Positions 1 to 64,000 of a stretch of DNA of 64,000 bases are shown one piece after another. The first letter of the stretch is position 1. The number at the start of each line of letters is the position of its first letter. The notes beneath the pieces are model-generated. The model was not told where the DNA came from and did no database searches. It saw only the letters and a list, made by a program, of their open reading frames with translations. A program made the translations under genes and the position numbers. The DNA comes from an uncultured Syntrophomonadaceae bacterium (GTDB lineage Bacteria > Bacillota > Dethiobacteria > DTU022): the NCBI GenBank assembly GCA_964467475.1, contig CAYXQO010000005.1, forward strand, positions 8,894 to 72,893. The letters are read 5' to 3'.

Positions 1-325
1 GTAATTTTGGGCGGTCACTCCCTGGTTTCAGGCAGCCTGTGGGCACTTACCTGCGAACTTGCCCCGGATTCTTGATTTTTCTTCCCAGTGCTTGTTTGAG
101 CAGATATAACTGTGATAAAATTTAAAAAGCCTTAGAAGAAGTAAACATAAATTGCTACAGGCCGTGTCCTGCTCGTCTGCCAGCGGGCAGCACCTTATGT
201 TGCAGGTTAAACCCTGCAAGCTTAACAAAAAGCTGTTATCCGCGAGGTGAGGCACCAGCCCAAAATGCAGCACGGCCGAGCAGGTACAGCTGAAATAAAA
301 AGAAGAAGGCAAAAGGAGTATTTCA

Positions 326-3300
326 ATGACTGCTTTATTTAAAAAGATATTTGGCGATTCCAACGAAAAAGAGGTAAAGCGCCTGGAAAAACAGTACGTG
401 GGAAAGGTAAATGAGCTGGAACCCTGGGCCAGTGCGCTGGCCGATGAACAATTCCCGGAAGAGACGGCTAGATTAAAGGAACGGCTGCAGCAGGGTGAAA
501 CAGAAGACGATATTTTACCGGAAGCTTTCGCCCTGGCCCGCGAAGCCGCCAGGCGCACCACCGGGATGCGACCTTTCGACGTGCAGGTTCTTGGTGCCGT
601 GGTCCTGCACCAGGGACGCATTGGCGAGATGAAAACCGGCGAAGGGAAAACCCTGGTTGCCGTATTGCCGGCCTACTTAAATGCCCTTTCCGGTGAAGGG
701 GTGCACATTGTTACCGTCAACGACTACCTGGCCTGGCGTGACCGCTACTGGATGGGGCCGGCATACGAGATGCTCGGCCTTTCTGTGGGCCTGATTGTCG
801 CAGGGCTTGAGTCAGAGCGGCGCCGGGAAGAATACCGGGCCGATGTGGTCTATGCCACCAACAACGAACTGGGTTTTGACTACCTGCGCGACAACATGGT
901 TATCTACAAAGACCAGATGGTCCAGCGGGGGCACCACTACGCGATTATCGACGAAGTGGATAGCATTCTGATCGATGAAGCGAGAACGCCTTTGATCATC
1001 AGCAGCCGGGTGGAAACTACCGAGGATTACGGCCGCTGGAAAGACGAGGTGGAACACCTGATCCGTCGCCAGGGCCGCCTGGTGAGCGATCTTTTGAACG
1101 AGGCACGCCGGGATCTTGATGCCGGCAATGAAGATGAAGCCGGGGAAAAGCTTCTGCTGGCCAGGCGCGGTTCGCCCAAGAATAAGAAGCTGATGAAAAT
1201 GCTTAAAGAACCGGGCGTGGAAAAACTGGTCGAGCGCACCAAGCACAGCCTGATGACCTCTAAAATCACCAGCGGGAACAAGCTTGAACAGCTGGATGAA
1301 GAACTATATTATGTTATCGATGAAGCGACCGGGCTGGCCGATATTAAAGATAAGGGCTACCGTGAACTCGAACGGGTCAACCCGGAACTGACCGACATCC
1401 TCAAGCTGGGTAAAGATGAACCGGAGGAGGAAGAAGTTGAGGCGGCACTGGCCGAAGACGATGAGTTGGCGGAAGACGACGATGCCGCTTTCGAAGAAGC
1501 AGAAGAAGAACTGGCGGATGATGAAACCTCCGGGCAGCACCGCCACTATTTTGACCAGCTGATTAAAGCCTATTCCCTCTTCGAAAGGGATGTTGACTAC
1601 GTTGTTCAGGACGGCAAGGTGGTTATCGTTGACCAGTTTACCGGCCGCCTTATGCCCGGGCGGCGTTACTCCGACGGCCTCCACCAGGCGATCGAGGCCA
1701 AGGAAGGCGTCGAAATCCAGGCTGCCTCGCGCACCGTGGCTTCAATCACCTTCCAGAACTACTTCCGGATGTATGACAAGCTGTCCGGGATGACCGGAAC
1801 GGCTGCCACCGAGGAAGACGAATTCCGTAATATCTACGGCATGGATGTGGTGGTGATCCCGACAAACAAGCCGCTGCAGCGGGAAGAATGGCCTGACTTG
1901 ATCTACAAAACCGAGCAAGCCAAATTTAACGCCGTCGTGGAATCGATTAAAGACTGCCACGAACGCGGTCAACCGGTGCTGGTGGGAACCATTTCGGTGG
2001 ATAAATCGGAGATGCTGAGCAAAATGCTCAAGCAAAAGGGTATTCCCCATGAAGTATTGAACGCGGTCAACCACAACCGCGAGGCCTATATTATCGCCCA
2101 GGCCGGGGGAAAAGGCGCGGTAACCATATCTACCAACATGGCCGGCCGGGGCACTGACATAATTTTAGGCGGTAACCCTGAGTATTTGGTCAAGGAACAG
2201 CTGATCAAAGAATTTGGGGCCGACTATCACGAACTGGACGACGAACAAAAAGAGCGCTGGGATAAACGCCAGTCCGAATTGATAGACCGCGCGATAGAGG
2301 AGACCAAAAAACAGCGGGAGGAAGTGGTAGCCGCCGGAGGCCTGCATGTTTTGGGGACAGAGCGCCATGAAAGCCGGCGGATCGACAACCAGCTGCGCGG
2401 CCGCTCCGGCAGGCAGGGCGACCCGGGTTCCTCGCAGTTCTTCGTTTCCTTAGAAGACGACCTGATGCGCCTTTTCGGGGGCGAAAACATAGCCAACTTG
2501 ATGGAACGCTTCGGGATCGAAGAAGATACGCCCATCGACCATTCCCTGGTCACCAGGGGTATTGAAAACGCCCAGAAAAAAGTGGAAACCCGCAATTTCC
2601 AGATCAGGCGCAACCTGCTCAACTACGATGATGTGCTCAACGAACAGCGCAAGGTTATCTACGAACAACGCCGCCGGGTCCTGGAAGGCGAGAATATGAA
2701 AGAGCCGATCCAGGAAATGGTTGATGAAATTATCGACCGCATGATCCAGGAATACACCATGGAAAAAGGATTCCTGGACGATGAAGATGCCCGTGCCCTC
2801 CTTGAGCGTGCCGAAAACACCTTTGCGCGCCGGGAAAAGATTAACCTTGAACAGATAGTAGACCGGGACCCGGAGGAAGTGCGGGAAGTGCTGCGCGATG
2901 AAGCGCGAAACTTCTATGAAGAGCGCGAACAGGCCATGACCCCGGAAATAATGCGGGAAGTCGAACGGGTGGTCCTCCTGCGCACGGTAGACCGGCACTG
3001 GATGTACTTCATCGACGTGATGCACGACCTGCGCCGGGATATCCAGACCCAGGCCTTCGGCCAGAGCAACCCCCTGGTTGAATACAGGCGGCAAAGCGCC
3101 GGGATGTTCGAAGATATGATCCAGCAGATCCAAAACGACGTGGTCAGGAATGTCTACCATATCCAGGTTACCGCCACCCCGCGCCGGGAAGCGGTGGCCA
3201 GCGGGATGACCGGCAGGCGGCAGCAAATTCCGGCAGTCGGCGGCGGACGGGCTTCCGCCGAAGGGGCCGGGGGCGGCGGAGGCGCCGCGCAGGGCCGGGC

Positions 3301-3418
3301 TGCAACGGCCGAGCAACCCAAAAAAGAGCCGGTTACCGTGGAAAAGAAAGTGGGACGTAACGAGCCCTGCCCCTGTGGCAGCGGTAAAAAATACAAGAAA
3401 TGCTGCGGCACCGGGTAA
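326..3418 (+). CDS. secA: Preprotein translocase ATPase SecA
   Basis: 1030-aa ORF with DEAD-like motor motifs (GEGKTL, DEVDSILIDEARTPLIIS) and a C-terminal Zn-finger tail CPCGSGKKYKKCCG typical of SecA. Synteny secA-prfB. Confidence 0.97.
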   Translation: MTALFKKIFGDSNEKEVKRLEKQYVGKVNELEPWASALADEQFPEETARLKERLQQGETEDDILPEAFALAREAARRTTGMRPFDVQVLGAVVLHQGRIGEMKTGEGKTLVAVLPAYLNALSGEGVHIVTVNDYLAWRDRYWMGPAYEMLGLSVGLIVAGLESERRREEYRADVVYATNNELGFDYLRDNMVIYKDQMVQRGHHYAIIDEVDSILIDEARTPLIISSRVETTEDYGRWKDEVEHLIRRQGRLVSDLLNEARRDLDAGNEDEAGEKLLLARRGSPKNKKLMKMLKEPGVEKLVERTKHSLMTSKITSGNKLEQLDEELYYVIDEATGLADIKDKGYRELERVNPELTDILKLGKDEPEEEEVEAALAEDDELAEDDDAAFEEAEEELADDETSGQHRHYFDQLIKAYSLFERDVDYVVQDGKVVIVDQFTGRLMPGRRYSDGLHQAIEAKEGVEIQAASRTVASITFQNYFRMYDKLSGMTGTAATEEDEFRNIYGMDVVVIPTNKPLQREEWPDLIYKTEQAKFNAVVESIKDCHERGQPVLVGTISVDKSEMLSKMLKQKGIPHEVLNAVNHNREAYIIAQAGGKGAVTISTNMAGRGTDIILGGNPEYLVKEQLIKEFGADYHELDDEQKERWDKRQSELIDRAIEETKKQREEVVAAGGLHVLGTERHESRRIDNQLRGRSGRQGDPGSSQFFVSLEDDLMRLFGGENIANLMERFGIEEDTPIDHSLVTRGIENAQKKVETRNFQIRRNLLNYDDVLNEQRKVIYEQRRRVLEGENMKEPIQEMVDEIIDRMIQEYTMEKGFLDDEDARALLERAENTFARREKINLEQIVDRDPEEVREVLRDEARNFYEEREQAMTPEIMREVERVVLLRTVDRHWMYFIDVMHDLRRDIQTQAFGQSNPLVEYRRQSAGMFEDMIQQIQNDVVRNVYHIQVTATPRREAVASGMTGRRQQIPAVGGGRASAEGAGGGGGAAQGRAATAEQPKKEPVTVEKKVGRNEPCPCGSGKKYKKCCGTG

Positions 3419-3453
3419 CCATCCAGGCAAGCCGAGGGAAAGCAGTGGAAGCA

Positions 3454-3482
3454 GGAAGCAGAGGGACGGAGGCATTGCTTCC
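3454..3482. repeat. REP-like hairpin (family 2: GGAAGCA-gagGGACGGaggcat-TGCTTCC), directly 3' of secA
   Basis: 7-bp perfect stem around a loop containing GGGACGG. A partial second copy is at 3529-3550 and a full copy at 45807-45835. Confidence 0.6.
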
Positions 3483-3771
3483 TCGAAGCATGGAAGTAAA
3501 CTGCCGAGACCTGAGCCAGGGGAATTAGAGGGACGGAAGTATTGCTTCCCTGCATGGAGGCAGGCCTCTTGAAGCCTAAAGCCTTAGACGCCGGAAACTA
3601 AAAGGAAACCAAAGCGAAACCCTGCAGCTCAAATCGCACGCATTGCCCTTAGATGAGCCGGCACCGGTTTAAAGGCAGCATGAGTTTAGCAGACAGATTT
3701 AGTTTATAAGGGGCTGAACAGCCTCTGAATCATTTCGAATCAGTTACTATGATTGGAAAGCTGGTGATAAG

Positions 3772-4894
3772 ATGTTGAAAGAGTACTTAGATGAACTGAG
3801 CCTGTTAAAAAACAGGTTTGAAGAAATGAGGGCTTCTCTTTGAGTACGACCAGAAGCTAAAGAAACTAAAGGAAGTAGAAGCTAAGGCCAGTGATCCCAC
3901 GTTGTGGGAAGACAGCGGCCGGGCCCAGGAGCATTTAAAGAAGCAGGGTGAGCTTCGCGAGCAAATCCGTCCGCTGGAAGAAGTAGAGAAAAAAATTGAA
4001 GAAGCGGAAGTTTACCTGGAACTGGCCGGCGAGGGTTCCATGAAGGAACAGGAAGCCGTAAAAGAAGCAGCACCGCTTATAAAAGAAGTAAAAAAGCGGC
4101 TTGAACAGATGGAGCTGGAAACCCTGCTCGGGGGTAAGTATGATTATTCTGACGCGATCATGTCCCTTCACCCGGGTGCCGGGGGGCTGGAATCCCAGGA
4201 CTGGGCTGAAATGCTGCTGCGGATGTATAACCGCTGGTGTGAGCAAAAGGGCTGCGCAGTCGAACTGGTGGATTTACTGAGTGACGATGAAGCCGGGATC
4301 AAAAGCGCTACCATCATCGTTCGCGGCCACGCGGCTTACGGTTACCTGCAGGCTGAAAAAGGCGTCCACCGGTTGATCCGTATTTCTCCCTATGATACGT
4401 CTAAGAGGCGCCACACTTCTTTCGCCTCCGTCGATGTAGTCCCGGAAGTGGAGGAAGAAGAATACGCGATTAACAGTGACGACCTGAAAATTGACACCTT
4501 CCGGGCCAGCGGCGCGGGCGGCCAACATGTCAATAAAACTGATTCCGCCGTGCGCATTACCCACCTGCCGACGGGGATCGTGGTGACCTGCCAGAACGAT
4601 CGCTCGCAGCACCTCAACCGCGCGCAGGCCATGCGGGTCCTGCAGGCCAAGCTGGCCGAAGTAGCCCGCCAGGAACAGGCCGATGAAATTGATGCCGAGA
4701 GAGGGCAGCAGCGCGAAATTGCCTGGGGCAGCCAGATCCGGACCTATACTTTCCATCCCTTTACCCTGGTTAAAGATCACCGCACCGGGGTAGAAGTGGG
4801 AAATGTGGACGCGGTGATGAACGGGATGATCGATCCCTTTATCGATGCTTACCTGCGCTGGAAAGCCCGCGGCAAGGTCCCCTTGCAAAAATAG
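3772..4894 (+). CDS. prfB: Peptide chain release factor 2, requires programmed +1 ribosomal frameshift at CTT TGA (3838-3843)
   Basis: Frame 0 reads ATG(3772) [23 protein letters not shown] then TGA. The +1 frame continues [26 protein letters not shown]... into the 330-aa ORF, with the SPYDxxxRRHTSF and [13 protein letters not shown] motifs. SD-like AGGG sits upstream of the shift site. Confidence 0.9.
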
Positions 4895-5005
4895 GGGATT
4901 ACCGGTGCAGGCACGGCTGATGAGCCGGCACCAGTCAGAAATGCAGCAAGGCTGAGTAAATACAACAAAACTGTTCGTGATAAGCAGAAGCAGGAGTCTT
5001 TTAAG

Positions 5006-5884
5006 ATGAAAATTAGAAAGCCGCACATTAAAATAAGCGATGTAAAAATATTTGCAATCGATCTGGCAGGCATCATTTTCGGCACATTTGTTGCGGCCGC
5101 GGGACTGAATATGTTTATGGTGCCGAATAAGCTCGTCCCGGGTGGGGTGAGCGGCCTTGGCGTTTTCATTTATCACTTGATCGGCCTTCCCGTCGGCCTG
5201 ACGATTATTTTGTTAAACATACCCTTATTCATTTGGGGATATTTTACTTTAGGGCGACGCATCATCGTGCAGAGCCTGCTTGGCACGTTTCTTTTTTCTT
5301 TTGCCGTAGATGTTACCGCTCCTTTTTTGCCCCGGGCAACCGATGATTTGCTCCTGGCGGCAGTATACGGAGGGGTTATTGTCGGTGTGGGCGTGGGGCT
5401 GGTTTTTTACTTTCGCAGTTCTACCGGGGGCACCAGCTTATTATCCTTGATCCTGGCCAAAACCTCGGGGTTCAGTCCCGGGCAGGCCATGTTTGGCGGG
5501 GACCTGCTAGTGCTTTCTTTGGCCCTCTTTATTTTCAGCAGCGAAGCAGCCATGTATTCGGCCCTGGCCCTTTTCGTCAGCGTAAAAGTAATCGATGCAA
5601 TCCAGGAAGGCTTTGCCCTGGTCAAGCAGGCGATCATCATCACTTGCTGCGGTGCCGCGATTAATGAACGGTTGCTCTATGAACTCGGGCGTGGGGTAAC
5701 CAGGATCGAAGGCTCCGGTGGCTACACCGGTGAAGGACGCGAAGTGCTGCTTTGCGTGGTCACCCGCCAGCAGGTTTCCAGGTTGAAGTGGATTATCCAC
5801 GAGGTCGATCCTGCTGCTTTCGTGATTATCGGCAACGCCACCGAGGTGCACGGTGAGGGATTCAAAAAAATGCAGCAGCATTAA
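5006..5884 (+). CDS. YitT-family membrane protein (DUF161/UPF0750 with C-terminal DUF2179)
   Basis: 292 aa with multiple TM helices and a GG-rich C-terminal DUF2179-like region. Sequence family recalled from Bacillus YitT/YpjC-like proteins. Confidence 0.75.
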   Translation: MKIRKPHIKISDVKIFAIDLAGIIFGTFVAAAGLNMFMVPNKLVPGGVSGLGVFIYHLIGLPVGLTIILLNIPLFIWGYFTLGRRIIVQSLLGTFLFSFAVDVTAPFLPRATDDLLLAAVYGGVIVGVGVGLVFYFRSSTGGTSLLSLILAKTSGFSPGQAMFGGDLLVLSLALFIFSSEAAMYSALALFVSVKVIDAIQEGFALVKQAIIITCCGAAINERLLYELGRGVTRIEGSGGYTGEGREVLLCVVTRQQVSRLKWIIHEVDPAAFVIIGNATEVHGEGFKKMQQH

Positions 5885-6096
5885 TTCGCCGGGGGTTTTT
5901 AGATTATGGAGGCACCGCTTTAACTGCAATATCTTCAGTCCAAAAGCAGCGCGGTTGGGCAGTAACATGTTTTTAACATTTTGCAAAACAAGTAAACATA
6001 TTTTAATATGATTTGCAGGAATTAACTTATAATTGTCGAAATCTAATGCCAACAGGCAAGATATTATGTTAAGTTTAAGTAGGAAGGTCTGCCTAA

Positions 6097-6786
6097 ATGG
6101 TTGAAGCACAAAATCTGTCGATGAAATATGAAAAGGATAAGAGCCTGGCTTTGGAAAACTTAACCTTTTCGATCGATCGTGGTGAGTTTGTTTTTTTTGT
6201 CGGTTCAAGTGGGGCAGGAAAATCTACCCTGATGAAGCTGATTATCAGGGAGGAAAAACCAAATGGCGGAGTTCTTAAAGTGTTCGGGCGCGATGTAGCC
6301 CGTTTGCCCAAGCACCGGCTGCCTTTTTTACGCCGCAATATAGGCATGGTCTTCCAGGACTTCCGCCTGATGGAAGATCGCTCGGTATATGAAAATGTTG
6401 CTTTTGCTATGACGGTTATTGGCTCTTCCCGCAGGGAAATACGCCGGAGGGTGCCGCACGTGCTGGGGCTGGTCGGGCTTAAGGACAAGGCCAGGGCAAA
6501 GGTGACCGACCTTTCCGGGGGCGAGCAGCAGCGGGTCGGATTGGCCCGGGCTATTGCCAACCGGCCGGCGATGATTATTGCCGATGAACCGACCGGTAAC
6601 CTTGACCCGGGTACCGCCCTTGATATTATGAACCTGCTCCGCAGCATCAATTTACGCGGCACCACGGTTTTGGTCGCAACGCATAACCGGGATATTGTGG
6701 ACCAGTTTAAAAAACGAGTGCTTTACCTGGATGGCGGCAGATTAGTCGGGGATGAGCAGAAAGGGATTTACACGCATGTTCATTAA
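6097..6786 (+). CDS. ftsE: Cell-division ABC ATPase FtsE
   Basis: Walker A GSSGAGKST, ABC signature LSGGEQQR and Walker B IIADEPTGNLD. Overlaps the downstream ftsX. Confidence 0.92.
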   Translation: MVEAQNLSMKYEKDKSLALENLTFSIDRGEFVFFVGSSGAGKSTLMKLIIREEKPNGGVLKVFGRDVARLPKHRLPFLRRNIGMVFQDFRLMEDRSVYENVAFAMTVIGSSRREIRRRVPHVLGLVGLKDKARAKVTDLSGGEQQRVGLARAIANRPAMIIADEPTGNLDPGTALDIMNLLRSINLRGTTVLVATHNRDIVDQFKKRVLYLDGGRLVGDEQKGIYTHVH

Positions 6787-7663
6787 CGGCTTGATCTATA
6801 TACTGGGAGAAACTTTTAAAGGGTTATACCGGAATCGCTGGATGTGTATTACTTCCACCGGTGTGGTCGTGGTGACCCTGTTAATGCTCGGACTGTTTAT
6901 GCTGGTTAATTTGAACCTTAACCATATTACTGAAACAGTCAAAGAAGAAGTAGAAATAGTGGTTTATATCGACGAAGAGGCCGACCGGGAAACCCGGGAA
7001 GAGCTAAGGCGAAAATTGACCGAACACCGGGAAGTAGCGTCGATGGAATATGTGTCCAGCGAAGAACATATGGAACGCCTGAAGCGGCAGCTGGGGGGTA
7101 TGCTTGAAGGATACGATACGGCCCTGGATAATCCGTTGCTGTCTACCTATGAAATTACCACGGTTGAACCGGAAACGGTAGTGCGGCTGGCCAATGAATT
7201 TGAGCAATACGCAGGGGTTTCTGATGTATTTTACGGCCAGGGTTACGTGGAAGATCTTTTTACCGTAACCAGGGTAATCCAGATCATCGGCCTGGCCTTG
7301 ATGGCCGGTTTGTCGGTAACGGCTGTGTTCTTGATTTCCCATACAATTAAATTAACCGTGATGATGCGGAAAAGAGAAATCACAATCATGAAATACGTGG
7401 GGGCAACCAACTGGTTTATCCGCTGGCCTTTTATCCTGGAAGGCTTGTTTATGGGCTTTATTGGGGCGGCAATACCGCTTCTGATGATCTATTATATTTA
7501 TGAACTGGCTATTGAATGGGTTATCGCCAATGATTTAATGTTTTTAAGTTTGTTGCCTGCGGAATGGATCATTACAGAGCTGGCAAAATACCTGGTTCCC
7601 CTGGGGACCGCCCTGGGCATCCTGGGCAGTTCTTTTTCCCTGGGCCGGTTTTTGCGGGTATAG
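6752..7663 (+). CDS. ftsX: Cell-division permease-like protein FtsX (start possibly ATG 6776)
   Basis: 303 aa. N-terminal TM, a large extracellular loop, then three C-terminal TMs. Translationally coupled to ftsE. Confidence 0.85.
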   Translation: MSRKGFTRMFINGLIYILGETFKGLYRNRWMCITSTGVVVVTLLMLGLFMLVNLNLNHITETVKEEVEIVVYIDEEADRETREELRRKLTEHREVASMEYVSSEEHMERLKRQLGGMLEGYDTALDNPLLSTYEITTVEPETVVRLANEFEQYAGVSDVFYGQGYVEDLFTVTRVIQIIGLALMAGLSVTAVFLISHTIKLTVMMRKREITIMKYVGATNWFIRWPFILEGLFMGFIGAAIPLLMIYYIYELAIEWVIANDLMFLSLLPAEWIITELAKYLVPLGTALGILGSSFSLGRFLRV

Positions 7664-7709
7664 AGATAGAAAAATTTAGCTCTGTTTTTTATCAGGGAGG
7701 AAAAGACCA

Positions 7710-8924
7710 ATGTTAACCGGGAAAAGAAATGTCGGACTATTGCTGTTTTTACTGCTGGTTTTGACGGTGGCTTTTTCTCTGCCCGTTTTTGCCGGGCTTA
7801 ATCAAGAAATCGAGGAAAAGCAGGAAGAACTGGAAGAGGTGGAAGATCGCCAGCGCCGGGTGGAAAGCGACCTGGAACAGCGGTTAAACCGGGAAGCGGC
7901 CCTCGAAGATGAGCTGGAGCGGCTGGAAGACCGCCTGGATGAGCTGCGCGCCGAGCAAGCCCAGTTGGAAAGAGAAATCGAGGAAGTAAAAGGAGAAATC
8001 GAGCAGGTTGAGGCCGAACTGGCCGATGCGGAAGCAAGGCTGCGCGAGCAGGAAGAACTGCTCAACCAGCGCCTGCGGGCCATCCAGCAGCACGGGGTGG
8101 TTTCTTACGTGGAAGTATTGTTTGATTCGACCAGCTTTAATGATTTTTTAACCCGCCTTTACAACTTAAGCATAATTGCTTCCAACGACATTCAATTGAT
8201 GGAGGGTATCCAGGAAGAAAAGGAAATTATCCAGGCCTGGAAAGATGAACTGGAGCAGAAAAAGGCTTCCCTTGAAGAAATGCACGAACAGGTTGCCGCC
8301 AACGAGCGGGAAATGCAGCGGGCCAAGGAAGACCGTGAGGCGATCTTGGCCCAGTTGCAGGAAGACATCGAGAGAAACATGCAGGCGATCAAGGACCTTG
8401 AAGAAGAAGCGCAGCGCCTTGATTCTGTAATCCGTGAACTAATTGCGAAAGCCGAAAGCCAGTTTACCGGGGTTGACGGGGAATTAAAATGGCCGATTGA
8501 GCCGCCTACCTGGATCAGCTCCGGCTACGGGTATCGCAGTGACCCCTTTAGCGGAAACCGGGCCTGGCACGGCGGTGTTGATGTGGCCCCGCAGGGCGGT
8601 GAAGCCAACTATATCCTGGCTGCTGCCGAAGGCGAAGTTATCTATTCCGGTTGGAACGGCGGCTACGGTAATTGCATTATGCTCGACCACGGTGCAGGGA
8701 CGGTAACTTTGTATGCGCATATGAGCAGTTTACTTGTGGAAAAAGGAGCAGTAGTCAGCAGGGGAGATCGCATCGGCCGAGCCGGCACGACCGGCTACAG
8801 CACCGGGGTGCACCTGCACTTCGAAGTCAGGGAATATGAAAAAGGACCGGTGAGGAATTATCCCAGCGGTTCTCCGGACCACCGCTACAACCCGATGGAA
8901 TACTTCGGTGAAGTCGGTTTATAA
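7710..8924 (+). CDS. Coiled-coil M23 peptidoglycan DD-metallopeptidase (EnvC/murein hydrolase activator-like)
   Basis: Signal or TM N-terminus, a long E/Q/R-rich coiled coil, and a C-terminal M23 domain (HxGVD, HLHFE). The ftsEX-M23 gene trio. Confidence 0.85.
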   Translation: MLTGKRNVGLLLFLLLVLTVAFSLPVFAGLNQEIEEKQEELEEVEDRQRRVESDLEQRLNREAALEDELERLEDRLDELRAEQAQLEREIEEVKGEIEQVEAELADAEARLREQEELLNQRLRAIQQHGVVSYVEVLFDSTSFNDFLTRLYNLSIIASNDIQLMEGIQEEKEIIQAWKDELEQKKASLEEMHEQVAANEREMQRAKEDREAILAQLQEDIERNMQAIKDLEEEAQRLDSVIRELIAKAESQFTGVDGELKWPIEPPTWISSGYGYRSDPFSGNRAWHGGVDVAPQGGEANYILAAAEGEVIYSGWNGGYGNCIMLDHGAGTVTLYAHMSSLLVEKGAVVSRGDRIGRAGTTGYSTGVHLHFEVREYEKGPVRNYPSGSPDHRYNPMEYFGEVGL

Positions 8925-8973
8925 TTCCAAAATCTCCCTTTCGGGGTACGACCCCCCTGAAAAATTTTCCATC

Positions 8974-9017
8974 AACAAAAAGGCCTTGCGGAAGAAAATC
9001 CGCGGGGTCCTTTTTTC
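8974..9017 (+). terminator. Rho-independent (bidirectional-type) terminator after the M23 peptidase gene
   Basis: AAAAAGG-CCTTGCGG-aagaaaat-CCGCGGGG-TCCTTTTTT: a GC hairpin flanked by an A-tract and a T-tract. Confidence 0.55.
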
Positions 9018-9158
9018 AATTCATTTTCAGCGTCATCATCTGTTCCGGGAATGGATACAGGAAAAAATATTTATGGTATGATAATTCTAAGGTCCGGCAC
9101 GGATCAGGCGGCTTACTTATGGCAAGCGGTAGAGCGGGCCGAAATGGGAGAGGATAGC

Positions 9159-10631
9159 ATGGAACCGGATGTGAGAAAAGCTCTATTTAAAACTTTGCTT
9201 TTGTTTGTCCTGGTCCTTTTAGGGACAAACCTGGCCACTTATTATATTTTCTCAGGCCAGGGGGACCCTGCGGCAGTTGACGAGGACCCGAAAATTATCA
9301 GGTATGAACCCGGAACTGATCCCGGGCCTGCTGAACCAGAAGAGGGCACCGAGATATTTTTTAAAGCCTTAGAGGCAATAACCAACCAGTATTATTATCC
9401 CGTGGATCATGATAAATTAATGGAGGGAGCAGTCCGCGGGATGATCGAGATACTCGATGATCCCCAGGTACGTTTCTACGATCCCGATGAGCTTGAGGAA
9501 TTCAGGCGGGATACCCGGGGTGTTTACGGGGGAATCGGCGTGCGTATTATCGAAGCGGAAGCGGATATTGTCGTTTTCGAGGTTTTTTCCGGCTCCCCTG
9601 CGAAAAGAAAGGGCCTGGCTCCCGGAGACCGCATTCTGGAAGCCGGTGGCGAGAAGCTTACCGGGGAAGGCATTGATTTTGCCGCAGAAATGATGCGCGG
9701 GCCGAGCGATACCAGCGTGGATTTGTTGGTTAAGCGGCCCGGTGCCGAAGACCCGGTAGAAATGACCATTACCAGGGCAGAAATCCAGATTTCCACCGTC
9801 TCCGGTAAAATGCTGGAAGAAGGGCCGGGCTATATCGAAATAAACAGTTTTGACAGCAATACAGCTGATGAATTTATGGAGGAATTTGCTTCCCTGGAGC
9901 AAAAAGGCTTAAGCCGGGGGCTAATCCTTGATTTGCGCAACAATTCCGGTGGCCTGGTCAGCCAGGCGGTAAAAATTGCCGAAGAAATTGTCCCGGCAGG
10001 AGAAATAGTCAGGTTGCTTGGCCAGGATGGAGAGATCCAAACGGTTTACCAGTCCGATGCTGAAAAAAAACCCTATCCGATTGTGGTTTTAATCAATGAA
10101 GAAACGGCCAGTTCCAGCGAACTGCTGGCCGGGGCGATGCAGGACCGCGACGCAGCCCTGCTGGTCGGGAAGCCCACCTATGGTAAAGCCTCGGTGCAGC
10201 AACTTGAGGAACTCCCCGGGGAAAACGCGATCATGATTACCGTAGCCAACTACTATACCCCGGCGGGACGGAATATAGATAAAGAAGGTATCGAACCGGA
10301 CTACGAAGTAAAGATGCCCGAAGTATTAAGATATTACCATTACTTTCACCCCAACCTCCTGGAGCAGGGTGATTACGGTGCGGATGTTGAGATGCTCCAG
10401 GAAATGCTGACCCAGCTGGGTTATCAGATCGAGGTTAACGGCTACTTTGATGAAGAAACTGCTGCCGCCCTGACCAGGTTCCAGGTGGATGCCGGTCTTC
10501 CGGGCAGTGGAACCTTCGACGACGAAACCTGGATTGAAATCCGGGAAGCTTTGGATGTGGCCTCATGGGAGCAGGATGCCCAGCTGAAAAAGGCCCTTGA
10601 ATTGCTTGCTAACCCGCAACTTTGGGACTAG
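9159..10631 (+). CDS. Carboxyl-terminal processing protease (S41, Ctp) with PDZ and C-terminal peptidoglycan-binding repeats
   Basis: S41 catalytic region (GGIGV, PDZ, LINEETASSSELLAGA, K-dyad) and PG_binding_1-like repeats at the C-terminus. The ORF opens at 9051. M at 9159 follows SD GGGAGAGG and precedes the single TM, so it is preferred. Confidence 0.82.
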   Translation: MEPDVRKALFKTLLLFVLVLLGTNLATYYIFSGQGDPAAVDEDPKIIRYEPGTDPGPAEPEEGTEIFFKALEAITNQYYYPVDHDKLMEGAVRGMIEILDDPQVRFYDPDELEEFRRDTRGVYGGIGVRIIEAEADIVVFEVFSGSPAKRKGLAPGDRILEAGGEKLTGEGIDFAAEMMRGPSDTSVDLLVKRPGAEDPVEMTITRAEIQISTVSGKMLEEGPGYIEINSFDSNTADEFMEEFASLEQKGLSRGLILDLRNNSGGLVSQAVKIAEEIVPAGEIVRLLGQDGEIQTVYQSDAEKKPYPIVVLINEETASSSELLAGAMQDRDAALLVGKPTYGKASVQQLEELPGENAIMITVANYYTPAGRNIDKEGIEPDYEVKMPEVLRYYHYFHPNLLEQGDYGADVEMLQEMLTQLGYQIEVNGYFDEETAAALTRFQVDAGLPGSGTFDDETWIEIREALDVASWEQDAQLKKALELLANPQLWD

Positions 10632-10649
10632 AGTGGAGGATAAGCTTTA

Positions 10650-12011
10650 TTGATGCAGTTATTTATAGAAATAGGGCAGATATTTGTTTCTACATTTATG
10701 CTTGCCCTGGTGATGCCAATATTTTGGATTGTCCTGTTCCTGGTTTATTTGCAGTACAGGAAACAGGCTACTACGGAAGAGAAACTTTACGGCCGAACTT
10801 TTAACCGGGTGGGGCGGCAGATCTTTTATTCCCTAATCCTGGGTATTGCAGGTGGCCTGGTGGCCAGCACGATCCTGGTCTTCCTGGGCTTGTCGCTGGA
10901 ACAGATTGGGCTCTACTTCATCTGGCCCGTGGCCCTGCTTTTGCTCTTAATTAATCCTCGCTACCTGTGTTTTTCCTATGCAGGCGGTATCGTGGCGGTC
11001 CTGGTTTTGTTTGCCCGCCATATCCTGGTGCCCCTGTTTCCGGTCTTAGCGGATAATATCGTCATTGAATACCTTCTGCGGGTGCACATTCCAGCCCTCC
11101 TGGTCCTGATCGGCCTGCTTCACTTGGTCGAGGCAATCCTGATTTACGTTGGCGGCCACTGGGGTAGAAGTCCAATCTATTTGAAAAAAGAAAGCGGGGA
11201 AGTGGTCGGGGCTTTTTCGCTGCAGCGGTTCTGGCCCGTTCCCTTAGTTGCGCTTTTGGTCACCGTGGTGGCCCAACCGGAAATTGTCGGCGTGACCATG
11301 CCCGATTGGTGGCCCATCTTAGAGCCAATGCTTGAACCGGGGGAGGGAAGAACCCTGCAGTACATGTTGATCCCGGTAGCGGCCGGTTTGGGCTACGGAG
11401 ATATTGCCTATTCTTCCACACCCCGTGAGCGGACAGCTTATTCGGCCAGGTGGCTGGGAGTGTACAGCGTGGTCTTGCTGCTGGTTGCCGTGGGGGCGGA
11501 ATATTATCCTTTCCTGGTTCTTCCCGGGGTCCTCTTTGCCCCGGTTGCCCATGAACTGCTGATTCTATATGGTAAAAGGGAAGAAGAAAGTAAACCGCCC
11601 AGGTATCGTAAAAGCGACGAAGGAATCCTTTTGATGGATGTCCTTCCCGGAACCGCCGCCTCCCAGGCAGGCCTGCAGCAGGATGATGTGATTAAAGCGG
11701 TCAACGGAGAAATCCCCCGGGATAACCGGGACCTGCTGGAAAAAATAAACGAGAGTTACTTTATGGTCTTACTTGAAGGTAGCAGGAACGGCGAAACATT
11801 TTCCAATGTGCTGAAAAAAAGGACCAGGGAAGAAGCAGACTTCAGGGCTTCCTTCCAATCCAGGATGAGAGCGTCCGGTTCTTCTCACTCGCTTCTGCGA
11901 AGCTATGTTGAGCTGGGGATGATCCCGGTTCCGCCCCCGGATTCGCCGGTCTACCTGGAAATGCGCAGGCCCGATCCCCTGGCCAGGTTTAAGCGTAAAC
12001 GGAAGAAATAA
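10650..12011 (+). CDS. Polytopic membrane protein with C-terminal PDZ domain
   Basis: 453 aa with about 8 TM helices, then a PDZ-like segment (GILLMDVLPGTAASQAGLQQDDVIKAVNGE). Confidence 0.6.
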   Translation: MMQLFIEIGQIFVSTFMLALVMPIFWIVLFLVYLQYRKQATTEEKLYGRTFNRVGRQIFYSLILGIAGGLVASTILVFLGLSLEQIGLYFIWPVALLLLLINPRYLCFSYAGGIVAVLVLFARHILVPLFPVLADNIVIEYLLRVHIPALLVLIGLLHLVEAILIYVGGHWGRSPIYLKKESGEVVGAFSLQRFWPVPLVALLVTVVAQPEIVGVTMPDWWPILEPMLEPGEGRTLQYMLIPVAAGLGYGDIAYSSTPRERTAYSARWLGVYSVVLLLVAVGAEYYPFLVLPGVLFAPVAHELLILYGKREEESKPPRYRKSDEGILLMDVLPGTAASQAGLQQDDVIKAVNGEIPRDNRDLLEKINESYFMVLLEGSRNGETFSNVLKKRTREEADFRASFQSRMRASGSSHSLLRSYVELGMIPVPPPDSPVYLEMRRPDPLARFKRKRKK

Positions 12012-12111
12012 CCCTGCTTCTATCTAAATGACCCCGTCCGAAATGCAGCAAGGCTGAACAGCAACTTGTTTTTAAAAAATCTATTAGCTGCATGCTACAG
12101 GAGGCAGTGAT

Positions 12112-14094
12112 ATGGCCGGTAACAAAGGCTTTAAAATAAGATCTGAATACAAGCCCACCGGTGACCAACCAACAGCAATTAACACACTGGTGGAAGGGCT
12201 CAACCAGGGTTCGCGCTACCAGACCCTGCTGGGGGTGACCGGGTCCGGGAAAACCTTTAGCATTGCCAACGTGATTGAAAGAGTGCAGCGACCCACCCTG
12301 GTGATGGCCCCGAACAAGATCCTGGCTGCGCAACTCTGCAGTGAATTCAAAGAGCTTTTTCCGGAAAACGCCGTGGAATATTTTATCAGTTACTACGACT
12401 ATTACCAGCCGGAGGCTTACATACCCCAGAGCGACACTTTTATCGAAAAAGACTCTTCCATTAATGATGAAATCGACAAGCTGCGCCACTCAGCCACCAG
12501 CGCCCTGCTTGAACGGCCCGATGTGATTATCGTGGCCTCGGTTTCCTGTATCTACGGCCTGGGCTCGCCTCAAGAATACCAGGAACAGGTCCTTTCGTTG
12601 AGAGAAGGGGCCAGGATGAGCCGGGACGAGATTATCAGGCGCCTGGTGGAGATCCATTACCAGCGCAACGAAATAGATTTCCAGCGGGGCACTTTCCGGG
12701 TCCGGGGCGATGTGATCGAGATAATCCCGGCTTCCTTTTCCGAGGCAGCCCTGCGGGTGGAACTATTCGGGGACGAAATTGAGCGCCTGCGGGAAATTGA
12801 CGTGGTTAGCGGCAAGGTGGCCGGGGAGCGCTCACATGCGGCAATATTTCCGGCTACCCACTATGTAACCGCTCCCGACCAGCTCAAGCGGGCGATTGCA
12901 GATATTGAAGCGGAACTGCACGAACAGCTGGCTAAATTCAGGCGCGAGGACAAGCTCCTGGAGGCTCAGCGCCTGGAACAGCGGACCCAGTTTGACCTGG
13001 AAATGCTCCAGGAAATCGGTTTTTGCAGCGGCATAGAGAACTATTCCCGGCACTTAGATGGGCGCCCGCCGGGAAGCCGCCCCGCCACCCTGCTTGACTA
13101 TTTCCCTTCGGACATGCTTATGGTTATCGATGAATCGCACATTACCATTCCCCAAATAAACGGCATGTACCGCGGGGATGTTTCCAGGAAAAGCACGCTG
13201 GTGGAACATGGCTTCAGGCTACCTTCCGCCCTGGACAACCGCCCCCTTCGTTTCGAGGAATTCGAGTCGCTGCTTACCCAGGCCATCTTTGTTTCGGCTA
13301 CACCCGGCCCCTGGGAGCTCGAACACAGCGAAAAGGTAGTGGAACAAATCATCCGTCCCACCGGACTTGCTGACCCGGTCGTTGAGGTCAGACCCGCAGT
13401 GGGACAGGTGGACGACCTTTACGGAGAAATTCGTTCCCGGGCGGAAAAGAACCAGCGCTGCCTGGTTACCACCATGACCAAGCGAATGGCCGAAGATTTA
13501 ACCGAGTATTACCGGAACATGGGCCTGAAGGTCCGTTACATGCACTCTGAAATAGATGCCCTGGAAAGAATGACCATCATCAGGGGATTGCGCCTGGGTG
13601 AATTCGATGTTTTAATTGGTATTAACCTCCTCCGGGAAGGACTCGACTTGCCGGAGGTTACCCTGGTGGCCATTCTAGATGCCGACAAAGAAGGGTTCTT
13701 GCGATCGGATCGCTCCCTGATCCAGACCATCGGGCGCACCGCCCGCAACGTCGAGGGCAGGGTAATCATGTATGCCGAAGAAGTAACTCCTTCCATGCGC
13801 CGGGCCATCGACGAAACCGAACGCCGGCGCCACAAACAGCTGGAATACAATAAACAACACAACATCACCCCGCAGAGCATTGAAAAGCCAATCCATGCCT
13901 TAATCGAAGCGACAGCAGTGGCGGAGGAAGAAGAAAACTACGGGGTTGAGGAAATTAAAGAATCCGATCCGGCCAAACGCAAGAAAATGATCAAAAAACT
14001 CCGCCAGGAAATGAACCAGGCTTCCAAAGAACTGGAATTTGAAAAAGCAGCCGAACTACGCGACATGATCTACGAACTGGAAAAAACAACCTAA
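12112..14094 (+). CDS. uvrB: Excinuclease ABC subunit B
   Basis: 660 aa. Helicase motifs GVTGSGKT and DESH, a beta-hairpin region and the C-terminal UVR domain ([16 protein letters not shown]). Confidence 0.97.
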
Positions 14095-14097
14095 CGT

Positions 14098-14125
14098 GCC
14101 AGGGGGACGGGGTTGTTGACACATT
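14098..14125 (+). repeat. REP element (family 1: GCCAGGGGGACGGGGTTGTTGACACA) in uvrB-uvrA spacer
   Basis: Near-identical copies at 31799, 31915 and (inverted) 32788, flanking the RAYT gene. Confidence 0.7.
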
Positions 14126-14172
14126 TAACATTTAACGTTTTTAACACCCTTGCTTAACATCAATCGACAGAG

Positions 14173-17019
14173 GTGACTGATTTGACAGCAGATGAAATAA
14201 GTATCCGCGGTGCGCGGGAACATAACTTAAAGAATATTAACCTGACCATTCCAAGGAATAAATTTGTGGTCCTGACCGGTTTAAGCGGTTCGGGTAAATC
14301 TTCCCTGGCTTTTGACACGATTTATGCTGAAGGACAGCGCCGCTACGTGGAATCGCTATCAGCCTATGCCCGCCAGTTCCTCGGGCAAATGGAAAAGCCG
14401 GACGTGGACCAGATTGAAGGGCTTTCGCCGGCCATTTCCATCGACCAGAAAACGGCTTCCCACAACCCCCGCTCCACCGTGGGCACCGTGACCGAGGTTT
14501 ACGACTATATCCGCCTGCTTTTTGCCCGGATTGGTGTGCCCCACTGCCCGGAGTGCAAAAAACCGATCAGCCAGCAGACCGTGCAGCAGATTGTGGACCA
14601 GGTTGCCGAGATGCAGCCGGAAACGCGGATCCAGATTCTTGCTCCCCTGGTGCGGGGGCGCAAAGGGGAATATACCCGCCTGCTGGAAGATCTGCGCAGT
14701 AAAGGTTTTGTCCGGGTCAGGGTAGACGGGGAAGTCCGTGAACTCGAGGAAGAAATAGTCTTAGATAAGCAAAAAAAACACCATATTGAAGTGGTGGTCG
14801 ACCGCCTGATCATCAGGGAAGGGATCCAGGCCCGCCTGGCCGATTCTTTGGAGACCGCCCTTAAACTCAGCGAGGGGCTAGTGCTGGTCCAGGAATTAGA
14901 AGGCGGCGAACATCTTTTTAGTGAAAACTTTGCCTGCACCGAGTGCGGGTTTAGCTTCGAGGAAATCAGCCCCCGCATCTTTTCTTTCAACAGCCCTTAC
15001 GGGGCCTGTCCGGAGTGCAGCGGCCTCGGCAAAAAATCCGAGTTTGCGCCGGATTTGGTGATTCCCTCCCCGGAGCTCTCCTTGCGGGAAGGCGCGGTGC
15101 ATCCCTGGTCCGGGCGCAACTATTACCAGCAATTTTTAGAGTCGGCAGCCAAAGCCTTCGGGATAGACCCGGATAAACCCTTTAAGGATCTTACCCCGAA
15201 AGAGCAGGAAATAATACTTTACGGAGCCCCGGGCAAAATTGACTTTCGCTACGTGAATATGTTTAAGCGGGTGCGCAACTATAAAAAAGTTTTCCCCGGT
15301 GTGCTCAAGCTTTTGGATCGCCGCTATGCCAACACGGATTCTGAAGAAATGAGAGCCGAAATGGAGCGCTTCATGCAGAGCAGGCCCTGTCCCAAGTGTA
15401 AGGGGACCCGGCTGAAACCTTCCAGCCTTTCCGTGCTGATGGGCGGGTCTAATATTGCCGAGGTTTCCGCTCTGAGCGTGGAAAAAGCTGCGGAATTTTT
15501 TGAGCAGCTCGAGCTCAGTGAACGCGAAACCCATATAGCTCGCCGGATTCTCAAGGAAATCGGCGAAAGACTTCAGTTCATGCGCAACGTGGGCCTGGAT
15601 TATTTAACCCTGGACCGGGCAGCGGCGACCCTCTCCGGTGGGGAAGCGCAAAGGATCAGGCTGGCCACCCAGATAGGCTCCGGCCTTACCGGGGTGATCT
15701 ATATTTTAGATGAACCAACCATCGGCCTGCACCAGAGGGACAATGCCCGGTTGATCAAAACCTTAAAAGATCTCCGCGACCTGGGTAATACCGTTATGGT
15801 GGTCGAGCACGATGAAGAAAACATCCGCAGCGCCGATCATATCATCGACATCGGGCCCGGGGCCGGGGCAGCCGGCGGGAAAATAGTGGCCCAGGGCAGC
15901 ATAGAGCAAGTCACCGGGACGGCAGCTTCGGTCACCGGGGACTACCTGGCCGGCAGGCGCTCCATCGCCCTGCCCCGGGAAAGAAGAAAGCCCGGACAGC
16001 GGTGGCTTAAGGTCCGCGGGGCCGAAGAACACAACCTGAAAAATATTGATGTAGGCATCCCGCTGGGCCTGTTTGTTGGCGTGGCCGGGGTATCCGGTTC
16101 CGGTAAAAGCACCCTGGTTAATGAAATTTTAGCCCGTTCGCTTTCCCGGAAACTGCACCGGTCGCGGGAAAGAGCCGGCCGTCACAGCGACATCGAGGGA
16201 GTGGAAAACTTAGATAAAGTAATTGTCATCGACCAGTCTCCCATCGGGCGGACCCCGCGCTCCAACCCGGCTACCTATACGGGGCTGTTTGACGGGATCC
16301 GTGAACTTTTTGCGAAAACACCGGAAGCCCGCCGCCGGGGTTATAAGCCGGGCCGGTTCAGTTTCAATGTCAAGGGGGGCCGCTGTGAAGCCTGCCGCGG
16401 GGAAGGGATTTTAAGGATTGAAATGCACTTTTTGCCAGATGTGTACGTCCCCTGCGAAGTATGCCGCGGCAAGCGCTATAACCGCGAAACCTTAGAAGTG
16501 CTCTATAAAGGAAAGAGCATCGCCGACGTTTTGGATATGAACGTAGAAGAAGCCCTGGACTTCTTTTCAGCAATCCCGAAAGTGCAGCGCAAGATGCAGC
16601 TGCTTTATGATGTAGGGTTAGGCTATATCCGGCTCGGTCAACCGGCTACAACCTTGTCGGGAGGCGAAGCCCAGCGGGTGAAACTGGCTACCGAACTCTC
16701 CAGGCGCAGCAACGGGCGCAGCCTCTATATCTTAGATGAGCCGACTACCGGCCTGCACCTTGATGACATCAATAAACTGCTTGTTATCCTGGACCGGCTG
16801 GTCGACAGCGGCAATACCGTCCTGGTGATTGAGCATCACCTTGATGTGCTAAAACGGGCCGACCACCTGATCGACCTGGGACCGGAAGGCGGAGACCAGG
16901 GCGGCCGGGTGGTTGCCGCGGGCACCCCTGAAGAAATAGCCGCCTGCAAAGATTCGTACACCGGGCAATGGCTCTCCGGGACCATCGTTGCGGAAAAAGA
17001 ACAGGCCGCCGAACTGTAA
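14173..17019 (+). CDS. uvrA: Excinuclease ABC subunit A
   Basis: 948 aa with two ABC modules ([23 protein letters not shown]) and Zn-finger CxxC pairs. Confidence 0.97.
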
Positions 17020-17033
17020 GGGTGAAGCATTTC

Positions 17034-18899
17034 ATGTCTGAAGATACATTTGAGCAGCTGAAAGAAAAACTAAAGCAAGTCCCTGAACTGCCCGGGGTTT
17101 ACCTGCTTAAAGATAGCAGGGACCGGGTAATTTATGTAGGCAAAGCCGTTTCCTTGCGCCAGCGCCTGCGCTCTTATATTACCGGTAATGGCAGCCACTC
17201 ACCGCGTCTTCGTTCCCTGCAGGCAAACCTGACAGATATTGATTATGTAGTTACCGATACAGAAGTGGAAGCCTTAATTTTAGAGTGCAACCTGATCAAG
17301 GAATACCGGCCCCGCTACAATGTCAACTTAAAAGATGACAAAGACTACCCTTACCTGATGGTTACCCCGGAACTCTACCCGCGGTTGGAGCTTTTACGCC
17401 TTTCCCAGTTGAGCAGCAAAAGGGCCCGCTACCAGCCTTACCCGGGCCGCGAGGAGCACCGCTTCGGGCCTTATACCGATGTAGGGGCCGTCCGCGAAAC
17501 GATGCAGTTCATCGGTTCGATTTTTCCCCTGCGCCGCTGCCGGCAACCGCTCGACGGCACTCCCACTTCTTCCAGGCCCTGTTTGAACTTCCAGATGAAG
17601 CGCTGCCTGGCTCCCTGCCGCGGCGAAGAAGCTGTCCCCTCAGAAGAATATAACCAGGTAGCCCGGCAGGCCCTTTTATTTCTGCAGGGCCGCTATAATG
17701 AACTGCAGGACCGTCTGAAAAGAGAAATGGATCAAGCAGCCCGGGAACAGCGGTTTGAGGAAGCGGCCGCCCTGCGGGATCGCCTGCAATCCTTGCACCG
17801 GGTTGCCGGGCAGCAGCAAAAAATGGCTTTAAGCGATGATGAAGCAGAAAGAGACATCTTAGCCCTGGGCCGCCATGGCAATCGTGCGGCGGTTCATCTT
17901 TTCCAGGTCCGCGGCGGCAAACTGCTGAGCCAGGATCACTATGCCTTGGACGGAGCGGAAGAGGTTTCAGACGAAGAAGTGATCGCTTCCTTCATGAAAA
18001 ATTATTACAACCGGGTGGAGAGCCTGCCTGAAGAAATAGTGCTTTCCCATTCCCCCGGCGAGACAGAACTGATCGAAGAGTGGTTGAAGGTCCAGGCCGG
18101 CCGGAAAATAACCCTGCGTGTGCCGCAGCGCGGCTCGCTAAAAAAAATGGTGGAGCTGGCCGGGCGCAACTGTATGCTGCGGCTGGAGGAAGATGAAGAA
18201 CAAAGGAACAAGAAAATAACGGAGCCTTTGGAAGAACTGGGGCGCCTGGCAGGCCTGCCCGCTCCGCCCCGGAGAATCGAGGGCTACGATATATCACACC
18301 TGCGCGGCGGCGAACCGGTGGGGGCCATGGTCGTGTTCCATGAAGGGAACCCGGCCAGGGAAGAATACCGCCGGTTCAATATTAAAACCGCTCCGAAAGA
18401 AGATGATTATGCTGCCCTGCAGGAGGTTTTAACCAGGCGAGCAGGGCGGGACGAGTGGCCTGTGCCGGACCTGATTCTCATAGACGGGGGCAGGGGCCAG
18501 CTGAATGCTGCTAAGGAAGCCTTGAAAAAAACAGGTTTTACCGGGGTGCCCCTGGCCGCCCTGGCTAAAGACCCTGACCAGCTTTTCCTCGAGGATTCAG
18601 AATTACCGGTGCGCATGGCCGCAAACAACCCCACCCTGCAAATGCTGCAACGGGTTCGCGATGAGGTGCACCGCTTTGCCGTCAGCGGACACCGTCGGCG
18701 CCAGGACCGCAAAAGTATCCACTCAGTGCTCGAAGAAATCCCCGGGGTAGGGGCGGCCCGCCGCAAAGCCCTGCTCGAGCACTTCGGCAGCACAGAAAAG
18801 ATCAAACAGGCCGGGGTGGAAGATCTTGCCGCTGTTCCGGGCATCAACCACAGGCTTGCCGAGACAATTCGCAATTGCCTGACCCAATCCTTTAGTTAA
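17034..18899 (+). CDS. uvrC: Excinuclease ABC subunit C
   Basis: GIY-YIG N-terminus (GVYLLKDSRDRVIYVGKA), a UVR domain and C-terminal RNaseH-like/HhH regions. The 16968 start overlaps uvrA. ATG 17034 (MSEDTF...) is preferred. Confidence 0.93.
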   Translation: MSEDTFEQLKEKLKQVPELPGVYLLKDSRDRVIYVGKAVSLRQRLRSYITGNGSHSPRLRSLQANLTDIDYVVTDTEVEALILECNLIKEYRPRYNVNLKDDKDYPYLMVTPELYPRLELLRLSQLSSKRARYQPYPGREEHRFGPYTDVGAVRETMQFIGSIFPLRRCRQPLDGTPTSSRPCLNFQMKRCLAPCRGEEAVPSEEYNQVARQALLFLQGRYNELQDRLKREMDQAAREQRFEEAAALRDRLQSLHRVAGQQQKMALSDDEAERDILALGRHGNRAAVHLFQVRGGKLLSQDHYALDGAEEVSDEEVIASFMKNYYNRVESLPEEIVLSHSPGETELIEEWLKVQAGRKITLRVPQRGSLKKMVELAGRNCMLRLEEDEEQRNKKITEPLEELGRLAGLPAPPRRIEGYDISHLRGGEPVGAMVVFHEGNPAREEYRRFNIKTAPKEDDYAALQEVLTRRAGRDEWPVPDLILIDGGRGQLNAAKEALKKTGFTGVPLAALAKDPDQLFLEDSELPVRMAANNPTLQMLQRVRDEVHRFAVSGHRRRQDRKSIHSVLEEIPGVGAARRKALLEHFGSTEKIKQAGVEDLAAVPGINHRLAETIRNCLTQSFS

Positions 18900-19022
18900 T
18901 ATGTTATACTTAAAAATAGCGGCAAAATTTCTATACTAAAAGTATTTATTTTACCCGGTTTAACAGCTATTAATCCGGGAGCTGCAGGTGAGGGGGCGAG
19001 CCGTATCAGTGAGAAGAACGAA

Positions 19023-19868
19023 ATGCGCATAGTCTTGATCACCGGTCTTTCGGGAGCCGGCAAAAGCCATGCTCTCAATTGTTTCGAGGATTTGGGCTAT
19101 TATTGTGTAGACAACATGCCTCCCACCCTGATCCCCAAGTTTGCCGACCTGTTCATCCAATCGGAAAATAAAAAAGTGGCCCTGGTTTGTGATATGCGCG
19201 GAGCTGCTTTTTTTAAAGACCTCTTTGAAGCGCTGAATGAAATGGACGAAAGGCAAATTGATTATGAAATTTTATTTCTTGTAGCGGAAGAAGAGGTCCT
19301 GATCAGGCGCTTTAAAGAAACCAGGCGCCGTCACCCCTTAGGCAAAATGAGCCTCCCGGAAGCGATTCAAAAAGAACGGGAAGCGCTTAGCGAACTGCGG
19401 GGCAAGGCCCACAAGGAAATCGATACTTCCCATCTCAAGCCCTGGGAGTTAAAGGCCAGAATTGTCGAGCTTTACGAGCCTGAACAGCGCGATAAAAGCA
19501 TGCAGATCCGGATTATTTCTTTTGGCTTTAAATACGGGTTGCCGCCCCATGCCGACCTGGTGTTCGATGTCCGGTTCCTGCCCAACCCACACTATGTGGA
19601 GCACTTAAAAGATTTAACCGGGGATGATCCCCAGGTTTATGAATACCTGTGGCAATGGAACGAGACTGAAAAATATTTTAATAAACTGACAGACCTGCTC
19701 GATTTTTCAATACCTTTCTATGTAAAAGAAGGTAAAACCAGCCTGGTAGTTGCGATCGGCTGCACCGGTGGCCATCACCGTTCAGTGGTTATCGGCGAAA
19801 ACTTAGGGCGGCACCTGGGGTCGCGTTTTAACCTGGCTGTGGAGCACAGGGACATTTATAAAAATTGA
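19023..19868 (+). CDS. rapZ: RNase adapter protein RapZ (YvcJ) P-loop NTPase
   Basis: MRIVLITGLSGAGKSHALN Walker A and C-terminal GCTGGHHRS motif. Confidence 0.9.
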   Translation: MRIVLITGLSGAGKSHALNCFEDLGYYCVDNMPPTLIPKFADLFIQSENKKVALVCDMRGAAFFKDLFEALNEMDERQIDYEILFLVAEEEVLIRRFKETRRRHPLGKMSLPEAIQKEREALSELRGKAHKEIDTSHLKPWELKARIVELYEPEQRDKSMQIRIISFGFKYGLPPHADLVFDVRFLPNPHYVEHLKDLTGDDPQVYEYLWQWNETEKYFNKLTDLLDFSIPFYVKEGKTSLVVAIGCTGGHHRSVVIGENLGRHLGSRFNLAVEHRDIYKN

Positions 19869-19884
19869 GGAGGAAACTTTTACA

Positions 19885-20856
19885 TTGTCTTTAACCCGGC
19901 AGGTTAAACAGGAACTGGCCCGGCTGGGAGATAATCTACCCTGCTGCAGTTCATGGGAATTGAAAGCGCTGTTGGTGAAAAACGGATATTATACGATCCG
20001 GCAAAATACCCACAGTTTAGCGGTCATGGTAGACGACAATGCGGTAGCCCGGCGGGTGTTTAATTTGCTCAGGGAAGCCGGGGTGAGCGACCCCTACATT
20101 ATCAGGCAGCAGGAAAAAAGACTGAGCAAAAATCGTTTCCTGGTCCTGGTCTCGGGCAGGCAAGAGATCGATTCCCTGCTGGTTTATCTTGATTTCAAAG
20201 AAGCCGGCGGATATCTCTTTTTGCCGGGAAGGCACATGACCGTTCCCAGGCGCAGCTGCTGCCGGAAAGCGCTTTCCCGGGGAATTTTCTTAGCCGGCGG
20301 CAGTGTGAGCATTTCAGGAAAGTCCGGGTATCACTTAGAAATAAATTGCGGCAGCTTAGAAGACGCTTTAGTCTACAAAGAAATCCTGGAGGGGTTCGAG
20401 CTTGCCCCCTTTCTGCGCGAACGTAAAGAAACTGCTTTTCTCTACTTTAAAAGCGCAGAAGCGGTCGGCGATTACCTGCGGATCATCGGGGCCGGGCACA
20501 CCCTGCTGGAGCTTGAAAGCAGCAGGGTGGTAAAAAGTATGCGCAACCAGGTTAACCGGGTTGTAAATTGCGAGACTGCCAACCTGGAAAAGGTAGTCGC
20601 TTCCGCACAGGGACAGCTTGATCTTATTGAACATTTAGACCGGCGCATCGGGTTGCACAACCTGCCCCCTTCTTTACGTGAAGCAGCTTTTTTACGCAGG
20701 GCACACCCCGAAGCATCCCTAAAAGAGCTGGGAAAAATGCTCGAGCCGCCCGTAAGTAAATCAGGGATCAACCACCGGTTCCGGCAAATGGAGAAGTTGA
20801 TCAATAAACGGGGCAAACCGGCCTCCAAGCAAAGATCATGCCAGTATAAAGATTAA
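19885..20856 (+). CDS. whiA: DNA-binding sporulation/cell-division regulator WhiA
   Basis: 323 aa with TTG start after GAGGAGG, a degenerate LAGLIDADG-like core and a C-terminal HTH (SKSGINHRFRQ). It follows rapZ directly with no yvcK between. Confidence 0.85.
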   Translation: MSLTRQVKQELARLGDNLPCCSSWELKALLVKNGYYTIRQNTHSLAVMVDDNAVARRVFNLLREAGVSDPYIIRQQEKRLSKNRFLVLVSGRQEIDSLLVYLDFKEAGGYLFLPGRHMTVPRRSCCRKALSRGIFLAGGSVSISGKSGYHLEINCGSLEDALVYKEILEGFELAPFLRERKETAFLYFKSAEAVGDYLRIIGAGHTLLELESSRVVKSMRNQVNRVVNCETANLEKVVASAQGQLDLIEHLDRRIGLHNLPPSLREAAFLRRAHPEASLKELGKMLEPPVSKSGINHRFRQMEKLINKRGKPASKQRSCQYKD

Positions 20857-20978
20857 GGGCAGGATTCAGCTCGGGAATGTCGAAAAGATCTTCAAAGGGA
20901 AGCACTTAAAGAGACGCATCCAACTACAGGCCTTAATGGCCTGTATTAAAAACTTCTTATACAGGAGAGGTAACTACT

Positions 20979-22403
20979 GTGAAGCTTGATTATAACCTGA
21001 GTTTAGAACAGACCCAAAAACTGATTATCACCCCTGAACTCAAACTGGCCATTACCCTGTTACAGTACTCTGCCCTGGAAATGCAGGATCATATCCAGGA
21101 AGAACTGGTTAACAACCCCGTGCTGGAAGTTCTTGAATCAAAGGAAGAGGATAAGGCTGGCGAGGAGACACCGGAACAGGAACCCGAAGAGCATCCGGTG
21201 CAGGATGATTTTTCCTGGGACGAGTACTTTCGCGATGCAGGGCTCGATACCCCTTATGAGCAACACGGTAGTGTCAAGTCTAACCCTGATGCTGATGCGC
21301 AGCCCCTGGTTGAAAATTGTGCCCGGATAGCCGAGGGCTCCATGCTCGAAGATTTGCTCGGCCAGCTAAGGCTGCTGCCCCTTAATGCTCGCCAGTACAG
21401 CACTGCCGCTTACCTGGTGGGCAACCTGGATCATAATGGTTACCTCCAGGGCGAGCTTGAAGAACTGGCACCGGTTTTGGGAGCGAAGTTAAGCGAGCTG
21501 GAAGAAGGGCTTAAAATTGTCCAGAAACTCGATCCCCCCGGGATCGGATGCCGCAACCTCCAGGAATGCCTGATGCTCCAGCTGAACAAGATGGATAATC
21601 CGCCGGAGCTGGCGGTAAAGGTCGTAAAAAATTACCTCCCGGCTGCTGCCGATGAAAGGTTCGGCTATATCGCTTCTTGCCTGGGCTGTGATGAAGAAGC
21701 GATCCGGGAAGCAATCGAGTTTATACGGACCCTTAATCCCAAGCCGGGCAGTGTTTTTGGTGAAGGAGAAGAGACCCGCTACATTGCCCCCGATGTAATT
21801 GTCCAAAAGGTAGACGATCAGTATGTAGTTATGGGTAATGAGGCAAGTATCCCACACCTGACAATCAGCCCTTACTACCACAAGATGCTCAAAAGCGGTC
21901 TTGCCGATGAAGAACTGTCTTCATTCATAAAAAATAAAATTGAAAAGGCATACTGGTTGATCCGCAGTATTGAACAAAGAAGAATTACCTTACATAAAGT
22001 GTCCCAGGAGATTGTGGATATACAAAAACCCTTTTTAGATCATGGCATCAAAAAACTAAAACCCCTGACCCTAAAAGAAGTTGCCCTCAAGGTAGGAGTT
22101 CACGAGTCGACGGTCAGCAGGGCTGCCGCCAACAAGTATATCCAAACTCCCCGGGGCTTGTTTCCTCTGAAATTTTTCTTTTCCAGCGGTTTAAGTGGAA
22201 CCGGTGGTTCCGATCATTCTTCACCCAGCATCAAAAGCCATATCAGTGAGCTGGTAGAAAACGAGGATCAGAAAAAACCTCTGAGCGACAAATGCCTAAC
22301 CGAGCTCTTGCAGGATCGCGGAATTACAATCTCCAGGCGGACGGTAGCCAAGTACAGGGAAGAAATGTCGATTCCTCCATCATTTAAGAGGCGCCGTTCC
22401 TAG
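20979..22403 (+). CDS. rpoN: RNA polymerase sigma-54 factor
   Basis: N-terminal region I (LSLEQTQKLIITPELKLAITLLQ), HTH and C-terminal RpoN box (ARRTVAKYRE). Confidence 0.92.
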   Translation: MKLDYNLSLEQTQKLIITPELKLAITLLQYSALEMQDHIQEELVNNPVLEVLESKEEDKAGEETPEQEPEEHPVQDDFSWDEYFRDAGLDTPYEQHGSVKSNPDADAQPLVENCARIAEGSMLEDLLGQLRLLPLNARQYSTAAYLVGNLDHNGYLQGELEELAPVLGAKLSELEEGLKIVQKLDPPGIGCRNLQECLMLQLNKMDNPPELAVKVVKNYLPAAADERFGYIASCLGCDEEAIREAIEFIRTLNPKPGSVFGEGEETRYIAPDVIVQKVDDQYVVMGNEASIPHLTISPYYHKMLKSGLADEELSSFIKNKIEKAYWLIRSIEQRRITLHKVSQEIVDIQKPFLDHGIKKLKPLTLKEVALKVGVHESTVSRAAANKYIQTPRGLFPLKFFFSSGLSGTGGSDHSSPSIKSHISELVENEDQKKPLSDKCLTELLQDRGITISRRTVAKYREEMSIPPSFKRRRS

Positions 22404-22425
22404 ACTTGCGGGGTGGTAAATTTAA

Positions 22426-23610
22426 ATGGTAGAGAAAAAAAGCATTGAGGACATTGAGGTCAGCGGTAAGCGGGTCCTGGTCCGGGTAGATTTCAACGTG
22501 CCCCTTGATCAGGGTAAAGTCCGCGATGATGCGCGAATCCGCGCTGCCCTGCCCACAATGCAAAACCTGCTTAACCGTGGAGCTCGCCCGGTGCTCGCTT
22601 CGCACCTGGGGCGGCCCAAAGGTGAGCCGAAACCGGAGTTGAAAATGGACCCGGTAGCCGCCAGGTTGGAAGAAATCCTGGGGCGGAAGGTAAAAAAGCT
22701 TGACGATGTAGTAGGCCCACAGGTGGTTGAGGCTGTAGCGGTTATGCAGGAAGGAGAAGTTCTCCTGCTTGAAAACCTGCGTTTTGAAAAAGGCGAGGAA
22801 AAAAACGACCCTTCTTTTGCCCGCAAGCTCGCCGAACCGGTGGACCTTTTTGTAAATGACGCTTTCGGCACCGCTCACCGGGCCCATGCTTCTACCGTGG
22901 GCATTACTGAATACGTCCCCGGGGTAGCCGGGCTATTAATGAAAAAAGAAATCGAAGAACTGTCTCACTGCCTGGAAAACCCGGCCCACCCTTTCACGGT
23001 AGTGCTGGGCGGGGCCAAGGTTTCCGATAAAATCAATGTAATCCGCCGGTTCCTGGAGCTTGCCGACAACCTCTTAATCGGCGGCGGTATGGCCAACACC
23101 TTTTTAGCTGCCTGCGGCTACAACCTGGGCGAATCTTTCTATGAGAAAGAACTGGTGCAAGAAGCGGCAACGATAATTGAAGAAAGCGAAAAAAAGAACT
23201 GCCGCCTGTTATTGCCCCAGGACCTGGTTGTGGCCGAAGAATTAAAGCCGGGCAGCCCCGAAAGGGTGGTTTACCCCGATGAAGTCAGGGGTGCCTGGAA
23301 GGTTTTTGATATCGGACCTGAAACGGTTAACGCCTATATCACTTACCTGGACAAAGCGGCCATGGTTGTCTGGAACGGGCCGATGGGGGTTTATGAAACC
23401 CCGCCTTTCCACCACGGCACGGAGCAACTGGCCCAGGTAATCGCGCGCAGCGGTGCCCACTCGGTAGTGGGAGGCGGTGACCTGGTTGCCGCCCTGGAAG
23501 CGCAGGGGTTGGCCGGAGAAATCAGTTTTATCTCAACCGGCGGCGGCGCCACTCTCGAATACTGGGAAGGCAAAGAACTCCCCGGTATCAGTGCTTTACA
23601 GGATCAATAG
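22426..23610 (+). CDS. pgk: Phosphoglycerate kinase
   Basis: 394 aa, RVDFNVP...SHLGRP motifs. Confidence 0.97.
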   Translation: MVEKKSIEDIEVSGKRVLVRVDFNVPLDQGKVRDDARIRAALPTMQNLLNRGARPVLASHLGRPKGEPKPELKMDPVAARLEEILGRKVKKLDDVVGPQVVEAVAVMQEGEVLLLENLRFEKGEEKNDPSFARKLAEPVDLFVNDAFGTAHRAHASTVGITEYVPGVAGLLMKKEIEELSHCLENPAHPFTVVLGGAKVSDKINVIRRFLELADNLLIGGGMANTFLAACGYNLGESFYEKELVQEAATIIEESEKKNCRLLLPQDLVVAEELKPGSPERVVYPDEVRGAWKVFDIGPETVNAYITYLDKAAMVVWNGPMGVYETPPFHHGTEQLAQVIARSGAHSVVGGGDLVAALEAQGLAGEISFISTGGGATLEYWEGKELPGISALQDQ

Positions 23611-23690
23611 GAGAGGAAAGACAAAAGGGAAGCCTGCCTTAAAGCAAATTTTTCCCTGGCTCCGGGCAAGACAACTGAGGAGGATCAAGG

Positions 23691-24458
23691 ATGGACTTAA
23701 TTATTGCAGCAAATTGGAAAATGCATAAAAATAGCTCTGAAACTGTGGAATACTGCAGGGCGATAAGAGAAGATGAAGCTCTCTTTGAAGGGGTGGAGGT
23801 TTTGATCTGTCCGCCTTATACAGTTTTGAACAAGGCATCTGAGTGCCTGTCAGGCAGCCCGGTTAAACTGGGTGCCCAGAATATGCACTGGGAACAGAAA
23901 GGTGCCTTTACCGGTGAAATAGCGGCGCCGATGCTTTTGGATCTGGGGGTTGAATACGTGATCATCGGGCACTCTGAAAGGCGCCATTTGCTTAATGAAA
24001 GCGAGATCTGGCTGCAACGTAAGGTTAAGACTGCCCTTGACAGCGGTTTGCGCCCGATCCTTTGTGTAGGCGAAACGGAAAACGAACGCAATGAAGCAGC
24101 TACCGAAAAAGTTTTGGAAAAACAGCTGGCCGGCGCCCTCGACGGTTTGCCTCCCGAGGATATCGGGTCCGGGTCTTTGGTGATAGCTTATGAGCCGGTA
24201 TGGGCAATTGGCACCGGCAAGGCGGCATCCCCGGAAGATGCCGATAAAGCGGCCCGGTTTATCCGTGAAGCAGTGGAAAACCGTTACGGGGAGCGGGCGG
24301 TGGAAAACTTGTGCATCCAGTACGGGGGAAGTGTGAAGGAAGAAAACATTGGTGATTTTGTTTCATTTGATTCTATTCAAGGTGCCCTGGTCGGAGGGGC
24401 CAGCCTTAAAGCAGATACTTTCAGTGCCTTGATCCAGGCGGCCCGAAAGGCGGTTTAA
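23691..24458 (+). CDS. tpiA: Triosephosphate isomerase
   Basis: 255 aa, AANWKMH, IIGHSERR, AYEPVWAIGTG. Confidence 0.97.
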   Translation: MDLIIAANWKMHKNSSETVEYCRAIREDEALFEGVEVLICPPYTVLNKASECLSGSPVKLGAQNMHWEQKGAFTGEIAAPMLLDLGVEYVIIGHSERRHLLNESEIWLQRKVKTALDSGLRPILCVGETENERNEAATEKVLEKQLAGALDGLPPEDIGSGSLVIAYEPVWAIGTGKAASPEDADKAARFIREAVENRYGERAVENLCIQYGGSVKEENIGDFVSFDSIQGALVGGASLKADTFSALIQAARKAV

Positions 24459-24461
24459 ATA

Positions 24462-27324
<2,863 letters not shown>

Positions 27325-27421
27325 GAGTTTTTTTTCATTTACAATCTTTCAAGCATGTGTTAAAATATCTCTTGCTTGGATTTAGAAGCGAATTAAAAAG
27401 GAATAATGGAGGGTTTTTGGC

Positions 27422-27646
27422 ATGATCGATACCGTCTTCAATATAATTTACATAATCTTGTGTGTAAGCTTGATTGCAGTGGTGCTTCTGCAGTCGGGCC
27501 GCAGTGCCGGCCTGGGAGAAATAGCCGGCGGGGCCCAGTCACTGGTTGGTAAGAAGAAAGGCATTGATCAGATGCTGGGCAAAGTTACCACCTATATAGC
27601 GATTGGCTATATGCTGGTTACGATTATCCTGGTTGTGGTCAATTGA
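27422..27646 (+). CDS. secG: Preprotein translocase subunit SecG
   Basis: 74-aa two-TM protein with the LLQSGRSAGLG motif. Confidence 0.88.
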   Translation: MIDTVFNIIYIILCVSLIAVVLLQSGRSAGLGEIAGGAQSLVGKKKGIDQMLGKVTTYIAIGYMLVTIILVVVN

Positions 27647-27797
27647 TTCAGTCTGGCTTGGATTAAGTTAAGCTTAAGATTAATTAAATTGTTTTGCCGG
27701 CAGGGTGCCAGAAACAGGCCCCTGCTTTTCATATGTAGAGAAAAGATCTATAATTGAAGTAATTTAGAAATACAATGAAGGAGTTGGTTGTTTAGTT

Positions 27798-30014
27798 TTG
27801 CAAAAAAGAAAAAATGCATCCCGCGTCCTGCGTGATAAAATCATAGCAGTGCTCAAAAGGCACAAACATAAATCTTTGACTGTCAAACAGCTCCTCTCCG
27901 AACTGGAGATGGGGCCGCAGGACAGGAGTATCCTCAAACAAGAACTGAAAAAGATGGTCGCTGAAGGAATTCTGGTTAAAGCGGAAGCCGGTAAGTACGG
28001 ACTCCCCGAGCGGCTTGACTACCTTACCGGGGTGCTTGAAGGTAACCGGCGGGGATTTGCTTTCCTGAGGCCGGATCAAGAAAGTGAAGATGTTTTCATA
28101 AGCTCTTCTGATATGAACGAAGCGGTGCACGGCGATAAGGTAATCGTGCGCTTAAGCAATAAAAAAAGAAGAAACAGAAAAAGCAGGGAAGGCACCGTAA
28201 TCGGAATTGTCAAGCGGGGCCAGCGTCGGCTTGTGGGGACCCTTCAGCGCGAAGGAAAACGCTACCTGGTAGTTCCCGATGACCAGCGCTTTCCCGGGCC
28301 TGTCCAGGTTAAAAGAAAAGATTTGCCCGAAGCCCGCAACGGAGACAAGGTAATCGTGGAGGTGGAAAAGTGGTCTCATGGAACCCGTCCATCTAAGGGC
28401 AAGATGGTCGAGCATCTCGGACCGCCGGGAAGCTTCCGCACCGAGCAGCTCTCGTTCGGCCACAAGTTTGATTTGCCGGGTGAATTTCCAGATCCCGTGC
28501 TTAAAGAAGTTGACAATTTACACGGTGAAGAAGATATTCCGCGCCTGGCCCGGGACCAGGGCAGGGTTGATTTGCGCGACCTGCAGATGGTCACTATCGA
28601 TGATGAGAAGGCCAAGGATTTTGACGATGCTGTTTCCTTAGAAGCGCTTCCCGGAGGAAGATTCAGGCTGGGAGTCCACATCGCCGATGTCTCCCATTAT
28701 GTTAAAGAAGGTAAGCCCCTGGACCGGGAAGCACTAAAAAGAGGGACCAGTATCTACCTGGTTGACCGGGCTATTCATATGCTCCCGCCGGAGCTTTCGG
28801 AAAAAATGTGCAGCCTGCAGGCAGAGCGGGACCGGCTGGCGGTAAGTGTACTCATGGATATTAGTGAGGCCGGAGAGCTGGTAGATGCGCGCTTCCAGGA
28901 AAGCGTAATCAGGGTGGATGAACGCCTGACCTACCAGCAGGTTGAAGCATACCTGGAGCAGGCTGATAACCGGCAAAACGGCGACACTGACCCTGCGGCG
29001 AAACTTTTCAACCACAGTTCCCTGGGTGAAATGATCGACCAAATGGATCGCCTGGCCAAAATATTGAGGCAGCAGCGGCTGGAACGAGGAGCCCTCGATC
29101 TCGACTTGCCGGATGCGGAAATAGAAATTGACGAAAACGGGGTGCCCCTGTCGGTAGAAAGACGAGAAATGGGCCGTTCCGAATCGTTGATCGAGGAGTT
29201 TATGATATACTGTAATGAAGCGGTAGCCGAATTTCTGACCGAAGATGAAATACCCTGTATATACAGAGTCCATGCTGTCCCGACAGAAGAAAAACTTACT
29301 TCTTTACGCGAAACCCTGACCCTGATGAACATTCAAGCAGCAGAGAAAATCAGGGAACTTAAACCCAAGCATCTCAAGATGCTGCTGGAAGAAACCAGGG
29401 GTGAGAAGGCGGAAAGGTTGGTCCGCTACCTGATCTTGCGCTCTCTCCCCCAGGCCTGTTACAGCGCGTCCAATTCAGGTCATTTCGGCCTGGCTTCCGA
29501 GTGCTACTGCCACTTCACCTCGCCGATCAGGCGTTACCCGGACCTGGTAGTGCACCGGATCTTAAAGAAACAACTCTCCGAGGATGGACTTACCGCGAGC
29601 AGGCAGAAACGGCTGCAGGCCAGGCTGCCGGGTATTGCCCAGCAGTCATCAGAAAGAGAGCGGGCGGCAGTCGATGCGGAAAGGGCCAGTTTGGATATTA
29701 AAAAGGCCCAGTACATGGAGCAAAAACTTGGTGAAGTGTATACCGGGATTATTAACGGGGTCACTAATTTTGGGCTTTTTGTCGAGCTTGACAATACCGT
29801 GGAAGGAATGATCCCGGTTACCGAGCTCATAGACGACTACTATGTCTACAACGAAAAAGCGGCTATGCTGGTCGGCGAAAGGACTCGCAAAACTTACCGG
29901 TTAGGTGATACCATTAAGGTGCAGGTAATCCGGGCAAGCAAGGAAGAAGGCAAGGTTGCTTTTGCTCCAGTAGAATCGAGCGAAGCCCCCGCTGTGACGG
30001 GTGGTCGGGTTTAA
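27798..30014 (+). CDS. rnr: Ribonuclease R
   Basis: 738 aa with cold-shock-like N-terminal region, an RNB catalytic domain (DIDDxKDFDDA) and a C-terminal S1 domain. Followed by smpB-ssrA, as in many Firmicutes. Confidence 0.93.
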   Translation: MQKRKNASRVLRDKIIAVLKRHKHKSLTVKQLLSELEMGPQDRSILKQELKKMVAEGILVKAEAGKYGLPERLDYLTGVLEGNRRGFAFLRPDQESEDVFISSSDMNEAVHGDKVIVRLSNKKRRNRKSREGTVIGIVKRGQRRLVGTLQREGKRYLVVPDDQRFPGPVQVKRKDLPEARNGDKVIVEVEKWSHGTRPSKGKMVEHLGPPGSFRTEQLSFGHKFDLPGEFPDPVLKEVDNLHGEEDIPRLARDQGRVDLRDLQMVTIDDEKAKDFDDAVSLEALPGGRFRLGVHIADVSHYVKEGKPLDREALKRGTSIYLVDRAIHMLPPELSEKMCSLQAERDRLAVSVLMDISEAGELVDARFQESVIRVDERLTYQQVEAYLEQADNRQNGDTDPAAKLFNHSSLGEMIDQMDRLAKILRQQRLERGALDLDLPDAEIEIDENGVPLSVERREMGRSESLIEEFMIYCNEAVAEFLTEDEIPCIYRVHAVPTEEKLTSLRETLTLMNIQAAEKIRELKPKHLKMLLEETRGEKAERLVRYLILRSLPQACYSASNSGHFGLASECYCHFTSPIRRYPDLVVHRILKKQLSEDGLTASRQKRLQARLPGIAQQSSERERAAVDAERASLDIKKAQYMEQKLGEVYTGIINGVTNFGLFVELDNTVEGMIPVTELIDDYYVYNEKAAMLVGERTRKTYRLGDTIKVQVIRASKEEGKVAFAPVESSEAPAVTGGRV

Positions 30015-30142
30015 CCTGGACTGGCGAAGCAAGCCGGTGCCGCACAGCAAAGAAGTAACAAGTAGAAGAAAGTTTCGCTCCCCTGCTACACCTAGGTTGG
30101 GTGGTTCAGACCGTGGGAGCTATCTTTAAGAATTAATGTGTT

Positions 30143-30364
30143 TGCTCAGCCGTGCCGCCTTTGGACTGGTGACGGCTCACCTGAGGCTAATGGCAGCGAC
30201 TCAGCTGCAGGCTTTCGCTTTGGTTTCCCTCGGCATTCGCCATCCATGGCTCAGGCCTCGGCGGCCTGCTTCCATGCAGGCCGACCGGCTACAACCTTTG
30301 CTTCGTCGGCCATTGCAACCGCTCTATCGCAATGTCTTCAGTCCAAAGGCGGCACGGCTGAGCA
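30143..30364. repeat. 222-nt element closed by a perfect 26-bp inverted repeat (TGCTCAGCCGTGCCGCCTTTGGACTG / rc); candidate structured ncRNA or MITE
   Basis: Arms at 30143-30168 and 30339-30364 are exact reverse complements. The flanks extend the pairing through AATTAAT. The interior has co-linear imperfect pairing and internal hairpins (for example GCCTGCttccatGCAGGC). The element sits between the rnr stop and the nitroreductase RBS. Confidence 0.4.
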
Positions 30365-30399
30365 GTTACGAATTAATTTTATAAAGGAGGGCATCATCA

Positions 30400-30942
30400 A
30401 TGGATATTTACAAAGCTTTAGAAGAACGTAGAAGTGTGAGGAAGTATACAGGAGACTCTGTGCCTGAAGACAAACTGAAACGGATTTTAGAAGCCGGCCG
30501 GCTGGCTCCTTCATGGAGCAACCAGCAGTGCTGGAAGTTCATCGTGGTAAGGGATCCTGAGCGAAAAGCAAAGCTGGCCGAAAGCATGCCGGAAAGTAAC
30601 CCTGCCAGGAAATCAATCGGGCAAACTGCACCAGCGGTAATCGTCCTCTGTGCTGATCCGAAAGCCTCGGGCCACCAGGACGGCAAGGAATATTATTTAC
30701 TTGACTCCGGGTTGGCCATGCAGCAATTAATGCTTGCCGCAAATGCTGAAGGCTTGGGGACCTGCTGGGTAGCCTGGTTTGATGAAGCCAAAGCCAGGGA
30801 AGCCTGCGAAGTTCCGGAAGAATACCGTGTTGTTGCCCTGACTCCGCTGGGCTACCCGGAAAAACAACCGTCTCCCCGGCCGCGCAAGGAACTCGAAGAA
30901 ATCGTTTACGAAGAAACCTGGGGCAACCAAATGAAGGTTTAA
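30400..30942 (+). CDS. Nitroreductase-family (NADH/flavin) oxidoreductase
   Basis: 180 aa, RRSVRKY...PSWSNQQCWKF with the nitroreductase fold signature. Confidence 0.85.
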   Translation: MDIYKALEERRSVRKYTGDSVPEDKLKRILEAGRLAPSWSNQQCWKFIVVRDPERKAKLAESMPESNPARKSIGQTAPAVIVLCADPKASGHQDGKEYYLLDSGLAMQQLMLAANAEGLGTCWVAWFDEAKAREACEVPEEYRVVALTPLGYPEKQPSPRPRKELEEIVYEETWGNQMKV

Positions 30943-30966
30943 ATTTGCAAAACGGAGAGTTGGCGG

Positions 30967-31431
30967 ATGGAAAAAGTGATTAGCACAAACCGAAAAGCAA
31001 GACACGATTTTCGCATCGAAGAAACTTACGAAGCCGGGATCGTTCTGACCGGTACCGAGGTAAAATCTATCCGCAATGCCAGGGTCAACCTAAAGGATAG
31101 CTATGCAAAGGTTGAAGGCGGCGAGCTTTTCTTGTATAATATGCATGTAAGCCCCTACGATCCAGGAAACAGGTACAACCATGAACCTTTAAGAACCCGT
31201 AAATTACTGATGCATAAAAGTGAAATCGGCCGTTTGGCCGGCAAGGTAAAGGAAAAAGGGTATGCCTTGATCCCCTTGAAGGTGTACTTCCGGGAAGGCC
31301 TGGTGAAAATCGAACTGGGCCTGGCCCGGGGCAAGAAGAAATACGATAAACGACGCGATATAGCCGAACGTGATCAAAAGCGCGAAATGGAAAGAGAATT
31401 TAAGGAGAAGAAGATCGGTAAAATCGGTTGA
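30967..31431 (+). CDS. smpB: SsrA-binding protein SmpB
   Basis: 154 aa, NRKARHDF...GTEVKS...K-rich C-terminal tail. Located immediately upstream of tmRNA. Confidence 0.95.
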
Positions 31432-31437
31432 AACATG

Positions 31438-31790
31438 GGGGCGTAAGGATTCGACGGGGGTCGTGGAGACAAGAGCTGCAAGCCCAGGACCATGACCTGG
31501 ATAAAACATGGAATGGCTATAGACGCCAAACCGAACGTAGCACTCGCTGCTTAAAAAATAAGCAGCGCATCCCTCCTTTCCCTGGCCGGGGGAAAGATAA
31601 GGGGTGTCAAAAAACCGGCCTACCGCAGTAGCGGCGGCCCCACCGCTGCTTCGGGAAACCTAACGGGGCTGGCGTCGCAGGATCCTTGTTCCGGGGAGCC
31701 CGCGGCGCGAGAACAAAACCGGGACTAAGCTTGTAGACGCTCTTGTAGCCGGACCTTCGGACGCGGGTTCGATTCCCGCCGCCTCCACCA
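31438..31790 (+). ncRNA. ssrA: tmRNA (SsrA)
   Basis: Begins GGGGGCGUAAGGAUUCGACGGGG and ends with a tRNA-like T-arm GGGTTCGATTCCCGCCGCCTCCACCA. An internal tag reading frame ends ...DAKPNVALAA-TAA. Confidence 0.9.
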
Positions 31791-31798
31791 AAATCCGT

Positions 31799-31826
31799 GC
31801 CAAGGGGACGGGGTTGTTGACACATT
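31799..31826 (+). repeat. REP element family 1 copy, immediately 3' of tmRNA
   Basis: GCCAAGGGGACGGGGTTGTTGACACATT, 27/28 identical to the 14098 copy. Confidence 0.7.
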
Positions 31827-31880
31827 TTCCACTATGGAATGTGAAATTAATAAGGAATAATTAATTACCGTGCACGAGCC

Positions 31881-31905
31881 ACGAGCCTATCCTGGCTCGT
31901 TTTTT
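31881..31905 (+). terminator. Rho-independent terminator (ACGAGCC-tatcct-GGCTCGT-TTTTT) downstream of tmRNA and REP copy
   Basis: 7-bp GC-rich stem, a 6-nt loop and a T5 tract. Confidence 0.6.
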
Positions 31906-31914
31906 GCGTAAAGT

Positions 31915-31942
31915 GCCAGGGGGACGGGGTTGTTGACACATT
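31915..31942 (+). repeat. REP element family 1 copy (carries TTGACA -35-like hexamer)
   Basis: GCCAGGGGGACGGGGTTGTTGACACATT. A diverged copy, GTCAGCGGGACGGGGATATTGACAAT, lies at 31966-31990 and is followed by TATAAC about 17 bp downstream. Confidence 0.7.
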
Positions 31943-32012
31943 CCAGGCAGGTTTGTCAGCGGGACGGGGATATTGACAATACCCCCAGGATGGTATAACT
32001 TACCTGCTGGAG

Positions 32013-32780
32013 GTGTTGTCATTGCCAAGAAAAGCCCGTCAAAAAAGTGAAAGCGGAATCTACCATATCATTATGCGAGGCATAAACCGGCAGGTTATTT
32101 TTTGCGAAGATGAAGATTTTCACAAGTTACTACAAGCCCTTCAGCACTATAAAAATATATGCGGCTACCATCTTTATGCTTACTGCTTGATGAGCAACCA
32201 CGTTCATCTCTTAATGAAGATTGAACACGAGTCCCTGGCCCAAATTATGCGCAGAGTCTGTGGTAAATTTGTCTACTGGTATAATAAAAAATATGACCGT
32301 TCTGGATATTTGTTTCAGGACAGGTTCAGGAGTGAGCCGGTAGAAGATGATTCGTACCTTCTAACAGTAGTTAGATACATCCACCAAAATCCCCTGAAAG
32401 CCAATCTTGTGAGGAAAATAGAAGATTATCCATGGAGCAGTTATAATGGTTATATCAGGCGGGACAGTCTAATCGATAAAGATTTTGTTTTAAACATATT
32501 TGACAATAATAGTAAAAAGGCACTGAGAGAATTTATAAAATTCAACAATCAAAGCTCAGACCAGGAATGTATCGATATAGAAGAAATCAAAAGGATTAGC
32601 GATAAAGAAGCAGTAAAAATAATTGAGCGAGTGTGCAAGGTTGACAGGGCGGATGAAATTCTTAACTTTGACAAAAAGAGCAGAACTGGTTTTCTGCGCA
32701 AGTTAAAAACGGAAGGGTTATCTGTTAGACAGCTTGAAAGATTAACCGGGATAAACAGGGGGATTATACAAAGAGCGTAA
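32013..32780 (+). CDS. REP-associated tyrosine transposase (IS200/IS605-like Y1 HuH transposase with C-terminal HTH extension)
   Basis: 255 aa, YHIIMRGINRQVIF...YCLMSNHVHLLMK (HuH = HVH), a downstream catalytic Tyr region (YIHQNPLKA...) and a C-terminal HTH (LSVRQLERLTGINRGIIQRA). Confidence 0.82.
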   Translation: MLSLPRKARQKSESGIYHIIMRGINRQVIFCEDEDFHKLLQALQHYKNICGYHLYAYCLMSNHVHLLMKIEHESLAQIMRRVCGKFVYWYNKKYDRSGYLFQDRFRSEPVEDDSYLLTVVRYIHQNPLKANLVRKIEDYPWSSYNGYIRRDSLIDKDFVLNIFDNNSKKALREFIKFNNQSSDQECIDIEEIKRISDKEAVKIIERVCKVDRADEILNFDKKSRTGFLRKLKTEGLSVRQLERLTGINRGIIQRA

Positions 32781-32826
32781 ACTGATTTGTGTCAACAACC
32801 CCGTCCCCCTGGCACTTGTAATTGTA

Positions 32827-32855
32827 TTGCTTAAAGGGGTGCTATTTGCTATAAT
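32827..32855 (+). promoter_or_regulatory. Sigma-A-like promoter of tRNA-Ala (TTGCTT -17- TATAAT)
   Basis: -35 at 32827-32832 and -10 TATAAT at 32850-32855, with the tRNA starting 11 nt downstream. Confidence 0.5.
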
Positions 32856-32865
32856 ACCCCTGCGA

Positions 32866-32941
32866 GGGCGTGTAGCTCAGGTGGGAGAGCGCTTGGCTCG
32901 CATTCAAGAGGTCAGGGGTTCGAGTCCCCTCACGTCCACCA
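32866..32941 (+). tRNA. tRNA-Ala (anticodon CGC)
   Basis: Cloverleaf by eye: acceptor GGGCGUG/CACGUCC with the G3:U70 Ala identity pair, anticodon loop CUCGCAU, T-arm AGGGG-TTCGAGT-CCCCT and an encoded CCA. Confidence 0.88.
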
Positions 32942-33037
32942 TGCTTAGAGGGTTTTCGGGCAACGTCTGACTGTCCGAAAACCTTTATAATAATCATGGA
33001 GCTTTGAACCTAAAGATAAACGGAGGGTATCAATTAA

Positions 33038-34465
33038 ATGGAGAGAATTAAGCGCAAGCATCTTTTATACTATATCGTCCTACCCGTGCTGATTATCGCC
33101 CTGGCAACATTTACTTTTGCCTGTGACGAGGAAACTGGAGCCGAGGTCGATGTTCCTGAAGGAGCCATCTCTGTGCCGGATGATCATGACAGCATCCAGG
33201 AAGCAATCGACGTTGCAGATGACGGGGATACCATAGTAGTCAGCCCGGGGACCTATACCGAAAACCTCAATTTTGCAGGTAAGAACATTACTGTTATGAG
33301 CACGAACCCCGAAGATCCTGAAGTAGTGGAAGAAACGGTTATTGATGGAGGCGGGACCGACTCGGTAGTTGTTTTTGAAAATGGTGAAGGAGAAGAGGCA
33401 GAATTATCCGGGTTTACCATTACCGGTGGCAGTGGAAACAACGTTTCCCTGGAGTTTGAGATAGAAGGTGAGACCCGTGAAGAGACCTCCGATTACGGCG
33501 GCGGCATTCTGGTCATGAACGAGAGTTCCCCGACAATCGCGAACAACGTGATCATTAACAATATAGCTGAGCGTGGCGGGGGAATCATGGTGCATCAATC
33601 CGCCCCCTTTATCCGTGATAACAAGATCATTGAAAATGTTTCCGACGGCGGCGGTGGAGGCTTGTTTGTAGCGAGCGCTTCTGCCACGGTCAGGGGAAAT
33701 GAAATATCGGGCAATACCGCCGGACGCAGTGGAGGAGCAGTTGCCATAAGCGGTGATGGCGAGGCAATGTCCGTTTTTGAAAATAACACGATCAACAATA
33801 ACCGGGCCCAAAACGGTGCCGCTTTTTCAATTTATGAAGCTAACCCGAGCATTTTTAACAATACCGTGATCAATAACAATGCTGAAAATAACGGTGGCGG
33901 TTTTTACCTGTTAAGTTCTTCCCCGGAGATATCAGACAACGATATTTCCGACAACTATGCCACTGAAACAGGCGGTGGGATGACGATTATGGTAGAGTCC
34001 GCACCCTCGATTGAAGGAAACGTCATGATAGGCAATGAGGCTGGTGCCGGCGGGGCGATCGCGGTCAATGTCGATTCTTCCCCCTTGCTTGAAGCCAATA
34101 CAATATCTGACAACCAGGCCCAAAACGGCGGCGGCCTCGTCTTTGCCCAGGGCGGCTCTGCGGAAGTGAACAACAACACGATTACCGATAACTATGTTGA
34201 GCGTAACGGTGGCGGGATCTTTGTACAGCAATCCAACCCTGTTTTTACCGGCAACACGATCGGTAGCAATGAAGCCAGACGTGATGGCGGCGGCTTGTTT
34301 GCAGTGCATGAAGCAACCGTCGGTGTTTATGAAAATATTTTTGAAAACAATCGTTCCAGGGAAGGCGGAGCAATGCATTTTTCCGAAGGAGCCGTTCTGG
34401 AATTAAACGATCCCGATGACAACACCTATGAAGATAATGCCCCCGATGACATTTACGAAGAATAA
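33038..34465 (+). CDS. Lipoprotein with right-handed parallel beta-helix repeats (pectate-lyase/NosD-like fold), acidic C-terminus
   Basis: Lipobox LATFTFAC. Repeated GGGIxV/NNxIxxN beta-helix turns. About 475 aa. Confidence 0.72.
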   Translation: MERIKRKHLLYYIVLPVLIIALATFTFACDEETGAEVDVPEGAISVPDDHDSIQEAIDVADDGDTIVVSPGTYTENLNFAGKNITVMSTNPEDPEVVEETVIDGGGTDSVVVFENGEGEEAELSGFTITGGSGNNVSLEFEIEGETREETSDYGGGILVMNESSPTIANNVIINNIAERGGGIMVHQSAPFIRDNKIIENVSDGGGGGLFVASASATVRGNEISGNTAGRSGGAVAISGDGEAMSVFENNTINNNRAQNGAAFSIYEANPSIFNNTVINNNAENNGGGFYLLSSSPEISDNDISDNYATETGGGMTIMVESAPSIEGNVMIGNEAGAGGAIAVNVDSSPLLEANTISDNQAQNGGGLVFAQGGSAEVNNNTITDNYVERNGGGIFVQQSNPVFTGNTIGSNEARRDGGGLFAVHEATVGVYENIFENNRSREGGAMHFSEGAVLELNDPDDNTYEDNAPDDIYEE

Positions 34466-34554
34466 CTCTTAAAAGAAGCCTGCATGCAAAATAGCCCCGG
34501 CCGTGATCATTATTACTCGCGGCCGGGGTAATCAGCGCCTTTGGGAGGGCAGGC

Positions 34555-37380
34555 ATGGCAAAAAAAGCAAGCGCTAAAGGGAAAAAGAAAAAACAAATTA
34601 AAGATAGCACTGGCAATCTGCCCAAAGGATTTAGCAACCTGGCCGAAAAATGGCTTCCCCTGGTAATGTTCATTGCAGTGGCGTTGCTTTTGCTGATCGG
34701 TCCTTTTCAGCGCGGCTTGTTTTTCCCCAGCGAACTTTTAATTGCAAAAGCTTGCGTCTTTGCCCTGTTAATGCTCTGGGGCTACTTCAGGCTGCTTAAA
34801 AAAGACAGCCGCCTTTTTTTTGGCACACCCCTTGACCTATGCCTGGGGATTTTGCTCCTGGCTTACCTGCTTTCCCTCTTCTTTGCTGTTCACCAGCGTG
34901 AAGCCCTCGAAGAAGTTTTAAAAGTTACCTCCTACCTGGTAATTTACCTGGTTGTGTTTGATTTATGCCGGTACATGGTTTTACCCGGTTTTTTAAAACC
35001 CGGCTCCGGCAACGGCAAGATGGGCAGCAAAAAAACTGAAAACAGTGCAGCCGGTAATTCTTCCTCCACTGCAGAGAGCGGTGGAATTAAACCCGCTTCT
35101 TCCGGTTCACCAGCCGGTGAGGATAGGATCAAAACTGTTCCGGCTGCCGGTAAAAATCCCTTAATTTCCCCTGAGGCGGATGCCCCGGGCGTAAGCCTGC
35201 TCCTGCACCTTTTGCTGCTGGCAGCAGTGGTCGTGACCGTAGCCAGCCTGGGTGTTCCCGCAGGGCACTGGGACTTCCCCGGCGCTTATGCAGATGAGCG
35301 CATCGCCTCACCGATGGGTTATGCCAATACTGCTGCTGCCTACCTGATGACTGCATTTTTGCTGGCCCTGGGCCTGGCCCCCCTGGCTGCCAAATGGTGG
35401 CAGCGCACCCTTTACCTGGCCCCGGCAGCAATCATGCTTTTTACGGTGGTCCTCACCTTTTCCCGCGGCGCCTGGGTGCTTTTGCCCCCTCTTTGCCTGC
35501 TTTTAGTCCTGCTGGCGGCGCCCGGTGAAAGGTTAAGGTCCCTGCTTTACCTGGCGGCAGCCTCTTTAGCTGCAGTGCCGGCTGCCCTGCTCGCCGACCC
35601 GGTTTATCGTTCTGATGCCCCGGCCATGGCCTGGCTTTTGGTTATCGCCGCAGCACTCGCAGCCGTGCTTTTAGGAATGGCGGTTGAACTATACTTAAAC
35701 CTCGGGAGAAAAGTGCGCCTTGCTATCGGCGGGGGCACCGTCCTCGCTGCCGCAGCCGCCCTGTTTATTATTTTTATCCTGCCGGCCCTGGGGCCTGTCC
35801 ACCTCGAGCGCGGCCCTGACCAGGCAGCTGAAACCAAAACAGTTGAGCAAATTATTAGTGATCCTCACCCGGAAACAGATTACCGGTTGACCCTGGAGGT
35901 TAAGGCCGAGGAAAGCCCCGCCGCTGCTAGCGAGGCAGATTATGCCTGGGGAGTAAAAGTTATAGGCGGTCTGCCCGACTATAAAGATGAAGAACTCTTT
36001 GATCACCGGGCGGACGCCACCGAAGGCTGGGAGACGAAAGAGTATTCATTTAAAACCGGGCCGGAAACCGAAAGACTGGAAGTGTTGATCTATAACCACT
36101 ATCCCGGCACGTCCGTAAGCGCCCGGAATGTTACCCTCAGTGCCGCCGGTGAAGAACACAACCTGACCTTTGCCCTGCACCGGATGCTGCCGGACCGGTT
36201 CTACGACCGCATTTTTTCTGTTTCTCTGGATCGCAATGTTGATGCCAGGTTTGAGTTTATGGGCGATGCCGTGAAAGTTATCGGCGACTACCCGGTTACC
36301 GGTATCGGAGGCGGCGGCTGGAATGCCGTATACCGCGCTTACCAGGAAACCCCTTACAACACTACCGAGGTGCACAACCACTTTTTACAGGTCTGGATAG
36401 AGGCCGGGATTTTTGGCTTTCTGGCTTTCCTGGGAATCTGGGTCAGTTGCCTGGCTGCTTTTATCCGCAATTGTTTTATTGATCAAGCAACGCCCCGCAG
36501 GTGGCAGTTCTGGACGGCATCTTTTGTGCCGGTAGCTGCTCTCGGTGCGCACAGTGTAATCGACTGGAACTTTTCAATGGCTGCCGTGGGGATCTTTCTC
36601 TTTGTCCTGCTCGGGGCTAACCGCAGCCTGGACCGTATCAACTGGTTTGCTCGCCTGAAAATCAAGACTAAAGACAGCAAACAAACGAAAGGACGCGGCC
36701 TGCTGATCGGAGGCGCCGCCCTGGTACTCGGTTTGTTCCTGTTAGTCTACAGCCTCCTCTTACTTGACGGACTCCATGCTACCTGGCGCTCCCAGGAAGC
36801 GGCGCAGCGGGGCAACTTAGAAGCAGCCCAGCAAGAGGCACGCAGGGCAATCAGCCGGGACCCCTACCGTGCCGACAACTACTACAACCTGAGCCTGCTT
36901 AAAGAAGAACAGGCCCGCCAGGCAGGAGTCCAGGAAAACATGGAAAAGGTGATCGAGCTGGCCAGGCAAGCTTACGAACGCGAACCCTACAACCCCCGGT
37001 ATGTTATGCATTACGGTAGCCTCCTGCTGCACAACGTAGGGGTGGAAGAAGGACTTGCTCATATCGACCGGTTGATGGAGCTGCGGCCTTTTTCAGAAAG
37101 CAGCTATATCCAGGCCGCTTCTTCACGCCTGCAGTTGGCCAGCTTTTATTTAAACGAAGGAGCTGATGCACAAGCCCGCCGCCACCTCAGAGACGTCCAG
37201 GAAATCGAAGAAAAAATGACTGAAAAACTCGGGCACAGCGAACCCCTGGCTTTTGCCATGGGCAGGACCCATGAGATGCTCGGCAACCGGGCCAGGGCAG
37301 TGGAATACTTAGAAAGTATCGAGGAAGATGAAGACATGTATGAAGAAGCGCAGGAGCTGCTCCAGGAACTGCAGGATTAA
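34555..37380 (+). CDS. O-antigen ligase/Wzy-like polytopic membrane protein with large extracytoplasmic domain and C-terminal TPR repeats
   Basis: 941 aa with about 12 TM helices, a Wzy_C-like segment (FTFSRGAWV) and a TPR-like C-terminus. A paralog lies at 61308-63509. Confidence 0.72.
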   Translation: MAKKASAKGKKKKQIKDSTGNLPKGFSNLAEKWLPLVMFIAVALLLLIGPFQRGLFFPSELLIAKACVFALLMLWGYFRLLKKDSRLFFGTPLDLCLGILLLAYLLSLFFAVHQREALEEVLKVTSYLVIYLVVFDLCRYMVLPGFLKPGSGNGKMGSKKTENSAAGNSSSTAESGGIKPASSGSPAGEDRIKTVPAAGKNPLISPEADAPGVSLLLHLLLLAAVVVTVASLGVPAGHWDFPGAYADERIASPMGYANTAAAYLMTAFLLALGLAPLAAKWWQRTLYLAPAAIMLFTVVLTFSRGAWVLLPPLCLLLVLLAAPGERLRSLLYLAAASLAAVPAALLADPVYRSDAPAMAWLLVIAAALAAVLLGMAVELYLNLGRKVRLAIGGGTVLAAAAALFIIFILPALGPVHLERGPDQAAETKTVEQIISDPHPETDYRLTLEVKAEESPAAASEADYAWGVKVIGGLPDYKDEELFDHRADATEGWETKEYSFKTGPETERLEVLIYNHYPGTSVSARNVTLSAAGEEHNLTFALHRMLPDRFYDRIFSVSLDRNVDARFEFMGDAVKVIGDYPVTGIGGGGWNAVYRAYQETPYNTTEVHNHFLQVWIEAGIFGFLAFLGIWVSCLAAFIRNCFIDQATPRRWQFWTASFVPVAALGAHSVIDWNFSMAAVGIFLFVLLGANRSLDRINWFARLKIKTKDSKQTKGRGLLIGGAALVLGLFLLVYSLLLLDGLHATWRSQEAAQRGNLEAAQQEARRAISRDPYRADNYYNLSLLKEEQARQAGVQENMEKVIELARQAYEREPYNPRYVMHYGSLLLHNVGVEEGLAHIDRLMELRPFSESSYIQAASSRLQLASFYLNEGADAQARRHLRDVQEIEEKMTEKLGHSEPLAFAMGRTHEMLGNRARAVEYLESIEEDEDMYEEAQELLQELQD

Positions 37381-37410
37381 TTAGATTCGGTGAAAGGTGG
37401 TCCCTAACCT

Positions 37411-38367
37411 TTGAAAAAAGTAAAGCCCCTTCTTTTTCGCCTGGTGCCCGTGGTGCCCGGTTTCCCCGGGTGTTGCCAGGCACAGGCGCCGGACGCTTTA
37501 AGCGGAGCAGCTACCGGCACTGCCGCCAGCTGCGGCAAGCACATGCTTTTAGCTTTAACCACCGGTTTGTTAGCCCTGGTTTTGCTGCTAAATGTAAGCG
37601 GTTGCGCAACCGGCCCACTTTCAAGCGAAGATCCCGCCGGAGCGCCGGAACAGTTGCCCGAAAACCAGGGGCCAGACAATGGAAAGGATGCTGAGAAAAT
37701 GGAAGAAGAAAAAACCGGTTTGCAAAATAACCTGCCCCCGTTGGACCGGGATGTGCCAGAGAACCTAAAGACGGCTACCCTGGCCATGGGCTGATTCTGG
37801 GGTCCTGATGCCCGGTTCGGGCAAATTGAGGGAATCTACAGGACCCGTGCCGGTTACGCCGGCGGGAGCACAGAAAAACCGACTTACGAAAATCTGGGCG
37901 ACCATATTGAAACCTTCCAGGTGGATTACGATCCCAACCAGATCAGCTATAGTGAAATCCTGGAGATCTTCTGGAAGGAACATAACCCCACCCGGCAGGC
38001 CTGGTCGAGGCAGTATATGGCTGCCGTCTTCTACGAAAACGAAGAGCAGGAAAGAATTGCCCGGCAGAGCAAGGAAAAAGTAGCGAGGGAGCTGCAAAAA
38101 GAGATCCAAACAGAGATCATCTCCCTGGACAACTTTTATCTCGCCGAAGGCTACCACCAGAAATATTACCTCCGGAGCCAGGCAGCATTGCTTGCTGAAA
38201 TTAAGGCATATTATCCCGAGGTCGAAGGTTTTACCAATTCCACGGTTGCAGCCCGGCTAAACGGCATTGTTGGCGGGCACGCAGATGCCGCCCTGGTGGA
38301 AAAAGAAATCGACAGCTACGGACTTTCTTTGGAAACCCGCGAACTCGTGGAATTTATCGTTTATTAA
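37411..38367 (+). CDS. msrA: Peptide-methionine (S)-S-oxide reductase MsrA, predicted selenoprotein (in-frame TGA 37792-37794 at the catalytic Cys position), with lipoprotein signal peptide
   Basis: One frame across the TGA reads ...TATLAMG-U-FWGPDARFGQIEGIYRTRAGYAGG...YDPNQISYSEILEIFWKEHNPT, against the canonical AMGCFWG. There are no other stops between 37795 and 38367. The upstream part has lipobox LLLNVSGC and a low-complexity linker. Confidence 0.7.
37800..37846 (+). promoter_or_regulatory. Candidate bacterial SECIS hairpin 6 nt downstream of the in-frame UGA
   Basis: Outer stem GGGTCCTG(37800-37807)/CAGGACCC(37839-37846) enclosing the inner hairpin GCCCG-GTT-CGGGC (37810-37822). Confidence 0.45.
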
Positions 38368-38375
38368 AAACAGTC

Positions 38376-38405
38376 TTGCTAAAAAGATGCAGCTGTAGTT
38401 ATAAT
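38376..38405 (+). promoter_or_regulatory. Promoter of tRNA-Val (TTGCTA -18- TATAAT)
   Basis: -35 at 38376-38381 and -10 at 38400-38405. Confidence 0.45.
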
Positions 38406-38434
38406 GATTATAGCAAGATAAAATGGAAGTTTGT

Positions 38435-38509
38435 GGGGACATAGCTCAGGGGGAGAGCGCTTGATTCACATTCAAGAGGCCGCTGGTTCGAAACCAGCTG
38501 TCCCCACCA
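38435..38509 (+). tRNA. tRNA-Val (anticodon CAC)
   Basis: Acceptor GGGGACA/TGTCCCC, anticodon stem CTTGA/TCAAG with loop TTCACAT, T-arm GCTGG-TTCGAAA-CCAGC and encoded CCA. A GGGGGTTC...GAACCCCC-TTTT hairpin follows. Confidence 0.8.
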
Positions 38510-38828
38510 CAGTATCTAAATATGGGGGTTCAGAGATTACACCCCTTTAGAGTTAAGCACCCGGAACCCCCTTTTGCAACCTATCTTTGAATACTACTTA
38601 TGTTTTCCTTCTCCGTAGATTGCCTTTGCCTGTGTAGTTCATTTCTTCAACTAAATCTTTTGCTATACCTTTGTCCTACCTGTTGACCGAAAAAGCCCCA
38701 TCGGTATGATATAATTACTACGGTGAATGACATTTTGATTGCTAGGGACAGGCTTTAAAAATGTGCCAAATTAAGTCGCTTAAATATGCCAGCAATAAAC
38801 AGCTGAACGGGGATGGGGAGGTAAAGAT

Positions 38829-39032
38829 TTGAACGCTCTTTTTCTAATAGTCCTGGTAATTATCCTGGTCCTTAACCTGATTTTCATTGCCTGGGCAATT
38901 ATGGACATCATGCAGCGCAAGAACGTCAAGTACCTGCCAAAAGCGGGCTGGATTGCGGTAATGGCTTTCATTTTGTTTGGAGCGGTAATTTATCTTTTAG
39001 CCGGACGCGGAGAAGATAACAGGGCTGCATAA
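38829..39032 (+). CDS. Small membrane protein, PLD-nuclease N-terminal (PLDc_N) domain family
   Basis: 67 aa, two TM helices, AWAIMDIMQRKNV...KAGWIAVMAF motif typical of PLDc_N small proteins. GGGGAGG RBS. Confidence 0.55.
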   Translation: MNALFLIVLVIILVLNLIFIAWAIMDIMQRKNVKYLPKAGWIAVMAFILFGAVIYLLAGRGEDNRAA

Positions 39033-39060
39033 GAAACGCAGGGACGGTTCCCTGTTTCAC
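39033..39060. repeat. REP-like palindrome family 3 copy (GAAACGCAGGGACGGTTCCCTGTTTCAC)
   Basis: Imperfect palindrome. Copies at 40601-40630, 40734-40762 and 40821-40850. Confidence 0.65.
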
Positions 39061-39123
39061 CCACCGACGCTGAACCAGGCTGCAACCCCCGGTAATAGCA
39101 AGCTTACTTGAGGAGGGGCTTTT

Positions 39124-40632
39124 TTGTCCAAGAAAATTTTGATTATCGGGGCCGGCATGGCCGGACTCTCAGCGGGAGTGCATGCTTTAAGGAACGGTTA
39201 CGAGGCTGAAATCTTTGAAATGCATCATTTGCCTGGCGGCCTCTGCACGGCCTGGCAAAGAAACGGTTACACCTTTGACGGTTGTATCCACTGGCTCGTC
39301 GGCACTAAGCCGGGCAGTCAGTTTAACCGGCTCTGGCGCGAAGTAGGTGCCCTTAAAGATATCGAAGTTGTCGATCACGACATTTTCATGAGCATTGAAG
39401 CAGGCGAGGGCAAAACGCTCCACATCTACAGTGACTTAGAACGCCTCAGGGAACACCTCCTGGAGCATTCACCTGAAGATAAACCGGTGATCGATAAGAT
39501 GATTAACGGTGCTAAAGCGCTTTCAGGAGTGAGTTTCCCCCTGGAGAAACCAGAGGAAATCTCGAAAATCTGGGATATGCCGGCAATGCTTGTTAAAATG
39601 TTGCCGCTGTTCGGTGTCTTCGGTAAATTTTCCCGGATTTCCATTGCCGGTTACCTCAAACAGTTAAAAAATCCCTTTCTCAAGGAAGCTTTAGCCCAGG
39701 TTATGCCCATAGGCTATTCGATGCTTTCCTTGCTAAGCACCCTTGCCTCCCAGCATGACCGTGACGCCGGTTTCCCGCAGGGCGGTTCGCTGGCCTTCGC
39801 CCGCTCAATCGAAAAGCGCTTTCTCGAGCTTGGCGGTAAAATAAACTATCGCTCCCGGGTTACGCGCATCTTAATCGAAAATAACAGGGCTACCGGGGTC
39901 CTCCTTGAAGACGGAAGCGATATAAAAGGCGACCTGGTTATTTCAGCAGCCGATCTAAGAACTACCGCTTATGAACTACTGCGCAAAAAATACCTTACCC
40001 CGAAAATAAAAAAAAGCTTTTCCCATTTTCCCGTATATTCTTCGGTGCAAATTTCCCTCGGTATCGCTGCCGACCTCTCCGGTGAAGCAGAAAAGCTGGC
40101 GGTTAAGCTAAACGACCCTCCTGATTTGGGCCTGGGCAAGCATGAATACCTCTACCTGACCAACTATTCTTTCGATCCCACCCTGGCCCCACCGGGCAAA
40201 ACCATGGTTTCAGCCACCTTGCTCTCATCTTATGATTACTGGGAACCCCTGGCTGCAGATAAAGACAACTACCGGGCAGAGAAAGAAAAACTGGCTGAAT
40301 TGGCCAAAAATGCAGTAGAAAAACGCTTCCCCTCCGCCGCAGGAAAAATTGAAAAAGTAGATGTAGCCACCCCGCTTACCTACCATCGCTATACGGGGGT
40401 ATGGAAAGGTGCTTACATGGCCTGGATAGTGCCCCCGGACGAAGGACGCTTCAAGCTTCCCAAACAACTACCCGGCCTGGAAGGTTTCTACCAGGTAGGG
40501 CAGTGGATTGAACCTCCGGCAGGACTACCCGGGTCGATGCTCACCGGGCGCCACGTGATCCAGATTATATGCGATCGCGACAAGAAACCTTTTCGCGTCG
40601 GTGAAATGCAGGGACGGTTCCCTGTTTCATAA
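39124..40632 (+). CDS. FAD-dependent oxidoreductase, phytoene-desaturase (CrtI)-like family
   Basis: 502 aa. N-terminal Rossmann ILIIGAGMAGLSAG and GLCTAWQRNGYTFDGCIHW. The last 9 codons are encoded by a REP palindrome. Confidence 0.82.
   Translation: MSKKILIIGAGMAGLSAGVHALRNGYEAEIFEMHHLPGGLCTAWQRNGYTFDGCIHWLVGTKPGSQFNRLWREVGALKDIEVVDHDIFMSIEAGEGKTLHIYSDLERLREHLLEHSPEDKPVIDKMINGAKALSGVSFPLEKPEEISKIWDMPAMLVKMLPLFGVFGKFSRISIAGYLKQLKNPFLKEALAQVMPIGYSMLSLLSTLASQHDRDAGFPQGGSLAFARSIEKRFLELGGKINYRSRVTRILIENNRATGVLLEDGSDIKGDLVISAADLRTTAYELLRKKYLTPKIKKSFSHFPVYSSVQISLGIAADLSGEAEKLAVKLNDPPDLGLGKHEYLYLTNYSFDPTLAPPGKTMVSATLLSSYDYWEPLAADKDNYRAEKEKLAELAKNAVEKRFPSAAGKIEKVDVATPLTYHRYTGVWKGAYMAWIVPPDEGRFKLPKQLPGLEGFYQVGQWIEPPAGLPGSMLTGRHVIQIICDRDKKPFRVGEMQGRFPVS
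40601..40630. repeat. REP-like palindrome family 3 copy overlapping the stop codon of the oxidoreductase gene
   Basis: GTGAAATGCAGGGACGGTTCCCTGTTTCAT. Confidence 0.65.
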
Positions 40633-40733
40633 GCTGGCTGTTTTAAAATTGTAAGCATGAAGTGTATAAATCAATGCGGCCTCGGGAGATGGTTAAAACT
40701 TGGTTTATCCCGAGGTTACTATTTATTTTTGCA

Positions 40734-40850
40734 GTGAAACGCGGAACCGTCCCCTGTTTCATCCCCTGTTTCATTTACGATCGTGACAAAAAACCTTTTC
40801 GCGTGGAAGAGTAGACTTGGGTGAAACGCGGAACCGTCCCCGCGTTTCAC
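40734..40850. repeat. Two further family-3 palindromes (40734-40762; perfect 30-nt palindrome 40821-40850) bracketing a 30-bp direct duplicate of the oxidoreductase 3' end (40777-40806)
   Basis: GTGAAACGCGGAACCGTCCCCGCGTTTCAC is a perfect palindrome. ACGATCGTGACAAAAAACCTTTTCGCGTGG repeats GCGATCGCGACAAGAAACCTTTTCGCGTCGG (40571-40600). Confidence 0.6.
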
Positions 40851-41839
40851 TTGGTTTCCGCTGTTTGCTCCCGGTGTGGGGTTTCTTCTCCACTTTCCTG
40901 GTAGCGGGAGGTAGTCGGGGCGAAATAGTTGGTGCCCCAGACTCCGGCCAGGATTGCGGTGGTGCCGACCAGGTGGTACCAGAACACGGCTTCTCCCCGG
41001 AAGATTACCCCGCCGCAGATGGCGATTACTGTCACCAGGTTGGCAAAAATAGAGCCCTGGGTGGCGGTTATTTTGCTGAGCACATAATTATACATGAAGA
41101 AAGCTCCCACTGAAGAAAAAACTCCCAGGTAGAGCACGGATGTCCAAACCTCGATCATTTGCAGCGGCTCGACGTAAGCCGCCATGCTGCCCGTTGCCAG
41201 GTGCTGCCCTAAGGCAATGATGTTAAAGACAACCGCCCCCATCACCATCATTACCCAGGTAGTCCGCAGCGGCGGATGGTTCACCGAGGCCATGCGGGAG
41301 GCGATGTTGTAGCCGGCCCCGGCCATTACTGCACCCAGTAGAAAAAGAGTTCCTACCGGATTTGCCCCGACGATGGCCTGGGCATCCATGTAGACGATAA
41401 AAATAACTCCGCAGACAGAGGCGACGATAAAGCAAAGCTGGGCCCTTGTGGGGTATTCCTTCAGGATCAGGGCTGCGAAGATGGCCACGAAAATGGGGAT
41501 CACTGCAATCATCATCCCCGAATAAGAAGCAGAGGTAAGCAGGATGCCGGTTGTTTCAGTGCTAAAGTAAAGGATTGGCTGGATCAGGGCCAGCGGCAGC
41601 AAAGAAAGGTAGTCTGCCAAAGAGACCTTGATCCGGATTACCCCGAGCAGTCTCAGCAGGCCCATGGCAAAAACCGCAGCGGCAAAGCGCAGGCCGAGCA
41701 GGTGAAAAGGCGGCAGGTGGTCCAGCGCTCCCCGGGTGAAGGTAAAGGACATCCCCCAGGTCAGGGCCACCCCGAGCCCGGCCAGGTATGGTAAAAAATT
41801 AGCAGATTTAGTCAATTGCTTTATTTCTCCTTGCGACAT
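40847..41839 (-). CDS. DMT-superfamily (EamA-like) transporter
   Basis: 330 aa, 10 TM helices in two EamA repeats. Confidence 0.85.
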   Translation of the reverse strand: MSQGEIKQLTKSANFLPYLAGLGVALTWGMSFTFTRGALDHLPPFHLLGLRFAAAVFAMGLLRLLGVIRIKVSLADYLSLLPLALIQPILYFSTETTGILLTSASYSGMMIAVIPIFVAIFAALILKEYPTRAQLCFIVASVCGVIFIVYMDAQAIVGANPVGTLFLLGAVMAGAGYNIASRMASVNHPPLRTTWVMMVMGAVVFNIIALGQHLATGSMAAYVEPLQMIEVWTSVLYLGVFSSVGAFFMYNYVLSKITATQGSIFANLVTVIAICGGVIFRGEAVFWYHLVGTTAILAGVWGTNYFAPTTSRYQESGEETPHREQTAETK

Positions 41840-42115
41840 CTCTTCTTGTCAGACTTGCCATAACGACTATCCCCTAATATACAACAAAGATCCAACCGGT
41901 GAAAGGGGCACCGGCTATTTTCCCTTAAAATTTAAAGATTCCCCTTGATTATTGCCATAAAAAAAGGATAATATAATTAAAACGGCAGTCAAGCTGCAGA
42001 AGGCTTGTTTTGCAGCAAAATTCAGCCAGCCGCCCTTGCCTGTGGTGAGCAAGCTGCCTGCTTAGAAACAGCAGCGGGCTTTAATCAATACTAGCATTAT
42101 TAAGGGGGTCTTGAA

Positions 42116-42916
42116 GTGGTTTTAAAGAAATATTGGGCACCGGTGATTGTGCTTACAACTTTGCTCCTGTTTGCCTGTGCAGGTTGTAGCGAGACAGTGA
42201 TGACAGAAGAATTTTACCAGTCTTACCGGCCCAGGCCGGATTCCGTGCTGGAAGTACACAATCCCAACGGCCCGGTTAAAGTGGAAGGTCACGATGGCGA
42301 AAATATTGAAATAAAAGCCTTAAAGGAGACCACCGCCGGCCAGGCAGCCCTGGACCGGGTGGATATCTACATTGAAATTGATGATATCCTGACCATCGAA
42401 ACTGAACACCCCCCGGGGGATATGGAAGTAAATGTGGCTTACGAGATCAAGCTCCCCGCTAAGATGACACTTGGTGAGATTGAATGCTACAATGGAAGTA
42501 TCCATGTAAAAGATTTAGCCGGTAACCCTGAGCTTTCCACCAGTAACGGAAACATCGAAGTTGAGAATTTAGCGGGCTCTGTATCAGCGCGCAGCAGCAA
42601 CGGTGACCTTACGATCAGTAAAACCCACGGAACAGGTAACCTGCGCACATCCAACGGGGATATCGAGGCAGAAATTCCCGCTTTAGAGAATGACTTAGAG
42701 ATTACTACCAGCAACGGCTCCATAAAAATTTTCTTCGACCCCGCACTAGCAGCCTCCCTGGATGCCAGGACTTCGAACGGCACAGTTTCTGCCGAAAACC
42801 TGGACTTAGAAGTAAGCGAACAAGAACAAACCGCCCTTGCGGGTGAGTTAAATGACGGCGGCTACAAGATCAATATCAGCACTTCAAACGGTTCCATCGA
42901 GCTGGACCTGCTTTAA
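42116..42916 (+). CDS. Lipoprotein, DUF4097-like putative adhesin beta-repeat protein
   Basis: Lipobox LLFACAGC. Repeated SNG(D/N)I beta-strand units (TSNGNIEVEN, SSNGDLTISK, TSNGSIKIFF). Confidence 0.68.
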   Translation: MVLKKYWAPVIVLTTLLLFACAGCSETVMTEEFYQSYRPRPDSVLEVHNPNGPVKVEGHDGENIEIKALKETTAGQAALDRVDIYIEIDDILTIETEHPPGDMEVNVAYEIKLPAKMTLGEIECYNGSIHVKDLAGNPELSTSNGNIEVENLAGSVSARSSNGDLTISKTHGTGNLRTSNGDIEAEIPALENDLEITTSNGSIKIFFDPALAASLDARTSNGTVSAENLDLEVSEQEQTALAGELNDGGYKINISTSNGSIELDLL

Positions 42917-43095
42917 ATAAGCTTGCCCCGGCTAAACCGCCGCCGGTTGCAGGTTATCTGCGGGGACGTGTCGAAAATACCTTATAAGTAATGATGCGGT
43001 AAGTGCCTGCGAGTTATTCCTTTAAATTTACGTAAGTTTACGGGTTTAAACCGCGCAACTACGGGCTTAAACCGCACAACGGAGTTGAGAGAGCT

Positions 43096-43782
43096 TTGAG
43101 AACTGAACTTCTTACAAAAAAGCTTAAAACCCTCTGCCTGGTTTCACTGGCCCTCATTTGCCTGATCTTGCTGACGGGGACAGGCTGCCGGCCTGATCCC
43201 GATACGGCCGTAGACCCTGTCCCAAATAATCACGTAGATGAAGAGGAACCCGAAGAAGACGATCCTTTAATTGATGATCCTGAGCCTGAAGACCCCCTAG
43301 ATGAGGACGAAGAAAAAGACCCCTTGCTGACCGACAACTACTTTTGGCCCCTGCTCAGCCACGGCCAGCTGACTCTTTCCAGCGGGGAACTCATCGATGG
43401 GCCCAGCCTCTTAGAATCCGATTCCGGCTTCGTCGCCGAATTCACCAAAGATCACGAGTACAGCGGCCGGGTATTCTGGCTAGTCGATCAGACAGATGTC
43501 TTTGCAATCGAGTGGCTCACCCTCACCTTTGATGTAGAATACTATTCCGGCAGCGATGAGGTTTTAGATCTCCAGTTCAACTTAGATCTAGATAACCTAA
43601 AACCCGATCCCGGAGACGAAGGCTTGCAGGAATTCGACGTAGACCTGGTGGAAGAAAAGGAAGGATTTAAGGTAGCCATAGATAAAGTGGTCCTGGCCAA
43701 AGAACAGGAAAGCAGGGTTACCTCCGACCCGGTTGATTACGTGGCATTAGATGTTGAAATAAATGTAGTTGATAAACCTTAA
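43096..43782 (+). CDS. Acidic lipoprotein of unknown function
   Basis: Lipobox LLTGTGC followed by a D/E/P-rich stretch. No recognisable catalytic motif. Confidence 0.55.
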   Translation: MRTELLTKKLKTLCLVSLALICLILLTGTGCRPDPDTAVDPVPNNHVDEEEPEEDDPLIDDPEPEDPLDEDEEKDPLLTDNYFWPLLSHGQLTLSSGELIDGPSLLESDSGFVAEFTKDHEYSGRVFWLVDQTDVFAIEWLTLTFDVEYYSGSDEVLDLQFNLDLDNLKPDPGDEGLQEFDVDLVEEKEGFKVAIDKVVLAKEQESRVTSDPVDYVALDVEINVVDKP

Positions 43783-43800
43783 GCAAGGAGTGTTGCACAA

Positions 43801-45795
43801 TTGAAGGCTATCGATGAAACTGCCGTTAACACGATTCGTTTCCTGGCCGTTGACGCTGTCGAAAAAGCAAAATCCGGGCATCCCGGTTTGCCCATGGGCG
43901 CCGCGGCTGCCGCTTATACCCTCTGGACAAGGTTCCTCAAGCATTGCCCCGCAGATCCGAACTGGCCCGACCGTGACCGTTTCGTTCTTTCTGCCGGGCA
44001 CGGCTCGATGCTGCTTTATGCCCTGCTGCACCTCTTCGGCTACGAGCTTTCCTTAGAGGAAATTAAAAATTTCCGCCAGTGGGGCAGCCGCACCCCCGGC
44101 CACCCGGAGTTCGGGCACACCCCCGGCGTGGAAACCACCACCGGGCCGCTGGGCCAGGGCTTTGCCAATGCCGTAGGGATGGCTATCGCCGAAAAACGCC
44201 TGGCCGCGGAATTCAACCGCCCCGGTTACCCCCTGGTTGACCACTACACCTACACCCTTGCCGGAGACGGCTGCATGATGGAAGGGGTCGTTTCCGAGGC
44301 GGCCTCGCTCGCCGGCCACTACCGCCTGGGCAAACTGATCTGCCTTTACGACGACAACGAAATTACCATCGATGGCAGCACGGAAATAACTTTTACCGAA
44401 GATGTGGGCAAACGTTTTGAAGCTTACGGCTGGCAGGTCTTAGCCGTAGAAGACGGCAACCAGATCGAGCAGGTTGAAGAGGCGATCACAGAAGCGAAAA
44501 AGGACTCAACGCGCCCCACCCTGATTATGATCCGCACCCGGATCGGCCACGGTTCCCCGGAAAAAGAAGGCACCGCCGGGGTGCACGGCGCCCCCCTGGG
44601 CGAAGAAGAGGTGGCCGCGACCAAAAAAAACCTTAGCTGGCCGCTCGAGCCCGCCTTTTACGTGCCCGGAGAAGTGTACGATCATTTTGCCGCCTGCAGG
44701 AAATCCTGCGAGGAACAAAAGCAAAAATGGGACGCGCTTTATGCAAAATACCGCGAAGAATACCCCCAGGAGGCCGCGAAATGGGACAGCTGGTTTTCCG
44801 GGCAAGTCCCCCCTGAAATCCAAAGTGACCCCCGGCTAAAGGATTTTGGCGAAGATGCCGATGCCACCCGCTCCAGTTCAGGCAAAGTAATGCAGGTTTT
44901 AACCGAATACCTGCCCAACTTATTCGGCGGCTCTGCCGACCTTGCTGCTTCCACCAAGACTACCTTGAAAGATAAAGCGGAATTCCAGCCCGGCAACCCC
45001 GCCGGTAACAATATTCACTTCGGCGTCCGCGAGCATGCCATGGGCGCTATAACTTCAGGGATCATGCTGCACGGGGGCCTGCGCCCCTATGCTTCCACTT
45101 TCCTGGTCTTTTTCGATTACATGAAACCGGCGGTCAGGCTGGCGGCAATGATGGGTCTGCCCGTGGTCTATATTTATACCCACGATAGTGTCGCCGTCGG
45201 CGAAGACGGCCCCACCCACCAGCCGGTGGAACAGCTGGCCCACCTGCGTTCCATTCCAAATATGCACGTCCTGCGCCCGGCCGACGGTAAAGAAACCGCC
45301 GCCTGCTGGTGCCATGCCCTGGAGCGCCGCTGCGGCCCCACCGCCCTGGTTTGTTCCCGCCAAAAACTGCCCCAGCTTGCAGGCACCGGGGAAGAAGCCC
45401 GCAAGGGGGGCTATGTCATCAGCGAAAGCCGGGACAAAGAGCCCGATTTAATCCTGATCGCCACTGGCTCCGAGGTGAGCCTGGCCCTTCAAGCAAAAGA
45501 AACCTTGGAAAAGAAAGGATCCAGTGTCCGGGTAGTCAGCATGGTCAGCCGGGAACTTTTCCTGGCCCAGGAAGAGGCTTACCGGGAGCAGGTCCTTCCT
45601 GCCGCGGTAACGCGCAGGCTGATCATCGAAGCCGCCCACCCCTCAGGCTGGGAAAGCTTTGCCGGGCCGGATGGAGCGGTGCTCGGCATCGAGAGTTTCG
45701 GCGCCTCTGCGCCGGGACCGGCAGTGATGGAAAAATACGGCTTCAATCTTGAAGCGGTGGTCGAAAAAGCAGAAGAGCTGCTTGCTTCAACGTAA
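43801..45795 (+). CDS. tkt: Transketolase
   Basis: 664 aa, TPP-binding GHPG...GDGCMMEG and [14 protein letters not shown] motifs. TTG start. Confidence 0.95.
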
Positions 45796-45806
45796 ATAAG
45801 GAAACA

Positions 45807-45835
45807 GGAAGCAGAGGGACGGGGGTAGTGCTTCC
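45807..45835. repeat. REP-like hairpin family 2 copy directly 3' of tkt
   Basis: GGAAGCA-GAGGGACGGGGGTAG-TGCTTCC. Nearly identical to 3454-3482. Confidence 0.6.
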
Positions 45836-45890
45836 TTTGAATTGAAATAGACCACCTGAGCCCGGAGATAACAGATGGGAGGAACTATAT

Positions 45891-46625
45891 ATGGTCGATC
45901 AAAAAAGACCCGGCGGTGAACTGGCCAGTCGCCCGCTGCACTTTATCTGGCTCTGCGATTGTTCCGGTTCGATGGGAGTGGACGGAAAAATCCAGTCCCT
46001 GAACAATGCAATCAGGGAAGCGATCCCGGAAATGCGGGAAACAGCCTCAGAAAATCCCAATGCCCGGGTGCTGATGCGGGCGATCAAGTTTTCCAGCGGA
46101 GCCCAGTGGCATATCTCCCAGCCCACCCCGGTGGAGGAATTCAAGTGGGAAGATTTAAGCGCCGGCGGGGTCACCGACATGGGCAAAGCCTTTAAGCTCC
46201 TTGCCGAGCAATTAAAAATACCGCCCATGGAAGAACGCGCCCTGCCTCCGGTGCTGGTGCTTGTCTCCGACGGCCAGCCCTCCGACGATTACGGCAGCGG
46301 CCTGCTGCGCTTGGAAGAGCTCCCCTGGGGGCAGAAAGCAGTTCGCCTGGCCATAGCGATCGGCGAGGATGCTGATCACGAGGTGCTGGAGAAGTTCATG
46401 GGCCGCTATGCCGCGGAAGTGGGCCCTCTGCAGGCAAACAACCCCGGGGAATTGAAAAACTTCGTGCGCTGGGTCTCCACTGAAGTGGTCAAGTCGGCTT
46501 CATCGCCCCCGAGTGAAGGCTTCGAAGAGGCGGGCGACAAAGAGCGCCTGACCGGCAATGTCCCGATTCCCCTGCCCCCGGGCACTGAAGAAGAGGGTCC
46601 CGGTAGCCCGGATGATGTCTGGTAG
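45891..46625 (+). CDS. von Willebrand factor A (TerY-like) protein
   Basis: MIDAS DCSGSM and LVSDGQPSD. 244 aa. First gene of the vWA-PP2C-kinase cluster. Confidence 0.85.
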   Translation: MVDQKRPGGELASRPLHFIWLCDCSGSMGVDGKIQSLNNAIREAIPEMRETASENPNARVLMRAIKFSSGAQWHISQPTPVEEFKWEDLSAGGVTDMGKAFKLLAEQLKIPPMEERALPPVLVLVSDGQPSDDYGSGLLRLEELPWGQKAVRLAIAIGEDADHEVLEKFMGRYAAEVGPLQANNPGELKNFVRWVSTEVVKSASSPPSEGFEEAGDKERLTGNVPIPLPPGTEEEGPGSPDDVW

Positions 46626-46636
46626 GGAGCGGCCGG

Positions 46637-47551
46637 ATGAGAAAAGCACTGCAGCGTAACCCGGGCAAGCACAAACCGGTCTGGCGCGTCCTGGGAGAAA
46701 GCGCTCGCGGCGCCGCCCATGCCCGGTGCGGCCGGGCGAACCAGGATGCGATCAGCTGGCGTCCCCTCAAGAACGGGGCACGGTATGCAGCCCTGGCCGT
46801 AGCAGACGGTCACGGCGGCGCCCGGTACTTCCGCAGCAGGACAGGTGCGCACTTAGCCGCAGAAAATGCCGTCCGGGTATTAGAGGAATTCAGGCGGGCG
46901 CACCGCTTTACGGCCCCCCTTTCGGTGGTCAAGAACGTGGCCGAGGAAAAACTGCCCTTTTTACTGTACCGCCGGTGGCAGGAAGCGGTGGAGGAACATT
47001 TTAAAAATAATCCGCTCAGCGAAGCCGAACGCGAACAGCTGCCTGCAAACGCTTCAACGGCAAAAGCGGCGGAGGAGAGCCCGCACCTCTGCTACGGGAC
47101 CACCCTGCTGGCCCTGCTTTTAACCCCGCGCTACGCCGTGGTCCTGCAGCTCGGCGACGGCGATATTCTCACCGTCTCCGAAAAAGGCGAGGTAATGCGG
47201 CCGCTTCCTGCGGACCCGGCCCTTTTTGCCGAAGAAACCAGCTCGCTCGGCATGCCGCAAGCCTGGCGGGAATTTCGCGTCTGCTTCCAGGCCTTTACCG
47301 GAAAATATCCCGCCCTGTTCATGGTTTCCACCGACGGTTATGCCAACTCATTTCAGGGCGACCGCGAGTTTTTAAAGGTAGGCCCCGATCTTTTCAATCT
47401 TCTTAATACCTGCGGTCCCGGCGAGGTCAGCGCCAACCTTTATAAATGGCTTGAAGAAGCATCCCGGCAGGGTAGCGGCGACGACGTGACCCTGGGGCTG
47501 ATCTACCGGGTTACGGCAGCACAGCAAAATAGGCTTTGGCGGAGGTTATGA
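46637..47551 (+). CDS. PP2C-family Ser/Thr protein phosphatase
   Basis: ADGHGG motif, GTTLL...GDGDI. 304 aa. Confidence 0.85.
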   Translation: MRKALQRNPGKHKPVWRVLGESARGAAHARCGRANQDAISWRPLKNGARYAALAVADGHGGARYFRSRTGAHLAAENAVRVLEEFRRAHRFTAPLSVVKNVAEEKLPFLLYRRWQEAVEEHFKNNPLSEAEREQLPANASTAKAAEESPHLCYGTTLLALLLTPRYAVVLQLGDGDILTVSEKGEVMRPLPADPALFAEETSSLGMPQAWREFRVCFQAFTGKYPALFMVSTDGYANSFQGDREFLKVGPDLFNLLNTCGPGEVSANLYKWLEEASRQGSGDDVTLGLIYRVTAAQQNRLWRRL

Positions 47552-47913
47552 AAATGGAAAATATGCCGAATGTAAAAGTAGTAATGGCCCGCTGCAGTGG
47601 TAATAATAAAAGTTTTGGCATTCGCCTGGAGGAAGTCACTGCCGGCAACTGGCTGGCCGACTGGGCTTTTGATATCAAGGATCAGCAGGCCCGCAAGGAA
47701 GGCTACCATGAAAACGTGGTCGCCGGCGAGTTCGACTTTGCCACAAACTACCCGGGCTGCCCCCACTGCGGCCGTGATTCCCTGGTGCGCTGTATTTGCG
47801 AAACCGTTTTCTGCTGGGACGGAGACCACCGCAAGGTAAAATGCCCCGCCTGCGGCAGAAAGGGCCGCATCGGCACCGCGATCAGCAGGCTTAAAACAGA
47901 CATTGACCGCTAA
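47536..47913 (+). CDS. Small Cys-rich zinc-ribbon protein (possible TerY-C-like metal-binding partner)
   Basis: 125 aa with CPHCG...CIC...C...CPACG Cys clusters. Overlaps the PP2C stop and precedes the kinase. Confidence 0.55.
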   Translation: MAEVMKMENMPNVKVVMARCSGNNKSFGIRLEEVTAGNWLADWAFDIKDQQARKEGYHENVVAGEFDFATNYPGCPHCGRDSLVRCICETVFCWDGDHRKVKCPACGRKGRIGTAISRLKTDIDR

Positions 47914-47940
47914 ATCTGCGGAGGTGAAGGCGTTAACCCC

Positions 47941-49323
47941 ATGAACCAGATCCTTGAAATCGGCCAGGAGGTCATCTCCAAAAACACGGGCAAAGTGATC
48001 GCGGTAGAGCAGTTCCTGGGCGGCGGCGGCCAGGGCGAGGTTTACCGGGTCAGCCTGCAGGGCAGGCCTTTAGCCCTGAAATGGTACTTCCCGGAGGCGA
48101 TCACCCCTGCTTACCGTAAAAACTTAGAACGCCTGATCGACAAAGGTCCGCCCAACCGCAACTTCCTCTGGCCGATGGAAATTGTCTTCGACGAGAATTT
48201 AAAATCCTTCGGTTACCTGATGCCGCTCCGGGACGAGCGTTACAAGGGCATCGTCGATTTAATGAAAAGGCGGATCGACCCTTCTTTCCGGGCCCTCGCC
48301 CTGGCCGGCTTCAACCTGGCCCACAGCTTCCTGCAGTTGCACTCCAAGGGGATGTGCTACAGCGACATTTCCTTCGGCAACGTTTTCATGCACCCCGAAA
48401 GCGGCGATATCTTGATCTGCGACAACGACAACTGCATTTTCGACGGGGAAAAAGCAGGCATCAAGGGCACACCGCGCTTCATGGCGCCCGAAGTGGTCTT
48501 GGGGGGCAACCCCAATACCCAGTCCGACCTTTTTTCCCTGGCCGTCCTGCTTTTTTACATGTTTTTCCTGCACCACCCCCTGGAAGGCCGCCGGGAGGCG
48601 GAAATCAAGTGCTTCGACCTGCCGGCGATGAAAAAACTCTACGGCGCAGAGCCCCTTTTTATCTTCGACCCTGCAAATGATGCCAACCGCCCCGTGCCCG
48701 GCCTGCACGACAATGCCCTGATTTACTGGCCGCTTTATCCCAACTTTTTACGCGGGCTGTTCACGCGGGCCTTTACCACCGGGATCAGCGACCCGCAAAA
48801 CGGGCGCGTCCGCGAAACCGAGTGGCGCGCGGCGATGCTGCGCCTGCGCGACTGCATTATCTACTGCCCGGCCTGCGGTGCGGAGAATTTCTGCGATCCC
48901 GGGCAAGGGGGCGAAGAGGATTACGCAAGCGCAGACCCCGGCGCCCAGCCCGGCCGGGACTCAGGCGGCACAGAAGCCGGCCGCTCCCAGGCAGGAGTAA
49001 GTTGCTGGTCCTGCCGGCGGGAGGTGCCCCTGCCCCCGCGACTTAAACTACCCTCCAGGCCGGTGATGCTAAACTACGATACCAAACTTTACCCGCACCA
49101 TATCGATCAAAGCGCCGGTTTTGATTTTAATCATCCCCTGGCCGAGGTTAACCGGCACCCCGAAAAGCCCCAAATCTGGGGGCTGAAAAACACCGGTTCA
49201 GAAAAATGGGTTTGCACCACCGTAGACGGTGCGGTGAAAGACGTCCCTCCCGGGAAAAGCATCACCCTGGCGGTGGGAACTAAGATTAATTTCGGCAAAA
49301 GCGAGGGGTTAATAGAAAAATAA
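47941..49323 (+). CDS. Atypical (non-RD) Ser/Thr protein-kinase-like protein with Zn-ribbon and C-terminal FHA-like domain
   Basis: Glycine loop GGGGQGEVY, the LALK lysine and GTPRFMAPE. The catalytic loop reads YSDISFGN instead of HRDxxxxN. Also CPACG...CWSC and a C-terminal G..N.GS..W....G......G..I.L..G.KINFG FHA-like pattern. Confidence 0.78.
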   Translation: MNQILEIGQEVISKNTGKVIAVEQFLGGGGQGEVYRVSLQGRPLALKWYFPEAITPAYRKNLERLIDKGPPNRNFLWPMEIVFDENLKSFGYLMPLRDERYKGIVDLMKRRIDPSFRALALAGFNLAHSFLQLHSKGMCYSDISFGNVFMHPESGDILICDNDNCIFDGEKAGIKGTPRFMAPEVVLGGNPNTQSDLFSLAVLLFYMFFLHHPLEGRREAEIKCFDLPAMKKLYGAEPLFIFDPANDANRPVPGLHDNALIYWPLYPNFLRGLFTRAFTTGISDPQNGRVRETEWRAAMLRLRDCIIYCPACGAENFCDPGQGGEEDYASADPGAQPGRDSGGTEAGRSQAGVSCWSCRREVPLPPRLKLPSRPVMLNYDTKLYPHHIDQSAGFDFNHPLAEVNRHPEKPQIWGLKNTGSEKWVCTTVDGAVKDVPPGKSITLAVGTKINFGKSEGLIEK

Positions 49324-49326
49324 CGG

Positions 49327-49405
49327 AATGCCCAGGGGACGGTTCGAGCGTCCCGAAGCACAGCGAAGGCCGAAGGGAAGACGATGGAACCGTCCCCCTG
49401 GCATT
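49327..49405. repeat. Long hairpin (19-bp stem AATGCCCAGGGGACGGTTC / GAACCGTCCCCCTGGCATT, 41-nt loop) right after the kinase stop
   Basis: The arms are reverse complements with one indel. It shares the GGGACGGTTC core with the family-3 REPs. Confidence 0.6.
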
Positions 49406-49455
49406 ACGCTACCCCCCTGACACAGGCATAGACCTACCCAAACGGAGGAACGGCA

Positions 49456-52182
49456 GTGAACAACCAGGTAGCGCGCGTGCTAAAAAATTTAATCGAAGAA
49501 TACGGCAGTACTTTAGGCAGTGATGCTCGGCGTTGCCGGGCGCTTTTGAATGACTACTGCGGTCAATATAAACGGGAAGTCAACGCCCTGCTGCTTGCCC
49601 TCCAGCAGGGTGTGCCCGCAGCCCTGCTTGCTTCCCCGGAAACACCACCTGAGATCATCGAAAACCGCCTTACCGCTAAACTGGCTGAAGAACTGGGCTT
49701 GCGCGTAGAGATTTCCCGCTGGGCAGTGCAAACCTGGGCTTTTGCCCTGGGGATGAGGTCCGTAGAACCGGCAGGTTCGCTCCTTAAAAAAGAGAATCAA
49801 GAGCCCAAACCTAAAAAACCGGCAGGAAAAAAGCAAGGCCCTGCACCACGGCAGGGCTTAAGCGCACCCGCTAAAGAAGAGCTCCCCGGCAAGCCACCAG
49901 AAAAACTTAGCCTGCGCGGCCACCGCGAAGCGGTGCTCGCAGCGGCCTTTTCACCTGATGGCAAGCTGCTTGCGACCGGCAGCAGGGACTATACCGCTAC
50001 CGTATGGGACACCGCAACGGGCGAAGAATTATTGGTCCTGCGCGGCCACAACGGTTACGTGGAAGCGGTGGCCTTTTCCCCAGACGGCAAGTTTCTTGCC
50101 ACCGGCAGCGGCGATTATACCGTCCGCCTCTGGGAAGTGGCTTCCGGTGAAGAGAAAGCCACCATGCGCGGCCATAAAGCCTGGGTTTTCGCAGTGGCCT
50201 TTTTCCCGGACGGCAAGCTGCTTGCCTCGGGCAGCTGGAATAAGACGGTGCGCATCTGGGATACAACCTTTCAAAAGAAGCTGCAGATCCTGCGCGGCCA
50301 CGAGGCGTGGGTGCTTTCAGTAGACGTTTCCCCCGACGGGAAACTGCTTGCCTCCGGCAGTCGTGACGGCACTGTCCGTCTCTATGAAACCCCCGGCGGC
50401 AAAAACCTGGCCGTGCTGCGCGGCCACAAAGATTGGGTTAACGCGGTCGCTTTTTCGCCCTGCGGGAAGCTCCTCGCCTCGGGCGGCAATGATCACAACA
50501 TCAGGCTCTGGGATACCGCGTCAGGGGAAGAACTGGCCGTAATGCAGGGCCACAGCAAGCCCGTGCAAACAATAAGCTTTGCACCCGACGGACGCCTGCT
50601 TGCCTCGGGCAGCCGTGACGAAACCCTGCGCCTCTGGGACCCGGCTTCTGCGGGCGAACTGGCGGTTATCAGCGGGCATGAAGGCTTCGTGGGCGCGGTG
50701 GCCTTCGCCCCCGCAGGCGGTTTTCTCGCCTCAGGCGGGGCAGATGGCAAGATCCGTCTCTGGGATGCCGGAAAATGGCTTGAACGTCTGGCTGAAATTT
50801 ACGAGGCCACTCCCTCCCTGCACCTCCGCCACCAGCATACCGGCCGCCGGGAAACGGCAAAAGAAGACTCTGCTTTAAACGACCAAGCAGCAGATCAGGA
50901 AACTGCCGCACCGGAAGAGCAGGCCGGAAAGAAAAAGAAACAGGAAAGCGGCGGTGAAGCAGCTCCTGCGGAAGGTAAACCGGGCAAAGAAACACTTGAA
51001 ACTGTTGCTGAAGAAAACTCAAGGCCACAGGAGAAAGCTGAGGGTTCTAAAGCGCAGGAAAAGCAAAAGCAGAAAGCCCCGCCCGACGACAGACCCGCCG
51101 GCTCAACCGGTGCTGCGCAAGCGGATCAGCATACCACCCTGCCCCCATCTAAGCGCCCGGCCCCCGGGAAAACACCCTCCACCCGCTACCAGGTGCCTTA
51201 CGAGCTGGCAGTGCTGCAGGGCCACAGCGGCTGGGTCTGGAGCCTCGCCTTTTCCCCGAATGGCAAGTCTCTTGCCTCGGGCAGCCGGGACAAGAGCGTG
51301 TGCCTCTGGGACCTTACCCCTGCAGACGACGCTTCGCTTTCCGGGCAGTTCTGGCCCGGCAGCTTTAACGGTAAGCGCAAAGTCCTGCGCGGCCACCGCA
51401 AGACCGTCTTTTCAGTTTCCTTTTCCCCTGACGGCAGGCTGCTTGCTTCAGGCAGCGGCGATAAGACGATCCGCCTCTGGAACACTTTCTCAGGCAAAGA
51501 GCTCGCCGTCCTAAGGGGCCATGACTATACCGCCGGTGAAGTTCTCACAGTAGCCTTTTCCCCCGGCGGCAGGCTGCTTGCCTCGGGCAGCCTCGATAAA
51601 ACCGTGCGCCTCTGGAACGTGGCAGCGCTAAGAGATAAATCAATCCTACGCCGCCTGTGGCAGGTATTTTCCGGTAAAAAAGCACCTGTCCTGCGCGGCC
51701 ATCGCAACCCGGTGCTCGCGGTTGCCTTTTCCCCGAGCGGCCGCCTCTTAGCTTCCGCCAGCTCTGATGAAACCGTACGCCTGTGGGATGTAGCCACCGG
51801 CGACGAGCTTGCCGTTTTTTCCGGCCATGAAGACTGGGTCAACGCCGTATCTTTTTCCCCCGACGGCAAGTCTCTTGCCTCTGCCGGCTACGATAAAACC
51901 GTGCGCCTGTGGAACCTTTCCACCCGCAAAGAGAGCCTGATCATGCGCGGCCACACCAACGTGGTCCACTCGGTTGCCTTCTCCCCCGGCGGAGACCACC
52001 TCGCCTCCGGCAGCCTGGACCGCACCGTCAGAATCTGGGACGTGGCCACCGGGGAAGAACGGGCGCTACTAAAAGGCCACCAGGACTACGTGGTCCCGGT
52101 AGCCTATTCACCGGATGGCAGGGTGCTCGCCTCGGGCAGCTATGACCGCACCGTGCGCCTCTGGCGCCTGCTCTCCTTTTAA
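49456..52182 (+). CDS. Giant WD40-repeat protein: about 150-aa N-terminal domain, two 7-bladed propellers separated by a K/E/P/A-rich linker
   Basis: At least 14 repeats of the LRGH...V..VAFSPDG..LASGS.D.T.RLWD type. 908 aa. Confidence 0.9.
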   Translation: MNNQVARVLKNLIEEYGSTLGSDARRCRALLNDYCGQYKREVNALLLALQQGVPAALLASPETPPEIIENRLTAKLAEELGLRVEISRWAVQTWAFALGMRSVEPAGSLLKKENQEPKPKKPAGKKQGPAPRQGLSAPAKEELPGKPPEKLSLRGHREAVLAAAFSPDGKLLATGSRDYTATVWDTATGEELLVLRGHNGYVEAVAFSPDGKFLATGSGDYTVRLWEVASGEEKATMRGHKAWVFAVAFFPDGKLLASGSWNKTVRIWDTTFQKKLQILRGHEAWVLSVDVSPDGKLLASGSRDGTVRLYETPGGKNLAVLRGHKDWVNAVAFSPCGKLLASGGNDHNIRLWDTASGEELAVMQGHSKPVQTISFAPDGRLLASGSRDETLRLWDPASAGELAVISGHEGFVGAVAFAPAGGFLASGGADGKIRLWDAGKWLERLAEIYEATPSLHLRHQHTGRRETAKEDSALNDQAADQETAAPEEQAGKKKKQESGGEAAPAEGKPGKETLETVAEENSRPQEKAEGSKAQEKQKQKAPPDDRPAGSTGAAQADQHTTLPPSKRPAPGKTPSTRYQVPYELAVLQGHSGWVWSLAFSPNGKSLASGSRDKSVCLWDLTPADDASLSGQFWPGSFNGKRKVLRGHRKTVFSVSFSPDGRLLASGSGDKTIRLWNTFSGKELAVLRGHDYTAGEVLTVAFSPGGRLLASGSLDKTVRLWNVAALRDKSILRRLWQVFSGKKAPVLRGHRNPVLAVAFSPSGRLLASASSDETVRLWDVATGDELAVFSGHEDWVNAVSFSPDGKSLASAGYDKTVRLWNLSTRKESLIMRGHTNVVHSVAFSPGGDHLASGSLDRTVRIWDVATGEERALLKGHQDYVVPVAYSPDGRVLASGSYDRTVRLWRLLSF

Positions 52183-52694
52183 AAGGAGCGATTGATTAAC
52201 CCGCCCCCGTAAAAAATTAAGCGTAAAATGGCAGGAAAAACCTTGCCCCGCCTTGTATAATTAAGGTACGGGTATTTTTCGGGTATTTTTGTGAAAGAGG
52301 TGTGACAGAAGGGACGAGGCAAATAAGGCACATGCCAGAAGGCAGATCACAGAAGAAACATTATAGAAGGAATGGAGCAATTTAGTCACAGATTAAGTAA
52401 ATTTGCTTGTAACGACCATAACGGTCATTAAAGCAAAGGTTGTAACCGGCCCTGTCTGCATGGGGACAGGCCGCCGAAAGCCAGGTGGGATGGCTTGATC
52501 GTGCGTAAGCGCCAGCGATGGCAGAAAAAAAGACGACTGGCCGAATAACACAAAAAAAAGGGTTGCGAATGTCAAAAAGCGCTGGTGGTGGCCGAGGGGG
52601 AAGACGAGGATGGAACCACCCCTGCTGGTGCCCCACTGGTTTTTAATACGTAAAAGACATTCAAAGAAAGACTGCCCTGGTAAGGAGGAATAGT

Positions 52695-53651
52695 TTGCGC
52701 AATAAACGGAAAAAAAAGAGACTTTCCCCGCTAATTACTTTTCTGGTGCTGCTTCTTTTTGCCGGGGCGATCACCGCCTTTTATTACCCTGAGATGGCCG
52801 GGGAAGTTCGCGAATTTTTCTCTATAGATCTCGCCTCAATGCCTGCCGAACCGGAACAGGAGGCTGAAGAGGGGCCTGCGGAAAAAACAGAAGAAACAGA
52901 AGGTGCCCCTTCGGAGCAGGAACCGGTTGAAGATCCTTTTGCCGAAAAAAAAGAGGATCAGGCGGAGCCTGCGGAAGAAACAGAAGAAGAAACAGCCCCG
53001 GAGGAACCGGCAGAAGAAGAACCGGCAGCAGAAGCTCCCGCTGACCCCGGCGAGGAGAAAGAAGACTATCAGGTGATCTCAGACGGCGATTACTTGCAGG
53101 CCCTGGTGACCAAGGAAACCACCTTAAAAAGCGATTATGTGCCGGCTAATTTAAAACCGCTCCCCGATTACTTAAAAACCTCTGGCGAGATGTATTTACG
53201 GGCGGAAGCCCTGGAGCATTTAAGGAAAATGGCTGATGCGGCCGCCGAAGACGGGGTTACCTTACAGGTGGCTTCCGCCTACCGCAGCTACGATACCCAG
53301 AAATATATTTTCGAAGACTATGCCAGCAGGCACGGCGAAAAAGAAGCGAACCGTTTCAGCGCGAGGCCGGGGCAGTCAGAGCACCAGCTGGGCACCACTG
53401 TCGACTTCGGGGGGACCGCAAAAGATTTCAGCGCTGCATTTGCCGAAACTGACCAGGGCCGCTGGCTGAAAGAAAACGCCTACCGGTACGGCTTTGTGAT
53501 GAGCTACCCCGAAGGCAAGGAGCACATCACCGGCTACATTTATGAGCCCTGGCATTACCGCTATATCGGGGTTGATGAAGCGATGCGCTGGAAAGAGTCC
53601 GGCCTGACTCTAAACGAGTACCTCGAGCAGCAGGAGCAGTTTTTTGAGTAA
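52695..53651 (+). CDS. M15-family D-alanyl-D-alanine carboxypeptidase (VanY-like) with acidic EETEE-repeat N-terminal region
   Basis: TM anchor. SAYRSYDTQ...SEHQLGTTVDF...YEPWHYRY motifs of the M15B/VanY fold. Confidence 0.85.
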   Translation: MRNKRKKKRLSPLITFLVLLLFAGAITAFYYPEMAGEVREFFSIDLASMPAEPEQEAEEGPAEKTEETEGAPSEQEPVEDPFAEKKEDQAEPAEETEEETAPEEPAEEEPAAEAPADPGEEKEDYQVISDGDYLQALVTKETTLKSDYVPANLKPLPDYLKTSGEMYLRAEALEHLRKMADAAAEDGVTLQVASAYRSYDTQKYIFEDYASRHGEKEANRFSARPGQSEHQLGTTVDFGGTAKDFSAAFAETDQGRWLKENAYRYGFVMSYPEGKEHITGYIYEPWHYRYIGVDEAMRWKESGLTLNEYLEQQEQFFE

Positions 53652-53839
53652 AGCCAAAAAAAACAGCAAACAGGTAAGGCGGCGGCCCTGAACCGGGTTG
53701 TCTATTTGAGTAAAGAGTCAGCGGGGTGGATTAAAAGAAGTTTAGCTGTGCCTTTGTTTTCTTGCAGCCCTGTGCTATAATTATTGAAAAAACCCGAAAC
53801 AACCGGTTTTAAGCTTATAAATTTGAGGAGGTGTTGCAG

Positions 53840-54004
53840 GTGGGTCATCCCGACCGCAGGTCGAAGCGTGAACTGAAGCGGAAAAAGAAACGCCAGAAAA
53901 TGCTGCCCCGGCGCAACCTCTACGATCAAACCCTGGATTTAACCCCCTATAACACCGTGGGCCCGATGGCCAAAGGGGAAGAATTCACGATCAAGTATAA
54001 ATAA
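53840..54004 (+). CDS. Possible small basic protein (54 aa), GTG start after GAGGAGG
   Basis: VGHPDRRSKRELKRKKKRQKMLPRRNLYDQTLDLTPYNTVGPMAKGEEFTIKYK. Strong SD 8 nt upstream and TATAAT about 55 nt upstream. Below the ORF-track size cutoff. Confidence 0.3.
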   Translation: MGHPDRRSKRELKRKKKRQKMLPRRNLYDQTLDLTPYNTVGPMAKGEEFTIKYK

Positions 54005-54087
54005 CCGGTAAACGGTACTTTTAAGCTAATTAACCCCTGGTTGAAGCTTTTTAAAACCGGGAAAAAAACCTGATTAAACCCCTTGGT

Positions 54088-55272
54088 TTAACCGGTCCTG
54101 TGAAATGAAGACTGCAAGATTTTTTCCACTTCCGCTGTGTCCACCGGCCGCAGGTTGTTGCCGGCCCGCTCCGGCGTAAACATGCCCTCGATTAAGCCCG
54201 ATACGTTATCTTTGGTAACCCCGTATTTAGAAAGCATTTTATTAATTCCCACCTGCTCAAAAAGGGCAGTTATTTTTTTATGCAGCTCCTCCACCGAGCG
54301 GCAGCCACAGGCCCCGGCCACTTTTTGAAAGCGCCCGTCGTCATCTTTTGCATTGTACTCAAGCAAGGCTGGCAGGGTGAAGGCGCAGGCCAGCCCGTGC
54401 GGGCAGCCTAAGGCGGCGGTAACAGGATAGGAAATCGAGTGAGCCAGGGCGGTGCGGGTAGTGCTGATGCAGATGCCGCCCATTAAGCTCGCTGTAAGCA
54501 TTTCTGAGCGGTATTCTAAGTTGCCCAGGTCTTCGATCAAAAAAGGCAGGATCGATAAGACTATATTTATCGCCTCCCCCGCCAGGGCCACGTTTAAGGG
54601 CCCGGCATTAACATTCCAAACCGACTCCAGGGCGTGGGAAAGCACATCCAGCCCGGTGATTACCGTGGTTTCTTCCGGCAGCGAAAGGGTTAAGCCTGCG
54701 TCCAGCAGGGCGGCCCGGGGAAATAAATCTTTTTTGGCAAGAGAATATTTTTTCTGCGCCTGCAGGTCCCAGATCGTGGCAAAATTAGTCGCCTCGCTGC
54801 CGGTGCCGGCCGTGGTAGGCACCGCCACCAGCGGAAGTAGCGGTAAATCCGGCAGTTTTTGGGCACCCCTGAAATGCTCTTTTAACGAAAAAGCATCTGC
54901 CCCTGAGTTAAGCAGCAGGCTCAGCGCTTTAGCCGTATCGATCGCACTGCCCCCGCCGGCGCCTATTAAAAAGTTAAAGCCCTCACTTTTATAGCGTTTT
55001 TGCCAGGCCTCAAGATCTGCAAGATCGGGGTTTGGTTTTACCTCACCCATCACCTCTACCGGCAGGCCATTTTCTACCAGCGAATTTTTAAGCCTTGCAG
55101 CCTGGCCCCTTTCGACGAAACCGGGTGAGGTGACCAGCAGGCCCTTAGGCTCTTTTTCGCTTTCTACTTTCCTTAGCTCTTCTTTAACCACAGCAGGCAA
55201 TGTTTCAATTTTCCCCGGCCCGGAGATTACTCTAACCGGGTTATAAAAAGACCACTCGTTGCTGTAAAGCAA
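54088..55272 (-). CDS. Iron-containing (group III) alcohol dehydrogenase; predicted phosphonoacetaldehyde reductase (2-hydroxyethylphosphonate-forming)
   Basis: 394 aa Fe-ADH fold (GAGGGSAIDTAKA, His-rich metal site). Last gene of the ppm-ppd operon. Confidence 0.8.
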   Translation of the reverse strand: MLYSNEWSFYNPVRVISGPGKIETLPAVVKEELRKVESEKEPKGLLVTSPGFVERGQAARLKNSLVENGLPVEVMGEVKPNPDLADLEAWQKRYKSEGFNFLIGAGGGSAIDTAKALSLLLNSGADAFSLKEHFRGAQKLPDLPLLPLVAVPTTAGTGSEATNFATIWDLQAQKKYSLAKKDLFPRAALLDAGLTLSLPEETTVITGLDVLSHALESVWNVNAGPLNVALAGEAINIVLSILPFLIEDLGNLEYRSEMLTASLMGGICISTTRTALAHSISYPVTAALGCPHGLACAFTLPALLEYNAKDDDGRFQKVAGACGCRSVEELHKKITALFEQVGINKMLSKYGVTKDNVSGLIEGMFTPERAGNNLRPVDTAEVEKILQSSFHRTG

Positions 55273-55390
55273 AGTTTTAAACCGCTCCTTTGTGCTTATG
55301 CTTGTGTTCTATGCTAAGGTTTACCCGCCTTATCTTTAAAACAAACCGGGCAAACTCTGAGTGTAACCATGCAAACCCGGTACTTCTTTT

Positions 55391-56131
55391 TTATGTTTCA
55401 GAGTGGAGGTAGCGCTTCACCTTTGCCAGGTCTTCTTCATCGTCGATCTCGGTGCAGAATTCATTTCGCAGCGGCACCGGGTGGAGGACAAGCTCGTTTA
55501 ATATATTGTTCAGGGCGTCTTCAGCGTAAACCTTCAGGCGCCCTTCTTTTTCGAAGTTTTTCATTTGATCGACCCAGGCGGCGAAGCTTTTTCTTGTCAG
55601 CTTGTAAAAGGGGATTAAAAAGACGCAGGCCTCACCGAAAACCTCCACCCCGATTTTTTTGACCCTGCCGCCTTTGATTTCTGCCTTGAAATCTTTTTCC
55701 GGAAGGCTTACCTGCGGGTTGGTTAAAACGGCATCGCTGAAAGGGGTTTTTAGCAGTTTTTCTGAGACCGCCCGGTCATAAACCAAATCGCCGTGTAAAA
55801 GGATCAGCTGATCACCTGCCCCCAAAGCGCCTAAAATGTTATCAGCTGCCAGCAACAAAGAATAGATGTAGTTGGTTTCCTCGTAGCGGGGGTTGTGGAC
55901 AAAGCTGAAATTAACTTTTTCGAAATGCCTTTTCAGGTAGGCTTCAAGCATCTCAGAGAAAGGCCCGGTGGTGATGAGGATCTTGTCGATCCCTGCTTCC
56001 TGCAGGCTTTTTACCTGCCGGCTTATAATGGTTTCAGTACCGGTGATTTCAACTAAGCATTTCGGCTGCGTTTTAGTCAGCTCGCCCATGCGGGAACCGG
56101 TGCCTGAATTTAAGATTACCGCCATCTTCAT
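55391..56131 (-). CDS. LicC/MobA-like NTP-transferase (predicted phosphonate or phosphocholine cytidylyltransferase)
   Basis: MKMAVILNSGTGSRMG...KCLVEI nucleotidyltransferase N-terminus. 246 aa. Confidence 0.78.
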   Translation of the reverse strand: MKMAVILNSGTGSRMGELTKTQPKCLVEITGTETIISRQVKSLQEAGIDKILITTGPFSEMLEAYLKRHFEKVNFSFVHNPRYEETNYIYSLLLAADNILGALGAGDQLILLHGDLVYDRAVSEKLLKTPFSDAVLTNPQVSLPEKDFKAEIKGGRVKKIGVEVFGEACVFLIPFYKLTRKSFAAWVDQMKNFEKEGRLKVYAEDALNNILNELVLHPVPLRNEFCTEIDDEEDLAKVKRYLHSET

Positions 56132-57379
56132 TTAAGCTGATCCTTTCTGTAAAAACTGCATAAATTGCCGTTTGTTTTCCTGCGGGGTGCTCTTGGGACG
56201 TCCCAGCTCTTTTCTTGCCCCCGGGCGCACCCGGATCTCTAAAAAGACCGGCCCCTGGTTTGCTTTGACCTTCTCTAAGGCCGCGTCCAGCTGTTCTTTT
56301 GTTTCTGCCCGGAAGCTTTTGTTGTAGCCGCAGGCTTTAGCAATTTTCACTAAATCGATATTGCCTGCCACCGTGGGCTGCCCGCCTACCGACTCATGGG
56401 CTCCGTTGTTAAAGACAAGGTGTTTGTAGTTGGCTGCCCCGCTGGTGCCGCTGGTAGCAAGCGCTCCCATGTGCATAAGCACCGCCCCGTCGCCGTCAAA
56501 GCAGTAGATCTCCCGCCCGGGCAGGTTTAAGGCGACGCTTAAGGCGATTTGCGAGGCATGCCCCATGGAACCGACATTTAAAAAATCCTTCTCGTGGCTT
56601 TCTTCGCTTCTTTCCCGGTACTCGTAAATCTCCCGGGAAAGTTTACCGGTGGTAGAAATAACCGCCGCCCCCGGTTGCAGGCTTTCAAGCGCTATAATTG
56701 CCGCTTCTTCCCTGGTCAGGGGGCACTGTTCAAAAGAGCCTCTAAAACCTGCCTGCCCGGCCGGTTCCCCCGGGTCTTCACCTGCAACAGCGCCTCCTTT
56801 GAAGCCGGCTAAACTTGTTCTTGATGCATTTTCATTTTCTGCCTCGTAGGGGCCAAAAATATCCTTGCCTGCTACCAGGGCGTAGGGTTCGTTTAATGCC
56901 CGGATGTGCTCGGTCGCCTTGACCAGCTCCTCGTAAGCGTCTTCTTCCGTGCCCGGCAAAATAGAGTATTGCAGCCCCAGCGCTTGCAAAAGCGGTAAGG
57001 TTACCAGGCCCTGCTTTAAATGCTGCGGCTCATCCTCCAGGCCAGGCTCGCCCCGCCAGCCGATCAGTAAAAGCAGCGGCATGTTGTAAACCATGGGGTC
57101 GGTTAAGGATACCAGCGGGTTAATTGCGTTGCCCAGGCCGGAATTTTGCATGTAGACCAGCCCCGGCCTGCCGGTGGCCAGGTAATGTCCCGCCGCCAGT
57201 GCCACCGCTCCACCTTCGTTGGCCGCGGTGATATGACGCCCGGCGCCGCTTTGATCGGCAATGCAGGCGGTTATATTTTTGAGGAGAGAATCGGGCACCC
57301 CGGTGAAAAAATCAATCCCCTGCTTCAACATTGAATCATAAAAAAACTGGCAATCAACCATCAAAAAAACCCTCCCCAA
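56132..57379 (-). CDS. ppd: Phosphonopyruvate decarboxylase (TPP-dependent, fused alpha/beta)
   Basis: N-terminus ...GIDFFTGVPDSLLK... and a TPP-binding GDG...N motif characteristic of phosphono/sulfopyruvate decarboxylases. Confidence 0.88.
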   Translation of the reverse strand: MGRVFLMVDCQFFYDSMLKQGIDFFTGVPDSLLKNITACIADQSGAGRHITAANEGGAVALAAGHYLATGRPGLVYMQNSGLGNAINPLVSLTDPMVYNMPLLLLIGWRGEPGLEDEPQHLKQGLVTLPLLQALGLQYSILPGTEEDAYEELVKATEHIRALNEPYALVAGKDIFGPYEAENENASRTSLAGFKGGAVAGEDPGEPAGQAGFRGSFEQCPLTREEAAIIALESLQPGAAVISTTGKLSREIYEYRERSEESHEKDFLNVGSMGHASQIALSVALNLPGREIYCFDGDGAVLMHMGALATSGTSGAANYKHLVFNNGAHESVGGQPTVAGNIDLVKIAKACGYNKSFRAETKEQLDAALEKVKANQGPVFLEIRVRPGARKELGRPKSTPQENKRQFMQFLQKGSA

Positions 57380-57406
57380 AAGAAATATCGAGCCCCCCTC
57401 CAGAGC

Positions 57407-58708
57407 TTACTTGCCGCCGGGGATCAGGTTGAGGATATCCTTGATCGGCATGCAGCACTCTTCGCTTTCATAAGCCCGCTCGTTTTCTAAAATCTGTTCC
57501 GCCGTTTTGATCATGGCCGGGTAGGCGCTGCGCAGCAAGTGGTTGGCATAGATCACGATATCCACGCCTGCTTCCATCAGCTCGCTTTCTGTGACCTGGC
57601 AGTAGGTAGTGGGCACCGCCACCAGGGTCGCCTGCTTGTTGAATTTGCGGAAAGCGGTGCAAAAATCGAATATTTCCTGCGGGTCCTTTTCCTTGCTGTG
57701 GATCATGATCCCGTCTGCGCCTGCTTCCAGGTAAGCTTTAGCCCGCTCGAGCGCATCATCAAGCCCCGCCTTTAGAATCAGGCTTTCGATCCGGGCGATG
57801 ATCATAAAATCTTCTGTCACCTGGGCTTTTTTGCCGCGGGAGATCTTGGCGGAGAAGTGCTCGATGCTGTCCTGCTCCTGGGCTACCTCGGTGCCGAAAA
57901 GGGAGTTTTTCTTCAAGCCCACCTTGTCCTCGATGATTACCGCCGAAACCCCGAACCTTTCTAAGCTCTTGACCAGGTAGGCGAAATGTTCCATGTGCCC
58001 GCCCGTATCACCGTCCATGATGATCGGCTTGGTGGTCACTTCCAAAATATCGTTGATCGTGTTCAGGCGCGAGCTGTTGTCCACCAGCTCGATGTCGGGC
58101 TTGCCCTTCACCGTGGAGTCGCACAAACTGCTCACCCACATCCCGTCGAACTGCTTGACCACATCACCCTGGCTGATACGCAGTTTTTCCACGATCAACC
58201 CGGTCAGGCCGTTGTGGGCTTCCATGAAGCGCAAAAGCGGCTTAACTTCCAGCAGACGCCGCAGGCGGTTGATCCTGATCTGCGGGGTGGTGCCGATTTC
58301 CTGCAGGGTTTGATCGAGCATACTCACAGAGACACCCTTGGTGTACTCCACTTCCACCAGCTCGCCGCCCCACTCCTTCAGGGTCTCGATCACTTTCTCG
58401 CGGATTTCTTTTTGAATCCCCGTTTTCCAGTCGTCCCCGTGCACCACGTAATCGGGCTTTAATTTTACCAGGTTGGGCACGTAATCTAACGTATCCTGCG
58501 GGATCACCCTGCTGACCCCTTTTAAGTTCTCCACGATTTGCTTGCGGTGTTCGAACTCGATCACCGGGTAGCGCTTGTAGGTGGCGATCACTTCATCGGT
58601 TAAAATGCCCACCGTCACTTCGCCAAGTTTCCTTGCCTCGTTGATCACGTTTATATGCCCGTGGTGGATAATATCGGCGCTCATGGCCAGGTATACTTGT
58701 TTCATCAC
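57407..58708 (-). CDS. ppm: Bifunctional cytidylyltransferase-like (HxGH) domain fused to phosphoenolpyruvate phosphomutase
   Basis: N-terminal SADIIHHGH class-I nucleotidyltransferase motif. C-terminal PEP mutase core MEAHNGL...DGDTGG...IEDKVGLKKNS...AGADGIMIHS. Confidence 0.88.
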   Translation of the reverse strand: MMKQVYLAMSADIIHHGHINVINEARKLGEVTVGILTDEVIATYKRYPVIEFEHRKQIVENLKGVSRVIPQDTLDYVPNLVKLKPDYVVHGDDWKTGIQKEIREKVIETLKEWGGELVEVEYTKGVSVSMLDQTLQEIGTTPQIRINRLRRLLEVKPLLRFMEAHNGLTGLIVEKLRISQGDVVKQFDGMWVSSLCDSTVKGKPDIELVDNSSRLNTINDILEVTTKPIIMDGDTGGHMEHFAYLVKSLERFGVSAVIIEDKVGLKKNSLFGTEVAQEQDSIEHFSAKISRGKKAQVTEDFMIIARIESLILKAGLDDALERAKAYLEAGADGIMIHSKEKDPQEIFDFCTAFRKFNKQATLVAVPTTYCQVTESELMEAGVDIVIYANHLLRSAYPAMIKTAEQILENERAYESEECCMPIKDILNLIPGGK

Positions 58709-58806
58709 CTAAAAATTACTCCCTTTCCTTTATGAGAATGTAACCTGCTTATTCTTGATATATTCTCGAAAGAAAGTAAAAAACCCTTGTTTTAAAAGCA
58801 AAGGTT

Positions 58807-59481
58807 TTAAAGCCTGGCGATTAGCTCATCGGGGCTGACATGCCTGATTGCCCCGTCGTCGAAGATGAAAAACCAGTCTTTCCGGGGCACTTCCCAGTCG
58901 CCGTAGCGGAAGCTCAAATAACGCCGGTAGTCTTTCGGGGCGGGGATCTGGTGATTAAAGTAAATGGTTTCCTCGAAATAGTGCCTGGGCACCCAGACCA
59001 CGTAGACCTTGTAACTTAAAGACCAGGGCCAGTGGTTGACGATGACCTTGTTCTTGCGGACAAAAATTTCTTGGATTACCCGCCGGGGCAGGCCGTAGAG
59101 GTAGTAAGAAAGGTGTTTGCGGGAAAAGGGGTAGGGCATGCAGTAGATCTGCGGGCACCAGGCATGCTTGTTTTCACTACGGAAAAGGCTGATATCGATA
59201 TCGAGCGAAGAATCTTTAAAAGTAGGGCTCAGCTTGTACTTAAAGTTCAGCCCCCGGTAATTTTTTACCGCCACCCGGTAACCCCGTTCTTTGATCAAAG
59301 GCAGCACTTCATTCAACAAGGGCTCGCTACCGGCCCACATGCTTAAATCGATATCGTGATCGTCTTTCATGATCTGACCCTCTCTGGCCAGGCCCAGCAG
59401 GGTCCCGCTGTCGGCCCAGAAGCGGATTCCCTTCTCTGAAAGAAGCCCGCTGATCCACTGCAGTTCGCGGTTAAGGTGCAT
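58807..59481 (-). CDS. LicD-family phospho(no)transferase paralog 1
   Basis: ADSGTLLGLAREGQIMKDDHDIDL, the LicD nucleotidyltransferase-fold DxD motif. Confidence 0.8.
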   Translation of the reverse strand: MHLNRELQWISGLLSEKGIRFWADSGTLLGLAREGQIMKDDHDIDLSMWAGSEPLLNEVLPLIKERGYRVAVKNYRGLNFKYKLSPTFKDSSLDIDISLFRSENKHAWCPQIYCMPYPFSRKHLSYYLYGLPRRVIQEIFVRKNKVIVNHWPWSLSYKVYVVWVPRHYFEETIYFNHQIPAPKDYRRYLSFRYGDWEVPRKDWFFIFDDGAIRHVSPDELIARL

Positions 59482-59498
59482 CTAAGATACCTCTTTGC

Positions 59499-60260
59499 TC
59501 AGGTTCTGTTTTGTATCGCGCCGTCATCGCGCGTAAAGTCCCAGTCTAGCTTTTGTTCGTGCCAGTCGTCTCCGTACTTTAAGCGCAAGTATTCCTCTGG
59601 CTTAGCCGGCACCGGCAGCACCAGCCCCTCTGCCCTGATTTCTTCCAGCTCCAGGAAATATTCTTCCGGCACGGCCATTTGCACGTAGCCCTTCTTAAGA
59701 TAAAGAAACCGGCCACATAAGTTTCCCGCAAGCTGCCAAAGGGCCCCGGGCACCATCTGTGCCGTTTTTAAAAAGAGCTTCCCGGCAGCCCCGCTTTTAT
59801 TTTTCCGGCCCATTTTTTCTTTTAGCGTGCCCGCCCGGGCATGGGCGCAAAATAGCGCTACCTTTAAAAGCAAAGCTTTTAGTTTTCCGCCGCTTGCACA
59901 GGGCACCTTCTTCCGGGCTAAACCTTCTTCCCGCCGGTAAAAGGCGATATTTACCATCCGGTGCTTCCGGTCAAGGGCTGAAATGCTCAGCTGGTGGGGC
60001 TTGAATGTTTCCACAAAAGCCCCCGCCGGTTTAAGCTCACGCTTAATCTTATTTTTCATCCGGCGATAGTCTTCTTCCCACATGCCCAGATCAATGTCGT
60101 GATCGCACTTGAGCAAGCGGCCTTCTCTTACCAGCCCCAGCAGGGTGCCCTGGTCGAGCCAGTACTGAAGGCCCAGGTCTTCAAACACCCTGATCGTTTC
60201 GATAAACAAAGGGTTACCGGCTAACCCGTATCTTTCTTGCCTCACTTGATTATTTCCCAT
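59499..60260 (-). CDS. LicD-family phospho(no)transferase paralog 2
   Basis: LDQGTLLGLVREGRLLKCDHDIDLGMW. Confidence 0.8.
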   Translation of the reverse strand: MGNNQVRQERYGLAGNPLFIETIRVFEDLGLQYWLDQGTLLGLVREGRLLKCDHDIDLGMWEEDYRRMKNKIKRELKPAGAFVETFKPHQLSISALDRKHRMVNIAFYRREEGLARKKVPCASGGKLKALLLKVALFCAHARAGTLKEKMGRKNKSGAAGKLFLKTAQMVPGALWQLAGNLCGRFLYLKKGYVQMAVPEEYFLELEEIRAEGLVLPVPAKPEEYLRLKYGDDWHEQKLDWDFTRDDGAIQNRT

Positions 60261-61098
60261 ATTTTCGTTGCAGCCCTTTAACCTGTGCGCGCACTTCCCG
60301 GAGCGAGGCCCTGTGATTTTTTCCGGTGTAAGCGCTGAGATCGACCATTTTTTCTGGAGGCTTTCTGTTTAAGGCCCCGTCTTTGCGCCAGAAATTCCAT
60401 TTACGTTTGGGAAACTGCCAGGTGCGGTAACGAAAGGCGAGGTACTCTTCCCATTTCTCGGGCACGTAAGTCTCAAAGCGGGAACAATAGATCAGGTGGT
60501 CGAAATAATCGCTGTGCACCCACCAGGTTCCCAGGCTGCGGCGCAGGCGCCAGGGGAAATCTGCTACGTCGGTAGCCACTAAATGGTCCCGCAGGCGTTT
60601 GCGCGCGATCACGAAGTAGCGGTAAAAACGCCTGGTTACCCGCCTTGGAAAGGGCGGCCCGATGCCTTCACCTGCCGGGCACCAGGCCCACTCGCCGCTT
60701 CTCCGGTAGAGCATTAAATGCACCGGCAGTTCGCCTTCTTTAGTGAAGCGGTACTGGTAGATCAGGCCCCGGTAAAGCCAGATGGTCACAAGATAGCCGG
60801 CCTGCCAAAACACTGGTAAAAGTTCTCGCAACCGGCCTTCATGTTCTGCCCACATCTGCAAATCGATGTCTTTTTCATGATCTAATAGCTTGCCCTCGCG
60901 CATTAGCCCCAAAAGCACTCCGCTGTCCATGCAGTAGGGCAGCCCTGTTTCGTTAAGGATTCGCACAAAGGGAAGGTGGTCTTTTCTTACCTCAAAGCTT
61001 GCTTCGATCGCTTCTTCGCCTGCTTCTTCCGCTACCCCTTCATCTTCCGCCACCGGTTCTTCTTCCTCTACTGCTTGCTTGCGGGCCTCAAAATCCAT
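60250..61098 (-). CDS. LicD-family phospho(no)transferase paralog 3 (acidic N-terminal extension)
   Basis: MDSGVLLGLMREGKLLDHEKDIDLQMW. Overlaps paralog 2 by 11 nt. Confidence 0.8.
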   Translation of the reverse strand: MDFEARKQAVEEEEPVAEDEGVAEEAGEEAIEASFEVRKDHLPFVRILNETGLPYCMDSGVLLGLMREGKLLDHEKDIDLQMWAEHEGRLRELLPVFWQAGYLVTIWLYRGLIYQYRFTKEGELPVHLMLYRRSGEWAWCPAGEGIGPPFPRRVTRRFYRYFVIARKRLRDHLVATDVADFPWRLRRSLGTWWVHSDYFDHLIYCSRFETYVPEKWEEYLAFRYRTWQFPKRKWNFWRKDGALNRKPPEKMVDLSAYTGKNHRASLREVRAQVKGLQRKYGK

Positions 61099-61307
61099 CT
61101 AGTTTTTCTTTAACCCCCTGCTCTGGTTCTTTTCCTTCATTATAGCACTTTTTATGATGAAAGCATCAATAAAATATCAGGGTTTGCTAAAGGGCGAGGG
61201 CCGCTTTTTAAAGCAGGTTCACCCTGCCTGTTTTAAAAGGCCCTCCCCAAAGGGAGGGCCGGCCTACCTTAAAAATTATGGCCACTTTAAAACTTCGCCC
61301 CGCACCT

Positions 61308-63509
61308 TTAAAGCTCTCCCACGATCTGTTCCAGATCTTCTTCCCAGTCGGTGCGCACTTCCAAAGCCTCTTCTGCCAGCTTGACGGCCAGCTCTTCGTC
61401 GTTTAAGAGCTGTGCGGCAATGCTTACCGCCATCCGGTGGGAATCAAACAGGCGGGGCTCGATGCCGGCGGCTTCCTTGCACAAAGAAAGAGCTTCTTCA
61501 AAGTAGCTCTCATCGCCCCGCAGGCTGCCCAGGTATATCTTCGCCTGGGCCAGGTTCCAGTGGGCCTGCACGTTGGTCGGGCTGATTTCGTGGGCTTTTT
61601 TAAAAGTATCCTTTGCAATTTCAGCCTTTTCTTCAGCCTGATCTCTTGTTTCCTCGTCGCCGGTTGCTTCCATCAGGCTGCGGGCATACGTATTATAGAT
61701 CTGCCCCAGCGTGTAGTAATGCCTGAAATTTAGGGGCGTTTCAATGGTGCTTTTTTCCACCTCTGCTGCCATGAACTCTAAATCTTCGCTGTATATTTTA
61801 AATTCCTCTGCCTCTTCTGCCTGGTTAAGCCGCGACATGGCGTCTTCTGCTAAATGTCGCCTGATGTGCCTGCGCCCGAGCGGTGAGGTATAGATCGCCT
61901 CTTCGTAAAGCTCCTCTTTCGGCACTCCCGGCTGGTCTCTCAGGGCCAGGCTGGTATTAAGGCTGCCCTGGTGGGGCTGGTAACAGAAATAGTTAAAACA
62001 AACCCCGAGCAAAATGGCAAGCCCCAGGGCGATGGCTATTGATGCAGGGCTGGCGGCGCTTTTCTTGCCCGCAGAAGCAGCTTTTTTAGCGCCCTTTCCT
62101 TTTTTTTCAGCTGTATCTTCTTCCTTTGCCGAACCCGGCTTGATCGTTTCACCGCTGATCGCTGCCCCGAAGGCAAGCACCACGAACATGAGCATATAGC
62201 TTGAGATCATGTCGAAGACGGTCAAATTCTGGATGAAATGGGCCACTACCAGGGCGGTAAAGACCCCCGGCGCCCAGAAGTCGATCCGTTTGTCGATTAA
62301 ATAGGCCTTCCAGAGGACCAAAAGGGCTGCTGCGAACATGCCGAAAAATAAAAACGTCCCTAAAAAACCGGTGGCTACCAGGTAGTCGATCACCACGTTG
62401 TGGGCCCGGTCGTGCCAGGGTTCTTCCCGGTAGCCGTAATCCCCGCCGAGCATCACCCGCGGGTCGTAGTTTTCATACAAGGCAATTTCGAAATTTTCCT
62501 GGCCCCAGCCGAGCACCGGGCGCTCCATTACGCCGTCCCAGACCGCTTCCCAGTTCCTCACCCGGCCGCGGATGCCCGGTAAGTCCATGATCTGCTCGCG
62601 CGCTACCGATCCTTCCTGGAAGGTGCTGATCCCAATATAAATGGCACCCACCAAAGAAAGGGCCAGTAACCCCCTGCCGGCATAGTTGACAATCCGGTTT
62701 TTATAGTAAAAGGAAAAATAAATCAAAGCGAATAGAAAGATGCCGATAACAAAAGAGGCTTTCATGGCGTTGCCCGATTCGTTGAAGAAAAGCCCCATCA
62801 CGATCAGGACAAAAGCTGCCCCTGCAACATAGCGCCAGGGTTTTTCACTTTTAAAGACCAGGTAGAGGGCGAAAAAGGCGTTGATCAGCATGTACGATCC
62901 CCAGAAGGAGCGGTTGCCTAAAGTGGAGCCGCCTCTTGCCAGGTCGGTAAGTTCAATCGCGGCGATCCCGAAAAGGTCGTAAAGTTGCAAAACAAAGTTA
63001 AGCCCAACAATGTCTGCTATACCCCACAGGCCTACCACGCAGGCAACACCCACCGCGATACTTAAAAAACTCTTCCAGGCGGTTTCGCTTTTTAGAAAGC
63101 TAAAAAGCACCACGAAAAAAGCGAACAGGTGCAGGTGGACTAACACCCCGGTCATCCGTTCGTGCTTGGACCAGAAGCTGTGGAAGGGGTCCGCTCCCAG
63201 GGCTGCGCTTAAAGCAAGCACCGCCATAAACAGCCCCACCACGATTAAAACCGGGCTGAGTTTCGGGCGGTACTCCTTGTTGTAGTAGGCCAGGTAGGCC
63301 CAGATGGCCGTGGTGAACTGCACGCAGCCCATGAACCAGATCGTGCGGTAGCTGATAAAGGGGAAGAAAGCACCCAGCCTGACCATTAATGGCACCAGCA
63401 GGGTGAAAAATAGTCCCGCCCAGATCAACCACCGCAGCGTTTTCGTTAGGGAGTCTTCCTCCGGTAAAACTGCACCTTTAGTCTGTTTCTGCTTTTTCTT
63501 TTTGCCCAC
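61308..63509 (-). CDS. O-antigen ligase/Wzy-like polytopic membrane protein with C-terminal TPR repeats
   Basis: 733 aa with at least 12 TM helices and a soluble TPR-like C-terminus. A paralog of 34555-37380. First gene of the phosphonate operon. Confidence 0.72.
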   Translation of the reverse strand: MGKKKKQKQTKGAVLPEEDSLTKTLRWLIWAGLFFTLLVPLMVRLGAFFPFISYRTIWFMGCVQFTTAIWAYLAYYNKEYRPKLSPVLIVVGLFMAVLALSAALGADPFHSFWSKHERMTGVLVHLHLFAFFVVLFSFLKSETAWKSFLSIAVGVACVVGLWGIADIVGLNFVLQLYDLFGIAAIELTDLARGGSTLGNRSFWGSYMLINAFFALYLVFKSEKPWRYVAGAAFVLIVMGLFFNESGNAMKASFVIGIFLFALIYFSFYYKNRIVNYAGRGLLALSLVGAIYIGISTFQEGSVAREQIMDLPGIRGRVRNWEAVWDGVMERPVLGWGQENFEIALYENYDPRVMLGGDYGYREEPWHDRAHNVVIDYLVATGFLGTFLFFGMFAAALLVLWKAYLIDKRIDFWAPGVFTALVVAHFIQNLTVFDMISSYMLMFVVLAFGAAISGETIKPGSAKEEDTAEKKGKGAKKAASAGKKSAASPASIAIALGLAILLGVCFNYFCYQPHQGSLNTSLALRDQPGVPKEELYEEAIYTSPLGRRHIRRHLAEDAMSRLNQAEEAEEFKIYSEDLEFMAAEVEKSTIETPLNFRHYYTLGQIYNTYARSLMEATGDEETRDQAEEKAEIAKDTFKKAHEISPTNVQAHWNLAQAKIYLGSLRGDESYFEEALSLCKEAAGIEPRLFDSHRMAVSIAAQLLNDEELAVKLAEEALEVRTDWEEDLEQIVGEL

Positions 63510-63643
63510 TTAAAGCTGCGCCCCCCTTTAAAAACTTGCATTTGCCAAGGATTATACCATAAAGCGCACCTCAGGAAAAATAAAAAAAACCGGCGTTTAT
63601 AATCTTTCCTGCCGCCGGTTTCAAAAATTTTTAAACCTTCTTT

Positions 63644-64000
63644 TTAAACCTTCTTCTGGTAGATAAAAGCATCGCTGAAGCCCGCATCCCTTGCCTCGCT
63701 CAAGCGCTGCCTGGCATTTTCGATATATCTAAAGGCTCCCACCTGCACGCTGTAGAGGGAGTTGCCGGAAGGGACAGGGTCCCTTCCGGCCTCCTTTTCA
63801 CTTTTTTCACTGCCTCCCGGCGGCAGCCCCAAAGCCTTATAAATCCCTTCTGCCACCCCGCCGGCAAGGGTTTCTGTAAAAGCCTCATTTTCCCACAGCC
63901 CCGCTTCCCTGGCGTTGTCGATGAAAAGCGACTCGATCAAAACCGCCGGCTGAGGGTTGTGCCGCAAAACGTAAAAGGCAGCCTGTTTCCTGCCCCGGTC
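63644..64000 (-). CDS. N-acetylmuramoyl-L-alanine amidase (Amidase_3) with C-terminal SPOR domain; N-terminus lies beyond the window end
   Basis: The frame stays open to position 64000 (...DRGRKQAAFYVLRHNPQPAVLIESLFIDN is the amidase_3 C-terminal motif). SPOR-like YSVQVGAFRYIENARQRLSEARDAGFSDAFI. Confidence 0.7.
   Translation of the reverse strand, partial: DRGRKQAAFYVLRHNPQPAVLIESLFIDNAREAGLWENEAFTETLAGGVAEGIYKALGLPPGGSEKSEKEAGRDPVPSGNSLYSVQVGAFRYIENARQRLSEARDAGFSDAFIYQKKV

Follow-up and report, generated by a model that had tools for sequence, protein, structure and literature searches.

We consider it likely that the product of the gene msrA in the analysed window (the whole 64-kb stretch of DNA) is a functional selenoprotein MsrA of the Clostridium oremlandii type (CoMsrA), whose long form is predicted to be exported or anchored in the membrane; the gene probably also gives rise to a second, cytoplasmic isoform. 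The recoding event as such is not new, as selenoprotein MsrA is an established family. What the sequences show is where the TGA codon lies, the homology, a SECIS hairpin that is conserved and covaries, a signal that is conserved in one specific frame, and a conserved internal start; from these we infer the insertion of selenocysteine (Sec), export, lipidation, initiation at two sites and the nature of the reductant.

On the + strand, the msrA locus reads as 318 codons that are interrupted by a single stop, the TGA at 37792-37794, in the context KTATLAMG*FWGPDARFGQ. As had been proposed in a first-pass annotation, the frame is continuous across this codon, and the ORF at 37921 proved to be only the C-terminal part of msrA, its upstream half lying in the same frame. 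Public gene calls break the gene into ORFs of 127 and 148 aa, and in every assembly examined such genes are called as a 'hypothetical membrane protein' plus a truncated MsrA. Since four independent assemblies (L088-L091) contain the identical sequence, including the TGA, a sequencing error can be excluded, and the genetic code is standard, as TGA serves as ordinary stop in 6 of the 43 window genes. The preceding Wzy_C gene stops 30 nt upstream of the msrA start and also adjoins msrA in 7 Syntrophomonadaceae-like loci; no promoter-like site was found between the two genes, which are probably co-transcribed. The features of the locus are compiled in the table.

Table. Features of the msrA locus and its surroundings (positions are those of the window).
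Feature	Position	Strand	Remark
Upstream gene, 941-aa membrane protein, Wzy_C (O-antigen-ligase-like) and TPR regions	34555..37380	+	Pfam Wzy_C
Shine-Dalgarno-like GAAAGGTGG	37392..37400	+	10 nt upstream of the long-form TTG start; read from sequence
Full msrA, long form	37411..38367	+	318 codons: TTG start, Sec128, TAA stop
Tail at the N-terminus (residues 1-45) with a net charge of +4, predicted to be a cytoplasmic n-region	37411..37545	+	unusually long for a signal peptide
Predicted lipoprotein signal or signal anchor: hydrophobic segment L46-G64 that ends in the lipobox V62-S63-G64-C65	37546..37605	+	hydropathy, orthologs, frame test
Acidic linker (net charge -7) rich in Pro and Gly, residues 66-113; little conserved	37606..37749	+	composition, homolog comparison
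Internal Shine-Dalgarno-like GAAAGGA	37682..37688	+	10 nt before ATG 37699
Internal in-frame ATG (Met97), 31 codons upstream of Sec; putative start codon of a signal-less 222-aa isoform	37699..37701	+	conserved position
MsrA catalytic (PMSR) domain, residues 121-257	37771..38181	+	Pfam PF01625, TIGR00401
UGA, read as selenocysteine 128 in G-U-F-W-G	37792..37794	+	homolog alignment; TGA at same codon in 77/80 genome loci
Lower stem of the first-pass annotation (37800-37807 with 37839-37846)	37800..37846	+	forms in window and nearest relatives, not family-wide
Bacterial SECIS core: 6-bp stem UGCCCG/CGGGCA (37809-37814 with 37818-37823), loop GUU (37815-37817)	37809..37823	+	starts 20 nt after UGA
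C-terminal helical domain typical of selenoprotein MsrA, residues 274-316	38230..38358	+	PF20939

With C put in place of the stop, the protein matches Pfam PF01625 (PMSR) at E 2e-43 (148.6 bits, cutoff 23.7) and NCBIfam msrA TIGR00401 with 132.4 bits, above the cutoff of 108.1. The match to PF20939, 'Selenoprotein MsrA helical domain', is marginal (24.4 bits versus a cutoff of 23.7) and finds support in the PDB alignment, which reaches chain residue 199 of 209. Among solved structures, that of the C. oremlandii selenoprotein MsrA (PDB 4LWJ, 4U66, 7C13; E 4e-58) is the closest, with approximately 47% identity across residues 114-311, and the stop codon is aligned with its catalytic Cys16. Additionally, the active-site motif G127-U128-F129-W130-G131, at the N-terminus of helix alpha-1, is present, and the pocket residues Y149, E167, Y202 and Y248-H249-Q250-K251-Y252 are invariant in 17 homologs. 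The earlier assignment of the TGA to the Cys codon of the MsrA motif (LAMG-U-FWG) is thus borne out by the alignment to the solved structure and by the genome loci described below. All cysteines of the protein (21, 22, 41, 65) are located at or before residue 65, i.e. in the signal/anchor region, and the enzyme body is of the 1-Cys type, without a resolving Cys.

The catalytic codon is TGA in 77 of the 80 nearest genome loci, which are spread over about ten phyla (Bacillota, Desulfobacterota, Nitrospirota, Chloroflexota, Actinomycetota, Planctomycetota, Acidobacteriota, Spirochaetota, Synergistota, and others); the best match in the genome-contig search shares 59% identity. The former statement that Sec-MsrA is known from a few anaerobic Firmicutes therefore has to be widened, and judged by these loci Sec-MsrA is neither rare nor confined to Firmicutes. 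The same loci bear on a reading in which the gene is a pseudogene, or two separate ORFs (a 127-aa membrane peptide and a 148-aa MsrA fragment), and the TGA a true stop. Such a split is what the automatic gene calls return in every assembly, and it would agree with the normal use of TGA as stop elsewhere in the window, but it is hard to reconcile with a TGA that falls exactly on the catalytic codon in nearly all loci from many phyla, with a SECIS that covaries (see below), and with gene halves that share one frame and are both conserved, with strand beta-1 (ETATLAxG) immediately ahead of the TGA included. In four syntenic lineages, both halves are still in frame. The 148-aa fragment would, moreover, be devoid of the active site and of about 40 residues of the fold. 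Set against the comparative data, this reading appears effectively refuted, and we give it next to no credence.

The hairpin that follows the UGA falls within the codons for D-A-R-F-G-Q. The published model of the bacterial SECIS describes a loop of 3-9 nt, a stem of 4-16 bp, a G in the first two loop positions, a spacing of 16-37 nt and an energy of -7.5 kcal/mol or lower (PMC13188914). The window hairpin agrees with this model in all four respects (GUU loop, 6-bp stem, 20-nt spacing, -9.4 kcal/mol). While the 21-nt upper hairpin stands out (-9.4 kcal/mol, z -2.3), the two-level hairpin, which is the minimum-free-energy fold in the window, is not exceptional alone (z -0.75). As folds in a context of 49-75 nt are no more stable than shuffles (z about -0.7), single-sequence thermodynamics is unable to support a SECIS and comparative analysis is required. 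Among 77 homologs, the upper hairpin is 82% paired and contains 65 double-change cells versus 28.9 +/- 4.9 in shuffles, with compensatory double changes at three stem pairs (26, 28 and 11) and a covariation score of 0.270 (shuffles 0.112 +/- 0.012, slid controls 0.03-0.11); its consensus is (N)CCCRGUUYGGG(N'). Synonymous sites are frozen in the Sec forms (Arg CGG 54/55, Gly GGG 73/77, Ala GCC 40/42, Ser TCC 35/35), in which Phe TTT was seen only together with CAG. In the Cys forms, CGC is found in 4 of 5 and the hairpin is lost (Fisher p = 5e-5, a value that overstates independence, as do all p-values given here, since the compared loci are phylogenetically related). Of the two-level hairpin originally drawn after the UGA, the upper part accordingly stands, whereas the lower stem GGGTCCTG/CAGGACCC, with 67% pairing across the 77 homologs and three pairs mostly unpaired, is not conserved. 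An RNAalifold structure of the 77 homologs that pairs the UGA itself contained no covarying pair and was dropped in favor of the covarying hairpin named above. A search of the whole window with Rfam at gathering thresholds returned only the tmRNA and two tRNAs and no SECIS family.

On this basis, UGA128 would be recoded as selenocysteine by SelB and tRNA-Sec, brought in by the mini-hairpin UGCCCG-GUU-CGGGCA. Alternatively, the UGA might be read as Cys or Trp, e.g. by a near-cognate or suppressor tRNA. It would fit this alternative, and weighs against the main reading, that no Sec machinery was seen in the window: neither selA, selB, selD nor tRNA-Sec was found within the 64 kb (Pfam on 42 window ORFs; Rfam), and no credible further gene with an in-frame TGA, taken as proxy for Sec usage, was present there. 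However, the hairpin is of the kind described by the SelB-binding bacterial SECIS model and degrades precisely when TGA changes to TGY, and the closest characterized homolog is a proven selenoprotein (PMC4333827), which makes decoding by anything other than Sec very improbable.

Upstream of the enzyme body, the lipobox noted in the first-pass annotation (LLLNVSGC) is indeed present, with VSGC at 37594-37605, and the frame test marks it as coding sequence. In 50 of 75 Sec loci, frame 0 contains a hydrophobic segment together with a preceding start codon, versus 0/75 and 1/75 in the other frames, and the stop-free upstream stretch has a median length of 50 codons in frame 0 versus 6 and 31 in the others. 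By these comparisons, the N-terminal hydrophobic segment and the lipobox are real coding sequence, and the predicted export signal is the majority architecture of Sec-MsrA in this clade. An exported Sec-MsrA, which had been thought unusual, is therefore the predicted rule among these loci; a description of an exported or extracytoplasmic Sec-MsrA was not found in the literature searched.

In the window protein, the hydrophobic segment reaches a mean Kyte-Doolittle hydropathy of 2.68 over 15 residues, and the net charge is +4 before and -7 after it. The start motif MKKV is shared with L004 and L005. The lipobox pattern [LVI][ASTVI][GAS]C is matched by VSGC after the h-region L46-L60, with K2, K3, K5, R10 and K43 in the n-region, and the corresponding segments of orthologs end in AAGC, PLGC, ISSC, IGGC or LSGC. 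The strict lipoprotein patterns PROSITE PS51257 and G+LPP take position -4 from a restricted set and place the Cys within the first 35 residues. The window protein fails these strict patterns, with Asn at -4 and a Cys that is residue 65 from the TTG (or residue 21 if counted from Met45, which is not preceded by a Shine-Dalgarno (SD) motif), while its orthologs L001, L005, L008 and L009 do match them; the nearest relatives L008 and L009 carry textbook lipoprotein signal peptides, each preceded by an SD of its own, and TAT-type signals are found in L052 and L061. A lipobox form is also present in Desulfosarcina alkanivorans PL12 (L073), and the locus of Desulforamulus aeronauticus DSM 10349 (L019) has no signal. 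The Asn in the lipobox of the window protein and its very long n-region of 45 residues weigh against the main reading.

Within the linker, the internal in-frame ATG and its SD-like motif add a further layer. Among the 50 forms with a hydrophobic segment, 35 have an ATG at -31 to -35 codons (Met frequency 0.14 versus approximately 0.02), and 65% of such internal ATGs follow an SD of at least 5 nt, as compared to 8% of background codons. This motif is kept at the nucleotide level in differing phases, with spacings of 4-11 nt and different amino acids encoded. The position of Met97 coincides with the start of the signal-less Cys homologs P0001-P0003, and the candidate short form would begin with the predicted N-terminal peptide (M)EEEKTGLQNNLPPLDR. 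Taken together, the conserved internal SD and ATG suggest a second, cytoplasmic isoform of 222 residues, which would probably be made from the same mRNA. The first-pass annotation did not include this internal start, which complicates a purely 'exported' reading.

Two simpler accounts of the N-terminus have to be weighed. It is conceivable that the ATG at 37699 with its SD is the sole start, the upstream region being un- or barely translated, and that the product is exclusively a cytoplasmic Sec-MsrA of 222 residues resembling CoMsrA. In favor of this, SD and ATG are kept at this position across phyla, the ATG coincides with the start of signal-less homologs, the CoMsrA alignment begins just downstream, and about 25 of the 75 Sec loci lack an upstream hydrophobic segment and must start at the internal ATG; such a strong internal SD and ATG could also mean that the short form is the main or only product, which weighs against the main reading. 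Yet the upstream stretch is stop-free and encodes start plus hydrophobic segment specifically in frame 0, the lipobox and TAT signals are recognizable, and upstream starts have their own SD, so that an 'intergenic' region of 318 nt in the window would have to encode an in-phase signal peptide by chance. We thus regard a solely cytoplasmic enzyme as quite improbable. Conversely, only the exported form might be made, with the internal Met and SD-like motif being a relic of the ancestral start, or plain linker residues, at which no initiation takes place. In line with this, the internal ATG is missing in 8 to 10 forms with a hydrophobic segment and is hence dispensable, and intragenic SD-like motifs are no proof of initiation. 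A relic should decay, however, whereas 35 of 50 lineages retain the ATG inside a 5-codon bin, in a linker with no other conservation, and the SD motif is preserved as nucleotides across reading phases with variable spacing. An exclusively exported enzyme therefore seems unlikely, if less so than a solely cytoplasmic one.

The reading that accommodates both starts is that of one gene serving two compartments, in which Sec-MsrA in at least eight phyla keeps an upstream start that adds a signal, lipoprotein or TAT anchor as well as the ancestral SD and ATG 31-35 codons before Sec, and in which the external form is recycled unconventionally. We put this full scenario forward tentatively. In the main reading, which we hold to be likely, the long form would start at TTG 37411 and yield a 318-residue precursor with positive N-terminus, hydrophobic segment with VSGC lipobox, and acidic linker. 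Its catalytic domain would lie at the external side of the cytoplasmic membrane, tethered through a lipid on Cys65 or through a signal anchor that is not cleaved off, and may there reduce methionine-S-sulfoxide in surface proteins via a selenenic-acid intermediate. Since there is no cysteine in the mature domain, the selenoenzyme has to be regenerated by an external thiol. No linked thioredoxin, CcdA or DsbD partner was found in about 75 loci, nor does the protein itself contain such a domain, which leaves extracellular turnover unexplained; the Trx, Redoxin and DsbD families are not among the families enriched in 298 neighboring ORFs of these loci, where only MsrB and lineage-specific Wzy_C and NosD-like genes are enriched, and MsrB adjoins msrA in only 9 of the loci. 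Should the two-compartment reading hold, the external form might be recycled by, for example, environmental sulfide, low-molecular-weight thiols or a diselenide-linked dimer.

Among known systems, CoMsrA from Clostridium (Alkaliphilus) oremlandii OhILAs (PDB 4LWJ-4LWM, 4U66, 4W8C, 7C13) is a cytoplasmic enzyme of 209 residues without signal peptide that is recycled by glutaredoxin (PMC4333827). The window protein shares with it the Sec in GUFWG, the 1-Cys body, the essential C-terminal helical domain and about 47% identity over the enzyme body but differs by an N-terminal extension of 113 residues, made up of the tail, the hydrophobic segment that ends in the lipobox and the acidic linker, and by the internal second start. 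It belongs to the same family as the Sec-MsrA proteins of selenoproteome surveys (GUFWG/H motif; Olavius delta-symbionts, marine metagenomes; PMC1976440, PMC13188914), the Olavius Delta4 symbiont locus being L038 of our set. These surveys list Sec-MsrA without discussing its localization, and the terms 'signal peptide' and 'periplasm' are never used in a 2026 review (PMC13188914). Signal-bearing Cys homologs are found within the subfamily, namely P0007 with a lipobox, P0020 with TAT signal and lipobox, and P0018, P0036, P0037 and P0090 with a membrane anchor; they share the N-terminal anchor, the linker and the PPxD...ETATxAxG-C/U-FWG motif and differ in having Cys for Sec and a degraded SECIS hairpin. 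Neisseria PilB is a membrane-anchored or exported Msr of the Cys type that acts in repair outside the cytoplasm. Likewise, Streptococcus pneumoniae MsrAB2 with the CcdA-Etrx lipoproteins (PMC3914529) is anchored in the membrane or exported and acts in the extracytoplasmic repair of methionine sulfoxide, as is predicted for the window protein. Unlike the latter, which has neither a fusion nor linked Trx, CcdA or DsbD, both MsrAB2 and PilB are Cys enzymes that have MsrB and/or a Trx domain as fusion partner and are genetically linked to a CcdA/DsbD-thioredoxin electron pathway. Regarding the internal start, Escherichia coli speA, bamA, ivy and yghG have a start near the 5' end, past the signal sequence, that was proposed to retain part of the protein in the cytoplasm (bioRxiv 10.1101/520783). 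These starts were mapped experimentally in one species, whereas that of Sec-MsrA is predicted from cross-phylum sequence conservation.

In summary, most natural Sec-MsrA genes, from anaerobes of many phyla, encode a predicted export or anchor signal, and the cytoplasmic CoMsrA, i.e. the characterized form, appears to be the minority architecture. For practical purposes, the hairpin consensus may be used to mend split msrA annotations. The conserved internal start represents a directly testable bacterial case of dual localization by alternative initiation; if the two-compartment reading is true, each mRNA would give one extracytoplasmic and one cytoplasmic selenoenzyme. The predicted signals would imply a selenium-based repair of oxidized methionines at the cell surface of strict anaerobes.

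The msrA frame contains a sole internal stop, the TGA at 37792-37794 (translated context ...NLKTATLAMG*FWGPDARFGQ...), at which the standard ORF list cuts it into a 127-aa (37411-37794) and a 148-aa ORF (37921-38367). The first-pass annotation, which had placed UGA at the catalytic cysteine position of MsrA and taken the second ORF as only a piece of a longer frame, was right on both counts: a single frame continues across the TGA, and the stop aligns with the catalytic residue of the best matching solved structures, those of Clostridium oremlandii MsrA (CoMsrA; 4LWJ, 4U66, 7C13; E about 4e-58; query residues 114-311 versus chain residues 2-199). With Cys substituted at the stop, Pfam matched PMSR (E 2e-43, residues 121-257) as well as PF20939 (‘Selenoprotein methionine sulfoxide reductase A, helical domain’), and the NCBIfam msrA family match exceeds its cutoff. 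The TGA is not a sequencing error, since the identical msrA sequence including this codon is present in four independent metagenome assemblies, whose public gene calls carry the same 127-aa/148-aa split. As TGA terminates 6 of the 43 window genes, the genetic code in use is the standard one. In gene content (SecA, PrfB, FtsEX, UvrABC, glycolysis genes, RNase R, SmpB, tmRNA), the window resembles an ordinary chromosomal region of Bacillota type, and neither sel genes nor tRNA-Sec were found within its 64 kb. On all testable membership criteria, the window msrA passes as a member of the Sec-MsrA family. NCBIfam NF041383 (‘VPGUxxT family thioredoxin-like (seleno)protein, type 2’) matches residues 108-231 weakly and in part (43 bits against a cutoff of 275; profile positions 131-233), which hints at an MsrA-like module inside another selenoprotein family.

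Features of the msrA locus and of the surrounding window
Feature	Position	Strand	Details
prfB (release factor 2)	3772-4894		
tmRNA to NosD-like gene	31437-32941		
NosD-like and Wzy_C/TPR genes	33038-37380		
msrA frame	37411-38367	+	318 codons; 1 internal stop (translation)
Internal in-frame ATG (Met97)	37699	+	31 codons before Sec; GAAAGGA upstream, 10-nt spacing
SECIS hairpin	37808-37814 with 37818-37824; loop GUU 37815-37817	+	alignment columns 17-23 and 27-33
Sigma-70-like promoter region	38376-38509		
PP2C/kinase/WD40 genes	46637-52182		
Phosphonate-biosynthesis-like cluster	54088-63509	-	

By way of truncated database homologs of 180 aa, we reached syntenic loci (gene order SmpB, tmRNA, NosD-like, Wzy_C, msrA) in which the upstream ORF likewise terminates with TGA at exactly the catalytic codon and both msrA halves stay in frame although identity is only 55-61 %. 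In a scan of species-representative genomes, the catalytic codon was TGA at 77 of 80 loci and TGY at three. These loci derive from Syntrophomonadaceae-like soda-lake MAGs, Desulforamulus aeronauticus, and Tindallia, from Desulfobacterota including Desulfosarcina alkanivorans PL12 and an Olavius symbiont, and from Nitrospirota, Chloroflexota, Actinomycetota, Planctomycetota, Acidobacteriota, Spirochaetota, and Synergistota, a spread across phyla well beyond the few anaerobic Firmicutes named in the first-pass annotation. From the sequence comparison, we conclude that UGA128 is a predicted selenocysteine codon. Three homologous loci (L038, L054, L085) have the same hairpin but the active-site variants GUFWD, GUFWH, and GUFWT, so that Gly is not invariant at position five of the motif among Sec forms.

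Downstream of the UGA, GAUGCCCGGUUCGGGCA is identical across the four closest lineages, synonymous sites included, and codon use is nearly frozen among 77 distinct Sec-form sequences (Arg CGG 54/55, Gly GGG 73/77, Ala GCC 40/42, Ser TCC 35/35), with TTT for Phe solely after a CAG codon (11/21) and never after CGG (0/54). In the alignment of Sec-form homologs, the hairpin is 82 % paired, with 26, 28, and 11 compensatory double changes at three pairs; its covariation score of 0.270 was reached by 0 of 500 shuffles (0.112 ± 0.012) and dropped to 0.03-0.11 once the 3' partners were slid as a control. Cys forms encoding the same peptide (n=7), in contrast, have CGC as the Arg codon in 4 of 5 (Fisher p = 5e-5 for the Arg-codon difference, a value to be read with caution given the phylogenetic relatedness of the loci), retain 3-6 of the 7 hairpin pairs, and have the GUU loop in 2 of 7. 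Every constraint taken from the published bacterial SECIS model (PMC13188914) holds for the window element, which has a 3-nt loop beginning with GU and a 6-bp stem, is spaced 20 nt from the UGA, and folds with -9.4 kcal/mol. The two-level hairpin proposed earlier survives in its upper part; the lower stem folds in the window but is 67 % paired across the family, with three pairs mostly broken. An RNAalifold consensus structure was without covariation and was set aside. Two Cys-form loci, L093 and L094 (the latter with MsrB immediately upstream), still have 5-6 of 7 hairpin pairs (GACGCCCGGTTCGGCAGT and GACGCCCGCTTCGGGAGT) and appear to have switched from Sec to Cys recently.

Ahead of Sec128, the window protein has 127 residues as compared to 15 in CoMsrA, and it alone of the two has a predicted N-terminal anchor and a candidate internal start. 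Residues 1-45 carry a net charge of +4, L46-G64 are hydrophobic and terminate in V62-S63-G64-C65, and residues 66-113 are acidic and Pro/Gly-rich (net charge -7), a charge layout of the kind that an N-in, C-out topology would be expected to show. As all four cysteines lie at residue 65 or earlier, Sec is the only redox residue of the enzyme body, as in ‘1-Cys’ CoMsrA (PMC4333827). The predicted cytoplasmic tail contains a Cys-Cys pair (C21-C22, 37471-37476; PGCCQ) shared with the L004 ortholog (PACCFRK), which may be coincidence or a conserved tail feature. The TTG at 37411 is preceded by GAAAGGTGG with 10-nt spacing. In the nearest relatives, L008 and L009, the signal peptides (MNNRLQEKHLFIATCFVLIAAIFLISSC and MQITKRFSYPILVLGLLAMTMLIIGGC) are of textbook lipoprotein type, and each comes with an SD of its own. 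Upstream of position Sec-30 in 75 distinct Sec loci, the median stop-free run is 50 codons in frame versus 6 and 31 in the other frames, and a hydrophobic segment follows a start codon at 50/75 loci in frame versus 0/75 and 1/75; the extension is thus real coding sequence. At least 23 loci have lipobox-like ends, L052 and L061 have twin-arginine motifs, and Cys-form homologs present the same range of anchors. Export or anchoring is hence the predicted majority architecture of the Sec-MsrA clade rather than the oddity for which it was first taken. The lipobox initially read as LLLNVSGC holds in part: the in-frame segment does end in VSGC, but Asn at position -4 fails strict lipobox patterns, and the n-region is unusually long. 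The signal may be either cleaved and lipidated or an uncleaved anchor.

Of the 50 forms with a hydrophobic segment, 35 have an ATG at -31 to -35 within a linker that is otherwise unconserved (per-codon Met frequency 0.14 versus about 0.02 elsewhere), and 65 % of such ATGs versus 8 % of background codons have an SD match of ≥5 nt located 4-13 nt upstream (Fisher p = 2e-29). The reading phase and encoded amino acids of this motif vary by lineage, and its retention across different phases points to nucleotide-level selection. Signal-less Cys homologs start at the same position, and the simplest reading would be that the ancestral start was retained as a second initiation site, which would yield a 222-residue cytoplasmic isoform beside the exported form. 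Proposals of internal starts that remove signal sequences exist for E. coli (bioRxiv 10.1101/520783); for the window gene, we only infer one.

By homology with CoMsrA, Sec128 would attack methionine-S-sulfoxide to form a selenenic acid that would then be reduced by an external thiol. Rather than thioredoxin, CoMsrA uses glutaredoxin (PMC4333827), to which a form outside the membrane would not be expected to have access. Among 298 neighboring ORFs from about 75 loci, MsrB was the only broadly recurrent neighbor (9 loci), Wzy_C and NosD-like genes recurred in a lineage-specific manner, and thioredoxin, CcdA, and DsbD were absent from the enriched families, in contrast to pneumococcal MsrAB2-CcdA-Etrx (PMC3914529). 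Immediately 5' of msrA, genes for a NosD-like beta-helix protein and a ~910-940-aa Wzy_C/TPR membrane protein form an arrangement kept only in the Syntrophomonadaceae-like group (L001, L004, L005, L008, L010, L011). Since no promoter-like site was found between the Wzy_C/TPR gene and msrA, both are probably co-transcribed. A good sigma-70-like promoter (TTGCTA, 18-nt spacer, TATAAT) is located downstream of msrA, ahead of tRNA-Val(CAC).

Elsewhere in the window, prfB shows the classic programmed +1 frameshift, its zero frame stopping at CTT TGA G (3838-3844) and the PCRF/RF-1 domains running on in the +1 frame, which makes it the window's second case of UGA recoding. The interval from tmRNA to the NosD-like gene holds an IS200-like Y1 transposase ORF (32013-32780), with no ORF at this position in the syntenic L001, L004, and L005, and tRNA-Ala(CGC); a second, ‘permuted’ tmRNA called by ARAGORN (31696-32281) overlaps the transposase region and is probably spurious, as Rfam reports only one tmRNA. 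Genes for a PP2C phosphatase, a protein resembling Ser/Thr kinases, and a WD40 protein (908 aa, 14 repeats) follow one another and look like a eukaryote-like signalling module. The phosphonate-biosynthesis-like cluster (PEP mutase-cytidylyltransferase fusion, TPP-dependent decarboxylase, Fe-ADH, nucleotidyltransferase) adjoins a further Wzy_C protein, a setting that suggests a surface glycan decorated with phosphonate.

Among bacterial selenoproteins, Sec-MsrA with a GUFWG/H motif is already recognised as a family (PMC13188914; PMC1976440), and structure and kinetics of CoMsrA have been characterised; for an exported Sec-MsrA, no description was found in the literature searched. We consider the window gene a genuine member of this known family, in a widespread, previously undescribed variant with predicted export. 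The finding is less exotic than the first-pass annotation supposed, and the hypothesis of dual initiation is testable.

Follow-up and report, generated by a model that had tools for sequence, protein, structure and literature searches.

The locus and its setting

ORF calling in the window, by which we mean the whole 64,000-nucleotide stretch of DNA from an uncultured Syntrophomonadaceae bacterium analysed here, delineates five co-directional genes on the plus strand that encode, in order, a TerY-like vWA protein, a PP2C-family phosphatase, a small zinc-binding protein, a kinase-fold protein and a WD40 protein (Table 1). Independent gene callers returned identical gene models on three metagenome contigs, in agreement with the five genes that the original prediction had placed here. 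The third gene can be read from an ATG at 47554 (the choice of the gene callers) or from an alternative TTG at 47536, which gives a protein of 125 aa. The cluster lies, as had also been proposed, between tkt upstream and a cell-wall peptidase gene of the VanY type downstream. Its neighbours are housekeeping genes both here and in L098 and L099, two relatives with annotation, and synteny is stable among related MAGs.

Table 1. Genes, domains and repeat elements of the five-gene cluster (positions counted from the first nucleotide of the window)
Feature	Position	Strand	Basis or label
REP-like hairpin after the tkt stop codon, outside the operon proper	45800..45836	+	family D11
TerY-like vWA protein, 244 aa	45891..46625	+	PF00092, complete MIDAS, C-terminal D-V-W
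PP2C-family Ser/Thr phosphatase, 304 aa	46637..47551	+	PF13672 PP2C_2, E 6.8e-35
Solo TerY-C zinc-binding protein, 119 aa from ATG 47554	47554..47913	+	PF15616 TerY_C
Kinase gene, whole ORF	47941..49323	+	ORF calling
Kinase catalytic domain, residues 1-304, Hanks-type, TerY-P clade	47941..48852	+	PF00069, E 1e-12
Kinase zinc ribbon, residues 305-360	48853..49020	+	CxxC...CxxC (C309, C312, C355, C358), invariant
Kinase C-terminal beta-rich domain, residues 361-460	49021..49323	+	AF2, 11 short strands, pLDDT ~90
REP-like long hairpin between kinase and WD40 genes	49321..49411	+	repeat I7
Fifth gene, whole ORF, 908 aa	49456..52182	+	ORF calling
NTD, ~105-aa seven-helix N-terminal domain	49456..49770	+	AF2, pLDDT 93.7
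First seven-bladed WD40 propeller	49903..50775	+	Pfam WD40 and propeller families
K/E/P/A-rich low-complexity linker between propellers	50776..51204	+	translation; no Pfam family match
Second seven-bladed WD40 propeller and stop codon	51205..52182	+	Pfam WD40

Two REP-like hairpins accompany the genes. The first carries the repeat-family core CAGAGGGACGG, has two further copies at 3447 and 3514 and folds with an energy of -11.9 kcal/mol (z = -2.1); the family core CAGRGGGACGG is present in 10 copies where 2.85 would be expected. The second has arms of 32 nt that are 81% complementary (-43.4 kcal/mol, z = -4.2), and no T-run is found 3' of it. The hairpins had been predicted to bracket the cluster; they do exist and are members of a repeat family, but they do not bracket it, since the second sits inside. 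No Rfam family matched at E <= 1 over 45000-53500, and a terminator and promoter scan gave nothing convincing within the cluster. A motif common to 49380-49400 and 52590-52620 was considered and was not supported.

The core proteins and their ter-locus counterparts

The TerY-P triad of ter loci was reportedly defined by comparative genomics by Anantharaman, Iyer and Aravind in 2012, and the kinase/phosphatase/vWA type of switch that it represents is already known. The MIDAS-containing vWA protein and the PP2C phosphatase of the original prediction were both recovered by profile search, the former marginally under the gathering score of its family (E 6e-5, 23.7 bits against a cut-off of 23.8). 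The MIDAS D23-x-S25-x-S27 and the C-terminal DVW of the vWA protein are invariant in 28 homologues, and it shares 28% identity (E 1e-9) with vWA genes located between terW and a TerD-family gene on IncHI2 plasmids. In pairwise comparison the phosphatase resembles its ter-locus equivalent weakly (E 2e-4). The third product, foreseen as a Cys-rich zinc-ribbon protein, can be assigned to TerY_C above the gathering score (E 3.4e-8, 34.1 bits; cut-off 28.4), and its motif PGCPHCG...C.C....C.DG....CP.C has a match in the ter-locus vWA+TerY-C protein. TerY-C changes partners: here it stands alone, in other loci it is joined to PP2C, and the ter locus has it as part of a vWA protein.

The fourth product aligns with the ter-locus kinase over 367 residues (25% identity, E 8e-22), and its catalytic domain is modelled by AF2 with a pLDDT of 89, the best Foldseek matches being CaMKII and PknB. 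It carries the G-loop GGGGQGEV, K47, Y140-S-D142...N147, D161-N-D163 and an APE motif; the predicted YSD...N loop and zinc ribbon, together with the ATP-binding lysine and glycine loop, are therefore present on alignment. The catalytic loops read CYSDISFGN and ICDNDN here and CHSDLSYKN and IIDVDG in the ter-locus kinase, so that both proteins share xSD-[IL]-S-x-x-N and D-x-D loops, and their long C-lobe extensions are also alike. Because most close homologues carry YRD, S141 is best seen as a lineage-local change. Given that the ter-locus set has the same kind of kinase loop and the TerY-C motif, the zinc ribbons and odd kinase residues are family traits rather than anomalies. The earlier view that the TerY-P description leaves the zinc-ribbon protein and the kinase residues unexplained is thus overturned, TerY-C being itself TerY-associated.

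An inactive kinase-like protein, with the module acting as a scaffold only, would accord with the replacement of the HRDLKxxN lysine by serine (DISFGN) and of DFG by DND, with the loss of the arginine of the RD pair in this lineage and with an alpha-C glutamate position that varies among homologues. We consider such inactivity improbable, since the G-loop (G27, G29, G32), K47, D142, N147, D161, D163 and A182-P-E184 are invariant in 58 kinase homologues, a PP2C partner accompanies the kinase, and an actinobacterial kinase of the same architecture is described as catalytically active in the relevant passages of Kaur et al. (2020; PMC7159879). Judged by these residues, the protein appears to retain what is expected of an active eukaryotic-type protein kinase.

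Within the zinc ribbon, residues 324-349 form a low-complexity insert (pLDDT < 50) that is missing from homologues and is lineage-specific. The region that follows had been predicted to be FHA-like, a label that the sequence comparisons do not support: no FHA match to residues 361-460 was obtained in Pfam at E <= 10 for 21 family members and divergent homologues, a PDB profile search gave no match for the C-terminus, and its alignment with FHA by hhalign had a probability of 2%. The beta-rich domain has its own invariant positions among kinase homologues (N378, H387, W413, G414, N417 and W423), and the same module also ends non-kinase proteins in L020-L025. Set against the 11-stranded beta-sandwich of an FHA domain with its pThr-binding Arg/Ser/His/Asn loop, the AF2 model has 11 short strands, while R367 and H387 are unconserved in the non-kinase copies of the module. 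The beta-module HMM missed the C-terminus of the ter-locus kinase, though the region looks alike by eye.

The comparisons show that, at the level of sequence, the classical ter-locus TerY-P set is homologous to the vWA, PP2C, TerY-C and kinase-ZnR proteins found here, which are also co-conserved; in view of the vWA and kinase E-values and the TerY-C motif, this is a closer relationship than the resemblance first suggested. The cluster shares with ter-locus TerY-P (pIMP26, L097) a MIDAS vWA, a PP2C, a TerY-C domain and a kinase of the Hanks type in which a C-terminal zinc ribbon is followed by a further region. The IncHI2 ter locus has the order vWA - TerD - vWA - vWA+TerY-C - PP2C - kinase, whereas the present cluster has a single vWA gene, a solo rather than vWA-fused TerY-C, no nearby ter genes and a fifth gene whose N-terminal domain (NTD) is unmatched in the ter-locus proteins tested. 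The homology of the four-protein set could be taken to indicate a classical tellurite or metal-stress Ter system. That is very improbable here, as TerD, TerZ, TerC, TerW and the associated biosynthetic genes are lacking within 10 kb on either side, no ter genes were seen in L098 and L099, and the NTD finds no match in the ter-locus proteins tested.

The fifth gene and the NTD family

The 14 blades and 908 aa predicted for the fifth product are borne out: Pfam finds 14 WD40 repeats, equal to the 14 copies seen at the DNA level, which form two groups of seven at 49913-50765 (126-nt period) and 51215-52166. No transmembrane segment is predicted in this protein, and the WD40 sensor would therefore be cytoplasmic. 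The NTD, put at ~150 aa in the original prediction, is in fact ~105 aa followed by a linker; structure prediction and remote-homology searches give seven helices, with no match in Pfam, among PDB sequences or, by Foldseek, in PDB or BFVD.

An exhaustive HMMER search at E <= 1e-3 recovered 2,924 representative clusters (~50% identity) with this domain, unlike word-indexed protein searches, which gave no matches either with the single sequence or with a 32-sequence alignment. Among the best 150 representatives of these clusters the NTD is N-terminal in 146, a transmembrane segment is predicted after it in 73, and fusion to a triad protein is found in none. The remaining regions of the same 150 proteins fall into about 70 BLAST groups, mostly singletons, and the modules joined to the NTD include WD40, LRR, TPR, SH3_3, Lcl_C, FGE-sulfatase, PBP, NHL, GerE and RDD. 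These C-terminal modules were identified by clustering the regions and then scanning representatives against Pfam; a scan of 142 proteins was dominated by redundant WD40 families. Conservation in the fifth gene resides in the NTD, and WD40 is one of many interchangeable C-terminal modules. The WD40 protein was thus rightly regarded as a partner additional to the triad, but its conserved element is the NTD and not the WD40 scaffold.

The sensor modules NHL, WD40, TPR, FGE-sulfatase, SH3 and PBP are typical of fused PknB/PknD-type receptor kinases. NTD proteins share this repertoire with receptor-type Hanks kinases (kinase - TM - PASTA, NHL, WD40 or FGE-sulfatase) and, as in those kinases, the modules often follow a single transmembrane segment. 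They differ in that sensor and kinase are separate polypeptides here, presumably joined through the NTD.

Conservation of the cluster and its proposed function

In kinase-seeded searches, 11 of 12 genome loci combine vWA, PP2C and kinase genes, though not in a fixed order, and many metagenome loci do so as well, so that the neighbourhood is co-conserved. The PP2C gene adjoins the vWA gene in 11 of the 12 genome loci and the NTD gene lies beside the triad in nine; L012 is a kinase locus without triad neighbours. Metagenome NTD loci were found with a tight NTD alignment, the diverse alignment having no sufficiently conserved stretch. Of the 23 NTD-seeded loci that span 8 kb or more, 22 have at least one triad gene and 11 have all three, while L085 is a long NTD locus without triad genes. 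The order in L098 and L099 is vWA - PP2C - NTD-LRR or NTD-beta-helix - kinase. NTD genes lie inside these operons, where one gene's stop codon often overlaps the next gene's start, and median gaps are -4 nt for PP2C to NTD, -4 nt for TerY-C to NTD and 68 nt for NTD to kinase. NTD-seeded loci also contain 13 cases in which a beta-module gene without a kinase is directly followed by an overlapping NTD gene (median gap -7 nt), a juxtaposition that would suit a pairing of the NTD with the ZnR-beta module. The ratio of NTD to beta-module genes is not 1:1, and a locus may hold several NTD paralogues, such as three FGE-sulfatase types in L010 and WD40, DUF1036 and SH3 types in L020-L025.

The kinase and WD40 genes are separated by 132 nt containing the very stable hairpin, a spacing that could leave WD40 expression partly uncoupled here. 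It might also be read as the boundary of a separate transcription unit, with the WD40 gene an unrelated neighbour. We give this hardly any credence, and it appears already contradicted by the conservation data: the fifth gene begins 14-42 nt after the kinase gene in L006 and L007, its counterpart overlaps TerY-C in L008, and dozens of loci have NTD genes within the operon. The hairpin, moreover, is a repeated REP-like element that lacks a T-run.

The five genes quite probably form one operon-like unit that encodes a TerY-P-type Ser/Thr phospho-switch of a widespread clade with a fifth partner. The clade with the NTD partner spans Chloroflexi, Firmicutes, Delta- and Gammaproteobacteria and many metagenomes. 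The cluster is most likely a modular, sensor-coupled phospho-switch, in which the NTD would act as the adaptor through which a variable sensor or scaffold module docks on the core, the likeliest docking site being the ZnR-beta module of the kinase. Binding of a ligand or partner by the variable module would control the activity or location of the kinase, which may phosphorylate components of the complex that the PP2C would then reset, and the vWA MIDAS and the TerY-C zinc module may hold or relay the assembled state. More tentatively, the NTD may be an undescribed adaptor of a split receptor-kinase, by which thousands of soluble or membrane-anchored sensors dock on the TerY-P core via the ZnR-beta module.

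Related arrangements have been described. In the parts of Kaur et al. (2020) that bear on it, an actinobacterial kinase with a ZnR plus a domain rich in beta strands is found with PP2C and vWA genes beside GAP1-N2 GTPase systems (PMC7159879). The kinase architecture and both partner genes are the same as here, although no DO-GTPase or GAP1 lies nearby in the present cluster and the taxa differ. The relevant passages of that paper do not mention the NTD partner family. For conflict systems they do describe effector-associated and adaptor domains (EAD and GAAD types), small helical domains shared by a core component and variable partners; the NTD is small, helical and joined to variable partners, but was not found on any core protein. 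The Deinococcus DRA0331-DRA0334 operon encodes a vWA protein, an STPK, an FHA protein and a PP2C, for which push-pull phospho-regulation has been shown experimentally (bioRxiv 10.64898/2026.01.23.701218). By gene content alone it can be likened to the present cluster as a vWA, Ser/Thr kinase, PP2C and docking-domain set, the docking protein having a canonical FHA domain in Deinococcus and being the NTD protein here.

A role in defence has also to be weighed, in which NTD proteins would be diversifying sensors of invaders and the kinase would set off dormancy or abortive infection. Stand-alone anti-phage TerY-P-like modules were reported by Gao (2020), as cited in passages of PMC11090510, and share the vWA, PP2C and kinase-ZnR gene set with this cluster. 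The C-terminal zinc ribbon belongs to the kinase architecture published there (PMC11090510). According to the same passages, an OB fold replaces the zinc ribbon in the tested anti-phage version, whereas the zinc ribbon is present here, and the cluster also lacks a McrBC, CnuH or CnuE context. FGE-sulfatase, WD40, TPR and LRR make up the sensor repertoire of the conflict systems treated in the relevant sections of PMC7159879, and the paralogous NTD genes with different binding modules within single loci (L010, L020-L025) would suit diversifying sensors. A kinase with about 60% identity between Firmicutes, Chloroflexi and Proteobacteria suggests horizontal spread, yet for a defence system the core proteins show unusually strong conservation. 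PADLOC has no model matching the vWA, PP2C or TerY-C protein and assigns the kinase, via its kinase domain, only to the generic kinase models mad6, PD-T4-6 and MkoA; the operon contains no nuclease, pore or other effector. We regard a defence role as rather unlikely, and the housekeeping flanks and stable synteny speak for a part in cellular signalling or stress rather than for an island devoted to defence. A collection of 2.9 million viral contigs contained only one related locus, and a viral origin was rejected on that ground.

The NTD partner may already belong to the 2012 TerY-P description; the NTD itself is unannotated, an abundant domain of about 2,900 clusters at 50% identity without a Pfam model. 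In a large clade the triad is accompanied by a partner family with this constant domain and a variable, sensor-like end. This clade opens concrete tests of which core protein binds the NTD, whether ligands control the kinase and which targets are phosphorylated. If true, the split receptor-kinase reading would give the TerY-P triad an identifiable input layer.

Gene content of the cluster and its relation to ter loci

The five co-directional genes were recovered at the same coordinates from the ORF table and from independent gene callers, the latter on three soda-lake sediment contigs whose kinase is identical to that of the window; the nearest genomes are Syntrophomonadaceae MAGs. Pfam agreed with the identities given in the original prediction (vWA, just below the cut-off, PP2C, Cys-rich protein, kinase and WD40), and the 14 proposed WD40 blades were found both as Pfam repeats and as DNA-level copies in two blocks of seven. 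The location between tkt and a cell-wall peptidase gene, of VanY type, was likewise confirmed. Gaps measure 11 nt (vWA/PP2C), 2 nt (PP2C/TerY-C, overlapping with the TTG start) and 27 nt (TerY-C/kinase), the widest being the 132 nt between the kinase and WD40 genes. At its C-terminus the vWA protein carries a D-V-W that does not vary across 28 homologues and comes after a variable, Pro/Glu-rich linker; judged from sequence, this end looks like a C-terminal docking peptide.

Among plasmids searched by tblastn, more than 2,000 from enterobacteria carry a match to the vWA protein, with identity of about 28% and E 1e-9. At the match on the IncHI2 plasmid pIMP26 the gene order is terW - vWA - TerD family - vWA - TerY-C - PP2C - kinase, with the TerY-C gene annotated as "TerY-C metal binding domain-containing protein". 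The window and pIMP26 kinases are homologous, aligning across 367 residues (E 8e-22), and the ter-locus enzyme carries CHSDLSYKN, IIDVDG, GTPDFIAPE and a cysteine-rich stretch at the corresponding positions. The TerY-C cysteine patterns also agree, whereas similarity between the PP2Cs is weak. The vWA, kinase and TerY-C matches bear out the proposed likeness to the TerY-P triad of vWA protein, PP2C and kinase. TerY-C is fused to a vWA domain in the ter locus, and is solo in some other loci and PP2C-fused in others. A kinase zinc ribbon is already part of the published triad definition (PMC11090510). Given this definition and the ter-locus matches, both zinc modules and the atypical catalytic loop are traits of the family and not anomalies, so that the earlier view of the Zn-ribbon and non-canonical catalytic residues as unexplained by TerY-P has to be given up. 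The 10 kb on either side of the cluster contain no ter genes.

Between the kinase and WD40 genes lies a 91-nt hairpin (-43.4 kcal/mol, z = -4.2) with no T-run. The same gap is just 14-42 nt in two related loci (L006 and L007), and the hairpin is therefore an insertion in the window. Its core, CAGRGGGACGG, is common to the post-tkt hairpin and other window hairpins, and occurs 10 times in the window against 2.85 expected, a count reached in 0 of 100 shuffles. The hairpins predicted to bracket the cluster are thus real REP-like elements with an enriched core, but the second of them lies inside the cluster. The elements form an extragenic family with a GGGACGG-containing core, in which several sub-families differ in their stems.

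No Rfam family matches (E <= 1) the non-coding gap of about 510 nt ahead of the VanY-type gene, and the 3' end of this gap folds no better than shuffled sequence. Just downstream is a phosphonate-type biosynthesis cluster, whose TPP enzyme is a candidate phosphonopyruvate decarboxylase.

Coordinates of features in the window and in related loci (L-numbers)
Feature	Position	Strand	Evidence or content
Gene 1, vWA	45891-46625	+	ORF table; Pfam VWA E 6e-5, 23.7 bits vs cut-off 23.8
vWA C-terminal D-V-W	46617-46625 (residues 242-244)	+	
Gene 2, PP2C	46637-47551	+	ORF table; Pfam PP2C_2 E 7e-35
Gene 3, TerY-C	47536/47554-47913	+	ORF table; Pfam TerY_C E 3e-8, exceeds gathering score
Gene 4, kinase	47941-49323	+	ORF table; Pfam Pkinase E 1e-12
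Kinase insert	48910-48987 (residues 324-349)	+	Gly/Ala/Asp/Glu-rich, low complexity
Gene 5, WD40 protein	49456-52182	+	ORF table; Pfam WD40, 14 repeats
REP-like hairpins	3447-3483, 3514-3550, 14092-14125, 31793-31826, 31909-31942, 32788-32828, 39033-39063, 40601-40629, 40818-40848, 45800-45836, 49321-49411		
Non-coding gap	52183-52694		
3' end of gap	52560-52650		
Phosphonate-type cluster	54088-58717	-	Fe-ADH; nucleotidyltransferase; TPP enzyme; PEP mutase + cytidylyltransferase-like domain fusion
Beta module on non-kinase proteins	L020 4679-8001; L021 4255-9623; L022 2633-8001; L025 4679-10053		
NTD preceded by BspA-type LRRs	L015 8776-9933		

The kinase and its C-terminal modules

Catalytic residues are conserved in an alignment of 58 homologues, 57-85% identical to the window kinase. 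The ATP-binding lysine (K47) and glycine loop (G27, G29, G32), on which the kinase assignment had been made to depend, are invariant, as are D142, N147, D161-N-D163, A182-P-E184 and the zinc-ribbon cysteines C309, C312, C355 and C358. The YSD catalytic loop originally reported is present in the window kinase, but it is confined to this protein and its closest relatives, most homologues reading C-Y-R-D-I-S-F-G-N; the loss of the arginine is therefore local to the lineage. The AF2 model (pLDDT 89.3) is confident except for a low-complexity insert within the zinc ribbon, and in structure searches it comes closest to ordinary Hanks kinases, e.g., CaMKII and PknB. This insert, lying between the two zinc-ribbon knuckles, is predicted to be disordered and is seen in no aligned homologue outside the lineage.

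The FHA-like domain that had been assigned to the kinase C-terminus (residues 361-460) found no support in sequence. Pfam detected no FHA in the window segment (E <= 10), in 21 family members, in five divergent homologues or in the kinase of the ter locus; profile searching of PDB sequences gave no FHA match, and hhalign against a small FHA alignment returned a probability of 2%. The 11 short strands modelled by AF2 would nevertheless be compatible with an FHA fold. This beta-rich module also terminates non-kinase proteins in related loci (L020-L025); one of these proteins combines FHA, a PrsW intramembrane protease and the beta module.

Co-conservation and the N-terminal domain of the WD40 protein

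The proposed neighbourhood analysis revealed that the genes are co-conserved. In 11 of the 12 genome loci recovered through the kinase, both vWA and PP2C adjoin it, in the order vWA-PP2C-(TerY-C)-kinase or kinase-vWA-PP2C. Three of the 12 (L006-L008) also have a WD40 gene that shares this N-terminus with the window protein, and by iterated HMM the N-terminal domain (NTD) itself is present in nine. A reciprocal NTD-seeded metagenome scan yielded 79 loci; even though genes were called crudely and contigs were truncated, 22 of the 23 loci 8 kb or longer held one or more triad genes, and 11 held all three. The usual order here is vWA - PP2C - (TerY-C) - NTD protein - kinase, with median gaps of -4 nt (PP2C to NTD and TerY-C to NTD) and 68 nt (NTD to kinase). 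Two long annotated contigs, both with housekeeping genes around, read vWA - PP2C - NTD-LRR - kinase and vWA - PP2C - NTD-beta-helix - kinase. Linkage is missing in a Thiomargarita MAG (L012), where neither vWA nor PP2C lies near the kinase homologue, and on a 120-kb contig (L085), where no triad gene lies within 8 kb of the NTD gene.

In the other loci tblastn recovered just the first ~100 residues of the WD40 protein, joined to quite different proteins. As originally suspected, this domain is unrecognized: it has no Pfam match at E <= 10, no PDB sequence match and, for an AF2 model of seven helices (pLDDT 93.7), no significant Foldseek match in PDB or BFVD. None of the 25 commonest Pfam families among 142 homologues occurs on more than nine of them, and therefore no Pfam family covers the NTD. 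Exhaustive HMMER searching of 1.84 billion representatives retrieved 2,924 clusters at E <= 1e-3 and 1,301 at E <= 1e-10.

The system is modular. Among the best 150 representatives, the NTD is N-terminal in 146 and the remaining regions fall into ~70 BLAST groups, mostly singletons. Partner modules include WD40 (the largest group), LRR, TPR, bacterial SH3, Lcl_C, FGE-sulfatase, periplasmic binding protein, NHL propeller, ARC6-IMS, RDD, GerE, DUF1036, DUF6709, BspA-type LRR, DEAD helicase and beta-helix. At least one predicted transmembrane segment follows the NTD in 73, typically ~67 residues downstream; the window protein has none predicted. Sixteen of the 150 carry two tandem NTD copies, and in four the NTD is internal or C-terminal (e.g., in L015).

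A probable phospho-switch with a candidate exchangeable input

In the NTD-seeded loci, non-kinase genes that end in the beta module often have an overlapping NTD gene right after them (13 cases, median gap -7 nt), and this suggests, from gene arrangement, that the two may act together. Their ratio, however, is not 1:1, and no fusions of the NTD with triad proteins were found among the best 150 representatives. In L020, L021, L022 and L025 most of the non-kinase beta-module genes run directly into an overlapping NTD gene, which builds expanded operons with three or four such pairs.

The evidence best fits a five-part phospho-switch of TerY-P type, in which the NTD would be an adaptor linking the core (kinase, PP2C, vWA and TerY-C) to a binding or sensor module that can be exchanged; for the window genome the module would be a cytoplasmic double WD40 propeller. 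The docking, direction of signalling and substrates of the switch are what we infer from this arrangement. A role in defence is a serious rival, given that single loci hold paralogous variable sensors, that the sensor repertoire is shared with known conflict systems and that anti-phage TerY-P relatives exist; it is opposed by the housekeeping genes around the cluster, by how well conserved the core proteins are and by the absence of an effector gene. PADLOC returned no model for the vWA, PP2C or TerY-C proteins, and the system is nearly absent from viral contigs.

Returning to the phospho-switch, its kind is known (TerY-P), and what would be new is the variant with the NTD partner family. This family, abundant and without a Pfam model, supplies a candidate input layer for the triad.

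Follow-up and report, generated by a model that had tools for sequence, protein, structure and literature searches.

Gene content and transcription units

The analysed window, a 64-kb stretch of DNA from a soda-lake sediment Firmicute of the Bacillota lineage, contains eight open reading frames at positions 54088–63509, all of them oriented in the same direction on the minus strand. They code for a Wzy_C/TPR membrane protein, three LicD-like proteins (a, b and c), a cytidylyltransferase fused to a PEP phosphomutase (CyTase::Ppm), a phosphonopyruvate decarboxylase (Ppd), a stand-alone nucleotidyltransferase and an alcohol dehydrogenase (ADH). This content agrees with the gene calls of the source contig and with the earlier note on this DNA, which had also assigned all eight genes to one operon. 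The latter assignment was not confirmed, because the Wzy_C/TPR gene is followed by its own terminator-like hairpin on the minus strand at 61235–61260 (GGCCCTCCC-TTTG-GGGAGGGCC plus TTTT), which consists of a 9-bp G+C-rich stem and a T-run (−23.9 kcal/mol, z = −2.1), and a promoter-like element on the same strand precedes the first licD gene at 61139–61169. This element was read directly from the sequence and comprises an extended −10 motif (TGcTATAAT, 61139–61147) and TTGATG (61164–61169), separated by a long spacer of 19 nt; it was not called by a consensus promoter scan covering only spacers of 16–18 nt. The hairpin and the −10-like motif together point to at least two transcription units. 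Another extended −10-like motif (TGgTATAAT, 63551–63559, minus strand) lies upstream of the Wzy_C/TPR gene and follows a terminator-like hairpin (63585–63640, −15.9 kcal/mol, z = −3.3) that belongs to the upstream amidase/SPOR gene. At the other end, a terminator-like hairpin with a T-run overlaps the ADH stop codon (54065–54099, minus strand, −14.8 kcal/mol, z = −2.8), and weaker hairpins occur in the remaining two gaps (58708–58807 and 55272–55391). Judging from their sequences, the seven genes from licD-a to the ADH gene (54088–61098) probably constitute a phosphonyl-tailoring module of the 2-hydroxyethylphosphonate (HEP) branch.

The Wzy_C/TPR gene (61308–63509) codes for a 733-aa protein with about 12 transmembrane segments (PF04932, 49.6 bits), followed by an acidic TPR tail. 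Its AlphaFold (AF2) model (pLDDT 91.4) showed WaaL (7TPG) as top PDB match (E 4.7e-5), and 46 homologs all share R316, D367 and H370 (HDRAHN). The TPR call, based on a weak Pfam match of the protein itself (17.3 bits), was confirmed by strong matches of its homologs and by the predicted structure with an all-helical repeat domain at residues 532–731. The inclusion of this protein in the phosphonate system by the earlier note was not borne out: apart from one other contig of this organism (L087, 99–100% identical), none of the examined modules of other species had an adjoining Wzy_C/TPR gene, and homologs are located in other glycan loci without phosphonate genes. The gene is probably transcribed separately from the module; its product, a predicted membrane enzyme with the WaaL fold, would act in some glycan pathway and has at most a putative link to phosphonates.

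Predicted synthesis and activation of the phosphonate

The Fom1-like fusion protein of 433 aa (57407–58708, minus strand) consists of a CyTase domain at about residues 1–140 (CTP_transf_like, PF01467, 55.9 bits) with an HHGH motif at residues 15–18, and a Ppm domain at about residues 145–433 (PEP_mutase; TIGR02320, 412.6 bits, cutoff 319.6). The catalytic loop EDKxxxxxNS, on which the earlier note had made the PEP mutase assignment depend, is present as EDKVGLKKNS at residues 260–269 (57902–57931 of the window). The adjoining ppd gene (56132–57379, minus strand) codes for 415 aa from a TTG start, or 409 aa from the start at 57361 chosen by the gene caller, and its product contains TPP_enzyme_N and TPP_enzyme_C domains (TIGR03297, 484.8 bits, cutoff 312.5). 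Because both proteins score above the NCBIfam equivalog cutoffs, the predicted formation of phosphonoacetaldehyde by Ppm and Ppd was retained.

For the 394-aa ADH (54088–55272, minus strand; Fe-ADH and ADH_Fe_C), the phosphonate-associated ADH model TIGR03405 was by far the top NCBIfam match, with 321.9 bits compared to 198 for the next model and an equivalog cutoff of 423.7, under which the score falls. Residues K175, D209, H213, T274, H278, Y282, H292 and R369, placed by motif spacing rather than by direct alignment to a characterised enzyme, match the metal-ligand and HEP-binding set of PhpC (PMC13576164), comprising all four metal ligands and the Lys, Thr, Tyr and Arg residues predicted to bind HEP in that enzyme. 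The latter four do not vary among 44 module-linked ADHs, and the PhpC-specific Tyr is replaced by Phe in sulfoacetaldehyde reductases. We therefore predict a PhpC-type metal-dependent phosphonoacetaldehyde reductase. Among 80 loci with a CyTase::Ppm fusion, 45 contain an ADH of this type, 19 a class-V aminotransferase (AEPT), and none of these 64 informative loci contains both; neither an AEPT homolog nor any class-V aminotransferase was found across the 64-kb window. HEP rather than 2-aminoethylphosphonate (AEP) as the product, as already proposed in the earlier note, is thus a well-supported prediction.

The CyTase domain shares 57% identity with that of Fom1 (5X3D; E 1.5e-50), whose product is CMP-HEP (PMC6697681), and shows the Fom1 residue at seven of eight branch-discriminating columns, in accordance with the CMP activation proposed previously. 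Residues L36, A42, K45 and Y76 are common to ADH-type loci and Fom1, while H, R, W and Q occupy these columns in AEPT-type loci. The 246-aa stand-alone nucleotidyltransferase (55391–56131, minus strand), which adjoins ppd with zero gap, contains NTP_transf_3/NTP_transferase domains (PF12804, 46.5 bits; PF00483, 45.8 bits) and has LicC (1JYK) and Tde-PntC (6PD1) as top PDB matches. It appears to be a HEP-module subtype of these enzymes, with His113 and Asn208 at the amine-binding acidic positions of AEP- or choline-specific enzymes. Its orthologs show LLHGD...ALNN in 13 of 13 cases, all from ADH loci, with invariant His113 and Asn208, as opposed to LLLESD...AIFD in AEPT loci, where the nucleotidyltransferases carry the amine-contacting Glu and Asp of Tde-PntC and LicC. 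Phylogeny is a partial confounder of the residue covariation, since the AEPT-type loci are mostly from Clostridium.

Two other products have to be weighed against HEP as a tailoring group. AEP would require an aminotransferase encoded elsewhere and a side or salvage role of the ADH, which we regard as very improbable. In its favour, AEP ranks first among surface phosphonates, with 56% of ppm neighbourhoods (PMC8942020), AEPT loci contain the CyTase::Ppm fusion too, with about 65% identity, and the genome is seen through one contig only, but the mutual exclusion of ADH and AEPT, the AEPT-free window, the PhpC-specific Tyr with the Lys/Arg clamp and the ADH-type residues of both cytidylyltransferases argue against it. 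Even less credible is a fosfomycin-like small molecule made via CMP-HEP, with the LicD-like proteins acting as unrelated enzymes of the nucleotidyltransferase fold, e.g., in resistance. Equivalents of Fom1, Fom2 and FomC are all present in the cluster, a LicD model is weakly similar to LnuA and ANT(2''), and PF10706 matches 9 of 26 LicD homologs. However, neither a Fom3-type B12 radical-SAM methyltransferase nor an epoxidase, HEPD/MpnS-type dioxygenase, NRPS or ATP-grasp gene was found in or beside the cluster, the same LicD model matches FKRP about 1000-fold better than ANT, and the relatives of the module are embedded among genes for cell-envelope polymers.

LicD paralogs, relatives and the predicted transfer

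The three licD-like genes (minus strand) code for proteins of 282 aa (licD-a, 60250–61098), 253 aa (licD-b, 59499–60260; 248 aa from the gene caller's alternative start at 60245) and 224 aa (licD-c, 58807–59481). While all domain calls of the earlier note held in the HMM searches, only the middle LicD passes Pfam by itself, as the PF04991 scores are 18.6, 58.8 and 20.8 bits at a cutoff of 22.6. The two sub-threshold proteins are, by sequence comparison, true paralogs of licD-b (BLASTP E 2e-12 for licD-a and 4e-18 for licD-c), which is the nearest of the three to canonical LicD. LicD-a is a soluble protein without a transmembrane segment; it has an acidic N-terminal and a basic C-terminal extension, the motifs GVLLGLMREG and EKDIDL, a DxD motif at residue 77, and orthologs of 53–71% identity at the same position in relatives. 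LicD-b (DxD at residue 55; orthologs of 44–50% identity) matches FKRP (6KAJ) with its N-terminal motif (E 1.2e-6). For licD-c, the AF2 model (pLDDT 90.8) showed the catalytic domain of the CDP-ribitol transferase FKRP as top fold match (E 1.4e-8), and residues G26, L28, L29, G30, R33, D43 and D45 are invariant among 26 homologs; we predict it to be a CMP-phosphonate:acceptor phosphonyl transferase. The sole NCBIfam hit of the three paralogs was Mf1, a LicD-family enzyme transferring phosphocholine onto a glucolipid.

In metagenomes, this LicD subfamily is strongly tied to HEP modules: among loci of at least 6 kb, phosphonate genes accompany the LicD gene in all 13 cases with an identity of at least 40%, in 6 of 16 at 30–40% and in 6 of 17 below 30%, and AEPT was found in none of them. 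A substantial share of the distant subfamily members shows no link to phosphonate genes. Although the searchable literature contains no report of a LicD-family enzyme using a CMP-phosphonate, the FKRP fold, the DxD motifs and the association at high identity agree with the view of the earlier note that the three paralogs are likely the phosphonate transferases.

The gene order licD (three copies)-ppm-ppd-nucleotidyltransferase-ADH is kept in soda-lake relatives with 44–91% identity. A TagGH-like ABC-2 exporter adjoins the module in loci L004–L007, L012, L014, L015 and L112, and LCP ligases, Bac_transf or GT4 priming transferases and GT1/GT2 genes are also found in the flanks of the relatives. 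The glycopolymer acceptor proposed in the earlier note has support from these neighbours only: the 64-kb window contains no glycosyltransferase, exporter, LCP or priming-transferase gene, and genes for a TagGH-like exporter, LCP or priming transferase are absent from the whole contig as well. A wall polymer is therefore a putative acceptor.

Taken together, we consider it likely that the cluster serves to make HEP, to activate this compound with CTP and to link it to a polymer of the cell envelope. The Ppm domain would convert PEP to phosphonopyruvate, which would be decarboxylated to phosphonoacetaldehyde by Ppd and reduced to HEP by the PhpC-type dehydrogenase; the sequence evidence for these predicted steps is strong. 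HEP and CTP would then yield CMP-HEP by the Fom1-like CyTase domain, the stand-alone LicC-like transferase or both, as suggested by close homology to one characterised enzyme and by the residue covariation. Finally, the three soluble LicD proteins may transfer the HEP-phosphonyl group from CMP-HEP to hydroxyls of a lipid-linked envelope glycopolymer precursor at the cytoplasmic face, with export and anchoring machinery encoded elsewhere. This last step and the nature of the acceptor are proposed from the family chemistry and the gene context of the relatives.

The acceptor may differ from a wall polysaccharide, being either a glycolipid or lipoteichoic-acid anchor (yielding a phosphonolipid) or a glycan on a surface glycoprotein, such as that of an S-layer. 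With a glycoprotein as acceptor, the role of a PglL/WsaB-type O-oligosaccharyltransferase would fall to the Wzy_C/TPR protein. The Wzy_C family includes protein O-oligosaccharyltransferases, the TPR domain is probably extracytoplasmic and suited to bind a protein or polymer, SLH-domain proteins adjoin one Wzy_C/TPR homolog, the LicD proteins match the glucolipid-modifying Mf1, and phosphonylated surface glycoproteins have been proposed for marine bacteria (PMC8931226). We still consider such an acceptor unlikely, as TagGH-like exporters and LCP ligases are hallmarks of peptidoglycan-attached polymers, and the Wzy_C/TPR gene, which is followed by a terminator-like hairpin of its own, is not conserved beside the module in other species. 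It is also rather improbable that the LicD proteins add HEP onto HEP to build a teichoic-acid-like chain on a primed lipid carrier instead of a single decoration. HEP retains a free hydroxyl after transfer, so several CMP-dependent phosphotransferases could extend the chain, and three transferases exceed the needs of a simple cap. Distant HEP loci contain equal numbers of such enzymes (one LicD and two CDP-OH_P_transf proteins in L012, one of each in L112) and lie between a TagGH-like exporter and Bac_transf/TagO-like primers with LCP ligases, with no further glycosyltransferase among the scanned ORFs, from which several large ones had been left out. Moreover, FKTN and FKRP, the latter being the top fold match, are LicD-family enzymes that add ribitol phosphate in tandem. 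On the other hand, the GT1, GT2 and Glf-like genes of the closer relatives L004, L006 and L008 fit an ordinary decorated glycan, processivity of the polymerase type is not readable from sequence, and the isolated bacterial HEP conjugates, as far as covered by PMC8942020, are only exopolysaccharide decorations.

Comparison with known systems

The earlier note had called such systems essentially uncharacterised in Gram-positive anaerobes, which holds for Bacillota and for the transferase step, for which our literature search found no report of a test. However, the logic of Ppm, nucleotidyl activation and LicD-like transfer was published in 2019–2022, as was the presence of two cytidylyltransferases per cluster, and AEP clusters were studied in the Gram-positive anaerobes Atopobium and Olsenella (PMC6697681, PMC8942020). 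As described by Rice et al. (2019, PMC6697681), Treponema denticola, Atopobium rimae and Olsenella uli have phosphonyl-tailoring (Pnt) clusters that likewise contain Ppm and Ppd, a cytidylyltransferase fused to Ppm with a second LicC-like one nearby, and LicD-like phosphotransferases proposed to hand the CMP-activated phosphonate to a surface glycan. These clusters differ by an AEP transaminase and an AEP-preferring PntC instead of a PhpC-type reductase and a LicC-like enzyme with His/Asn for the amine-binding Glu/Asp; the present cluster, located in a soda-lake Bacillota host, has three LicD paralogs in tandem, which belong to a short and divergent subfamily.

The early fosfomycin pathway of Streptomyces shares three proteins and their roles with the present cluster, namely Fom1 (CyTase::Ppm), Fom2 (Ppd) and FomC (Fe-ADH), but the Fom3 methyltransferase, FomD hydrolase and Fom4 epoxidase are missing here, and CMP-HEP, a transient intermediate there, is presumably the transfer donor in the present cluster. 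Two actinomycetes, Glycomyces sp. and Stackebrandtia nassauensis, have yielded HEP-containing phosphonoglycans (Yu et al. 2014, as related in PMC8942020 and PMC13576164). According to these accounts, the glycans are formed by the same route via Ppm, Ppd and a PhpC-type reductase, with HEP esterified to an extracellular polysaccharide in aerobic actinomycetes, whereas the present product is predicted from genes of a soda-lake Bacillota species.

The lic pathway (LicA-LicB-LicC-LicD) of Streptococcus pneumoniae and Haemophilus also combines a LicC-type cytidylyltransferase with LicD-type transferases, which decorate teichoic acid or LOS, and several LicD paralogs occur in pneumococcus as well. 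In contrast, our cluster contains neither a choline kinase nor a transporter, other residues (A203, H113, N208) stand in for the aromatic-box Trp and the acidic positions of LicC, and the head group is predicted to be made de novo with a C-P bond. The ribitol-phosphate transferases FKTN and FKRP (FKRP: 6KAJ–6KAN) share the catalytic fold, the DxD motif, the action of paralogs in tandem and the reaction type with what is seen or predicted for the present LicDs, the reaction being the transfer of a CDP/CMP-activated alcohol-phosph(on)ate to a hydroxyl. However, they reside in the eukaryotic Golgi, possess an additional stem domain, use CDP-ribitol as donor and have only 18–21% identity. Compared with these systems, the HEP form with three LicDs would represent a variant of an already known tailoring logic.

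Predicted synthesis and activation of 2-hydroxyethylphosphonate

The region 54088-63509 contains eight open reading frames, all co-directional on the minus strand, and this layout, obtained by ORF calling in the window, was matched by the independent gene calls of the source contig (ENA ERZ27266011:k141_556650), a metagenome contig of 64.2 kb of which the window represents nearly the whole. Seven of the genes (54088-61098) constitute a module coding for three LicD-like proteins (a, b and c), a fusion of a cytidylyltransferase domain (CyTase) with PEP phosphomutase (Ppm), phosphonopyruvate decarboxylase (Ppd), a LicC/PntC-like nucleotidyltransferase (NTase) and an alcohol dehydrogenase (ADH). 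Every domain call of the earlier note was upheld by Pfam and NCBIfam. The Ppm part scored 412.6 bits with TIGR02320 (equivalog cutoff 319.55) and carries the catalytic loop EDKVGLKKNS at residues 260-269, whose pattern EDKxxxxxNS discriminates Ppm from isocitrate-lyase-type relatives. The assignment as a PEP mutase therefore stands, and a methylisocitrate-lyase-type enzyme is ruled out by the presence of the loop together with a TIGR02320 score far over that of the methylisocitrate lyase model (prpB), which reached just 96 bits. The ppd gene starts 27-45 nt past the stop of ppm, and its product scored 484.8 bits with TIGR03297 (equivalog cutoff 312.5) and matched both TPP-binding domains, PF02776 and PF02775. 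The fusion itself is unusually conserved (63-73% identity among the genome loci L001-L080), with occurrences in Bacillota, Bacteroidota, Ignavibacteria, Spirochaetota, Gammaproteobacteria, Paceibacteria, Saccharibacteria, DPANN and Methanosarcinales archaea. Because these lineages are very distant from each other, this suggests that the ppm-ppd core was often moved by horizontal transfer.

The ADH belongs to the Fe-ADH family. Its score with TIGR03405, the model of phosphonate-associated ADHs that corresponds to phosphonoacetaldehyde reductase of the PhpC/FomC type (EC 1.1.1.309), was 321.9 bits and stayed under the equivalog cutoff of 423.7, but no other model came within 120 bits of TIGR03405. 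PhpC-type enzymes are recognised by the metal ligands Asp, His/Gln, His and His, a Lys/Arg clamp, a Thr, and a Tyr at His+4; the metal-ligand and predicted HEP-binding residues (HEP, 2-hydroxyethylphosphonate) have been described for PhpC, with the Tyr being replaced by Phe in sulfoacetaldehyde reductase (PMC13576164). Judged by motif spacing, the ADH of the module has the putative metal ligands D209, H213, H278 and H292 and the putative HEP-binding residues K175, R369, T274 and Y282, of which the latter four are invariant in all 44 ADHs adjoining a fusion gene. The context is biosynthetic, with the ADH gene clustered with ppm and ppd, and neither phnX, phnY/phnA nor other catabolic phosphonate genes were found in the window. 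Among the best 80 fusion loci, 45 carry such an ADH within 6 kb and 19 a class-V aminotransferase, while none carries both; the remaining 16 have neither and are mostly partial contigs. No homolog of a 2-aminoethylphosphonate (AEP) transaminase (AEPT) is present within the window. In the related locus L004, a class-III aminotransferase gene (5526-6806 of that locus, minus strand) lies adjoining and divergent from licD-a; no homolog was found at the same position in the relatives L005-L007, and because of this lack of conservation it was set aside as a member of the system.

Both candidate activating enzymes were compared between loci of the ADH type (HEP branch) and the AEPT type (AEP branch). 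The CyTase lies N-terminal to Ppm, scored 55.9 bits with PF01467 (cutoff 21), contains the HxGH motif as HHGH at residues 15-18 and is 57% identical to the Fom1 CyTase 5X3D (E 1.5e-50), whose product is CMP-HEP (PMC6697681). At the columns discriminating best between the branches, L36, A42, K45 and Y76 are common to the ADH-type loci and Fom1, and the AEPT-type loci have H, R, W and Q; these residue mappings, like those of the NTase below, are alignment-based, and because the AEPT loci come mostly from clostridia, the contrast is inflated by phylogeny. The state of the ADH type, on the other hand, is distributed over Bacillota, Bacteroidota, Ignavibacteria, Spirochaetota, candidate-phyla bacteria (CPR), DPANN archaea and Fom1 of Streptomyces. 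The fused domain is thus predicted to be a Fom1-type HEP cytidylyltransferase.

The stand-alone NTase shows the NTP_transf_3/NTP_transferase fold (PF12804, 46.5 bits; PF00483, 45.8 bits) with the GxGxR signature, and a profile of 12 orthologs matched 1JYK (E 4e-20) and 6PD1 (E 8e-20). Its best NCBIfam match is IPCT/DIPPS. In the characterised relatives, the amine of the substrate is contacted by acidic residues, namely E104 and E196 of Tde-PntC and Asp residues of LicC including D192, and LicC has an aromatic box in addition. The NTase of the module has His113, Asn208 and Ala203 instead, which are invariant in 13/13 orthologs, the second position being the one occupied by Asp192 in LicC. Orthologs with 38% identity or more are confined to ADH-type loci, and all 13 read LLHGD and ALNN; the NTases of AEPT loci keep Glu and Asp at the amine-contact positions, with about 20 of these transferases reading LLLESD, as Tde-PntC does around Glu104, and AIFD. 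Because the acidic amine contacts are replaced, we regard the NTase as related to PntC and LicC and outside both specificity groups, and the neutral His and Asn would fit a hydroxyl head group. A phosphocholine pathway is ruled out, as neither licA nor licB was found and the choline-binding residues of LicC are absent.

The earlier note had proposed HEP rather than AEP as the product, and this is borne out by four independent lines of sequence evidence which agree with each other: the ADH residues, the mutual exclusion of ADH and AEPT (0/80 loci with both), the Fom1-like CyTase and the His/Asn pair of the NTase. We therefore regard the gene cluster as real and the biochemical reading of its seven-gene core as well supported and probably correct, with HEP synthesis itself being still more probable.

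LicD paralogs and the putative acceptor

Of the three LicD-like proteins, only b exceeds the PF04991 cutoff of 22.6 on its own (58.8 bits, compared to 18.6 for a and 20.8 for c). Paralogs a and c are 29-30% identical to b over their full lengths (E 2e-12 and 4e-18), all three share the motifs GxLLGxxREG and DxD, of which GxLLG and DxD are invariant in LicD homologs, and all 26 members of the homolog alignment matched PF04991 at E 0.01 or better. The predicted model of paralog c (58807..59481; pLDDT 90.8) matches the catalytic domain of FKRP (E 1.4e-8, probability 1.0), consistent with a LicD-like fold, and no transmembrane segment was predicted in any of the three proteins. With an E-value limit of 1e-30, a profile of this short LicD subfamily matched 493 representative clusters, and with a limit of 1e-10 it matched 7,313, so the subfamily is sizeable.

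In a metagenome scan with a narrower alignment (A5), restricted to loci of at least 6 kb and with identities measured to paralog c, all 13 loci containing a LicD of at least 40% identity carried Ppm, Ppd, NTase or ADH. For more distant LicDs, phosphonate genes were adjacent in 6 of 16 loci at 30-40% identity and in 6 of 17 under 30%, together about 36%. Since ppm is present in only about 5% of bacterial genomes (PMC8942020), the linkage represents a strong enrichment. AEPT was found in none of these short-LicD metagenome loci of at least 6 kb, and the enrichment is specific to the HEP branch. NTase and LicD genes occurred together in 11/14 loci having the NTase; licC and licD are also known to co-occur in the choline pathway. 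From this genomic linkage, CMP-HEP is predicted to be the LicD donor.

The window contains no clue to the acceptor beyond the neighbouring Wzy_C/TPR gene (61308..63509, minus strand), and we infer the acceptor from related loci only. In the relatives L004-L007, a divergent TagGH-like ABC-2 exporter lies next to the module; GT1, GT2, Bac_transf and Glf-like genes are found as well in L004 and L006, and an LCP gene in L004. Two more distant relatives, L012 and L112, share the layout TagG, TagH, ADH, cyt::ppm, ppd, NTase, one or two CDP-alcohol phosphotransferases, LicD and Bac_transf, which continues in L112 with a TagO-like GT4 and an LCP gene; in L012, the LCP genes are located upstream, and the locus also includes TarI/TarJ-like genes accompanied by a canonical LicD. 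The CDP-alcohol phosphotransferases are membrane proteins encoded directly after the NTase and before LicD (L012, 13180-14826; L112, 9043-9978). This order echoes the IPCT/DIPPS pairing and suggests that CMP-HEP can also feed CDP-OH_P_transf enzymes. Taken by gene content, the context in the relatives is the genetic signature of a putative ABC-exported, peptidoglycan-anchored, teichoic-acid-like polymer.

A bolder reading is that HEP does not merely decorate such a polymer. Several CMP-dependent phosphotransferases, namely the three LicD paralogs of the module and, in related loci, one LicD together with one or two CDP-alcohol phosphotransferases, might polymerise it via its free hydroxyl to poly(hydroxyethylphosphonate), which would be exported by the TagGH-like system and anchored by LCP proteins, and the His/Asn NTase would then be the first HEP-specific PntC. 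There is room for such chaining because glycosyltransferases are sparse in L012 and L112 and because three CMP-dependent transferases are present both in the window module and in L012. We nevertheless consider this reading improbable. If true, the polymer would amount to an analogue of teichoic acid whose C-P backbone resists phosphodiesterases.

Transcription units, host and surroundings

The eighth gene, coding for a protein of 733 aa, had been included by the earlier note in the same operon and in the same system. The protein belongs to the Wzy_C/O-antigen ligase superfamily (PF04932, 49.6 bits; cutoff 31.7), which comprises WaaL, PglL and some Wzy proteins and within which its sequence cannot separate ligase, polymerase and O-oligosaccharyltransferase. 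Its predicted model (pLDDT 91.4) consists of a WaaL-like membrane domain, an extra TM helix and an acidic TPR domain; the best PDB match was WaaL 7TPG (E 4.7e-5, TM-score 0.58 on the target), and all 46 homologs aligned retain R316, D367 and H370, in keeping with the conserved His/Arg of the large external loop in this superfamily. The 112 homologs found occupy other glycan loci, with Stealth, GT4, ABC-2, Wzx, Bac_transf or SLH neighbours and without phosphonate genes. This is a real glycan-handling enzyme, and its phosphonate link is adjacency in one genome only.

The intergenic gaps were read and folded by hand because a consensus scan performed no better than shuffled sequences, giving 4 promoter-like sites (6.6 in shuffles, i.e., fewer than expected) and 22 terminator-like sites (18.1 in shuffles, about equal). 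Past the end of the Wzy_C/TPR gene, the 210-bp gap can fold into a perfect 9-bp stem of G+C pairs (-23.9 kcal/mol) with a T-run behind it, and an extended -10-like element, TGcTATAAT, is located in the same gap. The Wzy_C/TPR gene has an extended -10-like element of its own, downstream of the terminator-like hairpin of the upstream amidase/SPOR gene. An Rfam scan of 53000-64000 with E up to 1 returned nothing, and thus no riboswitch or known leader accounting for the gaps. The signals in the 210-bp gap argue against a single operon, and the comparative evidence matters more: the order of three licD genes, cyt::ppm, ppd, NTase and ADH is kept in at least 15 related loci, whereas among the related loci compared the Wzy_C/TPR gene adjoins the module in no species but that of the window. 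We therefore abandoned the single operon and dropped the Wzy_C/TPR gene from the core.

A second contig (L087) from Kulunda-type soda-lake sediment, found in the metagenome scan, is 99-100% identical, and the nearest genomes are soda-lake 'Syntrophomonadaceae' MAGs with fusion proteins of 84-91% identity. The remaining window is ordinary chromosome (secA, prfB, ftsEX, uvrABC, rpoN, glycolysis genes, RNase R, smpB/tmRNA). Proteins of positions 1-27000, such as UvrB, are also encoded by another contig of the same sample, k141_143096 (L083), and the source contig and a JGI soda-lake contig both end about 3 kb upstream of the Wzy_C/TPR gene, which may point to strains living side by side, or to a stretch there that is variable or repeated. 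A very basic ORF of 54 aa at 53839-54003 (plus strand; VGHPDRRSKRELKRKKKRQK...), located in the interval from the VanY carboxypeptidase gene to the end of the ADH gene, is also present in the metagenome annotation. Further away, a plus-strand block at 45891-52182 has an elevated G+C content (0.58-0.61 vs. about 0.52) and codes for a VWA/TerY-like protein, a PP2C phosphatase, a small TerY_C-like protein, a Ser/Thr kinase and a 908-aa protein with 14 WD40 repeats, resembling a 'TerY-phosphorylation triad' plus an extra beta-propeller protein. The kinase matches the defence-system kinase models mad6 and PD-T4-6, and the WD40 protein gave a stronger match with PADLOC HEAT-ARM_XIII (E 8.4e-49). A larger Wzy_C-family membrane protein of 941 aa is encoded at 34555-37380 (plus strand), directly 3' of a gene for a right-handed beta-helix/NosD-like protein (33038-34465, plus strand); neither of the two O-antigen-ligase-like genes of the contig adjoins glycosyltransferases. 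At 30967-32941 (plus strand), where the G+C content drops to 0.447, smpB is followed by tmRNA (31437-31790, tag AKPNVALAA), an IS200-type Y1 transposase gene (32013-32780) and tRNA-Ala, which looks like an insertion beside ssrA; a second, permuted tmRNA called by ARAGORN overlaps the transposase gene and is dubious.

Comparison with known phosphonate systems

The scheme in which Ppm and Ppd are followed by nucleotidyl activation and LicD-like transfer was laid out by Rice et al. in 2019, including a PF01467::Ppm fusion with a second transferase nearby, and the steps past C-P bond formation were called enigmatic (PMC6697681). PhpC-type (HEP) neighbourhoods account for 8.5% of ppm loci, and only two families have yielded isolated products (Li and Horsman 2022), and our literature search returned no experimental report of a transferase placing a phosphonate on an acceptor. 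A small-molecule cluster of the fosfomycin type, which would share the Fom1-like fusion, does not fit: all eight ORFs are assigned, none of them to the Fom3 radical-SAM methyltransferase, Fom4 epoxidase or FomD families, and the flanks code for amidase/SPOR, VanY, WD40 and kinase proteins.

Surface phosphonates are widespread, and the cluster and its relatives provide a compact, testable enzyme set, consisting of a HEP-type LicC-like NTase, set clearly apart from the AEP and choline enzymes by its two substrate-contact residues, and a short LicD subfamily tracking HEP modules. If the acceptor is a peptidoglycan-linked polymer, it would represent the first case in Bacillota of a teichoic-acid-like polymer bearing phosphonate, and such a wall polymer would bear on phosphorus cycling and phosphatase resistance in alkaline anoxic sediments. 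What is new compared to the known systems is the predicted HEP-type signature of a stand-alone NTase, the HEP-linked short LicD subfamily in triplicate, and the tie to teichoic-type export and anchoring genes in an uncultured alkaliphilic lineage of Bacillota. The cluster overturns nothing in the published model and extends it to a new branch and a new lineage.
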